A stretch of 63,937 nt of DNA, the filler included, from Caldilineae bacterium (lineage in GTDB: Bacteria; Chloroflexota; Anaerolineae; DTLA01), in the NCBI GenBank assembly GCA_037446815.1. It is 13 parts of 13 records of this genome, joined end to end, with 100 filler letters (N's around TTAATTAATTAA, not from the genome) between each part and the next. Parts side by side here need not be neighbours in the genome. Positions count along the whole stretch, not along the records: positions 37,104 to 41,962 come from JBBIHX010000200.1; 12 more parts are not named here. The stretch is one strand, 5' to 3'. The position numbers and the translations under genes are program-made. Under the pieces are notes generated by a model that saw only the letters and a program-made list of their open reading frames with translations, ran no database searches and was not told the DNA's origin. This document shows positions 1-63,937 of the stretch, in pieces. How positions within the stretch are numbered: the stretch's first letter is position 1; each line of letters begins with the position of its first letter.

Positions 1-63
1 TCTGAGGCGCGAAGCGCCGAAGAATCTCCCATCCTATTCGTGTAGATTCGTGTTATTCGTGGA
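1..63. repeat. REP-like hairpin end plus ~10-bp ATTCGTG tandem repeats
   Basis: TCTGAGGCGCGAAGCGCCGAAGAATCTC matches the GTCATTCTGAG...GAAGAATCTC family seen throughout the window; followed by ATTCGTG x3. Confidence 0.7.
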
Positions 64-71
64 CAAAGCCC

Positions 72-635
72 TCACCGCCTCTGCCGCGCCGCGCCCGCCC
101 CCAACGGCGCGCCGCAGGCCCAGCAGAACTTGGCCCCGGCGAGCGCCATCTGCCCGCACCGCCCACACACCACATACAGCGCCGCCCCGCACCCCTCGCA
201 GAACCGGGCCCCCGCGCGAGCCTCTCGCCCGCAAACCGCGCAGCGGACGGGAGCCGTCTCCGCCGCAGGCCCTCCCACCAGCCGCTCCAGATCCCGCTTC
301 ATGTCCGCACCCAGAGCCGCCAGAGTATCCTTCGTCTCCTCCACCTTATCCTTCAGAGCGGCCTGCCCTCGGTTCACCGTGCTCTCCACAAGACTCTTGT
401 CGGTGAGCGCCTTGACGACGCGCCGCACCGCCACGACGGCAACAATGAGAATCAGGCAGATGACCAACTGGGGCAGGAGCGACACCGCCATCACCGGCCC
501 CACGCGCCACATCTGGTAGCCGGTGAGGGCGGCCAGCAGCAGAAGGAGCAGGATGAGCAGCCCGGCCCAGTGCCGCAAGAAGAATCGCAGGATGCCCGTT
601 CGGATTCTCCCCATGAGGCGTTTCATCGGCATCAC
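72..635 (-). CDS. Membrane protein with C-terminal double zinc ribbon
   Basis: Two N-terminal hydrophobic segments; four CxxC pairs (CAVC, CEGC, CGRC, CWAC). Confidence 0.75.
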   Translation of the reverse strand: MMPMKRLMGRIRTGILRFFLRHWAGLLILLLLLLAALTGYQMWRVGPVMAVSLLPQLVICLILIVAVVAVRRVVKALTDKSLVESTVNRGQAALKDKVEETKDTLAALGADMKRDLERLVGGPAAETAPVRCAVCGREARAGARFCEGCGAALYVVCGRCGQMALAGAKFCWACGAPLGAGAARQRR

Positions 636-762
636 CCCCTGGCCCGCGCGCCGTCGGCAGCGAGCACCCGCGCACGGGCATTTGTCGCCGAGATACTACC
701 GCAGGCGACTGACGGAGGGCTGACGCACCCCGCGCGGCTCCGAGGTGCAGGCGAGGGGTAAC

Positions 763-1632
763 CTATGCCGACGGCCCCGCCCGACGTCCCGTGAGCACGC
801 CCCGGCCGGGCGCGAACAGCACCGCCAGCACGAAGAACGCCGAGGAGACCAGCACAATCGCCGCGCCCGACGCGATGCCGGCGTAGTAGGAGAGGTACAG
901 GCCGGCGACCCCCGCCGCGGCCCCAAGCAGTGCGGCCAGGCCCATCATCACGGGCAGCCTTTGCGTCAGGAGATACGCCGTCGCCGCCGGCGTAACCAGC
1001 ATCGCCACCATCAGCGCGATCCCAACCGTTTGGAGCGACACCACAATGGTGATCGCGATGAGCGCCAGCAGCAGGTAATGGAGCAACGAAGAGGGAATGC
1101 GCAGCGTGGCCGCCAGTACGGGGTCAAACGAAATCACGAGGAATTCCTTGTACAGCGCCACGATCGTCAGGATGACCAACCCGCCGAACCCTGCCGTCAG
1201 CGCCAGGTCGCCCGCCGACACGCCCAGCACGTCGCCGAACAGGAAGTGCGCCAAATCCACGGCGTAACTCTGCGTCCGCGAGATGAGGGCGATGCCGAGC
1301 GCGAACATGGCGGCGAAGATGATGCCGATAGCGGTATCCTCCTTCACCTTCGTCTCGCGGCCGATGGCGCCGATGCCCAGCGCCGTCAGGATGGCCGTGC
1401 CCAGCGCCCACCAGAACAGCGCCCCCCGCGCGCTCCCGCTCACCAGATACCCCACCGCCACGCCCGGCAGGATGGCGTGGGCCAGCGCGTCGCCAAAGAA
1501 CGCCATGCCGCGCAAGACTACGTAGGTGCCCACCGTCGCGCATACGATGCCCACCATGATCGCCGCCGCCAGGCCCCGCAGCATGAACCCGTACTGCAGG
1601 GGCGCTACAATCGCATCAACCAGTCCGTTCAT
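763..1632 (-). CDS. Zn/Mn ABC transporter permease (ZnuB/MntB family)
   Basis: GDALAHAILPG, KEDTAIG, HFLFGDVL and MLVTPAATA motifs; start placed at MNGL, overlapping the ATPase stop. Confidence 0.93.
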   Translation of the reverse strand: MNGLVDAIVAPLQYGFMLRGLAAAIMVGIVCATVGTYVVLRGMAFFGDALAHAILPGVAVGYLVSGSARGALFWWALGTAILTALGIGAIGRETKVKEDTAIGIIFAAMFALGIALISRTQSYAVDLAHFLFGDVLGVSAGDLALTAGFGGLVILTIVALYKEFLVISFDPVLAATLRIPSSLLHYLLLALIAITIVVSLQTVGIALMVAMLVTPAATAYLLTQRLPVMMGLAALLGAAAGVAGLYLSYYAGIASGAAIVLVSSAFFVLAVLFAPGRGVLTGRRAGPSA

Positions 1633-2456
1633 CCCCGATCCCCTCCGCAGCACGTGTCGCTCAGCACCATGATGCCATTCTCGGTCTCCACAAAGCGCAG
1701 GTTCTCGCCGTAGGCTTCGCGCAGACGGCCCGGCGCGAAGACTTCCGCCGCCGCCCCGAAACCGAACAGGCGCTTGTTCAACAGCATGACCCGATCAAAC
1801 CGCGCCGCCGCCATGTTCAGGTCGTGCGTCGCAACCATGACGGTAACCCGCTGGGAGCGGAGCGTCTCCAGAATGTGAAAGATGCTCTCTTGCGAGGCGA
1901 CATCCAGCCCGGTCAGCGGCTCGTCCATGAGCAGAAGTTCCGCCTCCTGGGCCAGCGCCCGCGCGATGAACATCCGCTGCTGTTGGCCACCCGACAGTTC
2001 GCCAATCTGGCGGTCGGCCAGGTCCGACAGGCCCACGATGTCCAGGCACCGCCGCACCAGCGCGCGGTCCTGGCGGCTAGGGTGGCGCAAGAGCCCCATC
2101 TTCCCAATGCGGCCCATCAGCACCACGTCGGCCACCGTAACCGGGAAGTTCCAGTCCACCTCGCTCCGCTGGGGGACATAGGCGATACAGATGTGCCCGC
2201 AGGGGCCATGCCCTGCCACGCGAACCTCGCCACTCGCAGGCTCCAGCACCCCGGCGATGACCTTGAACAGCGTGCTCTTGCCCGCTCCGTTGGGCCCCAC
2301 CACGGCCACCCGTTCCCCTTTGGTCAGGCGAAAAGACACGTCGTCCAAGGCCACTCGGCCGTTGTAGCGCACCGACACGTTCACGAGTTCCAGAATAGGC
2401 GCGTCGGCCACGTGTACGGCGTGCCTGCGCCCGAAAGGCGTTCGCATCTCGCTCAT
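1629..2456 (-). CDS. Zn/Mn ABC transporter ATP-binding protein
   Basis: Walker A GPNGAGKST, YVPQR, LSGGQQQR, LLMDEP, THDL. Confidence 0.95.
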   Translation of the reverse strand: MSEMRTPFGRRHAVHVADAPILELVNVSVRYNGRVALDDVSFRLTKGERVAVVGPNGAGKSTLFKVIAGVLEPASGEVRVAGHGPCGHICIAYVPQRSEVDWNFPVTVADVVLMGRIGKMGLLRHPSRQDRALVRRCLDIVGLSDLADRQIGELSGGQQQRMFIARALAQEAELLLMDEPLTGLDVASQESIFHILETLRSQRVTVMVATHDLNMAAARFDRVMLLNKRLFGFGAAAEVFAPGRLREAYGENLRFVETENGIMVLSDTCCGGDRG

Positions 2457-4246
2457 AGGCGATGTCCTCCTTGTCGCTGGCGATCCCTCTCGGCGAGCCC
2501 TGCCACGCCGCGCTCGGCCAGCGGGCGGATCTGCTGCTCGTAGAGGACGGCGTATCGCCCGCCCAGCGCCAGCAACTCCCCATGCGTCCCCCGCTCCACG
2601 ATTCGCCCCCGCTCCACCACCAGAATCTGGTGGGCCCGCATGACGGTGCTGAGGCGCTGGGCAATGACAAACGTCGTGCGCCCGACCATCAGGTGCGCCA
2701 GCGCCTCCTGAATCAGCCGCTCGGTCTCGGTGTCCACGCTGGATGTGGAGTCGTCCAGCAGCAAGATGCGCGGGTCCATCAGCAGGGCGCGGGCGATGGC
2801 CACCCGTTGCCGCTGGCCGCCCGACAGGGTGATGCCCCGCTCTCCCACCAGGGTATCGTACCCATTGGGGAACTGCATGATGAACTCGTGGGCGTGGGCG
2901 GCCTTCGCCGCGCCGATAATCTCATCCTCCGTGGCATCCTCGCGCCCATAGGCGATGTTCTCGCGGATGCTGGCCGAGAACAAGAACGTGTCCTGCAGCA
3001 CGATGCCAATTTGCCGCCGAAGCGAGCGCAGCGTAACGTCGCGGATGTCGTACCCGTCCACGAGAATTTGCCCGCGCGTAACGTCGTAGAAGCGCGGAAT
3101 GAGGTGGATAATGGTGCTCTTGCCCGAGCCGGTCCCTCCGACCAGCGCCGTAATCTGCCCGGGCTCCGCCACGAACGAGACGCCCTCCAGCGTCGGCTCG
3201 TCGCGGTACGCGAACCCCACATCGCGAAACTCCACCCGCCCGGCGAGCGGGGGAAGGTCAACGGCGTGCGGCTTCTCCCGCACGGGCGAGGGCGTGTCCA
3301 GAATCTCAAAAATGCGGCGCCCCGACGCGACGGCATCGGCCGCCATGTCCACCAGCCACCCCATACGCTGGACGGGCGCGGCGAGCATCCCCAGGTAACT
3401 GTTGAACGCCACCAGCGTGCCCACGGTCAGTTGGCCAGCGTTGACCAGGTTGCCGCCGTACCACAGGATAATCGCGGTGCTCACGCTGATAATGAACGTC
3501 ATCATGGGGAAGTTGAAACTCCATTCCCGCACCGTGGCGAGCCTGCGCCGCATCAACTCCACATTGGCGTCGCGGAACCGCTGAATCTCGTAGGGTTCGC
3601 GTGCAAAGGCCTGCACGACCTGGATGCCCGAGAGATTCTCCTGCAGAATCGTGGTCATCGCGGCGTGCTGCTCCTGAACCCGCTGGAACAAGGGGCCGAT
3701 GCGCCGCCCAAAGCGCACCGTTACAAACGCCAGGACGGGAATCGGGGCCAGGGCCGCCGCGGCCAGCCCGGCATGAATGCCGAACAGGATCACCAGCGCC
3801 GCCACCAACAGCAAGGCGATGTTCACGAACTCGGCCACCCCCGTGCCTGCCAGCGCCTCCACAGACGACACGTCCGACGTGCACCGCGACATCAACTCCC
3901 CCGTGTGGGTATGGTCGTGAAACGCGAAGGACAGGTTCTGGATATGATCGTACAGGCGGTTGCGCAGGTCGTAGGCCACGCGGTGCGCGAGCCAGGCGCT
4001 CAGGTACCGCTGGCCAAACGAGAACACAGCGCGCACCAAGCCCAGCCCCAGCAGTCCCCCGGCCAACACCATCAGCGTGCTGGGCGCGCCCTGGGCCAGC
4101 CCGAGGTCCACCGCCTGCTTGACGAACCACGGGACAACCAGGCCCAGCGCCGTTACTCCCAGCAGGCAGAGGTAGCCCAGCGCCACACGCGGCGCGTAAG
4201 GGCGAAGATAGGCCAGCAATCGCCACAGGGTCCGCAGGGATGACAC
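2453..4246 (-). CDS. ABC exporter, fused permease/ATP-binding (MsbA/MdlA-like)
   Basis: N-terminal transmembrane domain; GGTGSGKST, LSGGQRQR, LLLDDSTSSVD. Confidence 0.95.
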   Translation of the reverse strand: MSSLRTLWRLLAYLRPYAPRVALGYLCLLGVTALGLVVPWFVKQAVDLGLAQGAPSTLMVLAGGLLGLGLVRAVFSFGQRYLSAWLAHRVAYDLRNRLYDHIQNLSFAFHDHTHTGELMSRCTSDVSSVEALAGTGVAEFVNIALLLVAALVILFGIHAGLAAAALAPIPVLAFVTVRFGRRIGPLFQRVQEQHAAMTTILQENLSGIQVVQAFAREPYEIQRFRDANVELMRRRLATVREWSFNFPMMTFIISVSTAIILWYGGNLVNAGQLTVGTLVAFNSYLGMLAAPVQRMGWLVDMAADAVASGRRIFEILDTPSPVREKPHAVDLPPLAGRVEFRDVGFAYRDEPTLEGVSFVAEPGQITALVGGTGSGKSTIIHLIPRFYDVTRGQILVDGYDIRDVTLRSLRRQIGIVLQDTFLFSASIRENIAYGREDATEDEIIGAAKAAHAHEFIMQFPNGYDTLVGERGITLSGGQRQRVAIARALLMDPRILLLDDSTSSVDTETERLIQEALAHLMVGRTTFVIAQRLSTVMRAHQILVVERGRIVERGTHGELLALGGRYAVLYEQQIRPLAERGVAGLAERDRQRQGGHRL

Positions 4247-4254
4247 CGCGCACC

Positions 4255-4857
4255 TCAGTCCGAATCACGCGCAGCGGGCGGGGAGACCAGGCCGCGCTCG
4301 GCCAGATGCCGCAGGCCCAGCCCGATGCCCGCCACCGAGGACATGGAACGGATGACACCGTCTGCGATCAACGCCCACAGGTCGCCCGGCGACACGTGAT
4401 GCACGCGCAGGTCCTCCGTCGCGTCCAGGTGCTGGGCCGTAGTCTGGCGCGCGCCCACGGCCAGGTAGAAGTGCACGCGATTCGCCGAGCGGTTGGGGTC
4501 GGGGTGCAGCGACGCCAGATGCGTCCAGTCATCGGCCGAATATCCCGTCTCCTCGGCCAGTTCGCGCTGGGCCGCGTGGAGCAGCGACGCATCCTCAGCG
4601 TCCACGTACCCCGCCGGCAGGTCCCACAGCGCCCGCCCGCACCCGTGCTTGTACTGCTCCACCAGAATGACCCTGCCCTCGGCAGACAGCGGGAACACCA
4701 TGACCACGTCTCGCCCCTCCGCCAGCAGGTACTCCTCAATGATGTGGCCATTGGGCAACAGGCAGCGTTGCGCCGTGATCGTGAGCCACGGCGGGCGCTC
4801 CAGCACGATTTGGGAGTTCAACACTGTCCAGGATTTCACGGTTTGGACGACCTCCAT
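4255..4857 (-). CDS. NUDIX hydrolase (ADP-ribose pyrophosphatase-like)
   Basis: Nudix box PAGYVD...AAQRELAEETGY. Confidence 0.9.
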   Translation of the reverse strand: MEVVQTVKSWTVLNSQIVLERPPWLTITAQRCLLPNGHIIEEYLLAEGRDVVMVFPLSAEGRVILVEQYKHGCGRALWDLPAGYVDAEDASLLHAAQRELAEETGYSADDWTHLASLHPDPNRSANRVHFYLAVGARQTTAQHLDATEDLRVHHVSPGDLWALIADGVIRSMSSVAGIGLGLRHLAERGLVSPPAARDSD

Positions 4858-4923
4858 CTGATGCGGATGAGGACAAGGCGGGCCGGGGATTGCGCCCCCG
4901 CCCTTCCGCGCCTGGGCGCAAGG

Positions 4924-5232
4924 CTATGGCGCCGGGCTGGCGGGCAGAGTGAATGGGGCCGTCTTGGAATCGGCTTCCTCCTCGCCTTTCAGGAGCCGCG
5001 CGGTTACCACCCCGTCGGCCCCGGGCGAGGGAGTCCCGCGCAGGTGCAGCGTTACGTCCATGCGCGGCTCGTTCAATTCCACAACGAGCATCTGCGCCCA
5101 GAAGTCGCCCGCCGCCGAGCGCAGCGTCAGTTCCACGTTGACCGGGCCTTGGCCGTCCCAAAGAAACGAGACCATGACCCGCTTGCCGTCCGGCCACGGC
5201 TGGGCCAGCAACTCCCGAAACGCAGGCGACAC
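4924..5232 (-). CDS. Hypothetical protein
   Basis: GTG start with GGGAGG RBS, downstream of a sigma70-like promoter; no recognised motif. Confidence 0.55.
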   Translation of the reverse strand: MSPAFRELLAQPWPDGKRVMVSFLWDGQGPVNVELTLRSAAGDFWAQMLVVELNEPRMDVTLHLRGTPSPGADGVVTARLLKGEEEADSKTAPFTLPASPAP

Positions 5233-5264
5233 CCCGACCTCCCGATTGGTGAATGTGTATGGGG

Positions 5265-5294
5265 ATTATACGCCGCAAGCATGCCGTCGGGCAA
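5265..5294 (-). promoter_or_regulatory. Sigma70-like promoter TTGCCC-18-TATAAT
   Basis: Read on the minus strand; the -35 box begins 16 bp from the MITE end at 5311. Confidence 0.65.
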
Positions 5295-5310
5295 ACCGCC
5301 CGCCCACCGG

Positions 5311-5365
5311 GAGTCGGTTTCATCTTGTGTTGGTGAAACGCATGGACACTCTCCTCGTGTGTCGT
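5311..5365. mobile_element. 150-bp MITE, partial (contig end)
   Basis: GAGTCGGTTTCATCTTGTGTTGGTGAA matches the terminus of the full copy at 37415. Confidence 0.85.
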
Positions 5366-5465
5366 NNNNNNNNNNNNNNNNNNNNNNNNNNNNNNNNNNN
5401 NNNNNNNNNTTAATTAATTAANNNNNNNNNNNNNNNNNNNNNNNNNNNNNNNNNNNNNNNNNNNN
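5366..5465. other. Artificial contig linker (N/TTAATTAATTAA/N); others at 10806, 16136, 21418, 26637, 31826, 37004, 41963, 46689, 51359, 55993, 60609
   Basis: Identical 100-bp spacers with stops in all six frames; complete contigs decrease steadily in length. Confidence 0.98.
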
Positions 5466-5519
5466 CAGGGCCGCCTCGCACCCCGCATGTCCCGCACCCA
5501 CTACGATGACGTCGTACAT
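5466..5519 (-). CDS. mnmG: tRNA uridine modification enzyme MnmG/GidA, N-terminal fragment (contig end)
   Basis: MYDVIVVGAGHAGCEAAL is the characteristic GidA N-terminus. Confidence 0.85.
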
Positions 5520-5745
5520 CGCATACCCTTCACGCGCTACACAGGCCGCAACGGAACCTGCGGCCGTCCGTAGTATAGACATCTTCCGCCGCGGGGCAAA
5601 CTCCCCGCGCGTCCTTGCGAGCGAGGCGACCTTGTAGGATTGCATCCACGAATAGCACGAATCTGCACGAATAGGCGCAAAATTCCGAGGCGTGAGCGCC
5701 GAGGAATGATAGGGCAGCAACCGCGATTGGACGCGAAAGGGTTAC

Positions 5746-5774
5746 GTGCGACCCACCTCGGAGGTGCGTCGCAC
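5746..5774. repeat. GTGCGACGCAC...GTGCGTCGCAC palindrome family; also 21750-21778, 31781-31810, 32128-32159, 41840-41868, 51601-51629
   Basis: Near-identical ~29-bp hairpins in six intergenic regions. Confidence 0.85.
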
Positions 5775-5863
5775 GTTGTCCTCATCCGCCCTTGCGAGCG
5801 AAGCAAATCTATTGAAGGCGGAGGCATCCCCGCCGCACCTGTACGGGCGACCAGCCGGTCGCC

Positions 5864-6013
5864 GACACGGTTCCAGAGTCTGTTGGTGGCTGTCATTGCG
5901 AGGGCGCGGAGCGCCCGAAGCAATCCCCGGGGCGTGCGATTGCTTCGCTTCGCTCGCAATGACACGCGAGGAGAGTGTGTCTGCGTTTCACCAACACAGT
6001 TTGGAACCGACTC
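5864..6013. mobile_element. 150-bp MITE copy A, 8-bp TSD CGGTCGCC
   Basis: TIRs GACACGGTTCCA...TGGAACCGACTC; direct repeat at 5856-5863 and 6014-6021. Confidence 0.92.
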
Positions 6014-6028
6014 CGGTCGCCTGTACAC

Positions 6029-6057
6029 TTGATTCCCCGCGCAACATGCCGTACAAT
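6029..6057 (+). promoter_or_regulatory. Sigma70-like promoter TTGATT-17-TACAAT
   Basis: Upstream of the amidase gene; -35 box is 15 bp from the MITE end. Confidence 0.7.
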
Positions 6058-6106
6058 AGGCGCGTGCCCCATCCGTGTCCAGAAAATCAGCACAGGAGGC
6101 AGCGCG

Positions 6107-7810
6107 ATGGCAAAGGAAACCCAACCCGAAACGGCATACGACCTGCAGTCGGTGAAACTCCCCTACCTGACCGGTTTCCCCCTGCGCCTGATGGCCGCGC
6201 TTCTGGAGGGTCCCCTGCGCTCCCTGCTCATGCCGACCCTGCTCCAGAGCGCGGGCCTGACCGAGTTCCGCAAGCGGCGCTTTGACGACCCGCCGACGCT
6301 CCTGCCCATCCACCACGCCGCGACGCCGGCCCGTTCGGGCGAGCGCGTGCCCGAATCTCAGTGGCCCGCGCCGCCCGCCGAGCCTGGGCCCGGCTTCCGC
6401 TTCGCCACGGTCCACGACTACGCCCGCGCCTACCGCGAGGGCCGCGCCGACCCAGAAACCGTCGCCCGCCGCGTCCTGGATGCCATCCGTGCGGGCGACG
6501 CCGCCGACCCGCCCCTGCGCGCCATCATCGCCGTGGACGAGAAGGACGTGTTGCGCCAGGCTCGCGAGTCGGCCGAGCGCATCCGCAATGGCACGGCGCG
6601 CAGCGTCTTTGAGGGCGTGCCCGTCGCCGTGAAGGACGAGATGGACCTGGTCCCGTATCCAACGACCGTGGGCACGTCATTCCTGGGAACGGCGCCGGCG
6701 CGGGAGGACTGCACGGCGGCGGCGCGCATGAGGGCGGCGGGCGCGCTCCTTATCGGCAAGGCCAACATGCACGAGATCGGCATCGGCGTAACCGGCCTCA
6801 ACCCTCACCACGGCACGCCGCGCAACCCGTACAACCCAGGGCATTACACCGGCGGGAGTTCCAGCGGGCCGGGAGCGGCGGTGGCGGCGGGGTTGTGCCC
6901 CGTGGCCATCGGCGCCGATGGCGGCGGCTCCATCCGCATCCCGTCGTCCTTCTGCGGCCTGGTGGGCATCAAATCCACCTTCGGGCGCGTCAGCGAGTTC
7001 GGCGCCGCGCCGCTGTGCTGGAGCGTGGCCCACATCGGCCCGCTGGCGGCCACGGCCACCGACGCGGCGCTGGCCTGGGCGGTCATCGCCGGCCCCGACG
7101 CCCGCGACCCCAACTCGCTGCACCAGCCCGCGCCGTCATTGGAGGGGTGGGACAAGACCGACCTGCGCGGCCTGACGCTGGGCGTCTTCTGGCCGTGGTT
7201 TCGCCACGCCCAAGCCGAGGTCGTCGCCGCGTGCGAGGCGCTGCTGGAGCAGTTCGTGCGGATGGGCGCCCAGGTGCGCGAGGTCGTCATCCCGGACCTG
7301 GAGGCGGAGCGCGTGGCCCACACCATCACCATCGCCGGCGAGATGACCCAGGCGCTGGCCCACACCTACGCCGCCCATCACCGCGAGCATGGGCTGGACG
7401 TGCGCATCAACCTGGCGTTAGCGCGGCAGTTCACCGCCCGCGACTACATCCAGGCCCAGCAGGTGCGCACGCGGCTCATGGCGCACTTCGCCCGCGCCCT
7501 GGCCGAGGCCGATGTCATCGTTACGCCGGCCACGGCCATCCCGGCGCCGCCGATTCCCCCTGCCGCCCTTGCCGGGGGCGAGTCGGACCTGACCACGCTC
7601 ATGGAGATAATGCGATTCGCGCCGCCTGCCAACATGACCGGCCTGCCCGCCATCTCGTTCCCGGCCGGGTACACCCAGGCGGGCCTGCCCGTCGGGTTCC
7701 AGGCCATCGGCCGCCCGTGGGACGAGGCCACGCTCTTGCGGCTGGCCCTGGCCGCGGAGCGGGTGGTGGAGCGCCGCAAGCCGCAGGTGCACTTTGACCT
7801 GCTGGGCTAG
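6107..7810 (+). CDS. Amidase signature family protein (fatty-acid amide hydrolase-like)
   Basis: GVPVAVKD, GGSSSG and GADGGGSIRIP catalytic motifs; AGGAGG RBS. Confidence 0.92.
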   Translation: MAKETQPETAYDLQSVKLPYLTGFPLRLMAALLEGPLRSLLMPTLLQSAGLTEFRKRRFDDPPTLLPIHHAATPARSGERVPESQWPAPPAEPGPGFRFATVHDYARAYREGRADPETVARRVLDAIRAGDAADPPLRAIIAVDEKDVLRQARESAERIRNGTARSVFEGVPVAVKDEMDLVPYPTTVGTSFLGTAPAREDCTAAARMRAAGALLIGKANMHEIGIGVTGLNPHHGTPRNPYNPGHYTGGSSSGPGAAVAAGLCPVAIGADGGGSIRIPSSFCGLVGIKSTFGRVSEFGAAPLCWSVAHIGPLAATATDAALAWAVIAGPDARDPNSLHQPAPSLEGWDKTDLRGLTLGVFWPWFRHAQAEVVAACEALLEQFVRMGAQVREVVIPDLEAERVAHTITIAGEMTQALAHTYAAHHREHGLDVRINLALARQFTARDYIQAQQVRTRLMAHFARALAEADVIVTPATAIPAPPIPPAALAGGESDLTTLMEIMRFAPPANMTGLPAISFPAGYTQAGLPVGFQAIGRPWDEATLLRLALAAERVVERRKPQVHFDLLG

Positions 7811-7829
7811 GTGCGCGAGGTCCTGAACG

Positions 7830-9458
7830 ATGACGCGCCCGGAGATGCCAATGGCTGCACACCCGAAGACCTTCCCATCCCGCCGCTCGCCGGTGCTGGC
7901 CACGCGGGGCATGGTGGCCACCAGCCACCCCCTGGCCGCGCTGGAGGGCCTGCGCGTGCTCATGGCCGGGGGCAACGCCGCCGACGCCGCCGTTACCGTC
8001 GCTGCCATGCTAGGCGTCGTGGAGCCGATGTCCACCGGCGTGGGCGGCGACTGTTTCGCGCTGGTGTACTGGAACGCGCGACCCGGCGGGGTCTTCGCCC
8101 TGAACGGCAGCGGGCGGTCGCCTGCCGCATTCACCCTGGACGAAGCCCGGCGCCTGGGATTGCGCTCCATCCCCGCCGACAGCGCCCTGGCCGTAACCGT
8201 GCCCGGGGCCGTGCGCGGCTGGGAGGCGCTCCTTGCGCGCTTCGGCACCATGACCCTGGCCGAATGCCTGGCCCCCGCCATCCGCGCCGCCGAGCAGGGG
8301 TTCGCCGTAACGCCCGTCATCGCCCGCGACTGGCGCAACGCCGCGCGCAAACTGGCCCGCAACGCCGAGGCGGCCCGCGTGTACCTGCCCGCGCCGCGCG
8401 CCGGCGAGATTCACCGCCAGCCCGATTTGGCCCGCACGCTCCGCGCCATCGCCGAGGGCGGCGCCGACGCCTTCTACCGCGGCCCCACCGCCCGCTCCAT
8501 CGCCGCCTGCGTCCAGGCGCGTGGCGGCTACATGACCGCGGAGGACCTGGCCGCCCACACGGTGGACTGGGGCGAGCCGATTCGCGCCACCTATCGCGGC
8601 GTGGAGGTGCTGGAACACCCGCCCAACGGCCAGGGCCTGGCGGCGCTGGTGGCGCTGAACATCCTGGAGGGCTACGGCATCGGCGACATGGGCTACTGGG
8701 ACGCAGCCCGCTGGCACTGCCTGATAGAGGCAACGCGCCTGGGCCTGGCCGAGGCACTGGCCCACGTTGCCGACCCTGCCTTCGCCGACGTGCCGGTAGC
8801 GCGCCTCTTGTCGCGAGAACATGCCGACGCCCTGCGCGCCCGCATCCGCCCCGACGCCGCGCTGGATTTGTCCGCCCCGACCGTCCCGCCTTCCCGCGAC
8901 ACGGTTTACATCAGCGTCGTGGACGGCGCGGGCAACGCCGTGTCGTTCATCAACAGCCTGTTCCATCCTTTCGGGGCGGGCATCGTGGTGCCGGGAACGG
9001 GCATCTGCCTGCACTGTCGCGGCGCGGCGTTTCGCCTGGACGAGGCGCACCCGAACGCGCTGGCGGGCGGCAAGCGCCCATATCACACCATTATCCCCGC
9101 GCTGGCGCTGCGCGACGGGCGGCTGTGGCTTTGCTTCGGCGTCATGGGCGCCTTCATGCAGCCGCAGGGCCACGTGCAGGCGCTGGTGAACATGGTGGAT
9201 TTCGGGCTGGACCCGCAGGCCGCGCTGGACGCCCCGCGCTTCCGCGTGGATGAGCAGGGGAGCCGCCGCGTGGCCGTGGAGACGACCGCGCCGCTCAGCC
9301 TGCGCAAGGCGCTGGCCGCGCTGGGGCATGACGTGCGCCCCGAGTCGCCCTGGGATGGGGCGTTCGGCGGCGGGCAGGTCATCGCCGTGCACCCCGAGAC
9401 CGGCGCGCTGTGGGGCGGGTCGGACCCGCGCAAGGACGGCTGCGCCGTGGGATTCTGA
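7830..9458 (+). CDS. ggt: Gamma-glutamyltransferase family protein
   Basis: GGNAADAA, EPMSTGVGGD, catalytic DTVYISVVD, QPQGH, GGSDPRKDG. Confidence 0.93.
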   Translation: MTRPEMPMAAHPKTFPSRRSPVLATRGMVATSHPLAALEGLRVLMAGGNAADAAVTVAAMLGVVEPMSTGVGGDCFALVYWNARPGGVFALNGSGRSPAAFTLDEARRLGLRSIPADSALAVTVPGAVRGWEALLARFGTMTLAECLAPAIRAAEQGFAVTPVIARDWRNAARKLARNAEAARVYLPAPRAGEIHRQPDLARTLRAIAEGGADAFYRGPTARSIAACVQARGGYMTAEDLAAHTVDWGEPIRATYRGVEVLEHPPNGQGLAALVALNILEGYGIGDMGYWDAARWHCLIEATRLGLAEALAHVADPAFADVPVARLLSREHADALRARIRPDAALDLSAPTVPPSRDTVYISVVDGAGNAVSFINSLFHPFGAGIVVPGTGICLHCRGAAFRLDEAHPNALAGGKRPYHTIIPALALRDGRLWLCFGVMGAFMQPQGHVQALVNMVDFGLDPQAALDAPRFRVDEQGSRRVAVETTAPLSLRKALAALGHDVRPESPWDGAFGGGQVIAVHPETGALWGGSDPRKDGCAVGF

Positions 9459-9467
9459 GGCTGGGGT

Positions 9468-9534
9468 TCACCGCAGGGGCACGGAGAGCAGGGATCAGCA
9501 TCTCCTCTGCGTCCTCCGATGCTCTACGGTGAAA
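9468..9534. repeat. Imperfect inverted repeat TTCACCGCAG...CTACGGTGAA; related sequence at ~63670-63765
   Basis: Self-complementary intergenic segment. Confidence 0.55.
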
Positions 9535-9554
9535 CTCACACGGAGACGTTACGC

Positions 9555-10805
9555 ATGTCGGCAGACATCATCGTTGTGGGCGGGGGCGCGTCGGGCATGA
9601 TGGCGGCGGGCCGCGCGGCGGAACTGGGCGCCGACGTCCTGCTCCTGGAGAAGATGCCCCGCCTGGGCACCAAATTGCGCATCACCGGTAAGGGCCGCTG
9701 CAACCTGACCAACGTCGCCGCGTTGCAGGAGTTCATCGCGCACTTCGGCCCCAACGGCCGCTTCCTGTACAACGTCTTCAGCCGCTTCTTCGTAGACGAC
9801 CTGCGGGCGTTCTTTGAGCGCATGGGCGTGCCCACGGTGGTGGAGCGGGGCGGGCGCGTGTTCCCGCTGTCCAGCGAGGCCGCCGACGTAGCCGAGGCGC
9901 TGCGCCGCTACTGCCAGGGCGCGGGCGTGCGCGTGCGCTACAAGACGCCCGTGGACCGCCTGCTGGTGGAGGGCAAGCGCGTCGTCGGCGTGGGCGCTGG
10001 CGAGGAGGAGTTCCCCGCGCGCGCGGTCATCATCGCCACCGGCGGCGCGTCGTACCCGGGAACCGGCTCCACCGGCGACGGCTACCGGCTGGCGGCGTCG
10101 GTCGGCCACACCATCGTGCCCATCCGCCCGGCGCTGGTCCCGCTGGAGACCGCCGAGCCGTGGGTGCCCCGCATGATGGGCGTCTCGCTGCGGAACGTGC
10201 GGGCCACGCTCTACGTGGACGGCAAGCCCGTCGCCTCGCAGTTCGGCGAGATGCTGTTCACCCACTTCGGCCTGTCGGGGCCCATCATCTTGACGTTGAG
10301 CAGGCATCCCTCGCTGGCGCGGCGGCCATCGCCCCAGACGCGGGTAGAGGTGGGTGTGGACCTGAAGCCGGCCCTGTCCGACGAGACGCTGGACGCCCGC
10401 CTGCGCCGCGACCTGGACGCCCACGGCAAGCGCGCCTTCCGCTCCATCGTCAAGGGGCTGGTGCCGGCCAAGATGGTGGATGTGCTGGTGGAACTGTCGG
10501 GCGTGCCGGGGGACAAGCCCGCGCACCAGATCACGGCCCAGGAGCGGGCGCGGCTGTTCGCCTTGCTGCGCGACCTGCGCATGACGGTGGTAGGCCAGCG
10601 GCCCCTGCGCGAGGCCATCGTTACGGCGGGCGGCGTGGCGCTGGACGAGGTGGACCCGCGCACCCTGGAATCGCGGCGGGTGGCGGGGCTGTACTTCTGC
10701 GGCGAGGTGCTGGACCTGGACGCGGACACGGGCGGGTACAACCTGCAGGCGGCGTTCTCCACCGGCTGGGTCGCGGGCGAGAGCGCGGCGCGCGCCCAGA
10801 CGCGG
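9555..10805 (+). CDS. HI0933/BaiN family flavoprotein (stop lost at contig end)
   Basis: GGGASGMMAA, KLRITGKGRCNLTN, TGSTGDG, TGGYNLQAAFSTG. Confidence 0.93.
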
Positions 10806-10905
10806 NNNNNNNNNNNNNNNNNNNNNNNNNNNNNNNNNNNNNNNNNNNNTTAATTAATTAANNNNNNNNNNNNNNNNNNNNNNNNNNNNNNNNNNNNNNN
10901 NNNNN

Positions 10906-10939
10906 CATGCGGTTCACCAACACAGTTTGGAACCGAATC
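10906..10939. mobile_element. 150-bp MITE, partial end (contig start)
   Basis: TTCACCAACACAGTTTGGAACCGAATC matches the end of copy E. Confidence 0.8.
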
Positions 10940-10942
10940 CCA

Positions 10943-10990
10943 GGGGCTAAGGGCTAAAGGCTAGCGGCTAAAGGCTATGGGCTAGAGGCT
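10943..10990. repeat. Heptamer tandem repeat (NNGGCTA) x7
   Basis: Directly visible 7-bp periodicity. Confidence 0.8.
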
Positions 10991-11021
10991 ACCGACCGAG
11001 TAATGTTGCGAGGGAGAAGAC

Positions 11022-11159
11022 ATGACCTATCTGGTGGCTGCGTATTTCGTGTTCTGGGTATTGACCTTTGGGCTAGTGTTCAGCGTGTACCGCCGCCAGC
11101 AGAGCCTGCGGCGGGAGATTGAGATGCTGCGCGAGGAACTGGAGCGGCGCAAGGGATAA
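11022..11159 (+). CDS. CcmD-like small membrane protein (45 aa, absent from ORF track)
   Basis: MTYLVAAYFVFWVLTFGLVFSVYRRQQSLRREIEMLREELERRKG: TM helix then basic coiled tail; GGGAG RBS; directly upstream of ccdA. Confidence 0.7.
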   Translation: MTYLVAAYFVFWVLTFGLVFSVYRRQQSLRREIEMLREELERRKG

Positions 11160-11161
11160 TC

Positions 11162-11875
11162 ATGGACGGACAGAACGTGAGCCTGGCCCTGGCGTTCGTA
11201 GGGGGCCTGTTGTCGTTTGCGTCGCCCTGCGTACTGCCGCTCGTCCCCGCCTATCTGGGGTACTTGGGGAGCGGCACCGTCGCGGGAACGGTGAGCGACA
11301 GGAAGGCGGGCGTGCTCCATTCGCTGGCCTTTGTCGTGGGGTTCTCGCTGGTCTTCGTGGCGCTGGGCGCATCCGTCGGGGTCATCAGCAGCCTGTTGAG
11401 CCGTTACCTCGTCTGGATACAGCGCATCGGCGGCGTGGCGCTCATCGTGTTCGGGCTGCACACGCTGGGCCTGCTTCAGATCCCGTTCCTGTATTCGGAC
11501 ACGCGCGCCCAGATTCAGCGCAAGGGCGCGGGCTACGTGTCCTCGTTCCTGATGGGGGTGTTCTTCTCGGCGGGTTGGGCCCCATGCGTGGGGCCGATTC
11601 TGACCGCCATCCTGCTCCTTGCCAGCAATACCCAGACGGCAGGACAGGGTGCGCTGCTGTTGTTCGTGTACGCGCTGGGGCTGGGGGTGCCGTTCGTGTT
11701 GGCGGGGTTGGCAGTCGGGAGCCTGACCGCGTGGATTCGCCGCATGGGCCGGTACATGCAGTGGGTGTCCTGGATTAGCGGCGTGCTGTTGATTCTCATC
11801 GGGGTTGCCATTTTCACCGACTCGCTGCGGTTCCTGTCGGCCTATGGCAGCATCTTCAACCTCGGGATTGAGTGA
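11162..11875 (+). CDS. ccdA: Cytochrome c biogenesis protein CcdA
   Basis: SFASPCVLPLVP and GWAPCVGPIL motifs. Confidence 0.93.
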   Translation: MDGQNVSLALAFVGGLLSFASPCVLPLVPAYLGYLGSGTVAGTVSDRKAGVLHSLAFVVGFSLVFVALGASVGVISSLLSRYLVWIQRIGGVALIVFGLHTLGLLQIPFLYSDTRAQIQRKGAGYVSSFLMGVFFSAGWAPCVGPILTAILLLASNTQTAGQGALLLFVYALGLGVPFVLAGLAVGSLTAWIRRMGRYMQWVSWISGVLLILIGVAIFTDSLRFLSAYGSIFNLGIE

Positions 11876-12450
11876 GGAAGGCCGTGCAAAAGCGCATTAC
11901 GTTGATTCTGGTGCTTCTGGGCATCATCTTTCTTGTGGCCGGGCTGTTGTTGCTCAAAGGCGGGTCGGGCGGCACGGGTAGCACCAACACCATCGGCAAG
12001 GCGGTGCTCATCTCCGGCCTGAACCAGCCTACGGTGCAGAAGGGTTCGCCCGCGCCGGATTTTGAGATTGCCTACTCGGACGGGCGCAAGGTTCGGTTGA
12101 GCGATCTCAAGGGCAAGCCGATCTTGGTCAACTTCTGGGCGACATGGTGCCCGCCGTGCCGCGCCGAGGTGCCGGAGATTCAGAACGCCTACGAGAAGTA
12201 CAAGGCGAGCGGGTTCGTGGTGGTGGCCGTGAACGTCCAGGAGTCCACATCGGCCGTCGCCAAGTTCATGGAACAGTTCGGGATGACGTTCACGGTCGCC
12301 ATTGACTCGTCTGGGGCGGTGGGGCGGCTGTATCGGGTGAGCGGCATCCCGGCCAGTTTCTTCGTGGATCGCGCGGGCATCGTGCGCGAGATCATCGTCG
12401 GGTCGCTTACGGCGGCAGACCTGGAGCGACTGTACGCGCTCATCAAGTAG
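11872..12450 (+). CDS. TlpA/ResA-family thiol-disulfide oxidoreductase
   Basis: N-terminal anchor; NFWATWCPPC. Confidence 0.92.
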   Translation: MRKAVQKRITLILVLLGIIFLVAGLLLLKGGSGGTGSTNTIGKAVLISGLNQPTVQKGSPAPDFEIAYSDGRKVRLSDLKGKPILVNFWATWCPPCRAEVPEIQNAYEKYKASGFVVVAVNVQESTSAVAKFMEQFGMTFTVAIDSSGAVGRLYRVSGIPASFFVDRAGIVREIIVGSLTAADLERLYALIK

Positions 12451-12481
12451 GCGCGTCGCGGGCGCGTGGCCGGAAGGGTGC

Positions 12482-12631
12482 GATGCGGTTCCATCTTGTG
12501 TTGGTGAACCGTGGGCGCACTCTCCTCGTGTGTCATTGCGAGCGAAGCGAAGCAATCCCACGCCCCGGAGATTGCTTCGGGCACTGCGTGCCCTCGCAAT
12601 GACGGGTACCAACAGACTTTGGAACCGGATC
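12482..12631. mobile_element. 150-bp MITE copy B, TSD AAGGGTGC/AAGGATGC
   Basis: Full TIRs; 7/8 direct repeat at 12474-12481 and 12632-12639. Confidence 0.9.
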
Positions 12632-12641
12632 AAGGATGCGC

Positions 12642-13241
12642 ATGCAGAATCACGGGCAAGGCCCGAAGGCAACCGGCGTCGCGAGGGACTTGGTCATCGC
12701 GGCGGATCAGGCCATCTATGTGCTGTCTCGCCATTGGCTGCTGGTGGCGAACGTCCTGGCTGCGGTTTACGCGGGGCTGCCGGTTCTGTCTCCGTTTCTG
12801 AAGTCCAGGGGGTTTGAGTTCGCGGGGCAGTTGATTTTCGTGGCCTACCGCGTGGCGTGCCACCAGCGCCCCGAGCGTTCGTTCTTCCTGTTCGGCCAGC
12901 AGATGGCGTACTGCCAGCGGGACACGGCCACGTACACGACGGTGGTGCTGGCGGGCATCGCCTACGCGCTGCTGCGGCCGCGGGTGAAGCCGCTGTCGCT
13001 GTTGGGCGCGGCGCTTATGATTGTGCCGCTGGCGGTGGACGGGACCGGCCAGTTGTTCGGCCTGTGGACGAGCACGTGGTGGTCGCGGGTGGTTACCGGC
13101 GCGCTGTTCGGGCTTGCGCTGGTGTGGCTGGTGTACCCGCGCATAGACGAGGGGTTGGCCGAGGCGCGCAGGGAGATAGAGGCGCGCTTCGCCAAGGCGG
13201 GCATCCCGTTGCCGGGCGCCAGGCGGGGAGGCCGGACCTAG
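12642..13241 (+). CDS. DUF2085 family membrane protein
   Basis: CHQRPERSF, CQRD, PLAVDG motifs. Confidence 0.8.
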   Translation: MQNHGQGPKATGVARDLVIAADQAIYVLSRHWLLVANVLAAVYAGLPVLSPFLKSRGFEFAGQLIFVAYRVACHQRPERSFFLFGQQMAYCQRDTATYTTVVLAGIAYALLRPRVKPLSLLGAALMIVPLAVDGTGQLFGLWTSTWWSRVVTGALFGLALVWLVYPRIDEGLAEARREIEARFAKAGIPLPGARRGGRT

Positions 13242-13341
13242 CGGCGGCCCCCCCTGCCATTCTGCGCGGGTTGGGTCCGGTGCTCCGGGCCGACGCGAGG
13301 GCGGGGCGCGCTGCGGAACCGTTTTGCGCGCATGCCTGGAT

Positions 13342-13370
13342 TTGGACAAAATGCCATAGTGGGATATACT
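13342..13370 (+). promoter_or_regulatory. Sigma70-like promoter of rpsT
   Basis: TTGGAC-17-TATACT upstream of the GGAGGAG RBS. Confidence 0.55.
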
Positions 13371-13401
13371 ACGGTGCTATTGTAACAAGGGAGGAGTATC
13401 T

Positions 13402-13683
13402 TTGGCGAACACGAAGTCTGCAATCAAACGAATCCGCATCTCGCGCAAGCGCGCTGTGCGCAACCGCGTGTATCGCTCCAGCGCCCGCACCTACGTGAAA
13501 AAGGCGCGGGCCGCGATCCTGGAAGGGGCCACACCCGAGCAGCAGATAGACGCCCTTCGCCAGGCGATTCGCGCGCTGGACGTGGCCGCGGAGCGCGGCG
13601 TTCTGCACAAGAACAACGCCGCCCGCCGCAAGTCCAGGCTGATGCGGCTCTACAACAAGGCCCAGCAGGAAGCGCAAGCCTAG
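13402..13683 (+). CDS. rpsT: 30S ribosomal protein S20
   Basis: ANTKSAIKR...HKNNAARRKSRL; TTG start. Confidence 0.97.
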   Translation: MANTKSAIKRIRISRKRAVRNRVYRSSARTYVKKARAAILEGATPEQQIDALRQAIRALDVAAERGVLHKNNAARRKSRLMRLYNKAQQEAQA

Positions 13684-13807
13684 CCGTTGCGGCATTGGCT
13701 CTCGGAGCCACCAAGTTACAGACCCCGCCAGCCCTGAAGCGGAGACATCCGCCGAAGGGCTGGTTCTGCTTGCATGCGCAGGCGAGAATCTGCGCGCGGA
13801 GGATGCC

Positions 13808-14635
13808 ATGGCCGAGTCGGATTTGTCCCAACAGGCGCTGGCGCGCTTGCTGGCCGGGGTGCCCTTTGTAACGCAGGCGCTCTACCTGCAGGCCACGACG
13901 TCCACCAACGATGTCCTCAAAGGCATGGCCCGCGAAGGCGCGCCGGAGGGCACGCTCGTCCTGGCCGATGAGCAGACGGCCGGGCGCGGGCGGCTCAACC
14001 GTAAGTGGCTTGCGCCGGCGGGAACCAGCCTGCTGTTCTCCCTGCTGTTTCGCCCGTCGTCGGCTTGGCCCAACGACGCGGCGTTCCGGTCTCCGCTGGT
14101 GTACACCATGATCTGCTCGCTGGCGGTGCGGGATGCTGCGCGGCGCGTGCTAGGGATTCCTGTCGGCATCAAGTGGCCCAACGACCTGACGCACGACGGA
14201 CGGAAACTGGGGGGCATCCTCACGGAAATCAGCACGGACGCCGAGGGCGCGCGCCACGTCGTTGTCGGCATCGGCCTCAACGTCAACTGGGATCCGTCCG
14301 ATGCGGAGTTTGACTATCCGGCGACGAGTCTCAGCAACGCCGTCGGCCATCCGGTGGCGCGGGGGGAGTTCGTGCGCGCGGTGGTGGAGCGCATCGCCGA
14401 CCGCTACGCCGACCTCCGCGCGGGCGTGTCGCCGCTGCGGGAGTGGGAAGCCGCCCTGGACACCATCGGGCGGGAGGTGGTGGTGGAACTTCCGGGCGAG
14501 CGGCTCATCGGCGTGGCCGTGGGCGTGGACGCCGACGGCGCGCTCCTTGTGCGGATGGGCGACGGGGTTCGGCGCGTTGTGGCCGGGGATGTGCGGCTGC
14601 GGGACGCGGGGGCTGCCCCGTCGCGGCGTCGCTAG
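13808..14635 (+). CDS. birA: Biotin--protein ligase (no N-terminal HTH)
   Basis: STND, QTAGRGR, KWPND, KLGGIL, GIGLN. Confidence 0.94.
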   Translation: MAESDLSQQALARLLAGVPFVTQALYLQATTSTNDVLKGMAREGAPEGTLVLADEQTAGRGRLNRKWLAPAGTSLLFSLLFRPSSAWPNDAAFRSPLVYTMICSLAVRDAARRVLGIPVGIKWPNDLTHDGRKLGGILTEISTDAEGARHVVVGIGLNVNWDPSDAEFDYPATSLSNAVGHPVARGEFVRAVVERIADRYADLRAGVSPLREWEAALDTIGREVVVELPGERLIGVAVGVDADGALLVRMGDGVRRVVAGDVRLRDAGAAPSRRR

Positions 14636-15618
14636 CCGATGCCCCGCGAATACAGAAACCACATCCCGCCAACATAGCCCAACATGAGCAGCGCCGCGTC
14701 CACCTCAACGAATAGGATGCGCCGTTCCGCCCGCGCCAGGTTGTTGATGAGTCCCAACGACGTGAGGAGCAGCCCGAGCAGCCCGGCGATGGCGAAGGCC
14801 GGATCCACGATGTGCAAGAACCGCCCCGGCAGGTAGAACACGTCCGTAATGCCGAGGATGAAGATGTTGAACAGGTTGCTGCCGAAGAGGTTGCCCACGG
14901 CCAGGTCATAGGCTCCCAGGCGCGCCGCTGCGACCACAGCGGTCAGTTCCGGCAGGGACGTAACAATGGCGACCAGCAGGGCGCCCACGAACCCGGTGCT
15001 CAGCCCCGTAATCTCGGCGATTCCAACGCTGCTGCGCACCAGCCACGGCGTGGCGAGCACGAGCGCGCCGCTGGCGGCGGCAAACCCCACGAGCGCCCAC
15101 GGGAGCGATGGGACGCCGACGATGGCCGCGGCGTCGGACTCACCCCCGGCCGGCCGCGGCGAATCCCCCTGGATGAGGCGAACGCCCATGATGTACGTGC
15201 CCATGAGCAGCAGGCTGTCCAGGCCAACCCAGCCGATGTGCGCGTCAATGTCCGCCAGGATGAAGAAGATCGCCATCGCGGAGATGAACACGGCGAGGCT
15301 GGCGGTCAGCGCGTGCTTGGTTGCCACCCGCCGCAGGATGCGCGCCTGCCAGAACACTGCGTCCAGCGCGGCGAGAAGGAACATGTTGAACATGTTGCTG
15401 CCGAAGACGTTGCCTGCTGCCAAGTTCGGCACATTCTGGCTCAAGGAGTTGAGGGTGGTGAGCAGTTCGGGGAGCGATGTGGCCCCTGCCATGAGCAATG
15501 TGCCGATGAATAGGCCGCCGAGGCGCGTGCGCACCGAGATGGCGTCGCCGTATTCGGCCAGTTTGATGGCAGCGGCCACGACTACGGCGGCGCTGAGGAT
15601 GAACTGTAGCCAGATCAT
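14632..15618 (-). CDS. Sodium:calcium antiporter (CaCA/YrbG-like)
   Basis: Two alpha repeats, TSLPE...GSNMFN and TSLPE...GSNLFN. Confidence 0.92.
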   Translation of the reverse strand: MIWLQFILSAAVVVAAAIKLAEYGDAISVRTRLGGLFIGTLLMAGATSLPELLTTLNSLSQNVPNLAAGNVFGSNMFNMFLLAALDAVFWQARILRRVATKHALTASLAVFISAMAIFFILADIDAHIGWVGLDSLLLMGTYIMGVRLIQGDSPRPAGGESDAAAIVGVPSLPWALVGFAAASGALVLATPWLVRSSVGIAEITGLSTGFVGALLVAIVTSLPELTAVVAAARLGAYDLAVGNLFGSNLFNIFILGITDVFYLPGRFLHIVDPAFAIAGLLGLLLTSLGLINNLARAERRILFVEVDAALLMLGYVGGMWFLYSRGIG

Positions 15619-15980
15619 CGGTGTTCCTCCGAGTGCCGTGGCTGTTTGGGGATTCCCTTCACCGTCGCGAGGGGCCAGGCCGCCAGGATGCCGGTGTCGG
15701 GCCGGCTCAGGTTGCCCACGACGCTCTCGGTCGCCTCAATGCAGCGCTGCACCAGGCCCTCGTCCTCCACGATGGCGAACAGGGTGTAGTGGTAGCAATC
15801 CACGCACTCGCTGCCGCCGAAGCCGAAACTGAAGCGCATGGGGATGTGGGCCTTGGCGCGTCGGCGCTGTCGCCCGGTGCTCTCCACAATGGTAGCGCCG
15901 CTGATGCCTGCTGCATCCCAGGCGTCCAGCACCGCATCCAGTTTCTGAGGGTCATTCAGCACGTAGAAAATCATGTACAT
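15615..15980 (-). CDS. PII-like (GlnB-fold) protein
   Basis: GISGATIVESTG and C-terminal PDTGIL...VKG pattern; translationally coupled to the antiporter. Confidence 0.6.
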   Translation of the reverse strand: MYMIFYVLNDPQKLDAVLDAWDAAGISGATIVESTGRQRRRAKAHIPMRFSFGFGGSECVDCYHYTLFAIVEDEGLVQRCIEATESVVGNLSRPDTGILAAWPLATVKGIPKQPRHSEEHR

Positions 15981-16083
15981 GGCCTTTCGCTCCTCCCGCG
16001 GGTATCCCGCCTGCTTGTTGGGTGTGCGGCGAGTATACCGTGCCGTGGGGTTGGCGTCAACGACGGCGGTGGAGGCCATCATT

Positions 16084-16116
16084 CCCTCGCCCGCCGGGAG
16101 AGGGCCAGGGTGAGGG
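16084..16116. repeat. CCCTCACCC...GAGGG hairpin family; also ~16276-16308, 21573-21606, 37225-37258, 51522-51553, 55676-55708, variants ~20965-21007, 26347-26389
   Basis: Recurrent CCCTCACCCCAGCCCTCTCCC-N-GGGAGAGGG motif in either orientation. Confidence 0.75.
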
Positions 16117-16239
16117 CCGACGCCCCATCGCCCGCNNNNNNNNNNNNNNNNNNNNNNNNNNNNNNNNNNNNNNNNNNNNTTAATTAATTAANNNNNNNNN
16201 NNNNNNNNNNNNNNNNNNNNNNNNNNNNNNNNNNNCTAC

Positions 16240-16335
16240 TGTCATTCTGAGCGGCGAAGCCGCGAAGAATCTCGTCCCTCACCCCAGCCCTCTCCCGAAG
16301 GGCGAGGGCGTATCGCCTTCGGCTCAGCATGACAG
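16240..16335. repeat. Cluster of GTCA-type REP-like hairpins
   Basis: TGTCATTCTGAGCGGCGAAGCCGCGAAGAATCTC and an inverted CTCAGCATGACA copy. Confidence 0.8.
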
Positions 16336-16392
16336 AGCGGAGAGCCGGTGCGCGGGATAGACCAACACAAGATGAAACCGAGTTGAGAGGCG

Positions 16393-16542
16393 GACACGGT
16401 TCCATCTTGTGTTGGTGAACCGTAGGCACACCCTCCTCGTGTGTCATTGCGAGCGAAGCGAAGCAATCCCACGCCCTGGAGATTGCTTCGGGCGCTCCGC
16501 GCCCTCGCAATGACAGCCACCAACAGACTTTGGAACCGAGTT
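16393..16542. mobile_element. 150-bp MITE copy C, TSD GAGAGGCG; solo MITE end at 16361-16384
   Basis: Direct repeat at 16385-16392 and 16543-16550. Confidence 0.92.
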
Positions 16543-16557
16543 GAGAGGCGGGGCATG

Positions 16558-16587
16558 TGGACAGATTGCCGCCCCCCGTGCTATACT
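16558..16587 (+). promoter_or_regulatory. Sigma70-like promoter TGGACA-18-TATACT with extended -10 TG
   Basis: -35 box is 15 bp from the MITE end; upstream of the acetyltransferase gene. Confidence 0.65.
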
Positions 16588-16614
16588 TCCCGCATCCACC
16601 ATGGGGAGGCTACG

Positions 16615-17724
16615 ATGGACATTGTCCAGGCCACGACAAAGGCCCAGGTTCGGGAGTTCGCCCTGCTTCCCTATGCCCACTACCGCGGCGATGCCGGCTG
16701 GATTCCGCCGCTGCGCTCGGAGCAACTGCGCCTGTTCGCGCCCGACACCAACCCGCTCCTGCGCCATTGCGACTACGCGCTGTTCCTGCTCCGCGACGGC
16801 GGGCGCACCGTCGGGCGGGTGGCGGCGTTTGTGGATCATCTGGCGGTGGACTACTGGCAGACGCCCATCGGGTTCTTCGGCTCCTACGAGTGCGTGGACG
16901 ACAGCGCGGCGTCGCGCTTGCTGCTGGACACGGCGCGGGACTACCTGCGGGCGCGCGGGATGACCATCATGCGCGGCCCCATCAGTTTCTCGTCGCAGGA
17001 GTGGGGGTTCGTGGTGCAGGGCTACGAGCATCCGCCCACCATCATGGCCCCGTACAACCCGCCGTATTACAACGCCCACGCCGAGGCCTATGGCCTGCGT
17101 AAGGCCAAAGACCTGCTGGTGTACGAGGCCGACGTGTCCAAGGGGTACGTGATTCCCGAGCGCTACCTGCGCATGATGGACGCCATCGCCGAGCGGCACG
17201 GCGTGTCGCTGCGGCCGCTGAACATGCGCCGCTACCGCGAGGACGCGCAGATCATCATGGATTTGTCCAACCTGTCCATCGCCAACAACTGGGGCTACTA
17301 TCCTGTAACAGAGGCGGAGGCCGAGCAGATGGCCCGCGACCTGAAGCAGATCGTCCACCCCGAGGCGGTGCTCATCGCCGAGGCGGGGGGCCGCGCCATC
17401 GGCTTCACCATCACCCTGCCCGACATCAACGTTCTGCTGCGCGGGCTGAACGGGCGGCTGTTCCCCTTCGGGTTCGTGAAACTCCTGTGGGGGCTGCCGC
17501 GCTTGCGCCGGTACCGGTTCTTCGCGCTGGGCGTGCATCCCGACTACCACGGGCTTGGGATTGACTCGCTGCTGTACGCGCGCACATGGCAGGCGCTGGC
17601 CCGCCGCAACGTGCGCGTGGAGATTGACTACGTGCTGGAAGACAATGTGCCCATGAACAACGCCCTGCACCGCCTGGGCGTGAAGCACATCAAGACCTAT
17701 CGGGTGTACGAAATGCCGACATAG
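16615..17724 (+). CDS. GNAT-fold N-acetyltransferase (YghO-like)
   Basis: GRVAAF, GFFG.YEC, PYNPPYY, LPDIN, GRLFPFG, LEDNVPM. Confidence 0.85.
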   Translation: MDIVQATTKAQVREFALLPYAHYRGDAGWIPPLRSEQLRLFAPDTNPLLRHCDYALFLLRDGGRTVGRVAAFVDHLAVDYWQTPIGFFGSYECVDDSAASRLLLDTARDYLRARGMTIMRGPISFSSQEWGFVVQGYEHPPTIMAPYNPPYYNAHAEAYGLRKAKDLLVYEADVSKGYVIPERYLRMMDAIAERHGVSLRPLNMRRYREDAQIIMDLSNLSIANNWGYYPVTEAEAEQMARDLKQIVHPEAVLIAEAGGRAIGFTITLPDINVLLRGLNGRLFPFGFVKLLWGLPRLRRYRFFALGVHPDYHGLGIDSLLYARTWQALARRNVRVEIDYVLEDNVPMNNALHRLGVKHIKTYRVYEMPT

Positions 17725-17824
17725 CCATCAGCGATCAGCAGTCAGCAGTCGGCGATCGGCTGTGAGCGGTATAACCGATTTCTTGACGCCTGCTGATTGC
17801 TGGTTGCCGATGCTGACCGCTACC
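17723..17824. repeat. Inverted heptamer repeat array (CAGC(A/G)NT forward, GCTGA reverse)
   Basis: 7-bp periodic units on one strand followed by their complements. Confidence 0.7.
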
Positions 17825-17837
17825 AGTGGAGGACATC

Positions 17838-19166
17838 ATGACCAACAGTCTCATCCGCTCGGTGGGCATCATCACCCTGGACGATGCGGGGACAGTGCTC
17901 ACCGACGCCGACCTCGCCGTGAGCGGCGGGCGCATCGTAGCCGTGGGCCGCGCTCCGGACGATTTCCCCGCCGATGAGGTCGTGGACGGGCGGGGCAAGG
18001 TAGCGGTGCCCGGCTTCTTCAACGCCCACACCCACGCGCCGATGACGCTGGTGCGGGGCTGGGCCGAGGACTTGCCGCTGGATCGCTGGTTCAACGAGCG
18101 CATCTGGGTGGCCGAGTCGGCCCTGGAGGAGGAAGACGTGCGCTGGGGGGCCTATCTGGCCGCTGCCGAGATGATTCGGTCGGGCACCGTTGCCTTCGCC
18201 GACCATTACTTCTGGATGGATCGCGTGGCCGAGGTGGTGGAAGAAAGCGGCCTGAAGGCGACGCTGGCCTGGTGCGTGTTTGGGCTGGGCGCGGAGCAGG
18301 AAATCGGCGGGACGACGCTGGCCCGCACGGTGGAGTTCGTGCGACGGTGGCAGGGCGCGGCGGGCGGCCGCATCCGCACGGTGCTGGGCCCCCATTCGCC
18401 CTATGTCTGCTCGCCCGAGTTCCTGGCCCAAGTGGCCGCTGTGTCGGCAGAACTGGGCGTCGGCTGCCACATCCACGCCGCCGAGTCCCAGGCGCAGGTG
18501 GATGCTTCACGGGCGCGCCACGGCGCCACGCCCATCGGCCATCTAGCGCGGCTGGGCATCCTGGACCGCCCCGCCATCGTGGCCCATGCCATCTACCTGG
18601 GCGAGGGCGACATGGAGATTCTCGCCGAGAAGCGCGCCACCGTGGTGCAGTGTCCCAATTGCCACATGAAACTGGGCATGGGCACGACGCGGGTGCCGGA
18701 CTTGCTGGCGGCGGGGGTGAATGTGGCGCTGGGCACCGATGGCACCGCCAGCAACAACAACCTGGACATGCTGGAGGAGGCGCGGCTGGCGGCGCTGGTG
18801 CAGAAGCACGACCGCCGCGATCCCGAAGTCCTGGCGGGAGACGTGCCTCTGCGCCTGGCGACGCAGGCCGGGGCGCGGGCTATGGGGTTCGCCGATAGCG
18901 GCGTCATCGCGCCGGGCCGCCCCGCCGACATCGCGCTGTGGGATTTCAACCGGCCCCATCTGCGGCCGCGACACAACCGCGTGGCGAACCTGCTCCACGC
19001 GGCGCGCGCCGGCGACGTTACCGATGTCATGGTGGACGGTCGGTGGCTCCTGCGCGGCGGCCAACTCCAGACGTTGGATGAGGAGCGCATCCTGTGGGAG
19101 GCCGAGCGCCGCGCCTTCCGCATGGTGGGCAGCGATTTGAAGCAGGTGCGGGCGTATAGGGTATAG
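17838..19166 (+). CDS. Amidohydrolase, MTA/SAH deaminase-like
   Basis: PGFFNAHTH, GPHSPY, HIHAAE, LGTDG. Confidence 0.9.
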   Translation: MTNSLIRSVGIITLDDAGTVLTDADLAVSGGRIVAVGRAPDDFPADEVVDGRGKVAVPGFFNAHTHAPMTLVRGWAEDLPLDRWFNERIWVAESALEEEDVRWGAYLAAAEMIRSGTVAFADHYFWMDRVAEVVEESGLKATLAWCVFGLGAEQEIGGTTLARTVEFVRRWQGAAGGRIRTVLGPHSPYVCSPEFLAQVAAVSAELGVGCHIHAAESQAQVDASRARHGATPIGHLARLGILDRPAIVAHAIYLGEGDMEILAEKRATVVQCPNCHMKLGMGTTRVPDLLAAGVNVALGTDGTASNNNLDMLEEARLAALVQKHDRRDPEVLAGDVPLRLATQAGARAMGFADSGVIAPGRPADIALWDFNRPHLRPRHNRVANLLHAARAGDVTDVMVDGRWLLRGGQLQTLDEERILWEAERRAFRMVGSDLKQVRAYRV

Positions 19167-19308
19167 CGGTCAGCAATCAGCAATCAGCAATTAGCAATCA
19201 GCAGTCAGCAATCAGCGGTCAGCAGTCAGCGATTGGCTATCGGTTGCTTGCCAATGGCTAGGGCTGATGGCTGATCGCTGACGGCTGATGGCTGTTTGCT
19301 GATGGCTA
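19165..19308. repeat. Inverted heptamer repeat array (CAGCAAT)n ... (GGCTGAT)n
   Basis: About 9 forward and 8 reverse units able to form a long hairpin. Confidence 0.8.
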
Positions 19309-19329
19309 CTTCCTCAAGGAGGCGAAGCA

Positions 19330-19839
19330 ATGACAGGGAAAGCAGGTTTGAAAGCAGGCCTGGTGGGCGGGGGCGTGGCGGCGATCCTGTCGTTCACCAC
19401 GTTCATCCCGTGCTTGCAGTGTCTGTCCGTCCCGCTGATGTTCCTGGCCTACGCGGTGGCGGGGGCGTTGGCCGCGTACTGGCTGCCCAAGCCGCGCACG
19501 GCGGGCGATGGCGCAGCGGCAGGTGCCGTGGCCGGTGCCGTCGCGGGCGCTCTCGGCGGCATCGTGTGGATGATTGTGTCGGCGGTGTCCTACTCGGCGC
19601 TAGGGGGCGCGGAGTACATCGTGCGCAACCTGCCGCAGGAATTTCTCTACATGCTTGAGGAATACGGGTTGGATCCGTGGGCCGTGTTCGCGCCGCGCGT
19701 GGTCAACGCGGTCAACGCGGGGTGCTGCGCGGTGATGTGGCTGGCGGCGGTGGGCACAGGCGCGCTTGTCGGCGCGATCTTCGGCGCGTCCAAGGGCGAA
19801 CCTGCCGCCCCGACCGGGGGCCCGGTCGTAGACGCGTGA
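19330..19839 (+). CDS. Hypothetical membrane protein
   Basis: AGGAGG RBS; Gly/Ala-rich transmembrane segments. Confidence 0.7.
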
Positions 19840-19870
19840 GTCCGCGGCGCCCTTGCCCAAGAGGTGGACG

Positions 19871-20290
<420 letters not shown>

Positions 20291-20295
20291 GACGC

Positions 20296-20652
20296 GTGGG
20301 AAACGACCCCCCTGATTTCTGGGACCATCTGGATCAACTGGTTGCGGACGCGAAACTGGTCATTGACCGCCCGGCGGGTTCGCGCCACCCGCGTTACCCC
20401 GAGTTCGTCTACCCGCTGGACTATGGCTATCTGGAGGGCACGGTTTCGCCCGATGGCGGCGGCATTGACGTGTGGGTTGGCAGCCTGACCGAGAAGAGCG
20501 TGACTGCCGCGCTGGCGTGCGTGGACTTGCGCAAGCGCGACGCGGAGGTGAAGATCCTCCTCGGCTGCACACAGGAGGAGGCCCGGCGTATCCTCGGCTT
20601 CCACAACACTGGCGTCCAGGCCGCCATACTCATCTTTCGCCCTCTGCGTTAG
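20296..20652 (+). CDS. Inorganic pyrophosphatase-like small protein
   Basis: IDRPAGSRHP, YPLDYGYL, DGGGIDVW. Confidence 0.8.
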   Translation: MGNDPPDFWDHLDQLVADAKLVIDRPAGSRHPRYPEFVYPLDYGYLEGTVSPDGGGIDVWVGSLTEKSVTAALACVDLRKRDAEVKILLGCTQEEARRILGFHNTGVQAAILIFRPLR

Positions 20653-20706
20653 TCGCCGATTCGCGGCTCAATCCCTCTTGCGCTACGGTGCACCGGTGGA
20701 AACCCG

Positions 20707-20943
20707 TCGGCGGCGACGCAGAACCTGCTCCTGGCGGCTACAGCGCTAGGCCTCGGCGCGGTGTGGGTGGGCATCTACCCGCGTGCCGAGCGGGAGGCGC
20801 ATGTGCGCAAGGTGCTGGGCATTCCCGAAGGCAAGCGGGTGCTGTGCATTGTGCCTGTCGGCCGCCCGGCGGAGCAAAAGCCGCCCCGCACGCAGTACGA
20901 CCCCGCCAAGGTGCACCGCGACCGGTACGGCCACCGCGGGTAG
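20707..20943 (+). pseudogene. Nitroreductase, C-terminal half only
   Basis: SAATQNLLLAATALGLGAVWVG...LGIP...VPVGRP; N-terminal RRSIR region absent. Confidence 0.7.
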
Positions 20944-21003
20944 GCGCGGGGGGTGAACACCCCATCACCCCCTAGCCCCCTCTTCCCCGCTGGCAGGGAA
21001 GAG

Positions 21004-21415
21004 GGGGCGGGGCCGCGCGGGGCTGAAGCCGCCGCGGTGAGGGCGTAGGGCAAGTTGGCAACTTGCCCCACGGGGGCGGGGGTATGTGGCCGCGCGGGGC
21101 TAATGGCTAGCGGCTATCGGCTAATGGCCAGCCTGTCACCCTGAGCGAAGCGAAGGGTCTCGGGTTGCGAGATTCTTCGCGGCTTCGCCGCTCAGAATGA
21201 CAGATTGCCGCGGGCGAGGGGCGGGGCCGCGCGGGGCTGAAGCCGCCGCGGTGAGGGCGTAGGGCAAGTTGGCAACTTGCCCCACGGGGGCGGGGGTATG
21301 TGGCCGCGCGGGGCTAATGGCTAGCGGCTATCGGCTAATGGCCAGCCTGTCACCCTGAGCGAAGCGAAGGGTCTCGGGTTGCGAGATTCTTCGCGGCTTC
21401 GCCGCTCAGAATGAC
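21004..21415. repeat. Two 198-bp direct repeats (period 214) of mixed REP-like units
   Basis: 21004-21201 matches 21218-21415; each holds a GTAGGGCAAGTT...AACTTGCCC hairpin, heptamers and two GTCA hairpins. Confidence 0.9.
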
Positions 21416-21517
21416 GGNNNNNNNNNNNNNNNNNNNNNNNNNNNNNNNNNNNNNNNNNNNNTTAATTAATTAANNNNNNNNNNNNNNNNNNNNNNNNNNN
21501 NNNNNNNNNNNNNNNNN

Positions 21518-21816
21518 GCGCCCCCAAGGCCCACACCCTCAGCGCGGCGGCTTCAGCCCCGCGCGGCCACGCACCCTCGGCCACCGCGAGAGGGCCGGGG
21601 TGAGGGCCACGCTCCCTCGCCCGCAACTGTCATTCTGAGCGGCGAAGCCGCGAAGAATCTCGCGCTCCTATTCGCGCAATCCGTGCCATCCGTGGATACA
21701 ACCCTGGAGATGCTTCGCCTTCGGCTCAGCATGACAGGAGGGCGACTACGTGCAACGCACCTCCGAGGTGTGTCGCACGTAATCACTCTTGCGTGGATTC
21801 GCGTTCATCCGCGGTT
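21518..21816. repeat. Mixed REP-like cluster
   Basis: CCCTCACCC-type, GTCA-type and GTGCGACGCAC-type units plus ATCCGTG/ATTCGCG repeats. Confidence 0.75.
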
Positions 21817-21974
21817 CTGGTGCTGTCATTTTGTATTCCCCCGCGCTCCCTGGGTGCTCTGCCGTGCATGCCGGCCATCGCGCCACTCTGCGGCATTTTA
21901 CGTAACAGCCGCCTCGCGCTATACTCATGGCGAACAGGGAGTGCCAGGCATACAACTCGGTACCGGAGACACGC

Positions 21975-24041
21975 ATGTTTACACGACGCGCTGTTGCGCT
22001 TGCGCTGCTGGCCCTGCTCGCGGTTTCGGCCTGCAAGCCCGCGCCCACCATTTCCGCGACGCCCGCGGCGGCCAACGACCCCGCCGAGGTTGTCGGCGCG
22101 TTCCTGAGCGCGTGGACGCAGGCGCGCTACACCGACATGTACCGCCTCCTGTCGCCGGACGATCAGGCGGCCTACGACGCCGAGGCCTTCGTCTCGGCGT
22201 ATGCGGACTTCGCCAGCGCGGCCAAACTCACCGCGCTCAAGCCCCAGGTCATCTCGCTCCTGGTGGACAAGGATCAGGCCCGGGCGCGGTTCCGCGTGGT
22301 CTACAGCAGCCAGACGGTTGGCGACTTTGAGCGGGAGAACGTTCTGGCGCTGGCCCTGGCGGCCAACGAATGGCGGGTGCGATGGTCGCCCGCGGCCATC
22401 CTGCCCGAGATGCAGCCGGGGGATAGCGCGCATGTCCTGTACCAGGAGTCGGTGCGCGGGAACATCTACGATGGCACGGGGCACGCCCTGGCTGCCCAGG
22501 ACACGTACACCACGGTGGGCGTCGTTCCCTCCCGCATCCAGGATGAGCGCGCCCTGTTGGCCGCCTTGAGCCGGGTTCTGGGGCTACCGCCCGCCGCGAT
22601 TCAGGAGAAGTACAAGAGCGCGCCCCGCGGGGACTGGTTCATGCCCATCGCCGACCTCTCGCCCGAACAGGCCCAGGCGGCCTACGACGACTTGCACGCC
22701 GACCCAGGCATAGACATGCAGCCCACATACCGCCGCGCGTACCCGGACGGGGCGCTCTTTGCCCACATTCTCGGCTACCTGGGCCAAATCAGCGAGGACG
22801 AACTGCGGACGTGGCACGTCAAGGGGTATCGGAGCGGCGACTTCATCGGCAAGAGCGGATTGGAGGCCTGGGCCGAGCCGTACCTGGCGGGGCAGCGCGG
22901 CGCGCAACTGGTGATCCTCACCCGCGAAGGGCAGGTGCGCGCCGTCGTGGCGCAGCGTCCGGCGGTGCACTCGCGCGACGTGGTGGTAACGCTGAACGCC
23001 GACTTGCAGCGGGCGGCCACCGAAGCCCTGGGCGACCGACTCGGCGCCATCGTGGCGCTGGACCCGCGCGATGGAGCGGTGCTGGCGCTGGTGAGTTACC
23101 CCGCCTTTGACCCCAACGACTTCGCCGCGGGCGTTTCGGCCACCGTATGGAGCGCCCTGACCGGCGACGCGCGCAAGCCGTTGCTCAACCGCGCCACCCA
23201 GGCCGTGTACCCGGCGGGATCCATCTTCAAGGTCGTTACCATGGCCGCCGCGCTGGAGGATGCGGGGTTCTCGTCCGGCAGCACGTTCACTTGCACCGGC
23301 GCATTTTTGGCGTACAACCGAACCTGGAAATGCTACGGCGTGCACGGGACGCTGGATTTGGTACGCGGGCTGACGCAGTCGTGCGACGTGGTCTTCTATA
23401 CGCTGGGCAAGGCGCTCTATGAGGCGGATGCGAACGCGCTGTCGGACATGGCGCGGGCCTTCGGCCTGGGCAAGGCGACGGGCATTGACCTGCCCGGCGA
23501 ATCGCCCGGCCTAGTGCCCGACGGGGCGTGGAAACAACAGGCGCGGGGCGAAGCCTGGTACCCCGGCGACAGCATCAACCTCGCCATCGGCCAGGGCGAT
23601 TTGCTGGTTACGCCGATTCAGATTGCCACTCTGTACGCCGCCATCGCCAACGGGGGCACGCTGTACCGGCCCCACGTGGTGGCGAAGATTCCTGCCTGGA
23701 GCGAGGGCGAGCAGGACATCGTGGTGCAGCCGGAGGTCATGGGGACGCTGCCCGTGTCGGCGGAGCATCTGGCCGCCATCCGTCGCGGCCTGGAAGGGGT
23801 AACGCAGCCGCCCTATGGGACATCGTGGCGCGTCTTCCAGGGGATGCCCATCTCGGTGGCGGGCAAGAGCGGCACGGCCGAGAACATCGTTGAGATACCG
23901 CACTCCTGGTGGGTGGGGTATGCGCCGGCGGAGAATCCGGAGATTGTCGTTGCGGCCATCGTGGAGAATGTGGGCGAGGGCAGCAAGTTCGCCGCGCCCA
24001 TCGTGCGGCAGGTGCTGGAAGCCTGGTGGCGGTTGAGGTGA
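21975..24041 (+). CDS. mrdA: Class B penicillin-binding protein 2 (lipoprotein, NTF2-like N-terminus)
   Basis: Lipobox LAVSAC; RGNIYD, GKSGLE, SxxK (GSIFK), SCD, KSG. Confidence 0.88.
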   Translation: MFTRRAVALALLALLAVSACKPAPTISATPAAANDPAEVVGAFLSAWTQARYTDMYRLLSPDDQAAYDAEAFVSAYADFASAAKLTALKPQVISLLVDKDQARARFRVVYSSQTVGDFERENVLALALAANEWRVRWSPAAILPEMQPGDSAHVLYQESVRGNIYDGTGHALAAQDTYTTVGVVPSRIQDERALLAALSRVLGLPPAAIQEKYKSAPRGDWFMPIADLSPEQAQAAYDDLHADPGIDMQPTYRRAYPDGALFAHILGYLGQISEDELRTWHVKGYRSGDFIGKSGLEAWAEPYLAGQRGAQLVILTREGQVRAVVAQRPAVHSRDVVVTLNADLQRAATEALGDRLGAIVALDPRDGAVLALVSYPAFDPNDFAAGVSATVWSALTGDARKPLLNRATQAVYPAGSIFKVVTMAAALEDAGFSSGSTFTCTGAFLAYNRTWKCYGVHGTLDLVRGLTQSCDVVFYTLGKALYEADANALSDMARAFGLGKATGIDLPGESPGLVPDGAWKQQARGEAWYPGDSINLAIGQGDLLVTPIQIATLYAAIANGGTLYRPHVVAKIPAWSEGEQDIVVQPEVMGTLPVSAEHLAAIRRGLEGVTQPPYGTSWRVFQGMPISVAGKSGTAENIVEIPHSWWVGYAPAENPEIVVAAIVENVGEGSKFAAPIVRQVLEAWWRLR

Positions 24042-24045
24042 TGAT

Positions 24046-24303
24046 GTGAGACCGGATGTGTTGCAAACGACGCATACGATTGACAATGTGGTGGTTGCCG
24101 AATATGATATTGCGGCGGGCGCGCTCGTTCATGTGCGGCGCGGCGGCGACGAAATCACCGTTGTCGTGGTGGATGACGTGCCCTTTGGGTGCTTGTTGGC
24201 CGTTTGCGACATCCCGCAGGGGCGACCGATTGTGCGAGGCGGCGTGCGGGTTGGCGTGGCCTCTGCGCACATCCGCGCCGGCCAGCGGGTAGACATCCCC
24301 TGA
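24046..24303 (+). CDS. Stand-alone SAF domain (UxaA N-terminus-like)
   Basis: DNVVVA..DI..G, DVPFG...A..DIP.G..I...G..VG.A...I..G. Confidence 0.6.
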   Translation: MRPDVLQTTHTIDNVVVAEYDIAAGALVHVRRGGDEITVVVVDDVPFGCLLAVCDIPQGRPIVRGGVRVGVASAHIRAGQRVDIP

Positions 24304-24433
24304 GTATAGGAGGGCGTACCATGGGAGCCAACCTCGGGTTCTACGGCTGCCCCAACTATCCGCGGTGCCGGGAGGTTGTGCCCGTTGCTGCGGGTGGGGC
24401 CTCGCCCGACGGCAGCGCTTCGCGGAGGTCGTG

Positions 24434-24922
24434 ATGCCCTGCCCCGGCGCAGATTCGCTCATCCAGAAACTCCGTCTGACCTATCGCGTCATCCACATGC
24501 AGGTTGACGGTCTCTCCCACGCGGATAGCCTGCTCCAGCCGCCCTTTCGCGGGAATTGCCTCAACTGGGTGCTTGGGCACATCGTGGAAGGTCGGAATGG
24601 CGCGCTTCGGGCGCTGGGCCAGGCGGCCGTCTGGGGCGAGGACGCAGGGGCGCGCTACGCCACCGGCTCAGCGCCGATTGTGAGCGATGCGCAGGCGCTC
24701 CCGCTGGGGCAACTGCTGGCGGGCCTGGCCCTGTCGCAGGAGCGGATAGAGGCGGCGCTGCGCGATATGACGCCCGACGGGCTGGCTGCGCCCGTGGACG
24801 CCGACGGCGAGCGGATTCCGCTGGGCGAGCACCTGGATTGGCTTCTGTGGCACGAGACGTATCACGTGGGCCAGTTGGAGTTGCTGCGTCAACTGGCGGG
24901 CAAGAACGATGCCGTGATATAG
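24434..24922 (+). CDS. DinB family protein
   Basis: NCLNWVLGH and HETYHVGQL. Confidence 0.88.
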   Translation: MPCPGADSLIQKLRLTYRVIHMQVDGLSHADSLLQPPFRGNCLNWVLGHIVEGRNGALRALGQAAVWGEDAGARYATGSAPIVSDAQALPLGQLLAGLALSQERIEAALRDMTPDGLAAPVDADGERIPLGEHLDWLLWHETYHVGQLELLRQLAGKNDAVI

Positions 24923-24932
24923 GGAGGGCCTT

Positions 24933-25265
24933 GTGGGCGAAAACGCGCGCCTTCAGTTTGTCTACGTCTTTGATCCGGTGCGGCCCGAGTTGGTAACGAA
25001 CCCCGACGCCTGGACGGAGGAGGACATCCGCATCGCCGAGGCGCACTGGGAGCACCTGAAGCGCGCGACGCGCGAGGGCATCGTCATCCTTGCGGGCCGC
25101 TCGCTGGACGGGCGCGGGCCGGCGGTCGTCATCTTTGAGGCGGCATCGGAGGAAGAAGCGCGGCGTTTCATGGAGAGCGACCCCTTCGTGAAGGGCGGGC
25201 TGATGCGGGCGACACTCCATCCCTTCCGGGCGGCCCTGGTCCGCGGCGCGCCCATTCCAGACTGA
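24933..25265 (+). CDS. YciI family protein
   Basis: HWEHL, LAGR, ESDPFV..G. Confidence 0.85.
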   Translation: MGENARLQFVYVFDPVRPELVTNPDAWTEEDIRIAEAHWEHLKRATREGIVILAGRSLDGRGPAVVIFEAASEEEARRFMESDPFVKGGLMRATLHPFRAALVRGAPIPD

Positions 25266-25304
25266 CCCCTGGCACATCCACACAGAGTTGTTATGGAGGT
25301 TCCC

Positions 25305-26303
25305 ATGTCCAACACTATCCGTGTGATTCAATACGGGCTTGGGCCCATCGGCAGCGCCATCGCCCGGCACGTTACGGAGCGTGCCGATCTCGTGCTGGTC
25401 GGGGCGGTGGACGTGGACCCGGCCAAGGCGGGCCGCGATGTGGGCGAGGTCATCGGCCTGGGGCGGCCCCTGGGGTTCCCGGTAACGCGCACCCTGGCCG
25501 AGACGTTGGCCCGCGCCGAGGCCGACGTGGCCCTGCACGCCACCAGTTCCTACTTTGACCGATTCAAGCCGCAGATTCTGGAACTCCTGGACGCGGGCCT
25601 GGATGTGGTCTCCACCGCCGAGGAACTGTCGTTCCCGTGGCTGGCGCACCCCGAGGAGGCGCGGGAGATAGACGCGGCGGCCCGTCGCGCGGGCAAAACG
25701 GTGCTAGGCACCGGCATCAACCCGGGGTTCCTCATGGACTCGCTGCCCCTGTTCCTCACGGCCATCTGCCAGCGGGTTGACCATATCGCCGTTCGCCGCG
25801 CGCAGAATGCGTCGCTGCGCCGCGGGCCGTTTCAGGCGAAGATCGGCGCGGGGCTGACGGTGGAGGAGTTCCAGGAGCGCATGGCGGCGGGGCGCATGGG
25901 GCACGTGGGCCTGCCGGAGTCTGTCGGCATGGTATTCCACGCGCTAGGGCGCACGCTGGTGTGGTACGAGTCGGCCGTGGAGCCGGTGGTGGCCGAGCGG
26001 CGCGTCGTTACCGAGTACTTTGATGTGCCGCCCGGGCGCGTCATCGGGCTGAAGCAGACGGCGCGCGGGTTCGCGCCGGAGGGCGAATTCGTGGCCCTGA
26101 CCTTCCTCGCCGCGCTGGATGCCGAAGAGAACTGCGATACCATCGTCATCAGGGGCGTTCCCGACCTGGAGGTAACCCTGCGGGGGACGAACGGGGACGT
26201 GGCCACCGTCGCCATTGCGGTGAACGCGGTGCGGCGCGTGCGCGGGGCGGAGCCGGGCCTGGCGACGATGCCGGACCTGCCGATAATCGCCTGCGGGCGG
26301 TAG
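25305..26303 (+). CDS. Dihydrodipicolinate reductase-like NAD(P)-dependent amine dehydrogenase (Ord-like)
   Basis: GLGPIG, STAEEL, GTGINPGF.MD, GHVGLPES, GDVAT. Confidence 0.85.
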   Translation: MSNTIRVIQYGLGPIGSAIARHVTERADLVLVGAVDVDPAKAGRDVGEVIGLGRPLGFPVTRTLAETLARAEADVALHATSSYFDRFKPQILELLDAGLDVVSTAEELSFPWLAHPEEAREIDAAARRAGKTVLGTGINPGFLMDSLPLFLTAICQRVDHIAVRRAQNASLRRGPFQAKIGAGLTVEEFQERMAAGRMGHVGLPESVGMVFHALGRTLVWYESAVEPVVAERRVVTEYFDVPPGRVIGLKQTARGFAPEGEFVALTFLAALDAEENCDTIVIRGVPDLEVTLRGTNGDVATVAIAVNAVRRVRGAEPGLATMPDLPIIACGR

Positions 26304-26600
26304 GGGAGTTCCCTCGCCCCGCGGGCCGAAAGGCCAAACCACCTCATCACCCCCTAGCCCCCTCTTCCCGCAGGCAGGGAAGAGGGGGACGCATGACCGC
26401 GCGGGGCGAAAGCCCCGGGGCCTCGGTCGGCGAGATTCTTCGCCGCTTCGCGGCTCAGAATGACGGTTGGGGGGCGGGCCGCGCGGGGCGAAAGCCGCCG
26501 CGCTGGGGGTAGCCCCCGCAGTTTGGGAGACCCTTGGGGTCTATTCCACACCCGCCACGGACGCGGTGTGTTGGCGGGCGCACTCGGTGGGCGCAGCAGG

Positions 26601-26629
26601 TTGACCGTCGGTTGCTTCTGCGCTACAAT
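26601..26629 (+). promoter_or_regulatory. Sigma70-like promoter TTGACC-17-TACAAT (downstream gene lost at contig end)
   Basis: Consensus match and spacing. Confidence 0.55.
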
Positions 26630-26792
26630 AGCCGCANNNNNNNNNNNNNNNNNNNNNNNNNNNNNNNNNNNNNNNNNNNNTTAATTAATTAANNNNNNNN
26701 NNNNNNNNNNNNNNNNNNNNNNNNNNNNNNNNNNNNCGAAGGCGAAGCATCTCCAGGGTTGTATCCACGGATAACACGGAGAGGGGTAGAAC

Positions 26793-26821
26793 TTGCATAT
26801 CTCGGCGAGGGATGCTATAAT
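26793..26821 (+). promoter_or_regulatory. Sigma70 promoter of tRNA-Val, TTGCAT-17-TATAAT with extended TG
   Basis: Ends 10 nt before the tRNA. Confidence 0.8.
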
Positions 26822-26831
26822 ATGCACAGTC

Positions 26832-26905
26832 GGGCGAGTAGCTCAGTCGGTCAGAGCGCACGGTTCACATCCGTGAGGTCGTAGGTTCGAGCCCTATCTC
26901 GCCCA
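26832..26905 (+). tRNA. tRNA-Val (CAC)
   Basis: Cloverleaf: GGGCGAG/CTCGCCC acceptor stem, CACGG-TTCACAT-CCGTG anticodon arm, GGTTCGAG T-loop; complete CCA not encoded. Confidence 0.96.
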
Positions 26906-27008
26906 CCTTCGGTCGCGAAGTTGCCCCCTTCGCGACTTTTTTCTACCTCATCGCGGGAGGTGCGCCATCGGACACACGCTCCAGGCCAGCCTGTGGGTCG
27001 CCGGTTCC

Positions 27009-27641
27009 GTGCTGATATATCTGGCCGCCTCTCTTCTCCTGGACTCGGCGGAGGCAAGCGCGGATTCCCCTTTACGCGAGCATCTGCGGCGCGCGCGGCA
27101 AGTCGGCGCCGACCGCGTGGCCGCCCTTGCGTACTACGTCGGCTTGCCCTTCGCGGCCATGCTCGCGGGCGCCGCCGATTTCCCCGGGCACCTGGGCCTG
27201 GCGGGGATGGACTGGCCGGCGTCCCTGGCGCGGGGGACCGCGATGGGCTTGGCTGTGTTTGCCGGGATGGCGGGCATCGCCGGGTACGTTCGGCGACACG
27301 CCCCCGGAGCGAGGGGCGAGGCTCTGGCCGGCGAGTGGGAACCCTGGCTCTTGGCCCTGTGCCGCGAAGCCCATTGGGCGTTCTATCGGCTGCCGGGCAT
27401 TCTGCTGACGGGGGACTTCCTGTGGGGAACGTTCATCGGCGGGGCGCTGGCGCTGCTGGAGCGGGCGGGCGATCCGCGTTGGCTGCGAGCGGCCACGGCT
27501 CCCCGCACGGCCCTGCGCGTATGGCTGGACGTGGCGCTGCTGGTGGGCATGTCCGTTGCCTTCTACCTGGTGCGCAACTTCTTCGTGCTGTGGGCCGTTC
27601 ACGCTGTGCTGATTTGGGCAGGGCGCAAGGCTCTCCGATGA
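27009..27641 (+). CDS. Hypothetical membrane protein, distantly CPBP/Abi-like
   Basis: Multiple TM segments; REAHWAFYR and terminal H; start uncertain. Confidence 0.55.
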   Translation: MLIYLAASLLLDSAEASADSPLREHLRRARQVGADRVAALAYYVGLPFAAMLAGAADFPGHLGLAGMDWPASLARGTAMGLAVFAGMAGIAGYVRRHAPGARGEALAGEWEPWLLALCREAHWAFYRLPGILLTGDFLWGTFIGGALALLERAGDPRWLRAATAPRTALRVWLDVALLVGMSVAFYLVRNFFVLWAVHAVLIWAGRKALR

Positions 27642-27728
27642 CGGCGCTCCCACCCTTCGCCCGCCGCGGGAAAGCAAAACGGGAGCAGACGCGCGTCCGC
27701 TCCCGTTCCGTGGGCCAGATGGGGAAGC

Positions 27729-27992
27729 CTACGCCAACAGCAGGCTGAGGCCAACCAGCACGACCAACATCACCGCCGCGATGATCCCAAGCCGCCGCAA
27801 ATCCTTCAGCACGTAGTGGTACTCCTGTTTGAAGTCAACGGCCTGGCCGCGTTTGTACCCTGGGGCCACGGCGGCCTCCTTCTGGGCTGGAGCCGCAGTC
27901 GTCGCCGCCTTCACCGGACGGTCAAAGGTCGTCTGCGGAACCGGTCGCCGCTGCGCCCGAGGGCGCTGGGACTTCTTCGTTTTCTTTGCCAT
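27729..27992 (-). CDS. Small hypothetical protein with C-terminal TM helix
   Basis: GGAGG RBS; basic N-terminus; EYHYVLKDLRRL followed by a hydrophobic tail. Confidence 0.75.
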   Translation of the reverse strand: MAKKTKKSQRPRAQRRPVPQTTFDRPVKAATTAAPAQKEAAVAPGYKRGQAVDFKQEYHYVLKDLRRLGIIAAVMLVVLVGLSLLLA

Positions 27993-28013
27993 GATCGTAT
28001 GTCCTCCGAGAGA

Positions 28014-28919
28014 TTATTGCACAAGCGCCGCAATCACAACGATGCGGTGCGTGTCTATCCGGTATGGGTAGCACGTGATGAGGGTCAGGATGGGATCCGG
28101 CGTCGGATCCATCACCTCAACCTGCGTCGGCTCAATGATGCGCTTGGCCACCACTTTGTAGCGATACGGCTGCGACCCCGCGTAGACGATGATCTCATCC
28201 TCCAGTTCCAGTTTGTGGAGGTCGCGGAAAATCTCGCCGTAGATGTCATCATGGGCCGAGATGACGCAGTTGCCGCGCTCGCCCGGGTTGGCCGAGCCGA
28301 TGTGGTGCCCCGCGCCCTTCTTCAGTTGTTCCCACCCGTCGCCTTCTACCACGCGCGCGTCCACATTGATGGCGGGAATCACGATGCGCGTCGGCTGCTC
28401 CGGCCCCGGCGTGGGGATGGGCACAACAACTTCGGGCGAGACCAGATGCTGGTACTGCGCGGGCACCGGTTCGCGCCCGGGCACCGGCGGCTCGTGCCCG
28501 CCTGGCAGGAACCGCACTTCAATCAGCGCCGTGGCGGTGGGGGTGGGCCGATTGGATGCGCTCGCCTCCACCACGTCGCGGTTCAACTCCTGCAGGTTCA
28601 GGAACGTGCCTGCCAGGATCACCACAAGCCCGATGAGCGCCAGCACCTCCACGGCGAGAAGCAACTGCTCGCGAAGGCGCCTGATGTCCACGCGACGAGG
28701 GCCGCGCGTCTCGGTTTGGGCCGGTTCCTGCGGCTGCGGCTGTGCCGGTCGCACGGGCTGCGGAGCCGGCGCCACCGGCGGCTCAACGGGCTGCACGACG
28801 CGCCCCTCCGAGGCCAGGCGACGCAGCCGTTGGGCGCGCTCCTCCCGCTTCTTCAGCAGGAGAAGCCGCTCCAACTCCTCAACGCTCATTTCTTCCGCGG
28901 ACCGCTTTCTACGAAACAC
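28014..28919 (-). CDS. Sortase (class D-like)
   Basis: TM anchor; GNCVISAH, TLITC and catalytic R in THRIVV. Confidence 0.92.
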   Translation of the reverse strand: MFRRKRSAEEMSVEELERLLLLKKREERAQRLRRLASEGRVVQPVEPPVAPAPQPVRPAQPQPQEPAQTETRGPRRVDIRRLREQLLLAVEVLALIGLVVILAGTFLNLQELNRDVVEASASNRPTPTATALIEVRFLPGGHEPPVPGREPVPAQYQHLVSPEVVVPIPTPGPEQPTRIVIPAINVDARVVEGDGWEQLKKGAGHHIGSANPGERGNCVISAHDDIYGEIFRDLHKLELEDEIIVYAGSQPYRYKVVAKRIIEPTQVEVMDPTPDPILTLITCYPYRIDTHRIVVIAALVQ

Positions 28920-28921
28920 GA

Positions 28922-30001
28922 CTAGACAACCCGCTCCACTTTCACGTTGCGCTTGGCCAATTCGGCGAAGAACGGCTCAGGCTCCAGGCACCCCTCCGGC
29001 GCAAACACGCCCGCGGGCAACCCGCCCCGCGCCAGCATCAGCGCGCCGATGGCCGCCGGTATGCCCGTGAGTCGTCCCATCTTGTCCACGGTGGTGTACA
29101 CCAGATGCCGCTCTTGGCCATCCTTTCGGCCGATGACATCCACGCGCGCGCCGGAAAACGGCACACCGCCCGCGCGGAAGATGCCCTCAATGGCGTGGAT
29201 GACCTTCGCCACGCGGTCAATCTTCCTGGGCGTGTTAATGAGCCGCAGCGCGTTGAACACGTCCACCAGTTTGTTGTTCCAATCGGGCGTCAACGCCCCC
29301 TTCAGCGTAACCGTCTTGGCGCGGATGTAGCGCGGGATGGTCAGCGGCTCCGGGTGCCCGCAGTGGAACACGCGGATGCGTCCCAGCGGCGCCGGGAACT
29401 CCACCACCTCCGCGCCGGACGACGCGGGGATGTTCTTCCACTGGCCGTCCATGTAGGTGGGCACCTCGCCCGTTACGGCGTAGAACACGTGCTTGATGAC
29501 GGCCAGTCCCTGAGAGTCCGCCGCGCCACCCGCCCAGGCCACGTGGATGGCGTCCACCTCGTCCAGCCGAAGCGCGCCGTCGCGGGCCATCAGGTTCGTG
29601 ATGCCCGGCGTCCACCCCAGGCCCGTGATGGCGGTGATGCCGGCCTCGCGCGCCGCCGCGTCCAGCGCCAGCACCTCGGGGATAGGCCCGTAGTCGTCGC
29701 AGATGTCCACGTAGTTCACGCGGGCCTTGACCGCGGCGCGGGTCATGGGCGCGGCGAACTTGTAGAACGGGCCGATGCAGCCCACCGCCGCGTCCGCTCC
29801 CTGCAGGGCTTCTATCAGCGAGTCTTCTTTCGTGGCGTCCACGAAGCGCGCCGATGCCCGCGGCCCCAACTCCGTGGCCAACTTCTTGGCCGCGTCCAGC
29901 CGATAGTCGGCGATGACGATCTCCGCGTCGCTATGGGCGGCGATGTCGCGCACCACGAAACTCCCCATGTCTCCGCAGCCACCGAGGACAACGATTCTCA
30001 T
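28922..30001 (-). CDS. Saccharopine dehydrogenase family oxidoreductase
   Basis: GGCGDMG, GPFY, NYVDICDD, GLGWTPG, HPEP. Confidence 0.9.
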   Translation of the reverse strand: MRIVVLGGCGDMGSFVVRDIAAHSDAEIVIADYRLDAAKKLATELGPRASARFVDATKEDSLIEALQGADAAVGCIGPFYKFAAPMTRAAVKARVNYVDICDDYGPIPEVLALDAAAREAGITAITGLGWTPGITNLMARDGALRLDEVDAIHVAWAGGAADSQGLAVIKHVFYAVTGEVPTYMDGQWKNIPASSGAEVVEFPAPLGRIRVFHCGHPEPLTIPRYIRAKTVTLKGALTPDWNNKLVDVFNALRLINTPRKIDRVAKVIHAIEGIFRAGGVPFSGARVDVIGRKDGQERHLVYTTVDKMGRLTGIPAAIGALMLARGGLPAGVFAPEGCLEPEPFFAELAKRNVKVERVV

Positions 30002-30089
30002 GTTGACCCTCCCGCAACAGATGCTGTGAAGAGAACGGCCCCGATCGCACGATACAATGTGAAAGAACAACGGTTTGGACTAATTGCTC

Positions 30090-30117
30090 ATTATAGCCCA
30101 GGTTTGCGCCGCGTCAA
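30090..30117 (-). promoter_or_regulatory. Sigma70-like promoter TTGACG-16-TATAAT
   Basis: Overlaps the murJ 3' end, upstream of the saccharopine dehydrogenase gene. Confidence 0.6.
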
Positions 30118-31683
30118 ACCCAGTCGGCGCGCCACCGCGTGGCTCAACGTGGCCCATTCGTCCACGCGCAGCGCCGAGATGAGCGCGGCGTACACGGCCA
30201 GCCCAACCACCGCGCCGACGCCGACCTGCGCGAGCCACGCGATGAACCCCGCCGAGCCGAGCAGGGCCGCAACCCGCTGCGCACTCCAGTGGACTGCAAG
30301 CGCCATGCCACCCGCCGCCGCCAGCGCCTTCAGCGCCGTCGCGCCGATGCGGCTGCGCCCGAGCGACTTGCGCAAGAGGAACAGCATGATGAGCGCGTGG
30401 CCGGTCAGTTGGCACGAGTTGGCGATGACAAGACCGATCATCCCCAGCGGGCGAATCAGGATGAGCGCCACCGCCAGGTAGATGCCGACGGCGGCGATGC
30501 CCACCAGGGCCGGGGTCAACGTGTTCTTGCGGGCGTAGAACGCGAAGATAAGCAACTGGTCAATCCCCGCGAAGGTGAGGCCGATGAGGTAGAAACGCAG
30601 CGCGTTGGCCACCTGCACCGTGTCGTGAGGGCCGAATTCGCCGTGCTGGAAGATGAGGGCCACCACGGGCCGCGCCAGGGCGAACAGGCCCAGCGTCGCC
30701 GGGATGAGCAGCACCAGCACCATGCGCAGCGAGATGCCCAGCGTGCGCTCGTAGGCCGCGTCATCGCCGGCGTAGTCCGAACGCGCCAGCGAGGGCAGCG
30801 ATGCCAGGGAAATCGCCGCCGCCACCAGCCCCAACGGGAACTGCACCAGGTTGGTGGCGTACTGCATCCACGCGATGCTCTCCCCGCCCGTCCTGGACGC
30901 CAGGTTGCGGTCAATGGCAATCCCAATCTGGCTCACCACGAGGCCCAATACGATGGGCAGGTACAGTTTCAGGATGCGCCGCAGGCCCGGGTGGCTGAAG
31001 TCCAGGGAAAACCGGAAGCGCCCATCCCGCAACCCAGGGGCGAGAAGCGCGAACTGGAGCAGCGCGCCCAAGGCGATGCCCACCGCCAGCGCGTACACGT
31101 CCAGCCACGCGGCGAAGAATACGGCGGATAGGATGAGGCCCAGGTTGTAGATGGCCGCGCCGAACGCGGGATAGGCGAATCGCTGGAGGCTATACAGCAC
31201 GCCGATGGCGATGCCGGAGATGCCGAAGACGAGGACCGCGGGCAGGACAATGCGGATGAGCCGCGTGGTCATCGCCAGCACTTCGGGCTCAAACCCGCCG
31301 CCCAGAAGCCACGCCACCACCGGCGCGCCCAACTCCAACAGGACGATGAGCGCGGTCAGCAACACGGCGGCCAAACTGAACAGGACGCTGGCCAGTTCCC
31401 ACAATTCCTTCTTGCGCGTGTCGGCGTAGTCGCTCAGGACAGGGACAAGCGCCGAACTGAGCATGCCGCCGATGAGCAGGTCAAAGATCATTGTGGGGAC
31501 CTGGGAGGCGACGCGGAAGGCGCTCAGGAACGGCGACGCGCCGAAGTAGTCGGCAATGACCAGTTCGCGGATAAGGCCCAGCAGGCGGCTGACGATGTTG
31601 CCGGCGCCGATGATGCCCGCCGCGCCCGCGATGCTGGTTACGGTCTTCTGGGTTGTGTCTGCCGTCGGTGTGATTTCCGCCAA
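30091..31683 (-). CDS. murJ: Lipid II flippase MurJ
   Basis: SRLLGLIRE, GGMLSSALVP, QFPLG, AFYARKNTLTP; probable TTG start. Confidence 0.93.
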   Translation of the reverse strand: MAEITPTADTTQKTVTSIAGAAGIIGAGNIVSRLLGLIRELVIADYFGASPFLSAFRVASQVPTMIFDLLIGGMLSSALVPVLSDYADTRKKELWELASVLFSLAAVLLTALIVLLELGAPVVAWLLGGGFEPEVLAMTTRLIRIVLPAVLVFGISGIAIGVLYSLQRFAYPAFGAAIYNLGLILSAVFFAAWLDVYALAVGIALGALLQFALLAPGLRDGRFRFSLDFSHPGLRRILKLYLPIVLGLVVSQIGIAIDRNLASRTGGESIAWMQYATNLVQFPLGLVAAAISLASLPSLARSDYAGDDAAYERTLGISLRMVLVLLIPATLGLFALARPVVALIFQHGEFGPHDTVQVANALRFYLIGLTFAGIDQLLIFAFYARKNTLTPALVGIAAVGIYLAVALILIRPLGMIGLVIANSCQLTGHALIMLFLLRKSLGRSRIGATALKALAAAGGMALAVHWSAQRVAALLGSAGFIAWLAQVGVGAVVGLAVYAALISALRVDEWATLSHAVARRLGLTRRKPGL

Positions 31684-31925
31684 AGCGTGATTTGCCCCTT
31701 CCCCGCGATGCCAGCGCATTGTACATGAGGACAGGGGCGCGGGCAAAACGGCCCGCTGACGGATGCCATACGGCAATGACGTGCGACGCACTTTCGGAAG
31801 TGCGTCGCACGTTGCCCCTCACCCCNNNNNNNNNNNNNNNNNNNNNNNNNNNNNNNNNNNNNNNNNNNNTTAATTAATTAANNNNNNNNNNNNNNNNNNN
31901 NNNNNNNNNNNNNNNNNNNNNNNNN

Positions 31926-32034
31926 TCCTCGTGTGTCATTGCGAGCGAAGCGAAGCAATCGCACGCCCCGGAGATTGCTTTGGGCGCTCGGCGCCCTCGC
32001 AATGACAGCCACCAATAGACTTTGGGACCGAATG
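31926..32034. mobile_element. 150-bp MITE, partial (contig start)
   Basis: Internal REP pair plus ACCAATAGACTTTGGGACCG end. Confidence 0.85.
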
Positions 32035-32209
32035 AGGCGCGTCTCGCCTCATGCCTTCGCCCTCACCCGTCCGCACAATCCGTGTTATCCGTGGATTCAG
32101 CATTCGTGCGGGTGCGGAGATGGGCACGTGCGACGCACGGTCGTGGGGGTGTGTCGCACGTGCCCGTGTTCGCCGGTCGGGCCTCGCCCCTCGGCGGGCC
32201 ACGCCCTCG

Positions 32210-33352
32210 CTACAGCCCGAGCACCTGCCGCGCGATGACCAGCCGCTGGATTTCGCTGGTGCCCTCGCCGATGGTGCACAGGCGCTGATCGCGGTAGATG
32301 CGCTCCACGTCGTAGTCTTTGGTGTACCCGTACCCGCCGTGAATCTGCAAGGACTTGAACGCCGCGCGCTCGGCCACCTCCGAGGCGAACAGTTTCGCCA
32401 TGGCGGCCTCTTTGGTGAATCGGACGCCCCTGTCCTTGAGCCAGGCGGCGCGGTACACGAGGAGGCGCGCCGCGTCAATCTCCGTGGCCATGTCGGCGAT
32501 CATCCACTGGATGGCCTGGAAGTTGGCGATGGGCTGGCCGAATTGGACGCGCTGCTTGGAGTACGCTACCGCGTTCTCAAAGGCGGCCTGGGCAAGGCCA
32601 AGCGCCATCGCGCCGATGGAGATGCGCCCGCCGTCCAGGGTGATGAGGAACTGCTTTAGCCCTTCGCCAGGCTTGCCCAGGATGTTCTCCTTCGGCACGC
32701 GGCAGTCCTCAAAGAAGAGTTGCGACGTTACCGAGCCTTTCAGGCCCATCTTCTCTTCGTCGCGGCCTGCGCGGAAGCCGGGCGAGGTCTTCTCCACGAT
32801 GAGGTTGGAGATGCCCCGCGTGCCTGCGGCGGGGTCTGTCCGCGCGGCGACGATGATAACATCGGCGATGGAGCCCGACGTGATGAACACCTTCTGCCCG
32901 TTGATGACCCACTCGTCGCCCTTGAGCACTGCTGTAGTCTGGATGGCCGAGGCGTCGGAGCCGGCGTTGGGTTCCGTCAGCCCGAAGGCGCCGATTTTCT
33001 CGCCGCTGGCCAGGGGCGTGAGGTACTTCCGCTTCTGCTCCTCGGTGCCGAAGTAGACGAACGGCATGCAGGCGAGGGACGTGTGGGCGGCGACGGTGAT
33101 GCCAGTAGAGCCGCAGACGCGGGAGATTTCCTCCACGGCGATGGCGTAACTCACGTAGTCGGAGCCTGCGCCGCCGTACTCCTCGGGGACCGGCAGCCCC
33201 ATCATTCCCATGGCGGCCATTTTGCGGATGGTGTCCCATGGGAACTGCTCCTTGGCGTCGGTCTCGCGGGCGATAGGGCGAATCTCCTTCTCGGCGAAGT
33301 CGCGCACCGCCTTCTGGAACATCTTTTGCTCTTCGTTCAGTTCAAAGTCCAC
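32210..33352 (-). CDS. Acyl-CoA dehydrogenase (short/branched chain type)
   Basis: FGLTEPNAGSD, RVQFG, QIHGGYGY, IGEGTSEIQR. Confidence 0.96.
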   Translation of the reverse strand: MDFELNEEQKMFQKAVRDFAEKEIRPIARETDAKEQFPWDTIRKMAAMGMMGLPVPEEYGGAGSDYVSYAIAVEEISRVCGSTGITVAAHTSLACMPFVYFGTEEQKRKYLTPLASGEKIGAFGLTEPNAGSDASAIQTTAVLKGDEWVINGQKVFITSGSIADVIIVAARTDPAAGTRGISNLIVEKTSPGFRAGRDEEKMGLKGSVTSQLFFEDCRVPKENILGKPGEGLKQFLITLDGGRISIGAMALGLAQAAFENAVAYSKQRVQFGQPIANFQAIQWMIADMATEIDAARLLVYRAAWLKDRGVRFTKEAAMAKLFASEVAERAAFKSLQIHGGYGYTKDYDVERIYRDQRLCTIGEGTSEIQRLVIARQVLGL

Positions 33353-33397
33353 GGGTGCCTCCTGTGACGCGGGATTGGTGGCGGTGTCCCGCGATCC

Positions 33398-33841
33398 CTA
33401 CATTGGCTCAAACCACACGTCGTTGGGGGTCCAATCCACAAGCCGGCGGAAGTGCGCGCGCACGGGCATGCCAATGTATACGTCTTCGGGGTTGCACCCC
33501 TTGATGCGCGTCAGGAAGACGGTGTCAATCCCTGGGAGTTCCACATACGCCAGGACAAACGGGACTTCGTGCAGGAATGCCTCAGCCGAAAAGTGAAGTA
33601 TGGAGAAGGTGTGGACTTTGCCCTCCTGCGGGGCCTCAAACCATTCGGTCTTTGCGCCGCACTTGCCACAGTCCCGGCGAGGCGGCAGCCAGGTCGCGCC
33701 GCATTTGGTGCATCGCGTGGCCAGCAGTTTCTTCTCCTTCAGGCCGAGGAAGAAGTCGCTGACTTCGCCGTAGGAATGGATGTAGTCAATCTCGTAGTGT
33801 CGCCCAACCTGAAGTGGCTTCACGCCGTATACGTGCGTCAT
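33398..33841 (-). CDS. DUF35 Zn-ribbon/OB-fold protein
   Basis: CTKCG..WLPPR..CGKC followed by an OB-fold; adjacent to the thiolase-like gene. Confidence 0.9.
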   Translation of the reverse strand: MTHVYGVKPLQVGRHYEIDYIHSYGEVSDFFLGLKEKKLLATRCTKCGATWLPPRRDCGKCGAKTEWFEAPQEGKVHTFSILHFSAEAFLHEVPFVLAYVELPGIDTVFLTRIKGCNPEDVYIGMPVRAHFRRLVDWTPNDVWFEPM

Positions 33842-33853
33842 GATGTTCCTCCT

Positions 33854-35137
33854 CTAGGGCCGCTCAAAGATGTTCACGGTGATGTAGGTGCCGGTTCCGG
33901 CATGGCTGTGGCAGAGGCCGCGCTTGGCCCCCTTAACCTGGATTCGCCAGCCCTCGCTGCCAAGTCCTCGGTCGGTGCAATGCTTGTCCATGGCCTCCTG
34001 CAATTGCCATAGCGTGAACACACCCTGCATGATGCCGGTGGCGCCCACAGGGTGCCCGCAGGCGATAAGGCCACCGGAAGGGTTGACGGGCAGTTGGCCT
34101 CCCACGTAGGGGCCGCCTTCATCCACCCATTTGCCGCCCTCGCCGTACAGGCAGAAGCCGAGATCCTCATACGTCTGGAGTTCGCTGGATGCGTAAGCGT
34201 CGTGCACCTCGGCGAAGTCAATCTCGCGCAGGGGGTCTTTGATGCCGGCCATCTTGTACGCTTGACGGGCGGCCTCGCGCGCGCCGCGGAAAGAGTGCAC
34301 TCCCGGCCAGCGCCCCTTGAGATACTCGTATTTCTTTGGGTCTTCCCCCGGAAGCGGAATCACATCGCCGCGGGGCCGGTCGCCCAGGCGCATGGTGTCG
34401 GTGCCGCAGCCCACGCCCGTGATCACGGCGTAGTCTCCATTCGGGCGCAGTTTCTTGGCCCACTCTTCCGTGCAGAGGATAAGGCACGCGGCGCCGTCGC
34501 TCATGACGCACACCATGGGGCGAGTCAGCGGCGTTGAAATCATGGGCGCGTTGAGTACCTGCTCAATGGTCCATCGCTCGTGTTTCTGCGCCCATCGGTT
34601 GTGGAAGGCGTTCTCGTAGTTCTTGACCGCGATCTTGGCCAGTTGCTCGGGCGTGGTGCCGAACTCGTGCATGTGGCGCATGGCCATGGTGGCGTAGTAG
34701 CCGGAATAGAAGCCCCCCACCGGATAGTCAAAGTCGGTGTCCGAGGCCAGGGCGATGAACTCGTTGCCCTTGGCGGTGTTGACCTCCGACATCTTTTCAA
34801 AGCCGTACACCAGGCATACGTCGGACAGGCCGGACGCCACGTCCATGTAGCCCGCGCGGATGCCCAAGCCACCTGTGGCGCCGCCGCCTTCTATGCGCAT
34901 GCTGGGCCTGGGACACATGGCGAGGTAGTCCTGGGTGAGGGAGTCAAAGAGGAGTTGGGCGTTGAAGTGGTCGGAGAAGTAGGTGCAGATGGTGCTCTGA
35001 ATGTCCTTGAGGTCAAGGCGGCCGTCCAAGTCGTTCATGGCGTAATCCACGGCGTCCTTGACCATGGCCTCCTGGGTGTTCAGGTTGGCTTTGGCGAACT
35101 TGGTGATTCCCCCTGAGACGACACAAACTCTCCGCAT
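33854..35137 (-). CDS. SCP2-type thiolase-like protein
   Basis: GFEKMS, SDGAA, EVHDAY, NPSGGLIACGHPVGATG; N-terminal Cys site reads EGGGATGG. Confidence 0.9.
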   Translation of the reverse strand: MRRVCVVSGGITKFAKANLNTQEAMVKDAVDYAMNDLDGRLDLKDIQSTICTYFSDHFNAQLLFDSLTQDYLAMCPRPSMRIEGGGATGGLGIRAGYMDVASGLSDVCLVYGFEKMSEVNTAKGNEFIALASDTDFDYPVGGFYSGYYATMAMRHMHEFGTTPEQLAKIAVKNYENAFHNRWAQKHERWTIEQVLNAPMISTPLTRPMVCVMSDGAACLILCTEEWAKKLRPNGDYAVITGVGCGTDTMRLGDRPRGDVIPLPGEDPKKYEYLKGRWPGVHSFRGAREAARQAYKMAGIKDPLREIDFAEVHDAYASSELQTYEDLGFCLYGEGGKWVDEGGPYVGGQLPVNPSGGLIACGHPVGATGIMQGVFTLWQLQEAMDKHCTDRGLGSEGWRIQVKGAKRGLCHSHAGTGTYITVNIFERP

Positions 35138-35436
35138 GGTTGCCTCCTTGCAATTTGAGTTGGGCGTGCTCCTTGTTTGACGAGTTTCGTGCGGCGGCTT
35201 CTCACCTCCTTGACATAACGAATGTCGCGTTGCAGAAGCCCACGCCAGGCATGGGCAAGGGTTCGCGGCGTGCACGGACTCGGTTGCGACCGGTTCCCTG
35301 TGTGCGTTGGGGCTGCGATGTGTGCTGTAGGGGTATCCCCATTGACTTTGTACAGGAGCGCCCTCGCTCCTGGCGGGTGCCGTTGAGGCCGCCTCGGCGA
35401 TGTTGCGTCGCGCGGGACGTTGCGCCTCCGTGAATC

Positions 35437-35464
35437 ATTATAGCACAGGAAATGCGGCTGTCAA
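35437..35464 (-). promoter_or_regulatory. Consensus sigma70 promoter TTGACA-16-TATAAT with extended TG
   Basis: About 300 nt upstream of the thiolase start. Confidence 0.75.
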
Positions 35465-35475
35465 GGGTTTTGGGC

Positions 35476-36192
35476 CTATTTCGCTGCACCAGAACCGGCA
35501 TCAAGCAGAAGGCCGAAGGCGAGCAGGCGCACGTTGCCGCCCAGATACCGCTTCCAGGCGCCGGTCGTGGATTCGGCGAGGACGCGGAACCCGAATCGCC
35601 GATACAGGCGTAGCGCTGCCGGGTTTCGGTCCGTGGCCACGGCATGCACGCCAGGCATGCCTGCGGACGACAGCCGAGACAGGTAGGCTCCCAGGAGCGC
35701 AGACCCGAGGCCGCGCCCCCGATACTGCGGGAGCAGGTTGATGTGCAGATTGGCGGGGTACAGGTCGGACCGAATCTCAAGGAGTTCGCCGCGCACCGCG
35801 GCCAGCACCTGATCCCGAAGGTAGGAGAAGGTCTTGCGGCCAAGACGGTAGCGGCCGGTGGCTAGCCGCCGAAGGATGCCGGGCCAGCGCGCAAGGTTGC
35901 GTCGGCGAACGGCCCCATCGCCCGCAGGACACCCAACGATGTAGCCGACCACATCGCCCTCGCTTTCTGCCACCCAGGCGAAGTCGGGGTAGCCGTCCAG
36001 GTACGCATCAATGCCCAGGTCGGCGAACAGGGTTCGGTCGTCAAAGAAGGCTTCCACCGGATCGCCGAAGAAGGCGGTGTCCGCGTAAATGCGACGGACC
36101 GCGTCGCGGTGGCGCGGTTGGTACGGGATTACGATGCCTGGCGCGGGGGATGTTTCAATCCAGCGCGACGAGGACCCATCCGATGCGGTCAA
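35476..36192 (-). CDS. GNAT family acetyltransferase
   Basis: LHINLLPQYRGRGLG, NPAALRLYRRFGF; start uncertain. Confidence 0.85.
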   Translation of the reverse strand: MTASDGSSSRWIETSPAPGIVIPYQPRHRDAVRRIYADTAFFGDPVEAFFDDRTLFADLGIDAYLDGYPDFAWVAESEGDVVGYIVGCPAGDGAVRRRNLARWPGILRRLATGRYRLGRKTFSYLRDQVLAAVRGELLEIRSDLYPANLHINLLPQYRGRGLGSALLGAYLSRLSSAGMPGVHAVATDRNPAALRLYRRFGFRVLAESTTGAWKRYLGGNVRLLAFGLLLDAGSGAAK

Positions 36193-37003
36193 TGATCTTC
36201 CCCCCAGGGTAGTTGACCGAGAAACTCACCACGGCGGCGCGGGGATGTGCCAGTTCGGCCAAGTTGAACCGCGCGAGGACATAGGGGCCGAGGGCCTCGG
36301 TCTTGGGGCGGGCCGCCAGTTTGGGCGGGTACAAGACGCGGGAGCGGGCGACTTCGGACCCGTTCACGGCGCGGACGAGGCACGTGTAGGCGAGCAGCGG
36401 ATTGGAGGCCCCGCGCAATTGCGCCGATACCCAAAGTTCTGACTCCGTCCGCGCCACGTACAGCGCCACAAAATCCGCCCCTGCGCCGAGTTCTTGGGAT
36501 GTGCTGTCTCGCACCGAGTCTTGGGCAACAGGGAGCAGGGCACTGCCGTCGGCGGTCTGCCAGTCTCGCGGGTCGGGCGTTGTTGCCTGCCCAGGGGACA
36601 GTTCGGGCGCCTTCTGGAGCAGCGGCTCGCTGAAAAGTTCATTCTGTCGCACAAAGGAGCGCAGGAAGTTGCCCAGTAGCGGAAATTGGCTTCGGTATGC
36701 GTTCAGGGCTTGCTCCTTTTGTGTTACCCATTCGTCCGGCAGGGTAAACCGTCCCCACACTTGAGTGTCGTTGACCAAGCGGGCAGGCGGCAGGAGCGGC
36801 GCGAAGGGCATGTGACCGCGGGGCAAGGGATAGTCCGCACGGTGCACGAGGTACAGCAGCAGCCTGACGGGCGGCGTGCGGTGGCCTGCGGCAATGGCGA
36901 GTGCAGTGAACGCGCCGGTGGCCCAGTGGTCCGGGTGTACGTCGGCCGGGTGGGGCGCCACTACGGCGTCGGGGTCAAACGATTGCAGGATGGACTCTAG
37001 GTC
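36155..37003 (-). CDS. PIG-L/LmbE family deacetylase, 5' truncated by contig end
   Basis: PHPADVHPDH, YLVH, KEQALNAYRSQ. Confidence 0.8.
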   Translation of the reverse strand, partial: DLESILQSFDPDAVVAPHPADVHPDHWATGAFTALAIAAGHRTPPVRLLLYLVHRADYPLPRGHMPFAPLLPPARLVNDTQVWGRFTLPDEWVTQKEQALNAYRSQFPLLGNFLRSFVRQNELFSEPLLQKAPELSPGQATTPDPRDWQTADGSALLPVAQDSVRDSTSQELGAGADFVALYVARTESELWVSAQLRGASNPLLAYTCLVRAVNGSEVARSRVLYPPKLAARPKTEALGPYVLARFNLAELAHPRAAVVSFSVNYPGGKIIDRIGWVLVALD

Positions 37004-37112
37004 NNNNNNNNNNNNNNNNNNNNNNNNNNNNNNNNNNNNNNNNNNNNTTAATTAATTAANNNNNNNNNNNNNNNNNNNNNNNNNNNNNNNNNNNNNNNNN
37101 NNNGTAGTGCGG

Positions 37113-37406
37113 GAGATTCTTCGGCGCTCCGCGCCTCAGAATGACAGTTGGTGGGGGTAGGTTCGGGGGCTGCGCGCCTTACAGCGGCAGTTGCGTTGTG
37201 CCGTGCTGGGACGGAGGCGATACGCCCTCGCCTCTCGGGAGAGCGCTGAGGTGAGGGGGTGAGATTCTTCGGCGCTTCGCGCCTCAGAGTGACAGCCATG
37301 TTGTGTCATGCTGAGCCGAAGGCGAAGCATCTCGGTCAGCGGGATTCTTCGGCGCTCCGCGCCTCAGAATGACAGTTGGTGGGGGTTGGTTCGGGCGCTC
37401 CGCGCC
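37113..37406. repeat. Cluster of GTCA-type REP-like hairpins with a ~65-bp direct repeat
   Basis: GATTCTTCGGCGCTCCGCGCCTCAGAATGACAGTTGGTGGGGG occurs twice. Confidence 0.8.
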
Positions 37407-37414
37407 CAAAACGT

Positions 37415-37564
37415 GAGTCGGTTTCATCTTGTGTTGGTGAACCGTAGGCGCACTCTCCTCGTGTGTCATTGCGAGCGAAGCGAAGCAATCCCACGCCCCG
37501 GAGATTGCTTCGGGCACTGCGTGCCCTCGCAATGACAGCCACCAACAGACTTTGGAACCGACTC
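37415..37564. mobile_element. 150-bp MITE copy D, TSD CAAAACGT
   Basis: Direct repeat at 37407-37414 and 37565-37572. Confidence 0.93.
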
Positions 37565-37579
37565 CAAAACGTACCAACT

Positions 37580-37621
37580 TTGACAACAAATGTGTTATCC
37601 CCTATAATGTGATATATCACA
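37580..37621 (+). promoter_or_regulatory. Consensus promoter TTGACA-17-TATAAT with overlapping palindrome TGTGATATATCACA
   Basis: -35 at 37580-37585, -10 at 37603-37608, perfect 14-bp palindrome at 37608-37621. Confidence 0.85.
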
Positions 37622-37636
37622 AGCGGGAGGGGAACG

Positions 37637-39088
37637 ATGCTGCAAACGCATGGCATGAGCATGACCAGCGCGCACTACTGCCGTCTGGGGCAGCAGGAGC
37701 GCGAGAAGATCCACGCGGCCAGCCTTGAGATTCTGGAGCGGGTGGGCGTGGACGTGCACGACGAGCGGGCGCGCGCCCTGTTGGTCAAGGGCGGGGCCAA
37801 GGCCGACGGCATCCGCGTGCGGATTCCGGAGCACATGGTCGCGACGGCGCTGGCCGTAGCGCCCAAGCAGATTACGCTGTACAACCGACACGGCAAGGTG
37901 GCTATCCGCGCCCGCGACTACAACACTTACTATGGCGGCGGGTCGGACTGCCTCAACATCCTGGATCACCGCACCGGGCAGCGCCGAAAGCCGACGCTGA
38001 GCGACGTGCGCGACGCCGCCGTGGTGCAGGATGCGCTGCCGGAGATAGACTTCGTCATGTCCATGTTCCTGCCCGAAGACGTGGATCAGCGCATCTACGA
38101 CCGCTACCAGATGGAGGTGATGCTCAACAACACCACCAAGCCCATCGTGTTCGTTACGCCGGACTTTGAGGGGTGTGTGGCGGCGGTGGAGATGTGCGAA
38201 GCGGTAGCAGGTGGGGCCGAAGCCTTCCAGCGTCGTCCCTTCGCCGTGTGCTACATCAACGTTACGTCGGGGCTCATCGCCAACGCCGAGGCGCTGCAGA
38301 AATGCATGTACTTCGCGGAGAAGGGCCTGCCGCAGTTGTACATTCCGCTGAACGCTGGCGGGGTCAACTCGCCCGTAACTACGGCGGGCTGCACGGCCAC
38401 GATGAACGCGGGCACGCTCTTGGGCATCGTGCTGGCGCAGTTGGTGCGCGAGGGGTCGCCGGTGGCCGTGCCGGGGTGGAACGGCGGGCCGTACAACCTG
38501 CAGACGATGGTGGGCAACTACGTGTTGGCCGAGGAGCAGGGCGTGCCAACCGAGATGGGCAAGTTCTACGGGCTGCCGGTCTTCGGGCTGGGCGGCTCCA
38601 CCGACTCCAAGGTGCTGGATCAGCAGTGCGCCGCCGAGGCGACCATCAGCCTTTTCACGGCTCTCCTACACGGGGCCAATATCGTCCACGACGTGGGGTT
38701 TATGGACGCGGGGCTGCAAGGGTCGCTGCAACTGATGGCGATTTGCAACGACCTCATCGGCTTCCTGCGGGCGGCCACGGCGGGCGTGCCCGTGAACGAC
38801 GAGACGCTGGCGCTGGACGTGGTGGACGAACTGGGGCCGACGGGCAACTATCTGGAGCACAAGCACACGCTGCGCAACTTCAAGAAGGCCTACTACTCGC
38901 GCCTGGCCGACAAGCGTGTGTACTCCCAGTGGGTGGAGATGGGCGCGACGACCATGGAGCAGCGCGCCGCCCAGCAGGTGGACAAGATTCTGGCCGAGCA
39001 CAGGCCCGAGCCCTTGCCGGAGGACGTGCAGCGCGCCATCCGCCGCATCGTGGAGCGCGAGCAGGAGCGAATCAACGCGAGGGGCTAA
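37637..39088 (+). CDS. Trimethylamine methyltransferase (MttB) superfamily protein, non-pyrrolysine
   Basis: IHAASLEILERVGV, SPVT.AG, GGSTDSK..DQQ, GANIVHDVG, LALDVV..GP.GNYL..HT; no internal TAG. Confidence 0.9.
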   Translation: MLQTHGMSMTSAHYCRLGQQEREKIHAASLEILERVGVDVHDERARALLVKGGAKADGIRVRIPEHMVATALAVAPKQITLYNRHGKVAIRARDYNTYYGGGSDCLNILDHRTGQRRKPTLSDVRDAAVVQDALPEIDFVMSMFLPEDVDQRIYDRYQMEVMLNNTTKPIVFVTPDFEGCVAAVEMCEAVAGGAEAFQRRPFAVCYINVTSGLIANAEALQKCMYFAEKGLPQLYIPLNAGGVNSPVTTAGCTATMNAGTLLGIVLAQLVREGSPVAVPGWNGGPYNLQTMVGNYVLAEEQGVPTEMGKFYGLPVFGLGGSTDSKVLDQQCAAEATISLFTALLHGANIVHDVGFMDAGLQGSLQLMAICNDLIGFLRAATAGVPVNDETLALDVVDELGPTGNYLEHKHTLRNFKKAYYSRLADKRVYSQWVEMGATTMEQRAAQQVDKILAEHRPEPLPEDVQRAIRRIVEREQERINARG

Positions 39089-39118
39089 ACCCGCGGCGAA
39101 CGCAGAAAGGAGATTCGT

Positions 39119-40366
39119 ATGTCCCACGAAGAAGACCGCTTTTTCATGTGCAAGCCCTGGGTCTACGACCCAATGCGCAAGCCGCCGCGACGGGCTGACG
39201 CCGACCAGGGGTTCAATACCCGCGCACTGCACGCAGGGTTCAAGCCGGGCAAGGATTTGGAGAAGTTCCGCTCCTTCGTCCCGCCCATCGTGCAGTCCAT
39301 GACCTACCCCTACGAGCGGTTTGACAAGATCCCGTATCCGGTCTACGGCCGCACCAAGACGCCCACGGCCGCGGTTCTGGAGGAGCGCCTGGCGTCGCTG
39401 GAAGGCGGCGAGGCGGCGGTTACGGCAGCGTCAGGGTCGCAGGCGCTGTTCAACCTCATCTTCACTATTGCGCGCCCCGGCGACAACGTGGTTACGAGTT
39501 TGAACATCTTCGGCGAGGGCTACAAACAGGCGGCGACCATATTCCCCGAACGCTGCAACGTGGAGTTCCGATTCGTCAAGGATCCGGCAGACCCCAAGTC
39601 GTGGGATGCGGCGATTGACCATCGCACGCGCTTGGTGTGGGTGGAGACGCCGAGCAATCCGTGCCTGTTCGTTACGGACATCGCCGCGGTGGCGGACGTG
39701 GCGCATTCGCACGGGGTTCCGCTCCTGGTGGACAACACGACCGCGACGGCGGCGCTTCAGAAGCCCATGGAACTGGGTGCGGACATCGTCCTGCTGTCCA
39801 TCACCAAGTTTCTGGCGGGCAACGCGACGGTGCTCGGCGGGGCCATCGTCGGGCCAGAGGCGCTGGTGGAGGACATCCGCTGGAACACGACGGAGTTCGT
39901 GGGCGCGATTATGCAGCCCTTTGACTCGTGGATGACGCTGCAGTTTCTGGAGACGCTGTCGCTGCGCATGGAGCGGCACAGCGCCAATGCCCAGAAGGTG
40001 GCCGAATTCCTGGCGGCGCACCCGAAGGTGGAGCGGGTGAACTACCCGGGCCTGCGCACGCACCCGCAGTACGACCTGGCGCGGCGGCAGATGAGGGCAG
40101 GCGGTGGGCTGCTGTCCTTTGTGGTGCGGGGCGGGATGAAGGGCGCGGCGACGGTGATAGACGCATTCCACCTCATCACTCACGCCGTTACTTTCGGGAC
40201 AAGCCGCACGATTTGCATGCACCCGCCGACGATCACCCACGAACACATGACCCCCGAGGAACGGGCGGCGGCGGGGATTGATGATGGCCTCATCCGCCTG
40301 TCGGTCGGGCTGGAGGATGCCGAGGACGTTATCCAAGACCTGGAGCAGGCGCTCGCAAAACTGTAG
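39119..40366 (+). CDS. Cys/Met metabolism PLP-dependent lyase (methionine gamma-lyase/cystathionine family)
   Basis: LEERLASLEGGE, ETPSNP, VDNT, SITKF (PLP Lys), RLSVGLED. Confidence 0.92.
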   Translation: MSHEEDRFFMCKPWVYDPMRKPPRRADADQGFNTRALHAGFKPGKDLEKFRSFVPPIVQSMTYPYERFDKIPYPVYGRTKTPTAAVLEERLASLEGGEAAVTAASGSQALFNLIFTIARPGDNVVTSLNIFGEGYKQAATIFPERCNVEFRFVKDPADPKSWDAAIDHRTRLVWVETPSNPCLFVTDIAAVADVAHSHGVPLLVDNTTATAALQKPMELGADIVLLSITKFLAGNATVLGGAIVGPEALVEDIRWNTTEFVGAIMQPFDSWMTLQFLETLSLRMERHSANAQKVAEFLAAHPKVERVNYPGLRTHPQYDLARRQMRAGGGLLSFVVRGGMKGAATVIDAFHLITHAVTFGTSRTICMHPPTITHEHMTPEERAAAGIDDGLIRLSVGLEDAEDVIQDLEQALAKL

Positions 40367-40375
40367 GAGGTTGAG

Positions 40376-41731
40376 ATGGCTTGGAATGGCTCGGACATTG
40401 CCGCGAGGTTCGTGGCGGGGGCGCGTTGGGAGGACCTGCCGCCGGCCGTGCAACGCATGGCCCGCATGGCCGCGCTGGACACGCTGGGCGCGACGATTCC
40501 CGGAACGCGCACGCCGGTGAGCCGCATCACGGCGGGGTTTGCCGCTAGGACCTGGCCGGGCGACGACGCGACGATTCTGTTGCACGGGCGACGGGCGTCG
40601 GCGGTGGGCGCGGCCTTCGCCAACGGGTATGCGGCCAACGGGATTGACATTGACGACTGCGGGCTTTTCACCAAGGGACATCCCGGGGCGCAGCTGTTCC
40701 CGACGGCGCTGGCCATGGCCGAGTCGCTGGGGCGGGGCGGCGCGGAGATGCTGACCGGCCTGGTGGTGGGGTACGAGGTGGCCCACCGCACCGCGCGCAT
40801 CTGGCACGCGACGCACGATGTGTATCAGGCGTGCGGGTCGTGGGGGTCGGTGGCCTGCGCGGCGGTGGCCTCGCATCTGATGGGGTTGTCGGTGGAGACC
40901 ATCCGCAATGCGTTGGGCATCGCCGAATACCACGCGCCGAATCTGCCCATGATGCGCGACATTGACCATCCGGCCATGGTGAAGCACGGCATCGGCTGGG
41001 GCGCGATGAACGGAATCCTCTCGGCGCAACTGGCTTCCGAAGGGTTCACGGGCATCCCAAGCGTGCTGGAGATGGCGGAGCACGCCGACTGGGTGCAGGA
41101 CATCGGGCAGAACTACATCGTGACGCAGGGCATCGCGTGGAAGGGCTACGCGTGCTGCGCTTGGACCCATGCGGCGCTGAAGGCGGCCACCGATTTGGTG
41201 CGGGAGCATGGCATTCGCGTCGGCGACATCGCCCATATCCGCGTGGAGTCGCCGTGGGTGGGCGTGCGCCTCGGCACGCGGTTGCCCACCACGACCGAAG
41301 AGGCGCAGTTCAACATGGCGTGGCCGTTGGCGGCGATTCTCGTGGACGGCGAGGTGGGGCCGGAGCAGATTCTGGAGCACCGCTACGGGGACCCGAAGAT
41401 TCGCGCCCTGGTGGAGAAGATAGAACTGGTGGAGACGGATGAACTGAACCGCCTGTACCGCCTGGCCGAGACGGGCAACCTGAGCGGGAAGTACGCCTGC
41501 GCGGTGGCGATCCGCACGCAGGACGGGCGCGAGTTCTACTCGGGTATTGTGGAAGGCAACATCAACTATCCGCAGACGGGCTGGGACGAGGCGCGGGTTG
41601 AGGCGAAGTTCCGCTGGCTCGTCGCGCCTATGCTGGGGGACAAGCGCACGGACGGCCTTGTGGAGATGATGTGGCATCTTGACGAGGTTCGGGACGTGCG
41701 CGAATTGACGGCGCAGTTGCGCGGTCTTTGA
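40376..41731 (+). CDS. MmgE/PrpD family protein
   Basis: DIDD, GHPG, GYEV, KGYACC, AQFN. Confidence 0.9.
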   Translation: MAWNGSDIAARFVAGARWEDLPPAVQRMARMAALDTLGATIPGTRTPVSRITAGFAARTWPGDDATILLHGRRASAVGAAFANGYAANGIDIDDCGLFTKGHPGAQLFPTALAMAESLGRGGAEMLTGLVVGYEVAHRTARIWHATHDVYQACGSWGSVACAAVASHLMGLSVETIRNALGIAEYHAPNLPMMRDIDHPAMVKHGIGWGAMNGILSAQLASEGFTGIPSVLEMAEHADWVQDIGQNYIVTQGIAWKGYACCAWTHAALKAATDLVREHGIRVGDIAHIRVESPWVGVRLGTRLPTTTEEAQFNMAWPLAAILVDGEVGPEQILEHRYGDPKIRALVEKIELVETDELNRLYRLAETGNLSGKYACAVAIRTQDGREFYSGIVEGNINYPQTGWDEARVEAKFRWLVAPMLGDKRTDGLVEMMWHLDEVRDVRELTAQLRGL

Positions 41732-42062
41732 GTCGGCTCAGACCCTCCGCGGCCGGGGCCTGGCGGGCTGGAATAGCCCAGGGCCTCGGCCGTTTTGTTT
41801 TTTCCCCGCGTGTGGCCGCGATCCTCGCGTATGGTGAACGTGCGACGCACCTCCGAGGTGCGTCGCACGTTGGCCCCCCGACTGTCCTGCTGAGCCGAAG
41901 GAGAAGCATCTCCAGGGTTGTGTCCACGGATGGCACGGATTAGGCGGATCGGGTGAGATGAGNNNNNNNNNNNNNNNNNNNNNNNNNNNNNNNNNNNNNN
42001 NNNNNNTTAATTAATTAANNNNNNNNNNNNNNNNNNNNNNNNNNNNNNNNNNNNNNNNNNNN

Positions 42063-43399
42063 ATGGGAAAACGCTCCAGGGTCCTGACCTTCAGCGCTTC
42101 CCCGTACGCCGCGATCGCCCGTCGGCAGTTCTCCCCCTTCTCCTCCACCTCCGCCAGCGTGCTGTAGGCAGTCCCCAGGTTGTTCTGGGTCATGGCGTAG
42201 TCTGCTAGCGCGCCGCGTTCGGCATACAGGCGCGCCGCCTCCCCGTATGCATCCATCGCCGTCCGCAGGAAATCGGCGATGTCCAGGCGCGCCTGCCCCT
42301 CCTCCCAGGCGCGGTTCCCCACGAGCAGAAGCGGCTCCGGCTCGCCCGCGAACACGCGGCGCATCTCCTGCAGGTTCTTGAGGAGCAGCACGTCGCCCGG
42401 CACCACGAGTTGCAGGTACGCCTCCTCCGCGTGGGCCTCCTCATCCTGAACGTCCAGGAACGCCTGCCTCTGCAGATGGCCCAGCCAGTCGGTCCAGCGG
42501 TGGGCCGGGGCATCCACCTGCTCCACGCGGCAGCACGCGCGCTGAATCCAGTCCAGCGGGAAGACCTCGCGGCCTCGGTAGATGCCCGCGTAGTAGAGGC
42601 GCTTCACGGCGCGCAGGATGGCCTGCTCCTCGCTGCTCAGGTCGCGGAAGCGGGCCCGCATCCCGTCTATGTCCACGAAGATGGAGCCGATTGTGCCGTC
42701 AAACCGCGCGGGGACGGCCTTGCCCACTTTCGTGGCGATGCGCTCGGCTTCCTCTTGGGGAACGCTGGGCACGAGGACAGGCTCGCCGAACAGGTCGGCC
42801 ATGCGCTCGCGCTCCAGCGCCGCGTGCAGGCGGTCGTACTCGTCGCCCGCGCGGCACGTGGCGACGAGGATTGTCCCCTGGCTCAGAAACTGGTTGAGCA
42901 GGTGGACAAAGTTCTGCTTGCCCATGAACTTGTCCAAATCGTCCAGGAGCAATATCTTCCTGCGCCAGAAGGCCCAGCGGCGCGGCACGCGAAATGCCTC
43001 GCGGCGGACGTCATCCAGGCACGGGATAGCAACGGCCAGGCGCTTGGCGGCTTTGAGCGCCTCATAGGCGGCGCGGGTCTTGCCGGCCAACGGATCGCCC
43101 ACGATGAGGGTGTGGCGCCCCGCGCGGACGCGCTCGCGGATGGCCCGATCGGCGTCCCGGATGTAGTAATACGCCTGGAAACCGCGCTCACGCTTGCCGC
43201 GCGAACCCATGACTTGCTCCGGCTTCAATCGCCCCGGAGATTTCCACACGGCGACGAAGGTGTCCTTGAGATACTTGCGCCACTTGAGATACCGCCGAAT
43301 CGGGGAGAAGATGAGTTCCAGCACGGCTACAGCGCCCGTGATGACACCCAAGACGGTGCCGATATCCTTGAGGGCTTCCAATATGGCATCTCGGTTCAT
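42063..43399 (-). CDS. P-loop NTPase with N-terminal TM and C-terminal TPR repeats, 3' truncated
   Basis: GDPLAGKT, LLLDDLD, YAMTQNNLGTAY. Confidence 0.8.
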
Positions 43400-43448
43400 G
43401 CAGCCCGCCTCCCGCGCAGAACGATGGACAGCACCCTCCATAGTACGG

Positions 43449-43476
43449 ATTGTAGCACAGGCGCGGCGCGCGTCAA
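43449..43476 (-). promoter_or_regulatory. Sigma70-like promoter TTGACG-16-TACAAT
   Basis: Upstream of the NTPase-TPR gene. Confidence 0.6.
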
Positions 43477-43577
43477 GGGCCTTGCCCGGCGAGGCTTGCA
43501 GCGGAGCCGCTGGTGACGTGTGCATCACGCGTGAGATTGCCTCGGGCCACGGCGCCCTCGCAATGACGTTCCCCATC

Positions 43578-43678
43578 TGTCATTGCGAGCGAAGCGAATC
43601 AATCCCAAGCCCCGGAGACTGCTTCGGGCGCCTCGCGCTCTCGCTATGGCAGCCACCAACAGACTCTGGAACCGCACA
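43578..43678. mobile_element. Degenerate partial MITE
   Basis: Diverged REP pair plus ACCAACAGACTCTGGAACCG end. Confidence 0.7.
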
Positions 43679-43835
43679 ATAGCCCCCTCTCGCCGCGCCG
43701 CCCAGAACGCCCATGGCGCTTCTTGATTCCCCGCCGCGCCTGGGCTATACTTGCGGCGAGGAACGCAAGCAAGGGGCGAACCATGCCCAGGCGCGGCATT
43801 TCCATCGCGCCCATCCCACCAAAGGCCGAGTGCGA

Positions 43836-44972
43836 ATGACTGTTCCCGTCCATCTCCAACCGCTGCGCCGCCTTCTGCGGGAGCGCCGCCTGTGGGCGCG
43901 CGTCCTGGCCGTGGCGCTGGCCGTCGCGGCGTGGCGCGGCGTGGACCGGCCTCCCGCGCCCCTGGTAGCGCCCGGCCCGCCGCAGACCGTCGTTACCCGC
44001 AACCCGAAACTGGGCCTGCACACGCGCCTGACCGACGAGGTGGAGCCGTGGAAGATCAAGCGCTCGCTCCAGATGGTGCGGGAGATGGGCGCGCCGTGGA
44101 TCGTGGAGTATTTCCCCTGGGCCTACTACGAGCCGGAGAAGGGCCGCTTTGACTGGACCCATGCCGACCTGGTGGTGGACCACGCCGTGGCCCAGGGGCT
44201 GACGGTCATCGCGCGGCTGGGGTTTGTGCCCGTGTGGGCGCGGCCCGAGGAGACCACGTTTACCTACCTGGACGCGGACGGCTACGACGATTTCGCCGAC
44301 TACGCCGCCGCCTTTGTGGAGCATTTCCGCGGGCGCGTGTCCTACGTCATCATCTGGAACGAGCCCAACCTGGCCGCCGAGTGGGGCAATCGCCCGCCCG
44401 ACCCCCAGGCGTACACGGCCCTGCTCAAGAGCGCCTACACGCGCATCAAGGCCGCCGCGCCCGAGGTTACCGTGCTGGCCCCGGCACTCGCGCCGACGCT
44501 GGCCCCGCCGGGCAACCCGTGGGCCATGGAGGATCTGGCGTTTCTGCAGGCGATGTACGACGCGGGCGCCGCGCCGTACTTTGACGCCCTGGCCGCCCAC
44601 ACCTACGGCTGGGGCTTCCCCGCCGACGACCCGCCCGCCGCCGACAAGGTAAACTTCCGCCGCGTGGAACTGGTGCGCGCGCTGATGGTGGCCCGCGGCG
44701 ACGGCGACAAGGACGTGTTCATCACCGAAACGGCCTGGAACGACCACCCCCGCTGGACCAAGGCGGTCAAGCCGGCCCAGCGCATCGCCTACTCGGTGGA
44801 GGCGGCCCGCATGGCGCTGGAGGACTGGCCCTGGTGTCGCGCGCTGGTGTTCTGGGTGTTGCGGTTCCCGCGTCCGCAGTTGACCTATCAGGACGCGTTC
44901 ACGTTCGTAACGTCCGACTTCGTCGCAAAGCCGGTGTACTCGGCGTTGCAGGAAGCCTACGCGGGCAGGTGA
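43836..44972 (+). CDS. Clan GH-A glycoside hydrolase (GH5/GH39-like)
   Basis: GRFDW, IWNEPN acid/base, ITE nucleophile; N-terminal anchor. Confidence 0.85.
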   Translation: MTVPVHLQPLRRLLRERRLWARVLAVALAVAAWRGVDRPPAPLVAPGPPQTVVTRNPKLGLHTRLTDEVEPWKIKRSLQMVREMGAPWIVEYFPWAYYEPEKGRFDWTHADLVVDHAVAQGLTVIARLGFVPVWARPEETTFTYLDADGYDDFADYAAAFVEHFRGRVSYVIIWNEPNLAAEWGNRPPDPQAYTALLKSAYTRIKAAAPEVTVLAPALAPTLAPPGNPWAMEDLAFLQAMYDAGAAPYFDALAAHTYGWGFPADDPPAADKVNFRRVELVRALMVARGDGDKDVFITETAWNDHPRWTKAVKPAQRIAYSVEAARMALEDWPWCRALVFWVLRFPRPQLTYQDAFTFVTSDFVAKPVYSALQEAYAGR

Positions 44973-45060
44973 GCCCTCGGCCACCGGCCGATCGCTGGCG
45001 GCGGATCGCCACCGGCCGACCGCTGACCGCTGATCGCTGACGGCTATTCAAGGGAGCACA

Positions 45061-45852
45061 ATGAATCGCAAACGCTGGTATCTCGTGGCGGGACTCGTAA
45101 CCGTGGCCATCGCCGCAGCCATCCTCCTGCGCCTGCTGGGGGGCGGCGAGCGCGACAAGGTCTGGGCGCGCATCCACCGCGAGGGCGTGCTGCGCGTCGG
45201 CATGGACGCCAGTTACCCGCCCTTTGAGTTCGTGGACGGCGCGGGGCAGTTCCGCGGCCTGGATGTGGACCTGGCCCAGGCGCTGGCCGAGCGGTGGGGC
45301 GTGCGGCTGGAGATCGCCAACGTGGGATTTGACGGCCTGTACGACGCGCTGCGCAACAAGAAGTTTGACCTCATCGTGTCGGCGCTCCCCTACGACCCAT
45401 TCCTGCGCAAGGATTTCGCCTTCTCGTATGCCTATTTCAACGCCGGCCTGCGCTGGGTGGCGCGCCCCGACGTCCTGGCGACGCTGGCCGACCCGTCGGG
45501 CAGGCGCGTGGCCGTGCAGACGGGTTCCGCCGCCGACGTGCACGCGCGCACGCTCCAGCGCCGCTTCCCCCAGATGGCGCTGGTCATGCGGGATGAAGTG
45601 GCGGATGTGCAGGATGCGCTCGCCCGTGGCGACGCCGACGCGGCCATTCTGGACGGCGTGAGCGCGCTCCAGTTCGTGGCCGCCCACCCCGACTTCGCCA
45701 TCGGCGACTCGCTCCTGACCGACGAGCCCTACGTCATCGCCATGCCGCTGGACGCTCCGACGCTGAAGCGCGAGGTCAACGCCGCGCTGGTGGCGTTCCG
45801 CGAGTCGGGGCAACTGGACGCGTGGATCGCCGCGTGGATAGGCGGCCGCTAG
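45061..45852 (+). CDS. Amino acid ABC transporter substrate-binding protein (family 3)
   Basis: LRVGMDASYPPFE, GLDVDLA. Confidence 0.9.
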   Translation: MNRKRWYLVAGLVTVAIAAAILLRLLGGGERDKVWARIHREGVLRVGMDASYPPFEFVDGAGQFRGLDVDLAQALAERWGVRLEIANVGFDGLYDALRNKKFDLIVSALPYDPFLRKDFAFSYAYFNAGLRWVARPDVLATLADPSGRRVAVQTGSAADVHARTLQRRFPQMALVMRDEVADVQDALARGDADAAILDGVSALQFVAAHPDFAIGDSLLTDEPYVIAMPLDAPTLKREVNAALVAFRESGQLDAWIAAWIGGR

Positions 45853-45883
45853 GAGAATCCTGCGCCGTCGTCCATCGGCCCCG

Positions 45884-46603
45884 CTACCGGCAACTTACCA
45901 CCAGTTCGTGAGACCTGCGGTCGCCCAGGTTTGCGCGCACTCGCCGGCCGAGGATCTCCTGCCCGTCCAAGCGGATGCTGACCACGTCCCCGCCCAGGTT
46001 GTAGGGCACGCTGACCCCCAGGATGCTCACGGAGACGCGGCCCGGTTCCGTAGAGTCCACGTCCACCGCCAGGCGAGGAAGCGACACGCTGCCCGACCCG
46101 CCCGAGGGAATGGGAGCCGAGGGCAGGCTGACGCCCGGGATGGGGAACGGCAGACTGGCGGGCAGGATGATGGTGCTGCACCCGTTGTTGAAGATGGCGA
46201 TGTCCACCGCCGTCGCTTCGGCGTAGATGACCGCCGCGCCGACGATGACCGCGGCCGCGATCAACGCGCCCGCCAACACCTTGGCGCCCGATCGCCCGGC
46301 GGGGAATTGCTTCAGCAGGCGCTCAATCTCGGTGTCCAGCACCTTGCAGGCTTGTTTCAGCCCTTTGCGCGTCGTGTCCACGGGGCGCATGGCATTCTGG
46401 ATGCGCTCGTAGCAGTCGGGCGGGATGACGGGCGTGTACTCCTGGAGGAGGTCGGCCAGGTCGCGCATAAGGCCGTACCACTCGTCGGCGCTGCTGAGAA
46501 TCTTGCAAGCAGCGCGCAGACGCTTGAGGTATAGGAGGAAGGCCGCGCGCGCCTTTCGCTTCTTCTCCTTCTCCTCCTTGCGGGACATGGAGCGGTTGGG
46601 CAT
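45884..46603 (-). CDS. Hypothetical single-pass membrane protein
   Basis: AAGGAGG RBS; helical N-terminal half, TM segment, beta-rich C-terminal half. Confidence 0.65.
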   Translation of the reverse strand: MPNRSMSRKEEKEKKRKARAAFLLYLKRLRAACKILSSADEWYGLMRDLADLLQEYTPVIPPDCYERIQNAMRPVDTTRKGLKQACKVLDTEIERLLKQFPAGRSGAKVLAGALIAAAVIVGAAVIYAEATAVDIAIFNNGCSTIILPASLPFPIPGVSLPSAPIPSGGSGSVSLPRLAVDVDSTEPGRVSVSILGVSVPYNLGGDVVSIRLDGQEILGRRVRANLGDRRSHELVVSCR

Positions 46604-46788
46604 CGCGTGCCCTCCTTTCTCGGCACGGCCTTGGCGGCGGTCGCCGAACGCGCGCAGTGTACCACGTCCCCGCACGCCGTCAAGCCGCNNNNNNNNNNNN
46701 NNNNNNNNNNNNNNNNNNNNNNNNNNNNNNNNTTAATTAATTAANNNNNNNNNNNNNNNNNNNNNNNNNNNNNNNNNNNNNNNNNNNN

Positions 46789-46865
46789 ACCTGGCGGCTC
46801 CGGCGTCGGACTTCATCACGGGGCAGATTATCTTTGCCGATGGAGGCATCACGGCATCTCAATGA
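46789..46865 (+). CDS. SDR family oxidoreductase, C-terminal fragment
   Basis: LAAPASDFITGQIIFADGG. Confidence 0.8.
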
Positions 46866-46880
46866 GGAGATGAGTAGACC

Positions 46881-47831
46881 ATGGAACGCATGTGTCGGTG
46901 GTTCGCGGAGATTTCGCGGAACGATGTGGCGCTGGCCGGGGGGAAGGGGGCGAATCTGGGTGACATGGCGCAGGCGGGCTTGCCCATCCCGCCTGGGTTT
47001 GTGATTCTCTCGTCGGCGTATCGCAGGGTTGCGGCGGCGCTGGGCCTGGACGAGCAGATCGCCCGCATTCTCTGCGATGTGGACTATTCTGATAGCGGCG
47101 GTTTGCAGCGCGCGGAGCATGAGGTGCGGGCGCTGTTCGCCGATATCCCCATCCCCGGCGATCTCCGGGATGAGATCGTGGCCCATTATCGCGGGCTTGG
47201 CGATGGGGCGGCGGTGGCAGTCCGCTCCAGCGCCACGGCCGAGGACCTGGCCGGGGCCAGTTTTGCAGGCCAGCAGGAGACTTTTCTGAACGTGGTTGGC
47301 GAGGACGACCTGTTGCGTGCGGTGCGCGGGTGTTGGTCCTCGCTTTTCACATCCCAGGCCATCTTCTACCGCCATCAGAAGGGGTTTGAGCATTCCGAGG
47401 TGTCCATGGCGGTGGTGGTGCAGAAGATGGTAAACTCGGAGAAGTCGGGCGTTACCTTCACCGTGGACCCCGTGATGCGTAATCACTTCCAGATGACGAT
47501 TGAGGCCGTGTGGGGGCTTGGCGAGGGGATCGTGTCGGGCACGATTACGCCGGATCACTACAAGGTGGATCGCGAGACCTACGAAATCGTGTACGAATTC
47601 GTGCCCGAGAAGCATATCATGGTGTGCCGCGACGGGCATTGCGGTGTCATCACGCTTGAGGTGCCGGCCGATAAGGTGGCGGCTAAGGTGCTGACGCTGG
47701 ACGAGTTGCGGCAATTGGTGGACCTTGGGAACAAGGTGGAGCGACATTTCGGATGCCCGCAGGATATTGAGTGGGCGTCGGAGGGTGGCGTGATTTATCT
47801 CCTGCAAAGCCGCCCGATAACTTGTCTATAG
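46881..47831 (+). CDS. Stand-alone PEP/pyruvate-binding (ATP-grasp) domain of the PEP synthase family
   Basis: GGKGANL, VRSSATAED, SFAGQQET, GLGEGIVSG, QDIEW, LQSRPIT then stop; no His or pyruvate domain. Confidence 0.92.
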   Translation: MERMCRWFAEISRNDVALAGGKGANLGDMAQAGLPIPPGFVILSSAYRRVAAALGLDEQIARILCDVDYSDSGGLQRAEHEVRALFADIPIPGDLRDEIVAHYRGLGDGAAVAVRSSATAEDLAGASFAGQQETFLNVVGEDDLLRAVRGCWSSLFTSQAIFYRHQKGFEHSEVSMAVVVQKMVNSEKSGVTFTVDPVMRNHFQMTIEAVWGLGEGIVSGTITPDHYKVDRETYEIVYEFVPEKHIMVCRDGHCGVITLEVPADKVAAKVLTLDELRQLVDLGNKVERHFGCPQDIEWASEGGVIYLLQSRPITCL

Positions 47832-47840
47832 AGGGGTGAG

Positions 47841-48722
47841 ATGCTACAACTTTCAGAAGAGATGTCTTCGGGCGAGGCCCGACTCAGGGTGGATGTGTAT
47901 GGCAACCGTCCGGTGGAGCACGTGCTGGACGAGATGACGTTCCTAAACTACCGCCTCGCCAGCGTTCGGATTGAGGAGCGGGTTACCCGCGCCAAGCCGG
48001 ACATCATCTGGCGTCAAGATGTGGCCCGCAAGGATATTCGCTATGAGGATGGCATTCTGTTCCTTGATGGCGAATGGTTTCAGGGCGAGGTGCAGAAGGT
48101 GCTGGTAACCATGCTGGCCTTCCGCATGGAGGAGCATGGCTTGCATCCGTTCCACGCGTCGGCGGTGCGGTATCGGGATCGCACCATCATGTTCCTGGGC
48201 GGCGAATCCAACCACGGCAAGACGATGTCGCAGATTGAGAGCTGCCGCCGCGGGGGGCTTGTCGTCTCCACAGAGACGACGGTGGTTGACGAGCGCGGCT
48301 GGGCCGTGATGGGCTCCAAGTCGGTCTTCTTGCGGCAGCGTTCCAAAGGCACCGAGCGCGCCGACCTGCCGAATCAGGATCAGGGAGTGGCCAAGTTCTT
48401 TGACAAGACGCCCGAATTCGTGAACTACGATGAGCCGAGCAACGTGGATATCGTCATTCTCCCCTCCATTGACGGGAACTTTGATACGGCCGTGATTGAG
48501 ATGATCCCGTTTGAGCGGGAGTACCAGACGTACCACTCGGTGATGAACTACTTTGGCCTCAATCAGTTGCTGTCGCCTGGGCTGGCGATGCCCATTGTGG
48601 ATACGGACGAGCGGAGGATGCGCCGCGCCGACTTCGTGCACCGATTCGCCGTTCGGCCCTACTATCTGATTCGGGCGAAGAACCCGCAGTTGGTTTTGGA
48701 CGAGGTGGAGAAACTGCTCTAG
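47841..48722 (+). CDS. Hypothetical protein with HprK-like P-loop
   Basis: HASAV...FLGGESNHGKT. Confidence 0.6.
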   Translation: MLQLSEEMSSGEARLRVDVYGNRPVEHVLDEMTFLNYRLASVRIEERVTRAKPDIIWRQDVARKDIRYEDGILFLDGEWFQGEVQKVLVTMLAFRMEEHGLHPFHASAVRYRDRTIMFLGGESNHGKTMSQIESCRRGGLVVSTETTVVDERGWAVMGSKSVFLRQRSKGTERADLPNQDQGVAKFFDKTPEFVNYDEPSNVDIVILPSIDGNFDTAVIEMIPFEREYQTYHSVMNYFGLNQLLSPGLAMPIVDTDERRMRRADFVHRFAVRPYYLIRAKNPQLVLDEVEKLL

Positions 48723-48759
48723 GAGATGCGGCGAGGCTGGCCGCGCAGGGAGGGCGAGC

Positions 48760-49449
48760 ATGGAGTCAAGACCGATGGGCGGCACGGAAGGGGGCGCTTT
48801 CCCCAAGACGGCGCTCAGCGACCGCGTGCGGGATTTTATCATCAAGGCCATCATGAGCGGGGAGATGAAGCCGGGCCAGCGCATTGTGGAGAGCGCGCTA
48901 GCGCGGCAGTTGGGGGTGAGTCAAGCGCCCGTTCGGGAGGCCATCCGCGACCTGGTGCTCATGGGGTTCCTAGAGACCGAGCCGTACAAAGGCACATTCG
49001 TGCGCTCCTTCACCGCCGAGGAATTGTACGAGGTGTACACGGTCCGCGCGGCCCTGGAAGCCCTCGCCGCACGTTTGGCGGCCACTCGCGTAACCGATGA
49101 GGACCTGGCCGCGCTCCAGGGCATCCTGGACCAGATGGTGGAGGCCGGCAAGGCCAACGATGGGAATCGCATGGTGCGCCTGGACAACGTTTTCCACGAG
49201 ACTATCCTCAAGTTGTCGGGAAATCGGCTGCTATACCATCTGTGGCAGACCCTCCGCTTCGGGTACTGGACCATCGTAACGACCCGCGTGTCCGACTACA
49301 ACCTAGAGGAACTGGCTGCGCGCCATGGGGATCTGCTCAAGGCGCTGGAAACGCGGAATCCCCAGAAGGCTATGACGGCGATGCGACGCCACATTGAGGA
49401 TTTGGGCAAACCGCCCGAGAACTTCGGCCAGGAGAATGGGCTGGAATGA
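48760..49449 (+). CDS. GntR family transcriptional regulator (FCD domain)
   Basis: LGVSQAPVREA wHTH, RAALE, DNVFH, MRRHI. Confidence 0.94.
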   Translation: MESRPMGGTEGGAFPKTALSDRVRDFIIKAIMSGEMKPGQRIVESALARQLGVSQAPVREAIRDLVLMGFLETEPYKGTFVRSFTAEELYEVYTVRAALEALAARLAATRVTDEDLAALQGILDQMVEAGKANDGNRMVRLDNVFHETILKLSGNRLLYHLWQTLRFGYWTIVTTRVSDYNLEELAARHGDLLKALETRNPQKAMTAMRRHIEDLGKPPENFGQENGLE

Positions 49450-49937
49450 TGGCGGATTCGGCCCTGGCCCGTGCGCGAGAACTGTTCCTGCGCGACGATA
49501 ACCTGTACGGCTGCGCCGAAACGACGGTGGTGGCGCTGCTGGAGGCGTTCGGCCTGGGCGATGAGACCGATTCGGCGCTGTGCATGGCGTTGAACGGCGG
49601 CGTGGCGTGGCGGGGTTGGGTGTGCGGCGCGATTTCGGGCGCGGCCATCGCGGTGGGACGCCTGGCGGCGTTGCGCATCCCCGACCACAAGGAAGCGAAG
49701 CGGGTGAGCAGGGCCCTCATCAACAACTTCATAGACGAATTCCGCGCGGCTTTCGGCTGCACGAACTGCCGCGACTTGATTGGGCTGGACATACGCGACC
49801 CGGCCCACCATGCGCGCTTTATTGAAAGCGGCGTCTGGCGGGACGTGTGTATGCGTCAGATTGAGTTTGCAGTGCGCCGCCTCGCTCCCCTTGGCGACGC
49901 GGGTGAGTGGGACAGCGTCGTTTCCGAACTGCAGTAA
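49446..49937 (+). CDS. C-GCAxxG-C-C family redox protein
   Basis: GCAE, CGAISG, NCRDL and a terminal C. Confidence 0.88.
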   Translation: MMADSALARARELFLRDDNLYGCAETTVVALLEAFGLGDETDSALCMALNGGVAWRGWVCGAISGAAIAVGRLAALRIPDHKEAKRVSRALINNFIDEFRAAFGCTNCRDLIGLDIRDPAHHARFIESGVWRDVCMRQIEFAVRRLAPLGDAGEWDSVVSELQ

Positions 49938-49954
49938 GTGTGTGGGAGGCTGCC

Positions 49955-51271
49955 ATGACACAGGAGATACGGATGCCCCAGTTGGGGCTGACGATGGAAC
50001 GGGGAAAGATCGTGAAGTGGCTGGTGGGCGTGGGAGATCGCGTGGCCCGCGGCCAGCCGATCTTTGAGGTTGAGACGGACAAGGCCATCGTAACGGTGGA
50101 ATCGCAAGAGACGGGGACGGTGGCGCGGATCCTTGTGGCCGAAGGGGAAGAAGCGCCGGTTGGGGCGGCGGTGGCCGTTCTGGCCGGGGCGGCAGAATCC
50201 GTGCCCGAGGCGGCCCCGAAGCCACCGGAGCCGAAGCGCGCGGCTGAACCTGCGGCGACAGCGGTCCGGGGCGAGGCGTCATGGAAGGCGCGCGTGGAGG
50301 CGCGGAAGGCCGGGCTGGACATCGCGAGCATCGCGGGGAGCGGCCCCGGCGGGCGTGTGGTGGCGGCGGACGTGGCGCGGGCCGTTGCCGAAAAGGCGGC
50401 TCCGGCGGCGGAGGCTGTGAAGGCGTCGCCGGCGGCGGAGAAGTTGGCGGCGGCGCTGGGCCTGGAGTTGCGCACGATTGCGGGGAGCGGGCCCGGCGGC
50501 CGGGTGATGGAAGAAGATGTCCTGCGGGCGGCCGCGGCCATCATCCGCGGGCGTGCGGTGGCGCCGCAGGCTCCCGTCGCGCCGTCGGGCGTGGTAGAGA
50601 GCGTGCCCCTGACGGGCGTGCGCGGGATCGTGTCGCGGCGCATGGCCGAAAGCGCGCGGGAGACGGCGCGCGTAACGCTGTTCCGCGAAGTGGACGCAGG
50701 CAAGATGACAGAGTTGCGCGACTGCCTCAAGGGCGAGGGGGTGGAAATCACATACAACGACATTCTGATTCGCGTGTGCGCGGCGGCGTTGCGGCGACAT
50801 CCAGAGGCGAATGCGCGGATGGCGGAGGGTCGGATTGAGCGGCTCGCCGAGGTGAACATCGGGCTGGCCGTGGACACGGAGCGGGGGCTGCTGGTGCCGG
50901 TGATTCGTGGCGCCGACCGGATGAGCCTGTCGGAGGTGGCGCGAGAGCGGGCGCGGCTGGTGGAGGGAGCGCGGAGCGGCAGGATCGCGCCCGAAGACCT
51001 GACGGGCGGGACGTTCACCATCACGAACCTAGGAATGTACGGCGTGGAGGGGTTCACGCCGATTATCAATCTGCCGGAGTGCTGCATCCTTGGAGTCGGG
51101 CGCATCGTGAAGAAGGCCGTGGTGTGCGATGAATGCGACGAAATCACGATTCGGCCCATGATGGTGTTGAGCCTGGTGTTTGACCATCGGGTGATAGACG
51201 GGGCTCCGGCGGCGAGATTCCTGGACACGATCGCGCGGCTGATAGAAGAGCCGGCGCTGTTATTGACATAA
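49955..51271 (+). CDS. 2-oxoacid dehydrogenase E2 (dihydrolipoamide acyltransferase)
   Basis: Lipoyl ETDKA, two GSGPGGRV subunit-binding domains, DHRVIDG. Confidence 0.95.
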   Translation: MTQEIRMPQLGLTMERGKIVKWLVGVGDRVARGQPIFEVETDKAIVTVESQETGTVARILVAEGEEAPVGAAVAVLAGAAESVPEAAPKPPEPKRAAEPAATAVRGEASWKARVEARKAGLDIASIAGSGPGGRVVAADVARAVAEKAAPAAEAVKASPAAEKLAAALGLELRTIAGSGPGGRVMEEDVLRAAAAIIRGRAVAPQAPVAPSGVVESVPLTGVRGIVSRRMAESARETARVTLFREVDAGKMTELRDCLKGEGVEITYNDILIRVCAAALRRHPEANARMAEGRIERLAEVNIGLAVDTERGLLVPVIRGADRMSLSEVARERARLVEGARSGRIAPEDLTGGTFTITNLGMYGVEGFTPIINLPECCILGVGRIVKKAVVCDECDEITIRPMMVLSLVFDHRVIDGAPAARFLDTIARLIEEPALLLT

Positions 51272-51285
51272 CGCGGAGGGCATGG

Positions 51286-51358
51286 ATGAGCAAGAAGACT
51301 ACAGAGACGATGGAGGCCCCGCCGGAGGACCTGACGCGGGCGCAGTTGCTGGCGATGT
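51286..51358 (+). CDS. Probable E1 alpha subunit N-terminus (contig end)
   Basis: GGAGG RBS; LTRAQLLAM; follows E2; only 24 codons visible. Confidence 0.4.
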
Positions 51359-51469
51359 NNNNNNNNNNNNNNNNNNNNNNNNNNNNNNNNNNNNNNNNNN
51401 NNTTAATTAATTAANNNNNNNNNNNNNNNNNNNNNNNNNNNNNNNNNNNNNNNNNNNNCTCAGCACTCG

Positions 51470-52025
51470 GACACGGTTCCAAAGTCTGTTGGTAACCGCC
51501 ATTGCGAGGGCGCGGGCAATGCCCTCACCCCAGCCCTCTCCCAGCGGGAGAGGGAGCCACGCCCGGCCTTCGGCCTCCTGAGGTTGGGCGAGATTACAAG
51601 GTGCGACGCACCTCCGAGGTCCGTCGCACGTGCCCGATTCGCGTGGATTCGCGTTAGGGAGCAGCACTCGGGGTTCATGTGGTGTCGGTCTGCCCGCGCG
51701 GTCTTTCTGCTGCGTCTATCACGGTGAGCCGATAGCGCAGTATCTCGGACAGCGAGATGCTTCGCCGCTCCGTGGCTCAGGATGACAGCCCCGTTGTGTC
51801 ATGCTGAGCCAAAGGCGAAGCATCTCGGTCAGCGAGATTCTTCGCGGCTTCGCCGCTCAGAATGACAGTTCCCAGGGATTGAATTAACATGCGCAGCACT
51901 CTCATAGATGCCCAGGACGCCGCCTCCCCACTCTGTCATGCTGAGCCAAAGGCGAAGCATCTCGCGGCGCGTATCCGCGGATAGCACGGATTGGACGGAT
52001 GACGGAGGCGAGATTCTTCGCGGCT
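51470..52025. repeat. Dense repeat cluster with a MITE end at 51470 and several REP-like families
   Basis: GACACGGTTCCAAAGTCTGTTGGT plus CCCTCACCC, GTGCGACGCAC and GTCA hairpins. Confidence 0.8.
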
Positions 52026-52119
52026 CCCGCCCTGAATCCTTTTGCCCCTTCGCGCATCCAAATATCGGAATATTCACCCGCGGCTGCGCGCCGACGGGGT
52101 ATATACAGGAGGTGGTCGT

Positions 52120-52533
52120 ATGTGGTATCCGATTTTCAGGCCGCGATGGGCACGCCGTGGCCCGTGGGGAGAGCTCGGCGAGGGCTGGGGCGGCGAGCCG
52201 GAGGAGCGCACATGGGCGCCGCCCGTGGACATCTTTGACCTGGGCGACCGACTGGTCATCTACGCTGATTTGCCCGGTGTGGAGCGCGAATCCATTGACG
52301 TTACGCTGGAAGGCGACACGCTGACGTTGCGCGCCGAGCGCAAAGCCTATCCGGAGGAGGCTGATTACCTCTGCTGCGAGCGCACCAGCGGCACCTACCG
52401 TCGCGTCATCCAGATTCCCATGGAGGTGGACGCCCAGAACATTGAGGCTCACTACGAGGATGGCATCCTGAAAATCACGCTGCCCAAGGCGCCGGAACTC
52501 AAGCCGCGCAAAATCAGCATCGCAACGAAATGA
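52120..52533 (+). CDS. Hsp20/alpha-crystallin family protein
   Basis: PPVDI, DLPGV, A.YEDGILKITLPK; AGGAGG RBS. Confidence 0.94.
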   Translation: MWYPIFRPRWARRGPWGELGEGWGGEPEERTWAPPVDIFDLGDRLVIYADLPGVERESIDVTLEGDTLTLRAERKAYPEEADYLCCERTSGTYRRVIQIPMEVDAQNIEAHYEDGILKITLPKAPELKPRKISIATK

Positions 52534-52540
52534 CGCAAGC

Positions 52541-52585
52541 CGCGCAGAAGCACGGGGAGTCCAGTCGTCCCCGTGTTTCTGCGCC
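52541..52585. terminator. Strong hairpin between hsp20 and the oxidoreductase gene
   Basis: GCGCAGAAGCACGGGGA / TCCCCGTGTTTCTGCGC stem; no clear U-tract. Confidence 0.45.
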
Positions 52586-52612
52586 CATAACCCATTGTGA
52601 GGAGGGCATGAT

Positions 52613-53257
52613 ATGCCGATGATTCAACCCAAAGACCGTGAGTACCTACAGAAGGAGTTCGCGGCCAAACTGGTGCACCCCGTCAAATTGGTCATGGTAA
52701 CGCAGGACTTTGAGTGCGACTTCTGCAAGGAAACCCGCGAGATCGTGGAGGAACTGGCCGAACTGTCCGATAAGATCACGGCGGAGGTGTACGACTTCGT
52801 CGCCGATAAGGACAAGATCGCGCCGTACAACATCGCCCGAATCCCGGCCATCGCCGTCATCGGCGAGAAGGACTACGGCATCCGCTTCTACGGCATCCCG
52901 TCGGGGTATGAGTTCTCGTCGCTGGTGGAGAGCATCATGATGGTGTCGCGGCGCGAGAGCGGGCTGAAGGACGCCACCAAGAAGGCGCTGGCGGAACTAA
53001 AGCAGGACCTGCACATCCAGGTGTTCGTAACGCCCACCTGACCGTACTGCCCGCGAGCCGTGCTGCTCGCGTTCCAGATGGCGCTGGAGAGCGACCGCGT
53101 CCGCGCCGACATGGTGGAGGCGATGGAATTCCCCGACTTGGCCATCAAGTACCAGGTGCAAGGGGTGCCGCGCTCGGTCGTCAACGAGACCATCGCGGTG
53201 GAGGGGGCTTATCCGGAACCGCTGTTCGTCCAGGAAGTTTGGAAGCAGTTGAAGTAG
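52613..53257 (+). CDS. Protein-disulfide oxidoreductase (AhpF N-domain/GlrX-like), probable selenoprotein, 214 aa
   Basis: ORFs 52613-53041 and 53060-53257 are in frame; CDFC, GIPSGYEF, VTPT[UGA]PYC; SECIS-like hairpin follows. Confidence 0.88.
53052..53071 (+). promoter_or_regulatory. Candidate bacterial SECIS hairpin
   Basis: CGCGAGC-CGTGCT-GCTCGCG, separated from UGA 53039-53041 by 10 nt. Confidence 0.65.
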
Positions 53258-53266
53258 GCTGTGGGG

Positions 53267-53305
53267 ACAGGTGCGGCGTGCTTTCCGTGCGCCGCACCTG
53301 TTTTT
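53267..53305 (+). terminator. Rho-independent terminator
   Basis: ACAGGTGCGGCG / CGCCGCACCTGT stem followed by a T-run. Confidence 0.8.
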
Positions 53306-53410
53306 GTCCCNNNNNNNNNNNNNNNNNNNNNNNNNNNNNNNNNNNNNNNNNNNNNNNNNNNNNNNNNNNNNNNNNNNNNNNNNNNNNNNNNNNNNNNNNN
53401 NNNNNNNNNN

Positions 53411-53520
53411 CCGAGATCCTTCGCTTCGCTCAGGATGACACAATCAGGCTGTCATTCCGAGCGGCGAAGCGGCGAGGGATCTCGTTGGCCGAGATCCTTC
53501 GCTTCGCTCAGGATGGCAGG
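53411..53520. repeat. Three GTCA-type REP-like hairpins
   Basis: GAGATCCTTCGCTTCGCTCAGGATG twice, plus GTCATTCCGAGCG...GGATCTC. Confidence 0.75.
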
Positions 53521-53548
53521 TAGTCGCGCGGGGCAGGCGGCCTGCCCG

Positions 53549-55678
<2,130 letters not shown>

Positions 55679-55841
55679 TCACCCCAGCCCTCTCCCAGCG
55701 GGCGAGGGAGCGACGCCCTCACCTCCGACTCCATTCGCGTGGATTCGCGTTATTCGCGGTTGCCGTCCTCCCAGACTGCTTTGGACGCTCCCGGCCTTGC
55801 AATAATGGCTATCAACGGGCCTCAAGGCCGACTGTCCACGG

Positions 55842-55991
55842 CATTCGGTTCCAAGGTCTGTTCCTGGTTGTCATTGCGAGGGTGCGGAGCGCCCGAAGCA
55901 ATCTCTGGGGCGTGGGATTGCTTCGCTTCGCTCGCAATGACACACGAGGAGAGTGTCCATGCGGTTCACCAACACAGTTTGGAACCGAATC
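55842..55991. mobile_element. 150-bp MITE copy E (right flank lost)
   Basis: Full-length element with both TIRs; TSD cannot be checked. Confidence 0.9.
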
Positions 55992-56127
55992 CNNNNNNNN
56001 NNNNNNNNNNNNNNNNNNNNNNNNNNNNNNNNNNNNTTAATTAATTAANNNNNNNNNNNNNNNNNNNNNNNNNNNNNNNNNNNNNNNNNNNNTGGAGCCG
56101 ATTCGCGCCGGCAGGGGTGCCCGTCTC

Positions 56128-56904
56128 CTACCGCACCGCCAGCGCCTCCAGCAACTGATAGCGCAGCGTCGCGAACTCCGGCGACGCCGTCATGGAGCGC
56201 CTGCGCGGGCGCGGCAACGGCACCGCAAGCACCGCCCGCACCCGCCCAGGCCGCGGCGTCAGCACATACACCCGATCCGACAGGAACACCGCCTCATCCA
56301 CGTCGTGGGTGATGAACAGGATGGTCTTCCGAAATCGCTCCCATACCCCCAGCAGCCACTCCTGCAACTCCATGCGCGTCAGCGCATCCAGCGCGCCGAA
56401 CGGCTCGTCCAGCAGCAGGACTTCGCGATGGGTCAGGAAGGTGCGGAGCAGGGCCGCCCGCTGCTTCATCCCGCCCGACAGCACCGCCGGATAGGCGTCG
56501 GCGAATCCCTCCAGGCCGAACAGGGGGAGCAACTCCCGCGCCTCGCGGCGGCTCTCCTGCAGGTCCTCGCCGCGCAGTTCCGGCCCCAGAATCACGTTAT
56601 CCAGCACGGAGCGCCAGGGCAGAAGCAAATCCTTCTGCGGCATGTACCCCACCAGCCCCGCGCGCCGCGACGCCACCTGCCCGTCCAGCAGCACGTGCCC
56701 CTCGTCCGGCTCCAGCAGGCCGCAGATGATGTTGAACAGGGTGCTCTTGCCGCAGCCGCTCGGGCCGATGAGCGACACGAATTCCCCCGCGCGGGCGTGA
56801 AGGCTCACGTCCTCCAGCGCCTTCAGCGGCACCCCGTCCACCTTGAACCACTTGGTGATGCCGGTCAGTTCCAGTTTGCAGGGCGCATCAGGGCAGGAAG
56901 TCAT
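56128..56904 (-). CDS. ABC transporter ATP-binding protein (ThiZ-like)
   Basis: GPSGCGKST, YMPQKDLL, LSGGMKQR, LLDEPFGALD. Confidence 0.92.
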   Translation of the reverse strand: MTSCPDAPCKLELTGITKWFKVDGVPLKALEDVSLHARAGEFVSLIGPSGCGKSTLFNIICGLLEPDEGHVLLDGQVASRRAGLVGYMPQKDLLLPWRSVLDNVILGPELRGEDLQESRREARELLPLFGLEGFADAYPAVLSGGMKQRAALLRTFLTHREVLLLDEPFGALDALTRMELQEWLLGVWERFRKTILFITHDVDEAVFLSDRVYVLTPRPGRVRAVLAVPLPRPRRRSMTASPEFATLRYQLLEALAVR

Positions 56905-57874
56905 TGGTGAACGCCTTGTCGGGGTCAAAGTCGCCGCTGATGAGGCCGTTGGTCTTCATCCAGTCGCCGAAGGTGCGCCACACCTCGGCCTTCTGCACGC
57001 CCCACTTGGGCGCTTCGGCCTTGTAGCGCGGGCTGAGCCATTCCTGGCTTCGGCGGATGAGTTCCGGGTCGCTTTCCGGGGCGTACTTCAGCAGAATCTC
57101 GGCGGACTCGGACGGGTGGGCGATGGCGTACTCGTACCCCTTGGCCGTGGCCGCCATGAATCGCCGCACCAAATCCGGCTTCTGCTGAATCGTCGTCTCG
57201 CCGGCGATGACCACCGGCGTGTAGTAGTCGGGCACGCACGAGCCGTACAGCGGAATGGTGTTCAGTTCGTAGCCCTTGATCTGCGCCTGCACGCCGTCCC
57301 ACGCCAGGAAAATCCAGGCGATGTCCACGCGCCCGCCCAGCAGCGCCGGGAACGCGTCAAACCCCACGTCCACGAAGGTGAGTTTGCCGAAATCGGCGTT
57401 GTCGCACGCCATCAGTCCCTTGATGACCGCCTGTTCCAACGGCAGGCCGTAGGACGCATACGTCTTGCCCTCAAAATCCTTGGGGCGCGTGATGTTCTTC
57501 TCCTTGAGCGACGCGAAGGCCGACGTGTTGTGCTGGATGATGGCCGCCAGCGACACCACCGGAATCCCCTGCGACCGGGCGATGGTAACCTCCTCCTGGA
57601 AACTCACGCCGAACTCGGTATGGCCGAAGGCGACCTGCTTCAGGGCCGCCGCGGGATCCGACGGAATCTGGATGTCCAGGTCAATGCCCTGCTCCGTGTA
57701 CCAGCCCTTGTCCAGCGCCACGTAGAAGCCGGTGTGATTCGTGTTCGGCACCCAGTCCAGCGACAGCGTGGCCTTCACCGGCCCGGGCGTCGGCGTGGGC
57801 GTGGCCCTCGGCCCGCACGACGCCAATATCACGAGGGCAACCACCATCAGGACCGACAAGATTCGTTTGGACAT
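56888..57874 (-). CDS. NMT1/THI5-like substrate-binding lipoprotein (ThiY-like)
   Basis: Lipobox LASC; LDWVPNTNHTG, QHNTS, DYYTPV. Confidence 0.9.
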   Translation of the reverse strand: MSKRILSVLMVVALVILASCGPRATPTPTPGPVKATLSLDWVPNTNHTGFYVALDKGWYTEQGIDLDIQIPSDPAAALKQVAFGHTEFGVSFQEEVTIARSQGIPVVSLAAIIQHNTSAFASLKEKNITRPKDFEGKTYASYGLPLEQAVIKGLMACDNADFGKLTFVDVGFDAFPALLGGRVDIAWIFLAWDGVQAQIKGYELNTIPLYGSCVPDYYTPVVIAGETTIQQKPDLVRRFMAATAKGYEYAIAHPSESAEILLKYAPESDPELIRRSQEWLSPRYKAEAPKWGVQKAEVWRTFGDWMKTNGLISGDFDPDKAFTNDFLP

Positions 57875-57884
57875 GGCACACCTC

Positions 57885-58700
57885 CTACATTTCCTCCCAT
57901 CTTTCTTCGCGCGCCTTCGTGTAGAACCACGGAAGCGCGAGACGTTCTATGACGACTACGGCCAGGAACAGCGCCAGGCTGAGCGCGGAGACCACGGCGA
58001 TGGTGGCGAAGACCCAGTCGGTGCGGAACGAGTTGCTGGCGCGGAGCATGAACACGCCCAGCCCTCGGCTCGCGCCCACCCACTCGCCGATGATGGCCCC
58101 CACCACGCTGTACGTGATGGCTACCTTGATGCCCGTGAACATCCCCGGCAACGAGGCCGGCACCCGCACCTTGAAGAACACCTGGCGGCGCGTCGCCCCC
58201 ATGGATTGCAGCAGCGCGATGAGGTCGGGGTCGGTGGAGCGCAGGCCGTCCGCCGTGCCCACGACGATGGGGAAGAAGCAGACCAGCCCCACCACGATGA
58301 CCTTCGGGAGCAGGCCGTAGCCAAACCAGATGACCAGCAGGGGCGCGACGGCGATGATGGGAATCGTCTGCGACACAACCAGCAGGGGATACAGGGCGCG
58401 GCGAAGCGTGGCCGAGAGGTCTATCAGGAGCGCCAACATCAGCCCGCTTGCCAGCGCGGCAGCGAACCCGACGAGCGTCTCCACCACCGTCTGGGCCAGG
58501 TGCGGCCCCAGGAGACCGCGCGCGTCCACGGCGGCCTTGGCGATGGCCGACGGCGCCGGCAAGAGCCACGCCTGGATGCGCCACACGGCCGTGGCCGCTT
58601 CCCACACGGCGAACACCAGCGCCACCAGGAGCAGCGCCGGGCCGTACTCGGCAATGGCCTGCCCGACCCCGGGCAAACGGATGCGCGCGTTCCGCCTCAT
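57885..58700 (-). CDS. ABC transporter permease (ThiX-like)
   Basis: LPAPS, SQTIPIIAVAPL, FFPI, GAIIGEW. Confidence 0.92.
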   Translation of the reverse strand: MRRNARIRLPGVGQAIAEYGPALLLVALVFAVWEAATAVWRIQAWLLPAPSAIAKAAVDARGLLGPHLAQTVVETLVGFAAALASGLMLALLIDLSATLRRALYPLLVVSQTIPIIAVAPLLVIWFGYGLLPKVIVVGLVCFFPIVVGTADGLRSTDPDLIALLQSMGATRRQVFFKVRVPASLPGMFTGIKVAITYSVVGAIIGEWVGASRGLGVFMLRASNSFRTDWVFATIAVVSALSLALFLAVVVIERLALPWFYTKAREERWEEM

Positions 58701-58963
58701 GCTTGCTCCTCCCTGGGCGGCACTGGGCATGCGTTGGTCAGCGTGATGACCAGCACCGCTGGGCCCAGTTCGGCGGCGCGGCGAAAGCCATCGCGGAGCG
58801 CGGCCAGAATCGCGTCGTCGTCGCCCCACACGAGCGTGCTCATCGGCCCGGGCGTGTAGTCCAGGCCGTGGGCCGCGAGCGCCTTCCATATCTCCGCAAT
58901 GGCCGGCTCCAGATCCGCCTGGCCCAACGGGTACAGACTCACCTGCGCGGATACGCCAATCAT
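58697..58963 (-). CDS. YkoF/thiamine-binding protein
   Basis: SAQVSLYPL, GPMST, TNACP; start and stop overlap the neighbouring genes. Confidence 0.85.
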   Translation of the reverse strand: MIGVSAQVSLYPLGQADLEPAIAEIWKALAAHGLDYTPGPMSTLVWGDDDAILAALRDGFRRAAELGPAVLVITLTNACPVPPREEQA

Positions 58964-59640
58964 ACGTCCACCCTCCCCACCAAAAGCGCGCCGAACGGAC
59001 GCAGCGCCTTGCGCCCCACACGCTCCAGGGGCCACGCCGCGCGCAGCCCTTGCCCGCCCGGCAGCACGAACACCGAACTGCTCCACCGCACCTTGCCGAA
59101 TGGCGCGAGGAGCCGCACGAATTCCGCGGGCGCGAAGAAATGCGCCGCCGCGAAGGGGTCGGACGGGTTGCGGCGGGCAGCCCTGCGCCGAACCCACGCC
59201 CACGGCGACCAGGCGTTCAGCGCGCCCACGACCATCCGGCCGCCCCTTCGGCAGACCCTTGCCATCTCCGCCGCCGCCCGCGTGGGGTCCGGAACAAACT
59301 CCAGCGCGGTAACGCACAGCACCAGGTCAAACGCCGCGTCGCCGAACGGTAGCGCGGCCGCGTCGGCCTGGATCAGCGCGGGCATGTTCGGCTTCGCGGC
59401 GGCCACGCGCAACATCGCCCGCGACACGTCCACGCCCACCACCCGCGCGCCCCGCTCCGCCAGGAACTGCGCGAAGTGGCCGGTGCCCGTACCCACGTCC
59501 AGCGCAGCCTGGCCCGCCACCGGCCCCAGGAACCGCGCCAGAAGGTCCTTCTCCAGCAGGTCAACCGTGCCGCCCAGGGGCGTGTCAAACCACGAATCGT
59601 ATAGGTCTGCGAAGGGGTCAAACGGCCCCTGCATCGGCAT
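58960..59640 (-). CDS. Class I SAM-dependent methyltransferase
   Basis: YDSWF, LDVGTGTG, GVDVS, LPFGDAAFD. Confidence 0.92.
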   Translation of the reverse strand: MPMQGPFDPFADLYDSWFDTPLGGTVDLLEKDLLARFLGPVAGQAALDVGTGTGHFAQFLAERGARVVGVDVSRAMLRVAAAKPNMPALIQADAAALPFGDAAFDLVLCVTALEFVPDPTRAAAEMARVCRRGGRMVVGALNAWSPWAWVRRRAARRNPSDPFAAAHFFAPAEFVRLLAPFGKVRWSSSVFVLPGGQGLRAAWPLERVGRKALRPFGALLVGRVDV

Positions 59641-60286
59641 CTCGCTCCTCCTCCCTGTGGATCACCACGGCGAGCAGGATTCCGTCCGCTGTGGACACGC
59701 GGGCCATCGGGCCGAGCATGACGTTGCTGATGCCCCGGCCTGGCCCCATGAACAGACTCTCGCGCCGCAGAGGATACTCCAGCCCTTCGGTCTCAATGCC
59801 CCGGACTTCGGGGGTGAGCGGGATGAGCGAGACCGTATCGCCGCGCGCGCCGCGAATCTCGGCCTGCTCCCAAATCACGAACGCCTCCATGCGCCCATCC
59901 ACCAGGCGCACGCGCCTGCCGCGCAACTGCGACATGGTGAGCAGGTACACGTTGCCCAGGGTGTGGTCCAGGCGGCCCCCCAGCGCCCCGGCGATGGTGA
60001 TGTCATCGGCCCCGCGCCGCACCGCCTCCAACAGCGCCAACTCCAGGTCGGTCTCGTCCTTGCGCGATGGGACGGTGATGATCTCCACCCCCGCCTGCCG
60101 CAGCGAGTACAGGACGTCAGGCGCGAGGGAATCCATGTCGCCCACGACCACGTGCGGGCGGACGCCGGCGACCAGCGCGCGGGCTGCCCCGCCGTCGGCG
60201 GCGATGATGAGGTCCGCGCCTTGGGCCAGGCGTGGCAGCGCGCCGGTGTCGGCGTCGGTTGATGCTGCGATGATGAGCGTTCTCAC
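59618..60286 (-). CDS. thiN: Thiamine pyrophosphokinase
   Basis: IAADGG, GDMDS, KDETD, GGRLDH, GLEYPL, GISN; GTG start after GGAGG. Confidence 0.93.
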   Translation of the reverse strand: MRTLIIAASTDADTGALPRLAQGADLIIAADGGAARALVAGVRPHVVVGDMDSLAPDVLYSLRQAGVEIITVPSRKDETDLELALLEAVRRGADDITIAGALGGRLDHTLGNVYLLTMSQLRGRRVRLVDGRMEAFVIWEQAEIRGARGDTVSLIPLTPEVRGIETEGLEYPLRRESLFMGPGRGISNVMLGPMARVSTADGILLAVVIHREEERDADAGAV

Positions 60287-60346
60287 ATGCACCTCCGGCA
60301 AAACAAAAGCCACCTGCCCTGGATGGGCCGATGGCCATAGAAAAGC

Positions 60347-60441
60347 AGACTTCCCTACGCTAGCATTACCCAGGTCAGGTTCAAGGGGTCGATGCCGGGC
60401 TAGGCATCCTCTCAGCGCAGTTCCGTGCGCTCCCCCAGTCC
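60347..60441 (-). ncRNA. TPP riboswitch
   Basis: Minus strand GACUGGGGGAGC...GCUGAGAGG...GACCCCUUGAACCUGACCUGGGUAAUGCUAGCGUAGGGAAGUC. Confidence 0.96.
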
Positions 60442-60460
60442 TATTCGGTTGTCTGGGATA

Positions 60461-60489
60461 ACTTTACACCGAGTTGCCCCCGCCGTCAA
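60461..60489 (-). promoter_or_regulatory. Sigma70-like promoter TTGACG-17-TAAAGT
   Basis: Just upstream of the TPP aptamer. Confidence 0.6.
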
Positions 60490-60708
60490 ATCGCCGTACG
60501 GCGCCTCGCTCCGGAGGGTGGTGGTAACCGGCGTGGCGGGCGGCCCCGCTGTCATTAGGAGGGTACGAGAGGATACAGCGAGGAACAGGGAGGCAGGGCG
60601 ACTCGGTTNNNNNNNNNNNNNNNNNNNNNNNNNNNNNNNNNNNNNNNNNNNNTTAATTAATTAANNNNNNNNNNNNNNNNNNNNNNNNNNNNNNNNNNNN
60701 NNNNNNNN

Positions 60709-60732
60709 ACCAACACAAGATGGAACCGAATC
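60709..60732. mobile_element. MITE end (contig start)
   Basis: ACCAACACAAGATGGAACCGAATC. Confidence 0.8.
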
Positions 60733-60749
60733 GCGCGGATGACACCCCC

Positions 60750-60779
60750 TTGACGCAGCGCGGTTCTCCATGCTACAAT
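60750..60779 (+). promoter_or_regulatory. Sigma70-like promoter TTGACG-18-TACAAT with extended TG
   Basis: -35 box is 17 bp from the MITE end. Confidence 0.7.
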
Positions 60780-60876
60780 AGGGGCAGAACCGGGGGCTGT
60801 CGCATCGTCCCGGCCTGTTCCAGTTCCGAAATCACCGTGGACGTCATCCGCATCGCCCCCGGCAGGAGCGAGGAAC

Positions 60877-61305
60877 ATGGCACAGGAGTTTCGCGAGATT
60901 TACGGCAACATCCCGGGTGTGGTGCGCGGGCTGTTCCACGACGCCCAGAAGGGCAATGAGGCCGGCGCGCGCCTTCTGTCCATGGGCGTGGCCCCGCGCG
61001 ACCTTCAGGTCATCCCCATCACGCCGCCGGAGGAGCGCAAGTACGCGCGGCCGCTCTTGGAAATCCTCGGCATTCGGAAGCCAAGAGTGCAAGAAAAGAA
61101 GGCCGAGCAAGGCCCCGGCCAGTTCAAGCCAGGTGATGTGGTCGTCCTGGTGCGGCTGCGGGAATGGACGCGGGAGCGCGTGGAGAAGGCGCTCCTGGAC
61201 ATGGGGGCGGATGAGGTAGCGTACTTCCCGCCGCCTGGCGAGGGCGAGGTCATCGGCGCGAAAGTGGCTCCCGCGCGCCCGACCTACACGCGGCCCAGCG
61301 CCTAG
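60877..61305 (+). CDS. Hypothetical protein
   Basis: RBS, upstream promoter and genome-typical codon use; no recognised motif. Confidence 0.7.
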   Translation: MAQEFREIYGNIPGVVRGLFHDAQKGNEAGARLLSMGVAPRDLQVIPITPPEERKYARPLLEILGIRKPRVQEKKAEQGPGQFKPGDVVVLVRLREWTRERVEKALLDMGADEVAYFPPPGEGEVIGAKVAPARPTYTRPSA

Positions 61306-61437
61306 CGCGCCTGCGGCAGGCGTATCCCTTCCCGCGACGCGGCGCACGTCCCGTCGGGCCATCGGCGCTGCCCGCTGGCGTAGCACGGGTATCGCCTGCG
61401 CCTGCGCGCGAGCCGCCAATCCAAAGGAGTCGCAACC

Positions 61438-62310
61438 ATGACCCTATCGGAGTCTATCCTGCAAACCTTGCTGGCCCACCAGCGCAACGAGATCACCGAG
61501 CACCACATCTACCGTCGGCTGGCCGCGACCGTCCGCGAGGCTGAGAATCGGCGCGTGCTGGAGCGCATCGCCGCCGACGAACTGCGCCATTACCACGCCT
61601 GGAAGAAGCACACCGGCTCCGATGTAGCGCCTGACCGCATGCGGATTTGGAAGTATTACGCCATCAGTCGCATCTTCGGGTTCACGTTCGGCGTCAAGTT
61701 GATGGAGCGGGGCGAGGACAGCGCCCACGCTAGTTACGCCCAATTGCGGGATGCGATTCCCGAAGCCGCCGCCATCGCCGCCGAGGAAGAGGCCCACGAG
61801 TCCGCCCTGCTCCAGATGCTGGACGAGGAGCGCCTGCGCTATACCGGCTCCATGGTGCTGGGCCTGAGCGACGCGCTGGTGGAACTGACCGGCGCGCTGG
61901 CGGGCCTGACCCTGGCGCTGCAAGACACGCGGCTTATCGCCATGACCGGCTCCATCACGGGCATCGCCGCCGCCCTGTCCATGGCCGCGTCCGAGTACCT
62001 GTCCACCAAAGCCGAGCGGACGGTCAAGAGTCCCGGGCGGGCGGCCCTGTACACGGGCGTGGCGTATCTCATGACCGTTCTCCTGCTCATCCTGCCGTAC
62101 CTGCTGGCCACGAACTACTACGTCTGCCTGGCGTGCTCGCTGGCGCTGGCTGTGCTCATCATCGCCGGGTTCAACTACTACATCTCCGTGGCGAAGGACG
62201 AGCCTTTCCGTCGGCGGTTCGCGGAGATGGCCGGGTTGAGCCTGGGCGTGGCGGCGTTCAGTTTCCTGGTCGGCCTGCTCATGCGGACCTTCTTCGGCAT
62301 TGACATCTAG
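61438..62310 (+). CDS. VIT1/CCC1 family transporter with N-terminal ferritin-like (rubrerythrin) domain
   Basis: [32 protein letters not shown]. Confidence 0.9.
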
Positions 62311-62326
62311 GGGGCGCGGCGTGGTG

Positions 62327-62864
62327 ATGCAGAACCTGCGACGGTGGGAGATTGCGGGCGTTGTCTTCATCCTTTTTGCTGGGTCGGCGCTGCACTTCGC
62401 CTTTGAGTGGTCAGGCTACTGGCGGCCCATCGCCTGGCTCGCGGCTGTGAACGAAAGCGTGTGGGAGCACCTGAAACTCGCGTTTTGGCCTGCGCTGGCG
62501 TTCGCGTTGGCCGAGTTATGCGGCATTGGGCGGGCGTGTGCCGGGTTTCTGGGCGGCCAAGTCGGTGGGAATCGCCGTGATGCCCGCGACCATCGTGGCC
62601 CTGTTCTATGCCTATACGGCCGTTCTGGGCCACGGGTTCTTTGCACTGGATGTCCTCATCTTTATTGGCGCAGTCGCCCTGGGCCAGTGGGTGAGTTATC
62701 GGCTTCTGTCGCCGAAGTGGCCGGTGAGCGCCGCGGCCCTCGCCCTGCCCATCCTGCTGGCGCTGGCGTTTGTCGTGTTCTCGTATCGCCCGCCGCAGGT
62801 GGGCCTGTTCCGCGACGGGCCGACGGGGGAGTACGGCATCTTGGAGGAGTATGGGGCGCATTAG
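62327..62864 (+). pseudogene. DUF6512-like membrane protein with a 1-bp frameshift near 62516
   Basis: GSALHF, VNESVWEHLKL in frame 1; FYAYT...DVLIF in frame 2; removing one T from GAGTTATGCG joins them. Confidence 0.7.
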
Positions 62865-63654
62865 GAAGCCGACGGCGGACAGGGTGAACGGCGTTATCCT
62901 GGACATTGACGGCGTGCTCCAGTTCCGGGGTAAGGTTTACCCTGGGGCGGTGGAAGCGGTGCGTGCGCTGCGCAACGGCGGACTCATCCTGCGGTTCCTG
63001 TCCAACAGCACCCTGCACAGCCGTCGCAGCCGCGCCGAGCGCCTGGCCCAGATGGGATTCGCCATCTCGCCCGAGGAGGTCATCACCGCGTCGTATGCCA
63101 CCGCCGCTTACCTGCGCCCTCTTCGGCCTCGGTCGGTGTGGCTGATGCTGGACGGCGCGGGCAGGGAGGAGTTCCACGACTTCGTCCACGACGAGGAACA
63201 GCCGGAGTACATCGTCATTGGGGACAACCGCAGCCGATTCAACTTTGACACGCTGAACAAAGCGTTGCGACTGCTGATGCGCGGGGCGAAACTCGTGGCC
63301 ATGTCGCCCGAACTGGTGGACGCCAGCCTGGGCGATGTGGAACTGAACGTGGGAGCCTGGGCGCTGATGCTGGAGCGGGCGTCGGGCGTGCAGGCCACCT
63401 ACGTGGGCAAGCCCAATGCGTACATGTTCGCCCTGGCGCTGGCCACGATGGGCCTGACCAAGGACGAGGTCATCATGGTGGGCGACCGCCTGTCGTCCGA
63501 CATCCAGGGGGCCAACGCGTTCGGGATTCGGTCGGTGCTGGTGAAGACGGGCGAGTACGCGCTGGGACGCACCGAGGGGAACGCCCGCCCAGACTGGGTG
63601 CTGGAGTCGGTGGCCGAGTTGCCCGCGCTGCTGGGCCTGGGCGGCGAAACGTAG
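62851..63654 (+). CDS. HAD-IIA family hydrolase
   Basis: DIDGVL, LSNS, GKPN, MVGDRLSSDI, VKTG. Confidence 0.93.
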   Translation: MGRIRKPTADRVNGVILDIDGVLQFRGKVYPGAVEAVRALRNGGLILRFLSNSTLHSRRSRAERLAQMGFAISPEEVITASYATAAYLRPLRPRSVWLMLDGAGREEFHDFVHDEEQPEYIVIGDNRSRFNFDTLNKALRLLMRGAKLVAMSPELVDASLGDVELNVGAWALMLERASGVQATYVGKPNAYMFALALATMGLTKDEVIMVGDRLSSDIQGANAFGIRSVLVKTGEYALGRTEGNARPDWVLESVAELPALLGLGGET

Positions 63655-63937
63655 CCGCAGACCCGCGCCTCTCCGCGGTGGAGTGAGTTTCACCGCGGAG
63701 GCACAGAGGGCGCACAGGGAATCAGTTTTTTTCTCTGCGTCGCTGGGCCTCTCCGCGTTCTGCTCCGAGAATAGGCAGGGGCAGGTCGCGGTTGTGGGCG
63801 CAGCCCTTGAATATTGAGTCGTCGCGGCATCGCAGGAGATAGAGGGTGGGACAGGCGAAGATACGCACCGCGGGATGGGACGGCCGCGGGGGCGATGCGC
63901 GCACCGCCCCCGCAAGACGCCGCTCATTTGTCGCGCG

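Follow-up and report, generated by a model that had tools for sequence, protein, structure and literature searches.

A 150-bp MITE in an Anaerolineae lineage probably lands at a fixed distance upstream of predicted sigma70-type promoters

A 150-bp repeat scattered through a fragmented genome of a Caldilineae bacterium raises the question of whether its landing place is dictated by promoters and, if so, what guides it there. The window, meaning the whole stretch of 63,937 nucleotides that was analysed, is made of contigs (14 counted) joined by 100-nt N/TTAATTAATTAA spacers and is not one molecule; the ends that the sequence-only reading had treated as solo termini (5311, 10939, 32034, whose element starts at 31926, 51470, 55991, 60600 and 60732) are therefore MITE copies cut by contig edges. 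The close relatives are Anaerolineae, in keeping with the Chloroflexota host proposed earlier. Taken as a whole, the explanation that we consider probable is that the repeat is a MITE whose landing place is non-random and lies upstream of sigma70-type promoters.

The repeat is non-coding, has imperfect terminal inverted repeats of ~25 bp ending in C, and lies between the two copies of an 8-bp target duplication. In copy D, 20 of 25 arm positions are complementary and the end-to-end fold has a z of -6.45. The features at this copy are:

37407..37414: left target duplication of copy D, CAAAACGT, 8 bp
37415..37564, + strand: MITE copy D, full length (150 bp), with ends GAGTCGGTTTCA... and ...TGGAACCGACTC; nhmmer E 7.9e-54
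37565..37572: right target duplication of copy D, 8 bp
37580..37608, + strand: predicted promoter TTGACA-17-TATAAT, its -35 starting 15 nt from the copy D end
37637-39088: MttB-family gene downstream of the copy D promoter (RBS and ORF, PF06253 match)

An independent promoter scan gave positions 37580-37608 a score of 12/12, the sole promoter-like site in this 4.9-kb contig. Contigs from three metagenome runs diverge from copy D exactly at 37415 and at 37561/37565. Contigs breaking away exactly at MITE termini number 15-18 in run X1 and 15 each in X2 and X3, and summed contig depth in X1 is ~1,700-9,500 on the MITE versus 10.7 on the flank; the MITEs explain the breakage of the assembly into ~5-kb contigs. 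Across the window, a profile search (nhmmer) recovered five full and five partial copies, 12 of 15 termini end in C, and there are 12 occurrences of the end motif GANNCGGTTYCA versus 0.37 expected. Copies A, B, C and D have flanking duplications of 8 bp, as do another 20 element pairs elsewhere, all perfect or with one mismatch, as the script reported only pairs with at most one.

Inside, the MITE consists of a hairpin repeat widespread in the source lineage, with a core (positions 50-124) that also occurs without the arms; in the related genome G001, 84 matches to the MITE query are mostly core only. Such armless copies would fit REP/BIME-type hairpins in place of a cut-and-join DDE element, a reading to which we give hardly any credence, since a complete copy is bounded by inverted arms and a clean 8-bp duplication, the site is empty in relatives, and the arms are the same as the termini of an IS that encodes a transposase (the last two described below). 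Moreover, a second, 101-bp type has the same arms around a different hairpin, so the hairpin is cargo.

Returning to the MITE, five of its ends in the window, including that of copy D, face a predicted promoter. The four besides copy D are:

5232 (start), - strand: gene downstream of the 5311 promoter
5265..5294, - strand: predicted promoter TTGCCC-18-TATAAT, 16 nt from end 5311
5311..5365, + strand: left 55 nt of a MITE copy cut by a contig edge; E 4.4e-11
5864..6013, - strand: MITE copy A, full length, with duplication CGGTCGCC at 5856-5863 and 6014-6021
6029..6057, + strand: predicted promoter TTGATT-17-TACAAT, 15 nt from the copy A end (6013)
6107 (start): amidase gene near copy A (Amidase match)
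16236..16384, - strand: second element, inverted, with an alike end and different hairpin cargo, cut by the contig start
16393..16542, + strand: MITE copy C, full length, with duplication GAGAGGCG at 16385-16392 and 16543-16550
16558..16587, + strand: predicted promoter TGGACA-18-TATACT, 15 nt from the copy C end (16542)
16615 (start): gene downstream of the copy C promoter
60709..60732, - strand: last 24 nt of a MITE copy cut by a contig edge
60750..60779, + strand: predicted promoter TTGACG-18-TACAAT, 17 nt from end 60732

The remaining copies are:

10906..10939, - strand: terminal 34 nt of a MITE copy cut by a contig edge, without a promoter
12482..12631, + strand: MITE copy B, full length, duplication AAGGGTGC/AAGGATGC, promoter on neither side
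31926..32034, + strand: right 109 nt of a MITE copy cut by a contig edge, without a promoter; E 7.5e-35
43567..43678, + strand: copy E, degenerate, left arm replaced
51470..51523, - strand: terminal MITE fragment, 11 nt from a contig edge, flank unreadable
55842..55991, - strand: MITE copy F, full length, against a contig edge; E 2.5e-45
60600..60608, + strand: first 9 nt of a MITE copy at a contig edge

All copies in both lists, and copy D, are intergenic. Next to copy B, one ORF ends 31 nt to the left and an opposite-strand ORF abuts the right end, as taken from a plain ORF list of the kind that includes spurious frames in GC-rich DNA.

The five gaps between element end and -35 box are exactly those first claimed: 15 nt at copies A, C and D, 16 nt at 5311 (on the minus strand) and 17 nt at 60732. 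An RBS and an ORF lie within 72-144 nt downstream of each of these predicted promoters, and two of the ORFs match MTTB and Amidase. At the window copies either terminus may face the promoter, and the promoter stays intact, again as claimed, and so does its gene. Outward sigma70-type promoters with a -35 starting 15-17 nt from the terminus thus occur at 5 of 13 readable window ends (binomial P ~2.5e-13, under a promoter criterion set after the data had been seen). The criterion picked out 30 of 124,432 position-strands in the window, and 5 of these 30 lie at offsets 15-17 from the 13 readable ends. Chance is excluded as the cause of the register in the window.

Positional enrichment across copies, on whose absence the sequence-only reading would have fallen, is present: counts for 110 distinct ends of the family peak sharply at offset 15. 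These ends form a convenience sample gathered by exact end patterns from several genomes and metagenomes, in which a few insertions may be orthologous. Promoter matches number 12 at offset 15, two each at 14 and 16, one at 17 and eight at offset 5, with 0-2 at every other offset. The peak gap is 15 nt, so the -35 begins at the 16th nucleotide. On the inward strand the same 110 ends gave two matches in total, and 46 non-family ends, used as a negative control, gave one outward and one inward (these came from a loose-pattern scan of at least 68 loci and are mostly chance matches in unrelated phyla). All 15 ends scoring at offsets 13-17 carry a near-consensus -10 at a spacing of 16-18 nt, which the criterion itself demanded. 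Contig tails reaching beyond the terminus in the three metagenome runs share a consensus TTG 15-16 nt out, with an agreement of 0.46-0.48.

Comparison with the four closest genomes (G001, G006, G055 and G098) shows what these sites look like when unoccupied. The copy D locus is MITE-free in 4/4 relatives, where the protein of the downstream gene is 97-98% identical, and the empty site consists of a single octamer (CCAAACGT or GCAAACGT), then ACCAACT, then TTGACA-17-TATAAT as at copy D. The MITE is an insertion, because close relatives carry this empty site. In the relatives the D promoter is conserved, unlike the sequence upstream. Metagenome contigs yielded no empty-site joint for copy D. At the copy C locus the promoter is likewise conserved and the MITE absent in 4/4 relatives. 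The orthologous locus of copy A was set aside as an empty site, its upstream DNA being too diverged and only 2/4 genomes matching. Degenerate MITE remnants occur there at other distances.

Some of these promoters have been reached more than once. G001 and G098 have the 5311 promoter unoccupied, and in G055 and G006 a 101-bp MITE sits 15 nt from it; the 60732 promoter is empty in G098, G001 and G055 and has a 101-bp MITE at 15 nt in G006. Two window promoters were thus reached independently by a different MITE in relatives. Furthermore, the inverted element at 16236..16384 abuts the octamer of copy C, which constitutes a stacked insertion, and joints between copies with 3+8+3 letters were found in run X1. 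The landing pad survives insertion, and therefore the same promoter can be reached again, either by elements stacked on one octamer or in sister lineages.

These observations bear on the idea that insertion is random and that selection purges copies lying in genes or in broken promoters, leaving survivors just upstream. The intergenic position of all copies would agree with it, as would the general purging of MITEs from coding DNA in compact genomes. However, selection would allow any distance, whereas 12 matches fall at exactly 15 nt and only 0-2 at offsets beyond 17; two MITE types lie 15-17 nt from the same promoters in different lineages, and stacked copies share one octamer. We regard random insertion as very improbable, and it is already contradicted by the data. 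Together, the empty sites, the re-use of promoters by a second MITE, the stacked copies and the offset-15 peak uphold the central claim of the earlier reading, namely a non-autonomous transposon that targets a set position ahead of sigma70-type promoters and leaves them intact.

In roughly half of the insertions, no promoter lies at the expected place. The absence already conceded for copies B and E and for the ends at 10939, 32034 and 60600 was borne out (for 60600 the outward flank was read by eye from the alignment row), and the one readable flank of copy F also lacks a promoter. Copy E has none at 15-17 nt and a promoter-like site at 44. At the window copies without a promoter, TTG at +16 is absent too.

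A transposase that could move the MITE was sought through its ends. The first 26 nt of the MITE are identical at 24 of 26 positions to the ends of a 1,349-bp (1.35-kb) IS of the Anaerolineae genome G004, and its ends also resemble those of IS copies in G230 and G074. IS copies with matching ends make 8-bp duplications and encode a transposase of 428 aa that passes PF00872 (26.6-38.6 bits versus a cut-off of 21). D190, D234, E354 and the CxxH pair C255xxH258 are invariant in 21/21 aligned members of this ~428-aa family, which has an N-terminal four-cysteine zinc ribbon and occurs in other Anaerolineae. Source annotations of the transposase clusters read 'hypothetical' or 'transposase-like'. The best models for transposase P0001 are weak ones, ISH6 (NF041731; 45.8 bits versus a curated cut-off of 240) and IS256 (31.8 bits), and both match 21/21 members at E up to 0.01. 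The ISLre2 model NF033529 matched none of three transposases at E up to 1 and 0/21 members at E up to 0.01, and the ISKra4 model NF033572 matched 0/21 members. The Mutator-like parentage suggested earlier therefore stands on the PF00872 match, while the transposase with matching ends is of neither the TnGBS/ISLre2 nor the ISKra4 type.

The proposed search for a transposase with these ends succeeded in other Anaerolineae and found none in the four genomes of this lineage. No member of the 428-aa family turned up in G001, G006, G055, G098, G050 or G078, all of which have the 15-nt class, and searching viral contigs with the transposase alignment gave no match. With no matching transposase in the four closest genomes, the partner is therefore deduced from other lineages. 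The IS256-type transposases of G006 and G055 were rejected as partners for want of matching ends, a weak ISKra4 match in G050 proved to be an open frame in GC-rich DNA and no transposase, and an ISLre2-like gene of the Anaerolineae genome G066 (180.9 bits, below cut-off) sits in an element with unrelated ends.

The 15-nt MITEs could instead be moved by another transposase, for example of ISKra4 or ISLre2 type. The register they show is the one that has been published for p-MULT 3 and for ISKra4 (PMC3942029), the 428-aa family was not found in the six genomes just listed, its autonomous copies use 4-7 nt, and one Anaerolineae genome has the ISLre2-like gene. Against this, the MITE ends match the IS of the 428-aa family at 24/26 positions and 8-bp duplications are common to both; the ISLre2-like element and the IS256-type genes do not have matching ends, and no ISKra4 match above cut-off was found in five genomes searched, all carrying 15-nt MITEs. 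We consider another transposase unlikely and favour the 428-aa family.

Where autonomous copies of that family have a readable flank and a recognisable promoter, all lie at 4-7 nt and none at 15. They insert ~10 bp closer than the MITEs, and their duplication takes in the TTG of the -35. In G004, the duplications are NNNNNTTG and end in TTG or TTGA at 9/10 left-type and 8/12 right-type ends, with a full promoter at offset 4-5 in 7/23 ends.

This pattern in G004 looks like sequence reading and raises the alternative that targeting is real and works by direct recognition of DNA, through the shape of promoter DNA or through a word (TTG or -35-like) at a set spacing, with no contact with RNA polymerase. 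A full promoter at only 7 of the 23 ends would be consistent with this, as is the preference reported for ISH6, the nearest named family, for the word AANATNTT (PMC3942029). The 15-nt class, however, has no consensus in its duplicated octamers or in the 7 nt between octamer and -35, and its -35 words vary (TTGACA, TTGATT, TGGACA, TTGCCC, TTGCGC and TTGGAG). The near-consensus -10 at 15/15 ends, although required by the criterion, fits a whole promoter better than one word, and the window copies without a promoter lack the TTG as well. Direct reading seems to us a real possibility, although one we would lean against; we infer that RNA polymerase, and not the promoter DNA itself, would provide the guidance.

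We propose that a Mutator-superfamily DDE transposase of the ~428-aa family, supplied in trans, cuts and joins the MITE, as its matching ends suggest. At the predicted promoters reached, which face outward, a gap of 15 nt, and in some cases 16 or 17, separates the MITE end from the first T of the -35 hexamer downstream. The transposase may find this spot by docking on the whole promoter, with RNA polymerase holoenzyme bound there as the likeliest contact, which is also the proposal for TnGBS. The 15-nt register would lie one helical turn upstream of that of the autonomous relatives. More tentatively, and with less than even confidence, a third Mutator-superfamily lineage, nearer to ISH6/IS256 than the two known promoter-targeting lineages, could have gained promoter homing in two registers, one with a gap of 4-5 nt, where the duplication reaches into the TTG of the -35, and one with the duplication 15 nt upstream. 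The latter could have spread in Anaerolineae mainly by MITEs stacking before promoters. The two registers might, for example, coincide with the seats of the alpha C-terminal domains.

Since the description of TnGBS it has been a standing question by what means certain bacterial transposases locate promoters. The present case brings in a substrate of only 150 bp that follows the promoter rule and a transposase lineage that belongs to neither of the two known ones. A sister class whose register lies 10 bp nearer is a third addition, and natural repeat experiments, in which different elements sit on the same promoter in sister species, are a fourth; with all four, the question can be put to the test in simple constructs. 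Should docking on promoter-bound RNA polymerase underlie both registers, they would offer a natural variant pair for how transposases read promoters. MITE ends would also mark promoters in uncultured Anaerolineae, for which transcription start maps do not exist.

Several known systems resemble this one, and are described here from a 2014 survey (PMC3942029). The prokaryotic Mutator superfamily (p-MULT) makes 8-9-bp duplications and has 18-39-bp inverted repeats with a terminal C, and its transposases combine a DDE triad with a C/D(2)H motif that follows the second D and with a long insert ahead of the E (PMC3942029). TnGBS/ISLre2 elements (p-MULT 3) insert 15-17 nt, with a peak at 16, upstream of the sigmaA -35 and leave the promoter intact, and contact with the transcription initiation complex is only proposed there (PMC3942029). 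In ISKra4 and ISLre2, a signature between domains N1 and N2, in which one conserved aspartate is named, has been linked to promoter targeting, and the ISKra4 group (p-MULT 4) was first named from a Chloroflexi host (PMC3942029).

The system described here shares with TnGBS/ISLre2 the fixed distance upstream of the -35, the intact promoter, the superfamily, 8-9-bp duplications and C-ending repeats. It differs in being a 150-bp non-coding MITE with an 8-bp duplication and either end facing the promoter, in a transposase with matching ends that fails the ISLre2 model, and in its Anaerolineae host, where TnGBS/ISLre2 hosts are Firmicutes, Fusobacterium and Synergistetes (PMC3942029). From the ISKra4 group it is set apart by the 0/21 transposases matching that model and by the five genomes with nothing above cut-off. 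With ISH6 (p-MULT 2) and IS256 (p-MULT 1) it has in common an 8-bp duplication, a single-gene element of ~1.3-1.4 kb and the DDE layout with CxxH. The scores, however, are far under the curated cut-offs (240 and 150 bits), and the 428-aa family lands on or beside promoters, whereas IS256 inserts at random (PMC3942029); compared with the ISH6 target, duplications are those given above in G004 and lack a consensus in the window.

Finally, what the element has in common with bacterial MITEs is small size, lack of coding content, inverted ends next to a target duplication, high copy number and termini shared with an autonomous IS. The text of PMC3942029 nowhere mentions MITEs (0 occurrences of the word), and in the literature searched, titles and abstract openings name no bacterial MITE with promoter-aimed insertion. 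It is this promoter-aimed insertion that distinguishes it from bacterial MITEs in general, promoter aiming having so far been described for a few full-size bacterial transposons.

The repeat is very probably a MITE that homes to promoters. Its end motif, GANNCGGTTYCA, occurs 12 times in the window against 0.37 expected, a number that none of 100 shuffles reached, and a profile built from four copies recovered five full-length and five partial copies.

MITE copies in the window (full-length copies from the profile search)
5864-6013: copy A, full length
12482-12631: copy B, full length
16393-16542: copy C, full length
37415-37564: copy D, full length
37440-37523: hairpin core of copy D, the same core as in copies A-F
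55842-55991: copy F, full length, at a contig start or end
5311-5365, 10906-10939, 31926-32034, 51470-51523, 60600-60608, 60709-60732: further copies at contig starts or ends

Full copies are 150 bp long, with arms that are imperfect inverted repeats of ~25 nt and a terminal C at 12 of 15 window termini. Arm positions 3-4 differ from end to end, also within a single copy. A hairpin repeat makes up the interior (positions 50-124) and is found on its own too, lacking arms: 84 matches to the MITE query in the close relative G001 are mostly core only, some as short tandem runs. Hairpins related to the core also precede copy D directly (37115-37406). In single-stranded form, the MITE is predicted to fold end to end (-42.9 kcal/mol, z -6.45). 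Perfect 8-bp direct repeats flank copies A, C and D, and the pair at B has one mismatch. Elsewhere, in other genomes and in metagenome contigs, twenty more element pairs (101-152 bp) are bordered by 8-bp repeats that differ at no more than one position; the listing took only pairs with at most one mismatch and includes one whole tandem pair. Contigs from three metagenome runs, 15-18 from each, part exactly at 37415 and 37561/37565. Summed contig depth in run X1 is ~1,700-9,500 on the MITE versus 10.7 on the flanking gene, a measure that pools all organisms in the sample and does not equal copy number.

A second palindromic repeat (family D9; 5732-5781, 21736-21785, 41826-41875 and 51587-51636) resembles the cargo of a 101-bp MITE type found in the close relatives G006 and G055, and therefore different hairpin repeats ride between the same transposon arms. 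Heptamer-like tandem units of AGCAGTC type (family D7) occur at 17723-17768 and 19151-19245, and a GGCTAAAGG-type tandem run (10940-11000) adjoins the cut MITE end at 10939.

The window consists of 14 contigs, each ~2-5 kb, linked by thirteen 100-nt spacers (N runs around TTAATTAATTAA; 5366-5465, 10806-10905, 16136-16235 and ten more). A 41-copy repeat at ~5 kb intervals, returned by a repeat search, is an artefact consisting of the spacers themselves. What the sequence-only reading took for isolated ends are MITE copies severed by assembly breaks; since contigs start and stop inside the repeat, these ends are cut copies, as expected of a high-copy repeat in a short-read assembly. Two 198-nt copies of another family, D3 (21004-21201 and 21218-21415; 100% identity, starts 214 nt apart), finish at a contig edge, and could be either a genuine duplication or an assembly artefact.

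Five element ends face predicted outward sigma70-type promoters, and on re-reading all five gaps between end and -35 box that had been claimed proved correct.

Predicted promoters beside element ends (distance from element end to -35)
Copy A: 15 nt, TTGATT-17-TACAAT
Copy C: 15 nt, TGGACA-18-TATACT
Copy D: 37580-37608, 15 nt, TTGACA-17-TATAAT
End at 5311: minus strand, 16 nt, TTGCCC-18-TATAAT
End at 60732: 17 nt, TTGACG-18-TACAAT

The D promoter (12/12 matches) is the sole promoter-like site that an independent scan found in its 4.9-kb contig. Each of the five is followed by a ribosome-binding site and a same-strand ORF starting 72-144 nt past the element end; two of these ORFs match MTTB (PF06253) and Amidase (PF01425). 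No recognizable promoter was found at about half of the window insertions (B, E, the readable flank of F, 10939, 32034 and 60600), which include the exceptions B, E, 10939, 32034 and 60600 already named from the sequence. The aim may be a strong preference, or these insertions may lie at promoters of another kind or at promoters that have decayed.

The offset was evaluated with a criterion that required at least 3/6 matches in the -35 hexamer, at least 4/6 in the -10 hexamer (second base A, sixth base T), at least 9/12 overall, and a spacer of 16-18 nt. Within the window, 30 of 124,432 position-strands satisfied it, five of these being sites 15-17 nt out from one of 13 readable MITE ends (binomial P about 2.5e-13; because the criterion was set post hoc, only the order of magnitude is safe). 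A wider sample combined the window, five genomes accessed via loci, a 400-genome class sample, in which the end pattern occurred in 16 genomes and a reversed-pattern control in none, and a metagenome scan for MITE ends, which gave 28 loci. With identical flanks merged, and with three ends that abut another copy and all ends short of 62 readable flank bases left out, 110 distinct family ends remained. Outward matches peak at offset 15 (12 matches), with two each at 14 and 16, one each at 13 and 17, and a further eight at offset 5; every other offset from 0 to 31 has 0-2, for a total of 36. The same 110 flanks scored inward gave two matches, and 46 ends that are chance matches in unrelated phyla gave one outward and one inward. 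Matches at 13-17 come from 15 distinct ends, five in the window and the others in G001, G006, G050, G078, locus L054 and two metagenome contigs. Independently of the criterion, the contig-tail consensus beyond the terminus in X1, X2 and X3 reads TTG 15-16 nt out (agreement 0.46-0.48).

Comparison with relatives indicates the order of events. The MttB-family gene downstream of D (37637-39088) has orthologues with 97-98% protein identity in G001, G006, G055 and G098; these genomes have 7-8 MttB-family matches each, the non-orthologues being 28-41% identical and several lying on one contig. The D site is MITE-free in all four relatives and contains one octamer, which is CCAAACGT or GCAAACGT in three of them and has diverged further in G098; next come ACCAACT and TTGACA-17-TATAAT, just as in the window. 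Therefore, the promoter predates the insertion, and it was the insertion that produced the 8-bp repeat. In 4/4 relatives the promoter adjoining C is present too, again with no MITE. Farther upstream of the D site the DNA is unrelated among genomes, and in G098 (L227) a long run of short imperfect repeat units replaces the window's hairpins and MITE; the DNA upstream of the conserved D promoter turns over fast among sister genomes.

The same promoters have also been used repeatedly. The 5311 promoter is empty in G001 and G098, and in G055 and G006 the 101-bp MITE sits there, leaving 15 nt to the -35; its arms are of the same kind, its hairpin cargo is another one, and its opposite end points toward the promoter. 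The 60732 promoter is empty in G098, G001 and G055 and has a 101-bp MITE at 15 nt in G006. Before copy C in the window is a second, inverted element with different cargo, abutting a shared octamer, GAGAGGCG. A metagenome contig (L136) has two tandem copies with three copies of one octamer, joints in X1 have two copies with 3+8+3 letters between them, and ahead of the left terminus the X1 consensus reads as a further element end and 8 nt. Such stacking is expected, since a landing pad set from the promoter side outlasts each insertion. Head-to-tail pairs could possibly derive instead from the circle-junction chemistry of the prokaryotic Mutator superfamily (p-MULT), in which inverted repeats lie 6-10 bp apart (PMC3942029), an origin at odds with the inverted arrangement at C. 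Empty sites, re-used promoters, the offset-15 peak and stacked copies are independent lines of evidence that support the interpretation of a non-autonomous, promoter-targeting element, as the sequence-only reading had proposed.

A transposase with these ends, which that reading had suggested searching for, was found in G004, G230 and G074. In G004, an Anaerolineae-class MAG of another order, the ends of a 1,349-bp element agree with the first 26 nt of the MITE at 24 positions; its transposase gene copy is broken into two frames. Ends of the G230 and G074 elements match too, with transposases only ~60% identical to the G004 type. A search at E ≤1e-5 yields at least 1,337 homologues for this family; a typical member has 427-429 aa, and the contigs that carry them are mainly 1.4-2 kb long. 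In an alignment of 21 members, D190, D234 and E354 never vary, and neither do four N-terminal cysteines or a CxxH that follows the second D. The proposed Mutator-like parentage stands in that the family passes PF00872 (Transposase_mut; 26.6-38.6 bits, cut-off 21); the ISLre2/ISKra4 type does not, since 0/21 members match those NCBIfam models. The nearest models, ISH6 and IS256, are matched weakly by 21/21 (best 45.8 and 40.7 bits, cut-offs 240 and 150). The matching ends incline us to the view that a 428-aa-family Mutator-type DDE transposase mobilizes the MITE in trans. The family was not found in the carriers of the 15-nt MITE G001, G006, G055, G098, G050 and G078, draft MAGs in which this does not imply absence. 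The IS256-type genes of G006 and G055 and an ISLre2-like gene of G066 were rejected as movers because their ends are unrelated. The latter (L244, Anaerolineae-class) has one in-frame TGA and scores 180.9 bits against a 200-bit cut-off; inverted repeats ~1.5 kb apart, with a 20-nt exact run, lie on either side of it.

The G004 class (1.35-kb IS and 139-bp MITEs; loci L099-L120, with L205 and L215) has another register. In G004 itself, the 8-bp duplication ends in TTG/TTGA at 9/10 left-type and 8/12 right-type ends, and at 7/23 ends the right duplication copy continues into ACA, giving a complete -35 4-5 nt from the element end. In G004 the promoter-facing end is nearly always the transposase-proximal one. 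Transposase-bearing copies elsewhere lie at 5 nt (L205), 4 nt (L215) and 7 nt (L139); among those with readable flanks, none lies at 15 with a convincing promoter. Together with the offset peaks, this class therefore shows the family to have sharp modes at both 5 nt and 15 nt. The mode tracks the genome and not the end type, a pattern suggesting that the register depends on which enzyme variant a genome has; the enzyme of the 15-nt mode is a predicted one.

The distance could be gauged by docking on the whole promoter, probably bound by RNA polymerase, as proposed for TnGBS in the Discussion of PMC3942029. Docking on the whole promoter is favored because insertions of the 15-nt class have octamers and adjoining 7-nt stretches that lack a consensus, as well as differing -35 words. 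A near-consensus -10 is present at every scoring site, an observation that is partly circular since the criterion demanded one. Alternatively, the transposase could read a -35-like word directly at a fixed spacing; this is a serious rival, and the more natural one for the G004 class. We rate guidance by RNA polymerase at no better than even.

Insertion of this kind is already known. According to Guerillot et al. 2014 (PMC3942029), a spacing of 15-17 (13-17) nt upstream of sigmaA promoters, with a peak at 16, is shared by insertions of TnGBS and ISLre2 (p-MULT 3) and of 13 ISKra4-group IS (p-MULT 4). Both orientations occur for elements whose inverted repeats are near-perfect; every p-MULT element has 8-9-bp duplications and a C at the end of its inverted repeats, IS256 inserts randomly, and ISH6 prefers AANATNTT. 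The word "MITE" is absent from the text of that paper, and the titles and abstract openings of literature matches name no promoter-aimed bacterial MITE, which is weak evidence of absence. The literature examined describes neither a MITE as carrier, nor this apparent transposase lineage, nor the existence of two registers. In its insertion upstream of promoters, the MITE behaves like TnGBS/ISLre2 and the ISKra4 group; it is unlike them in that the matching transposase fails their models and the carrier here is a MITE.
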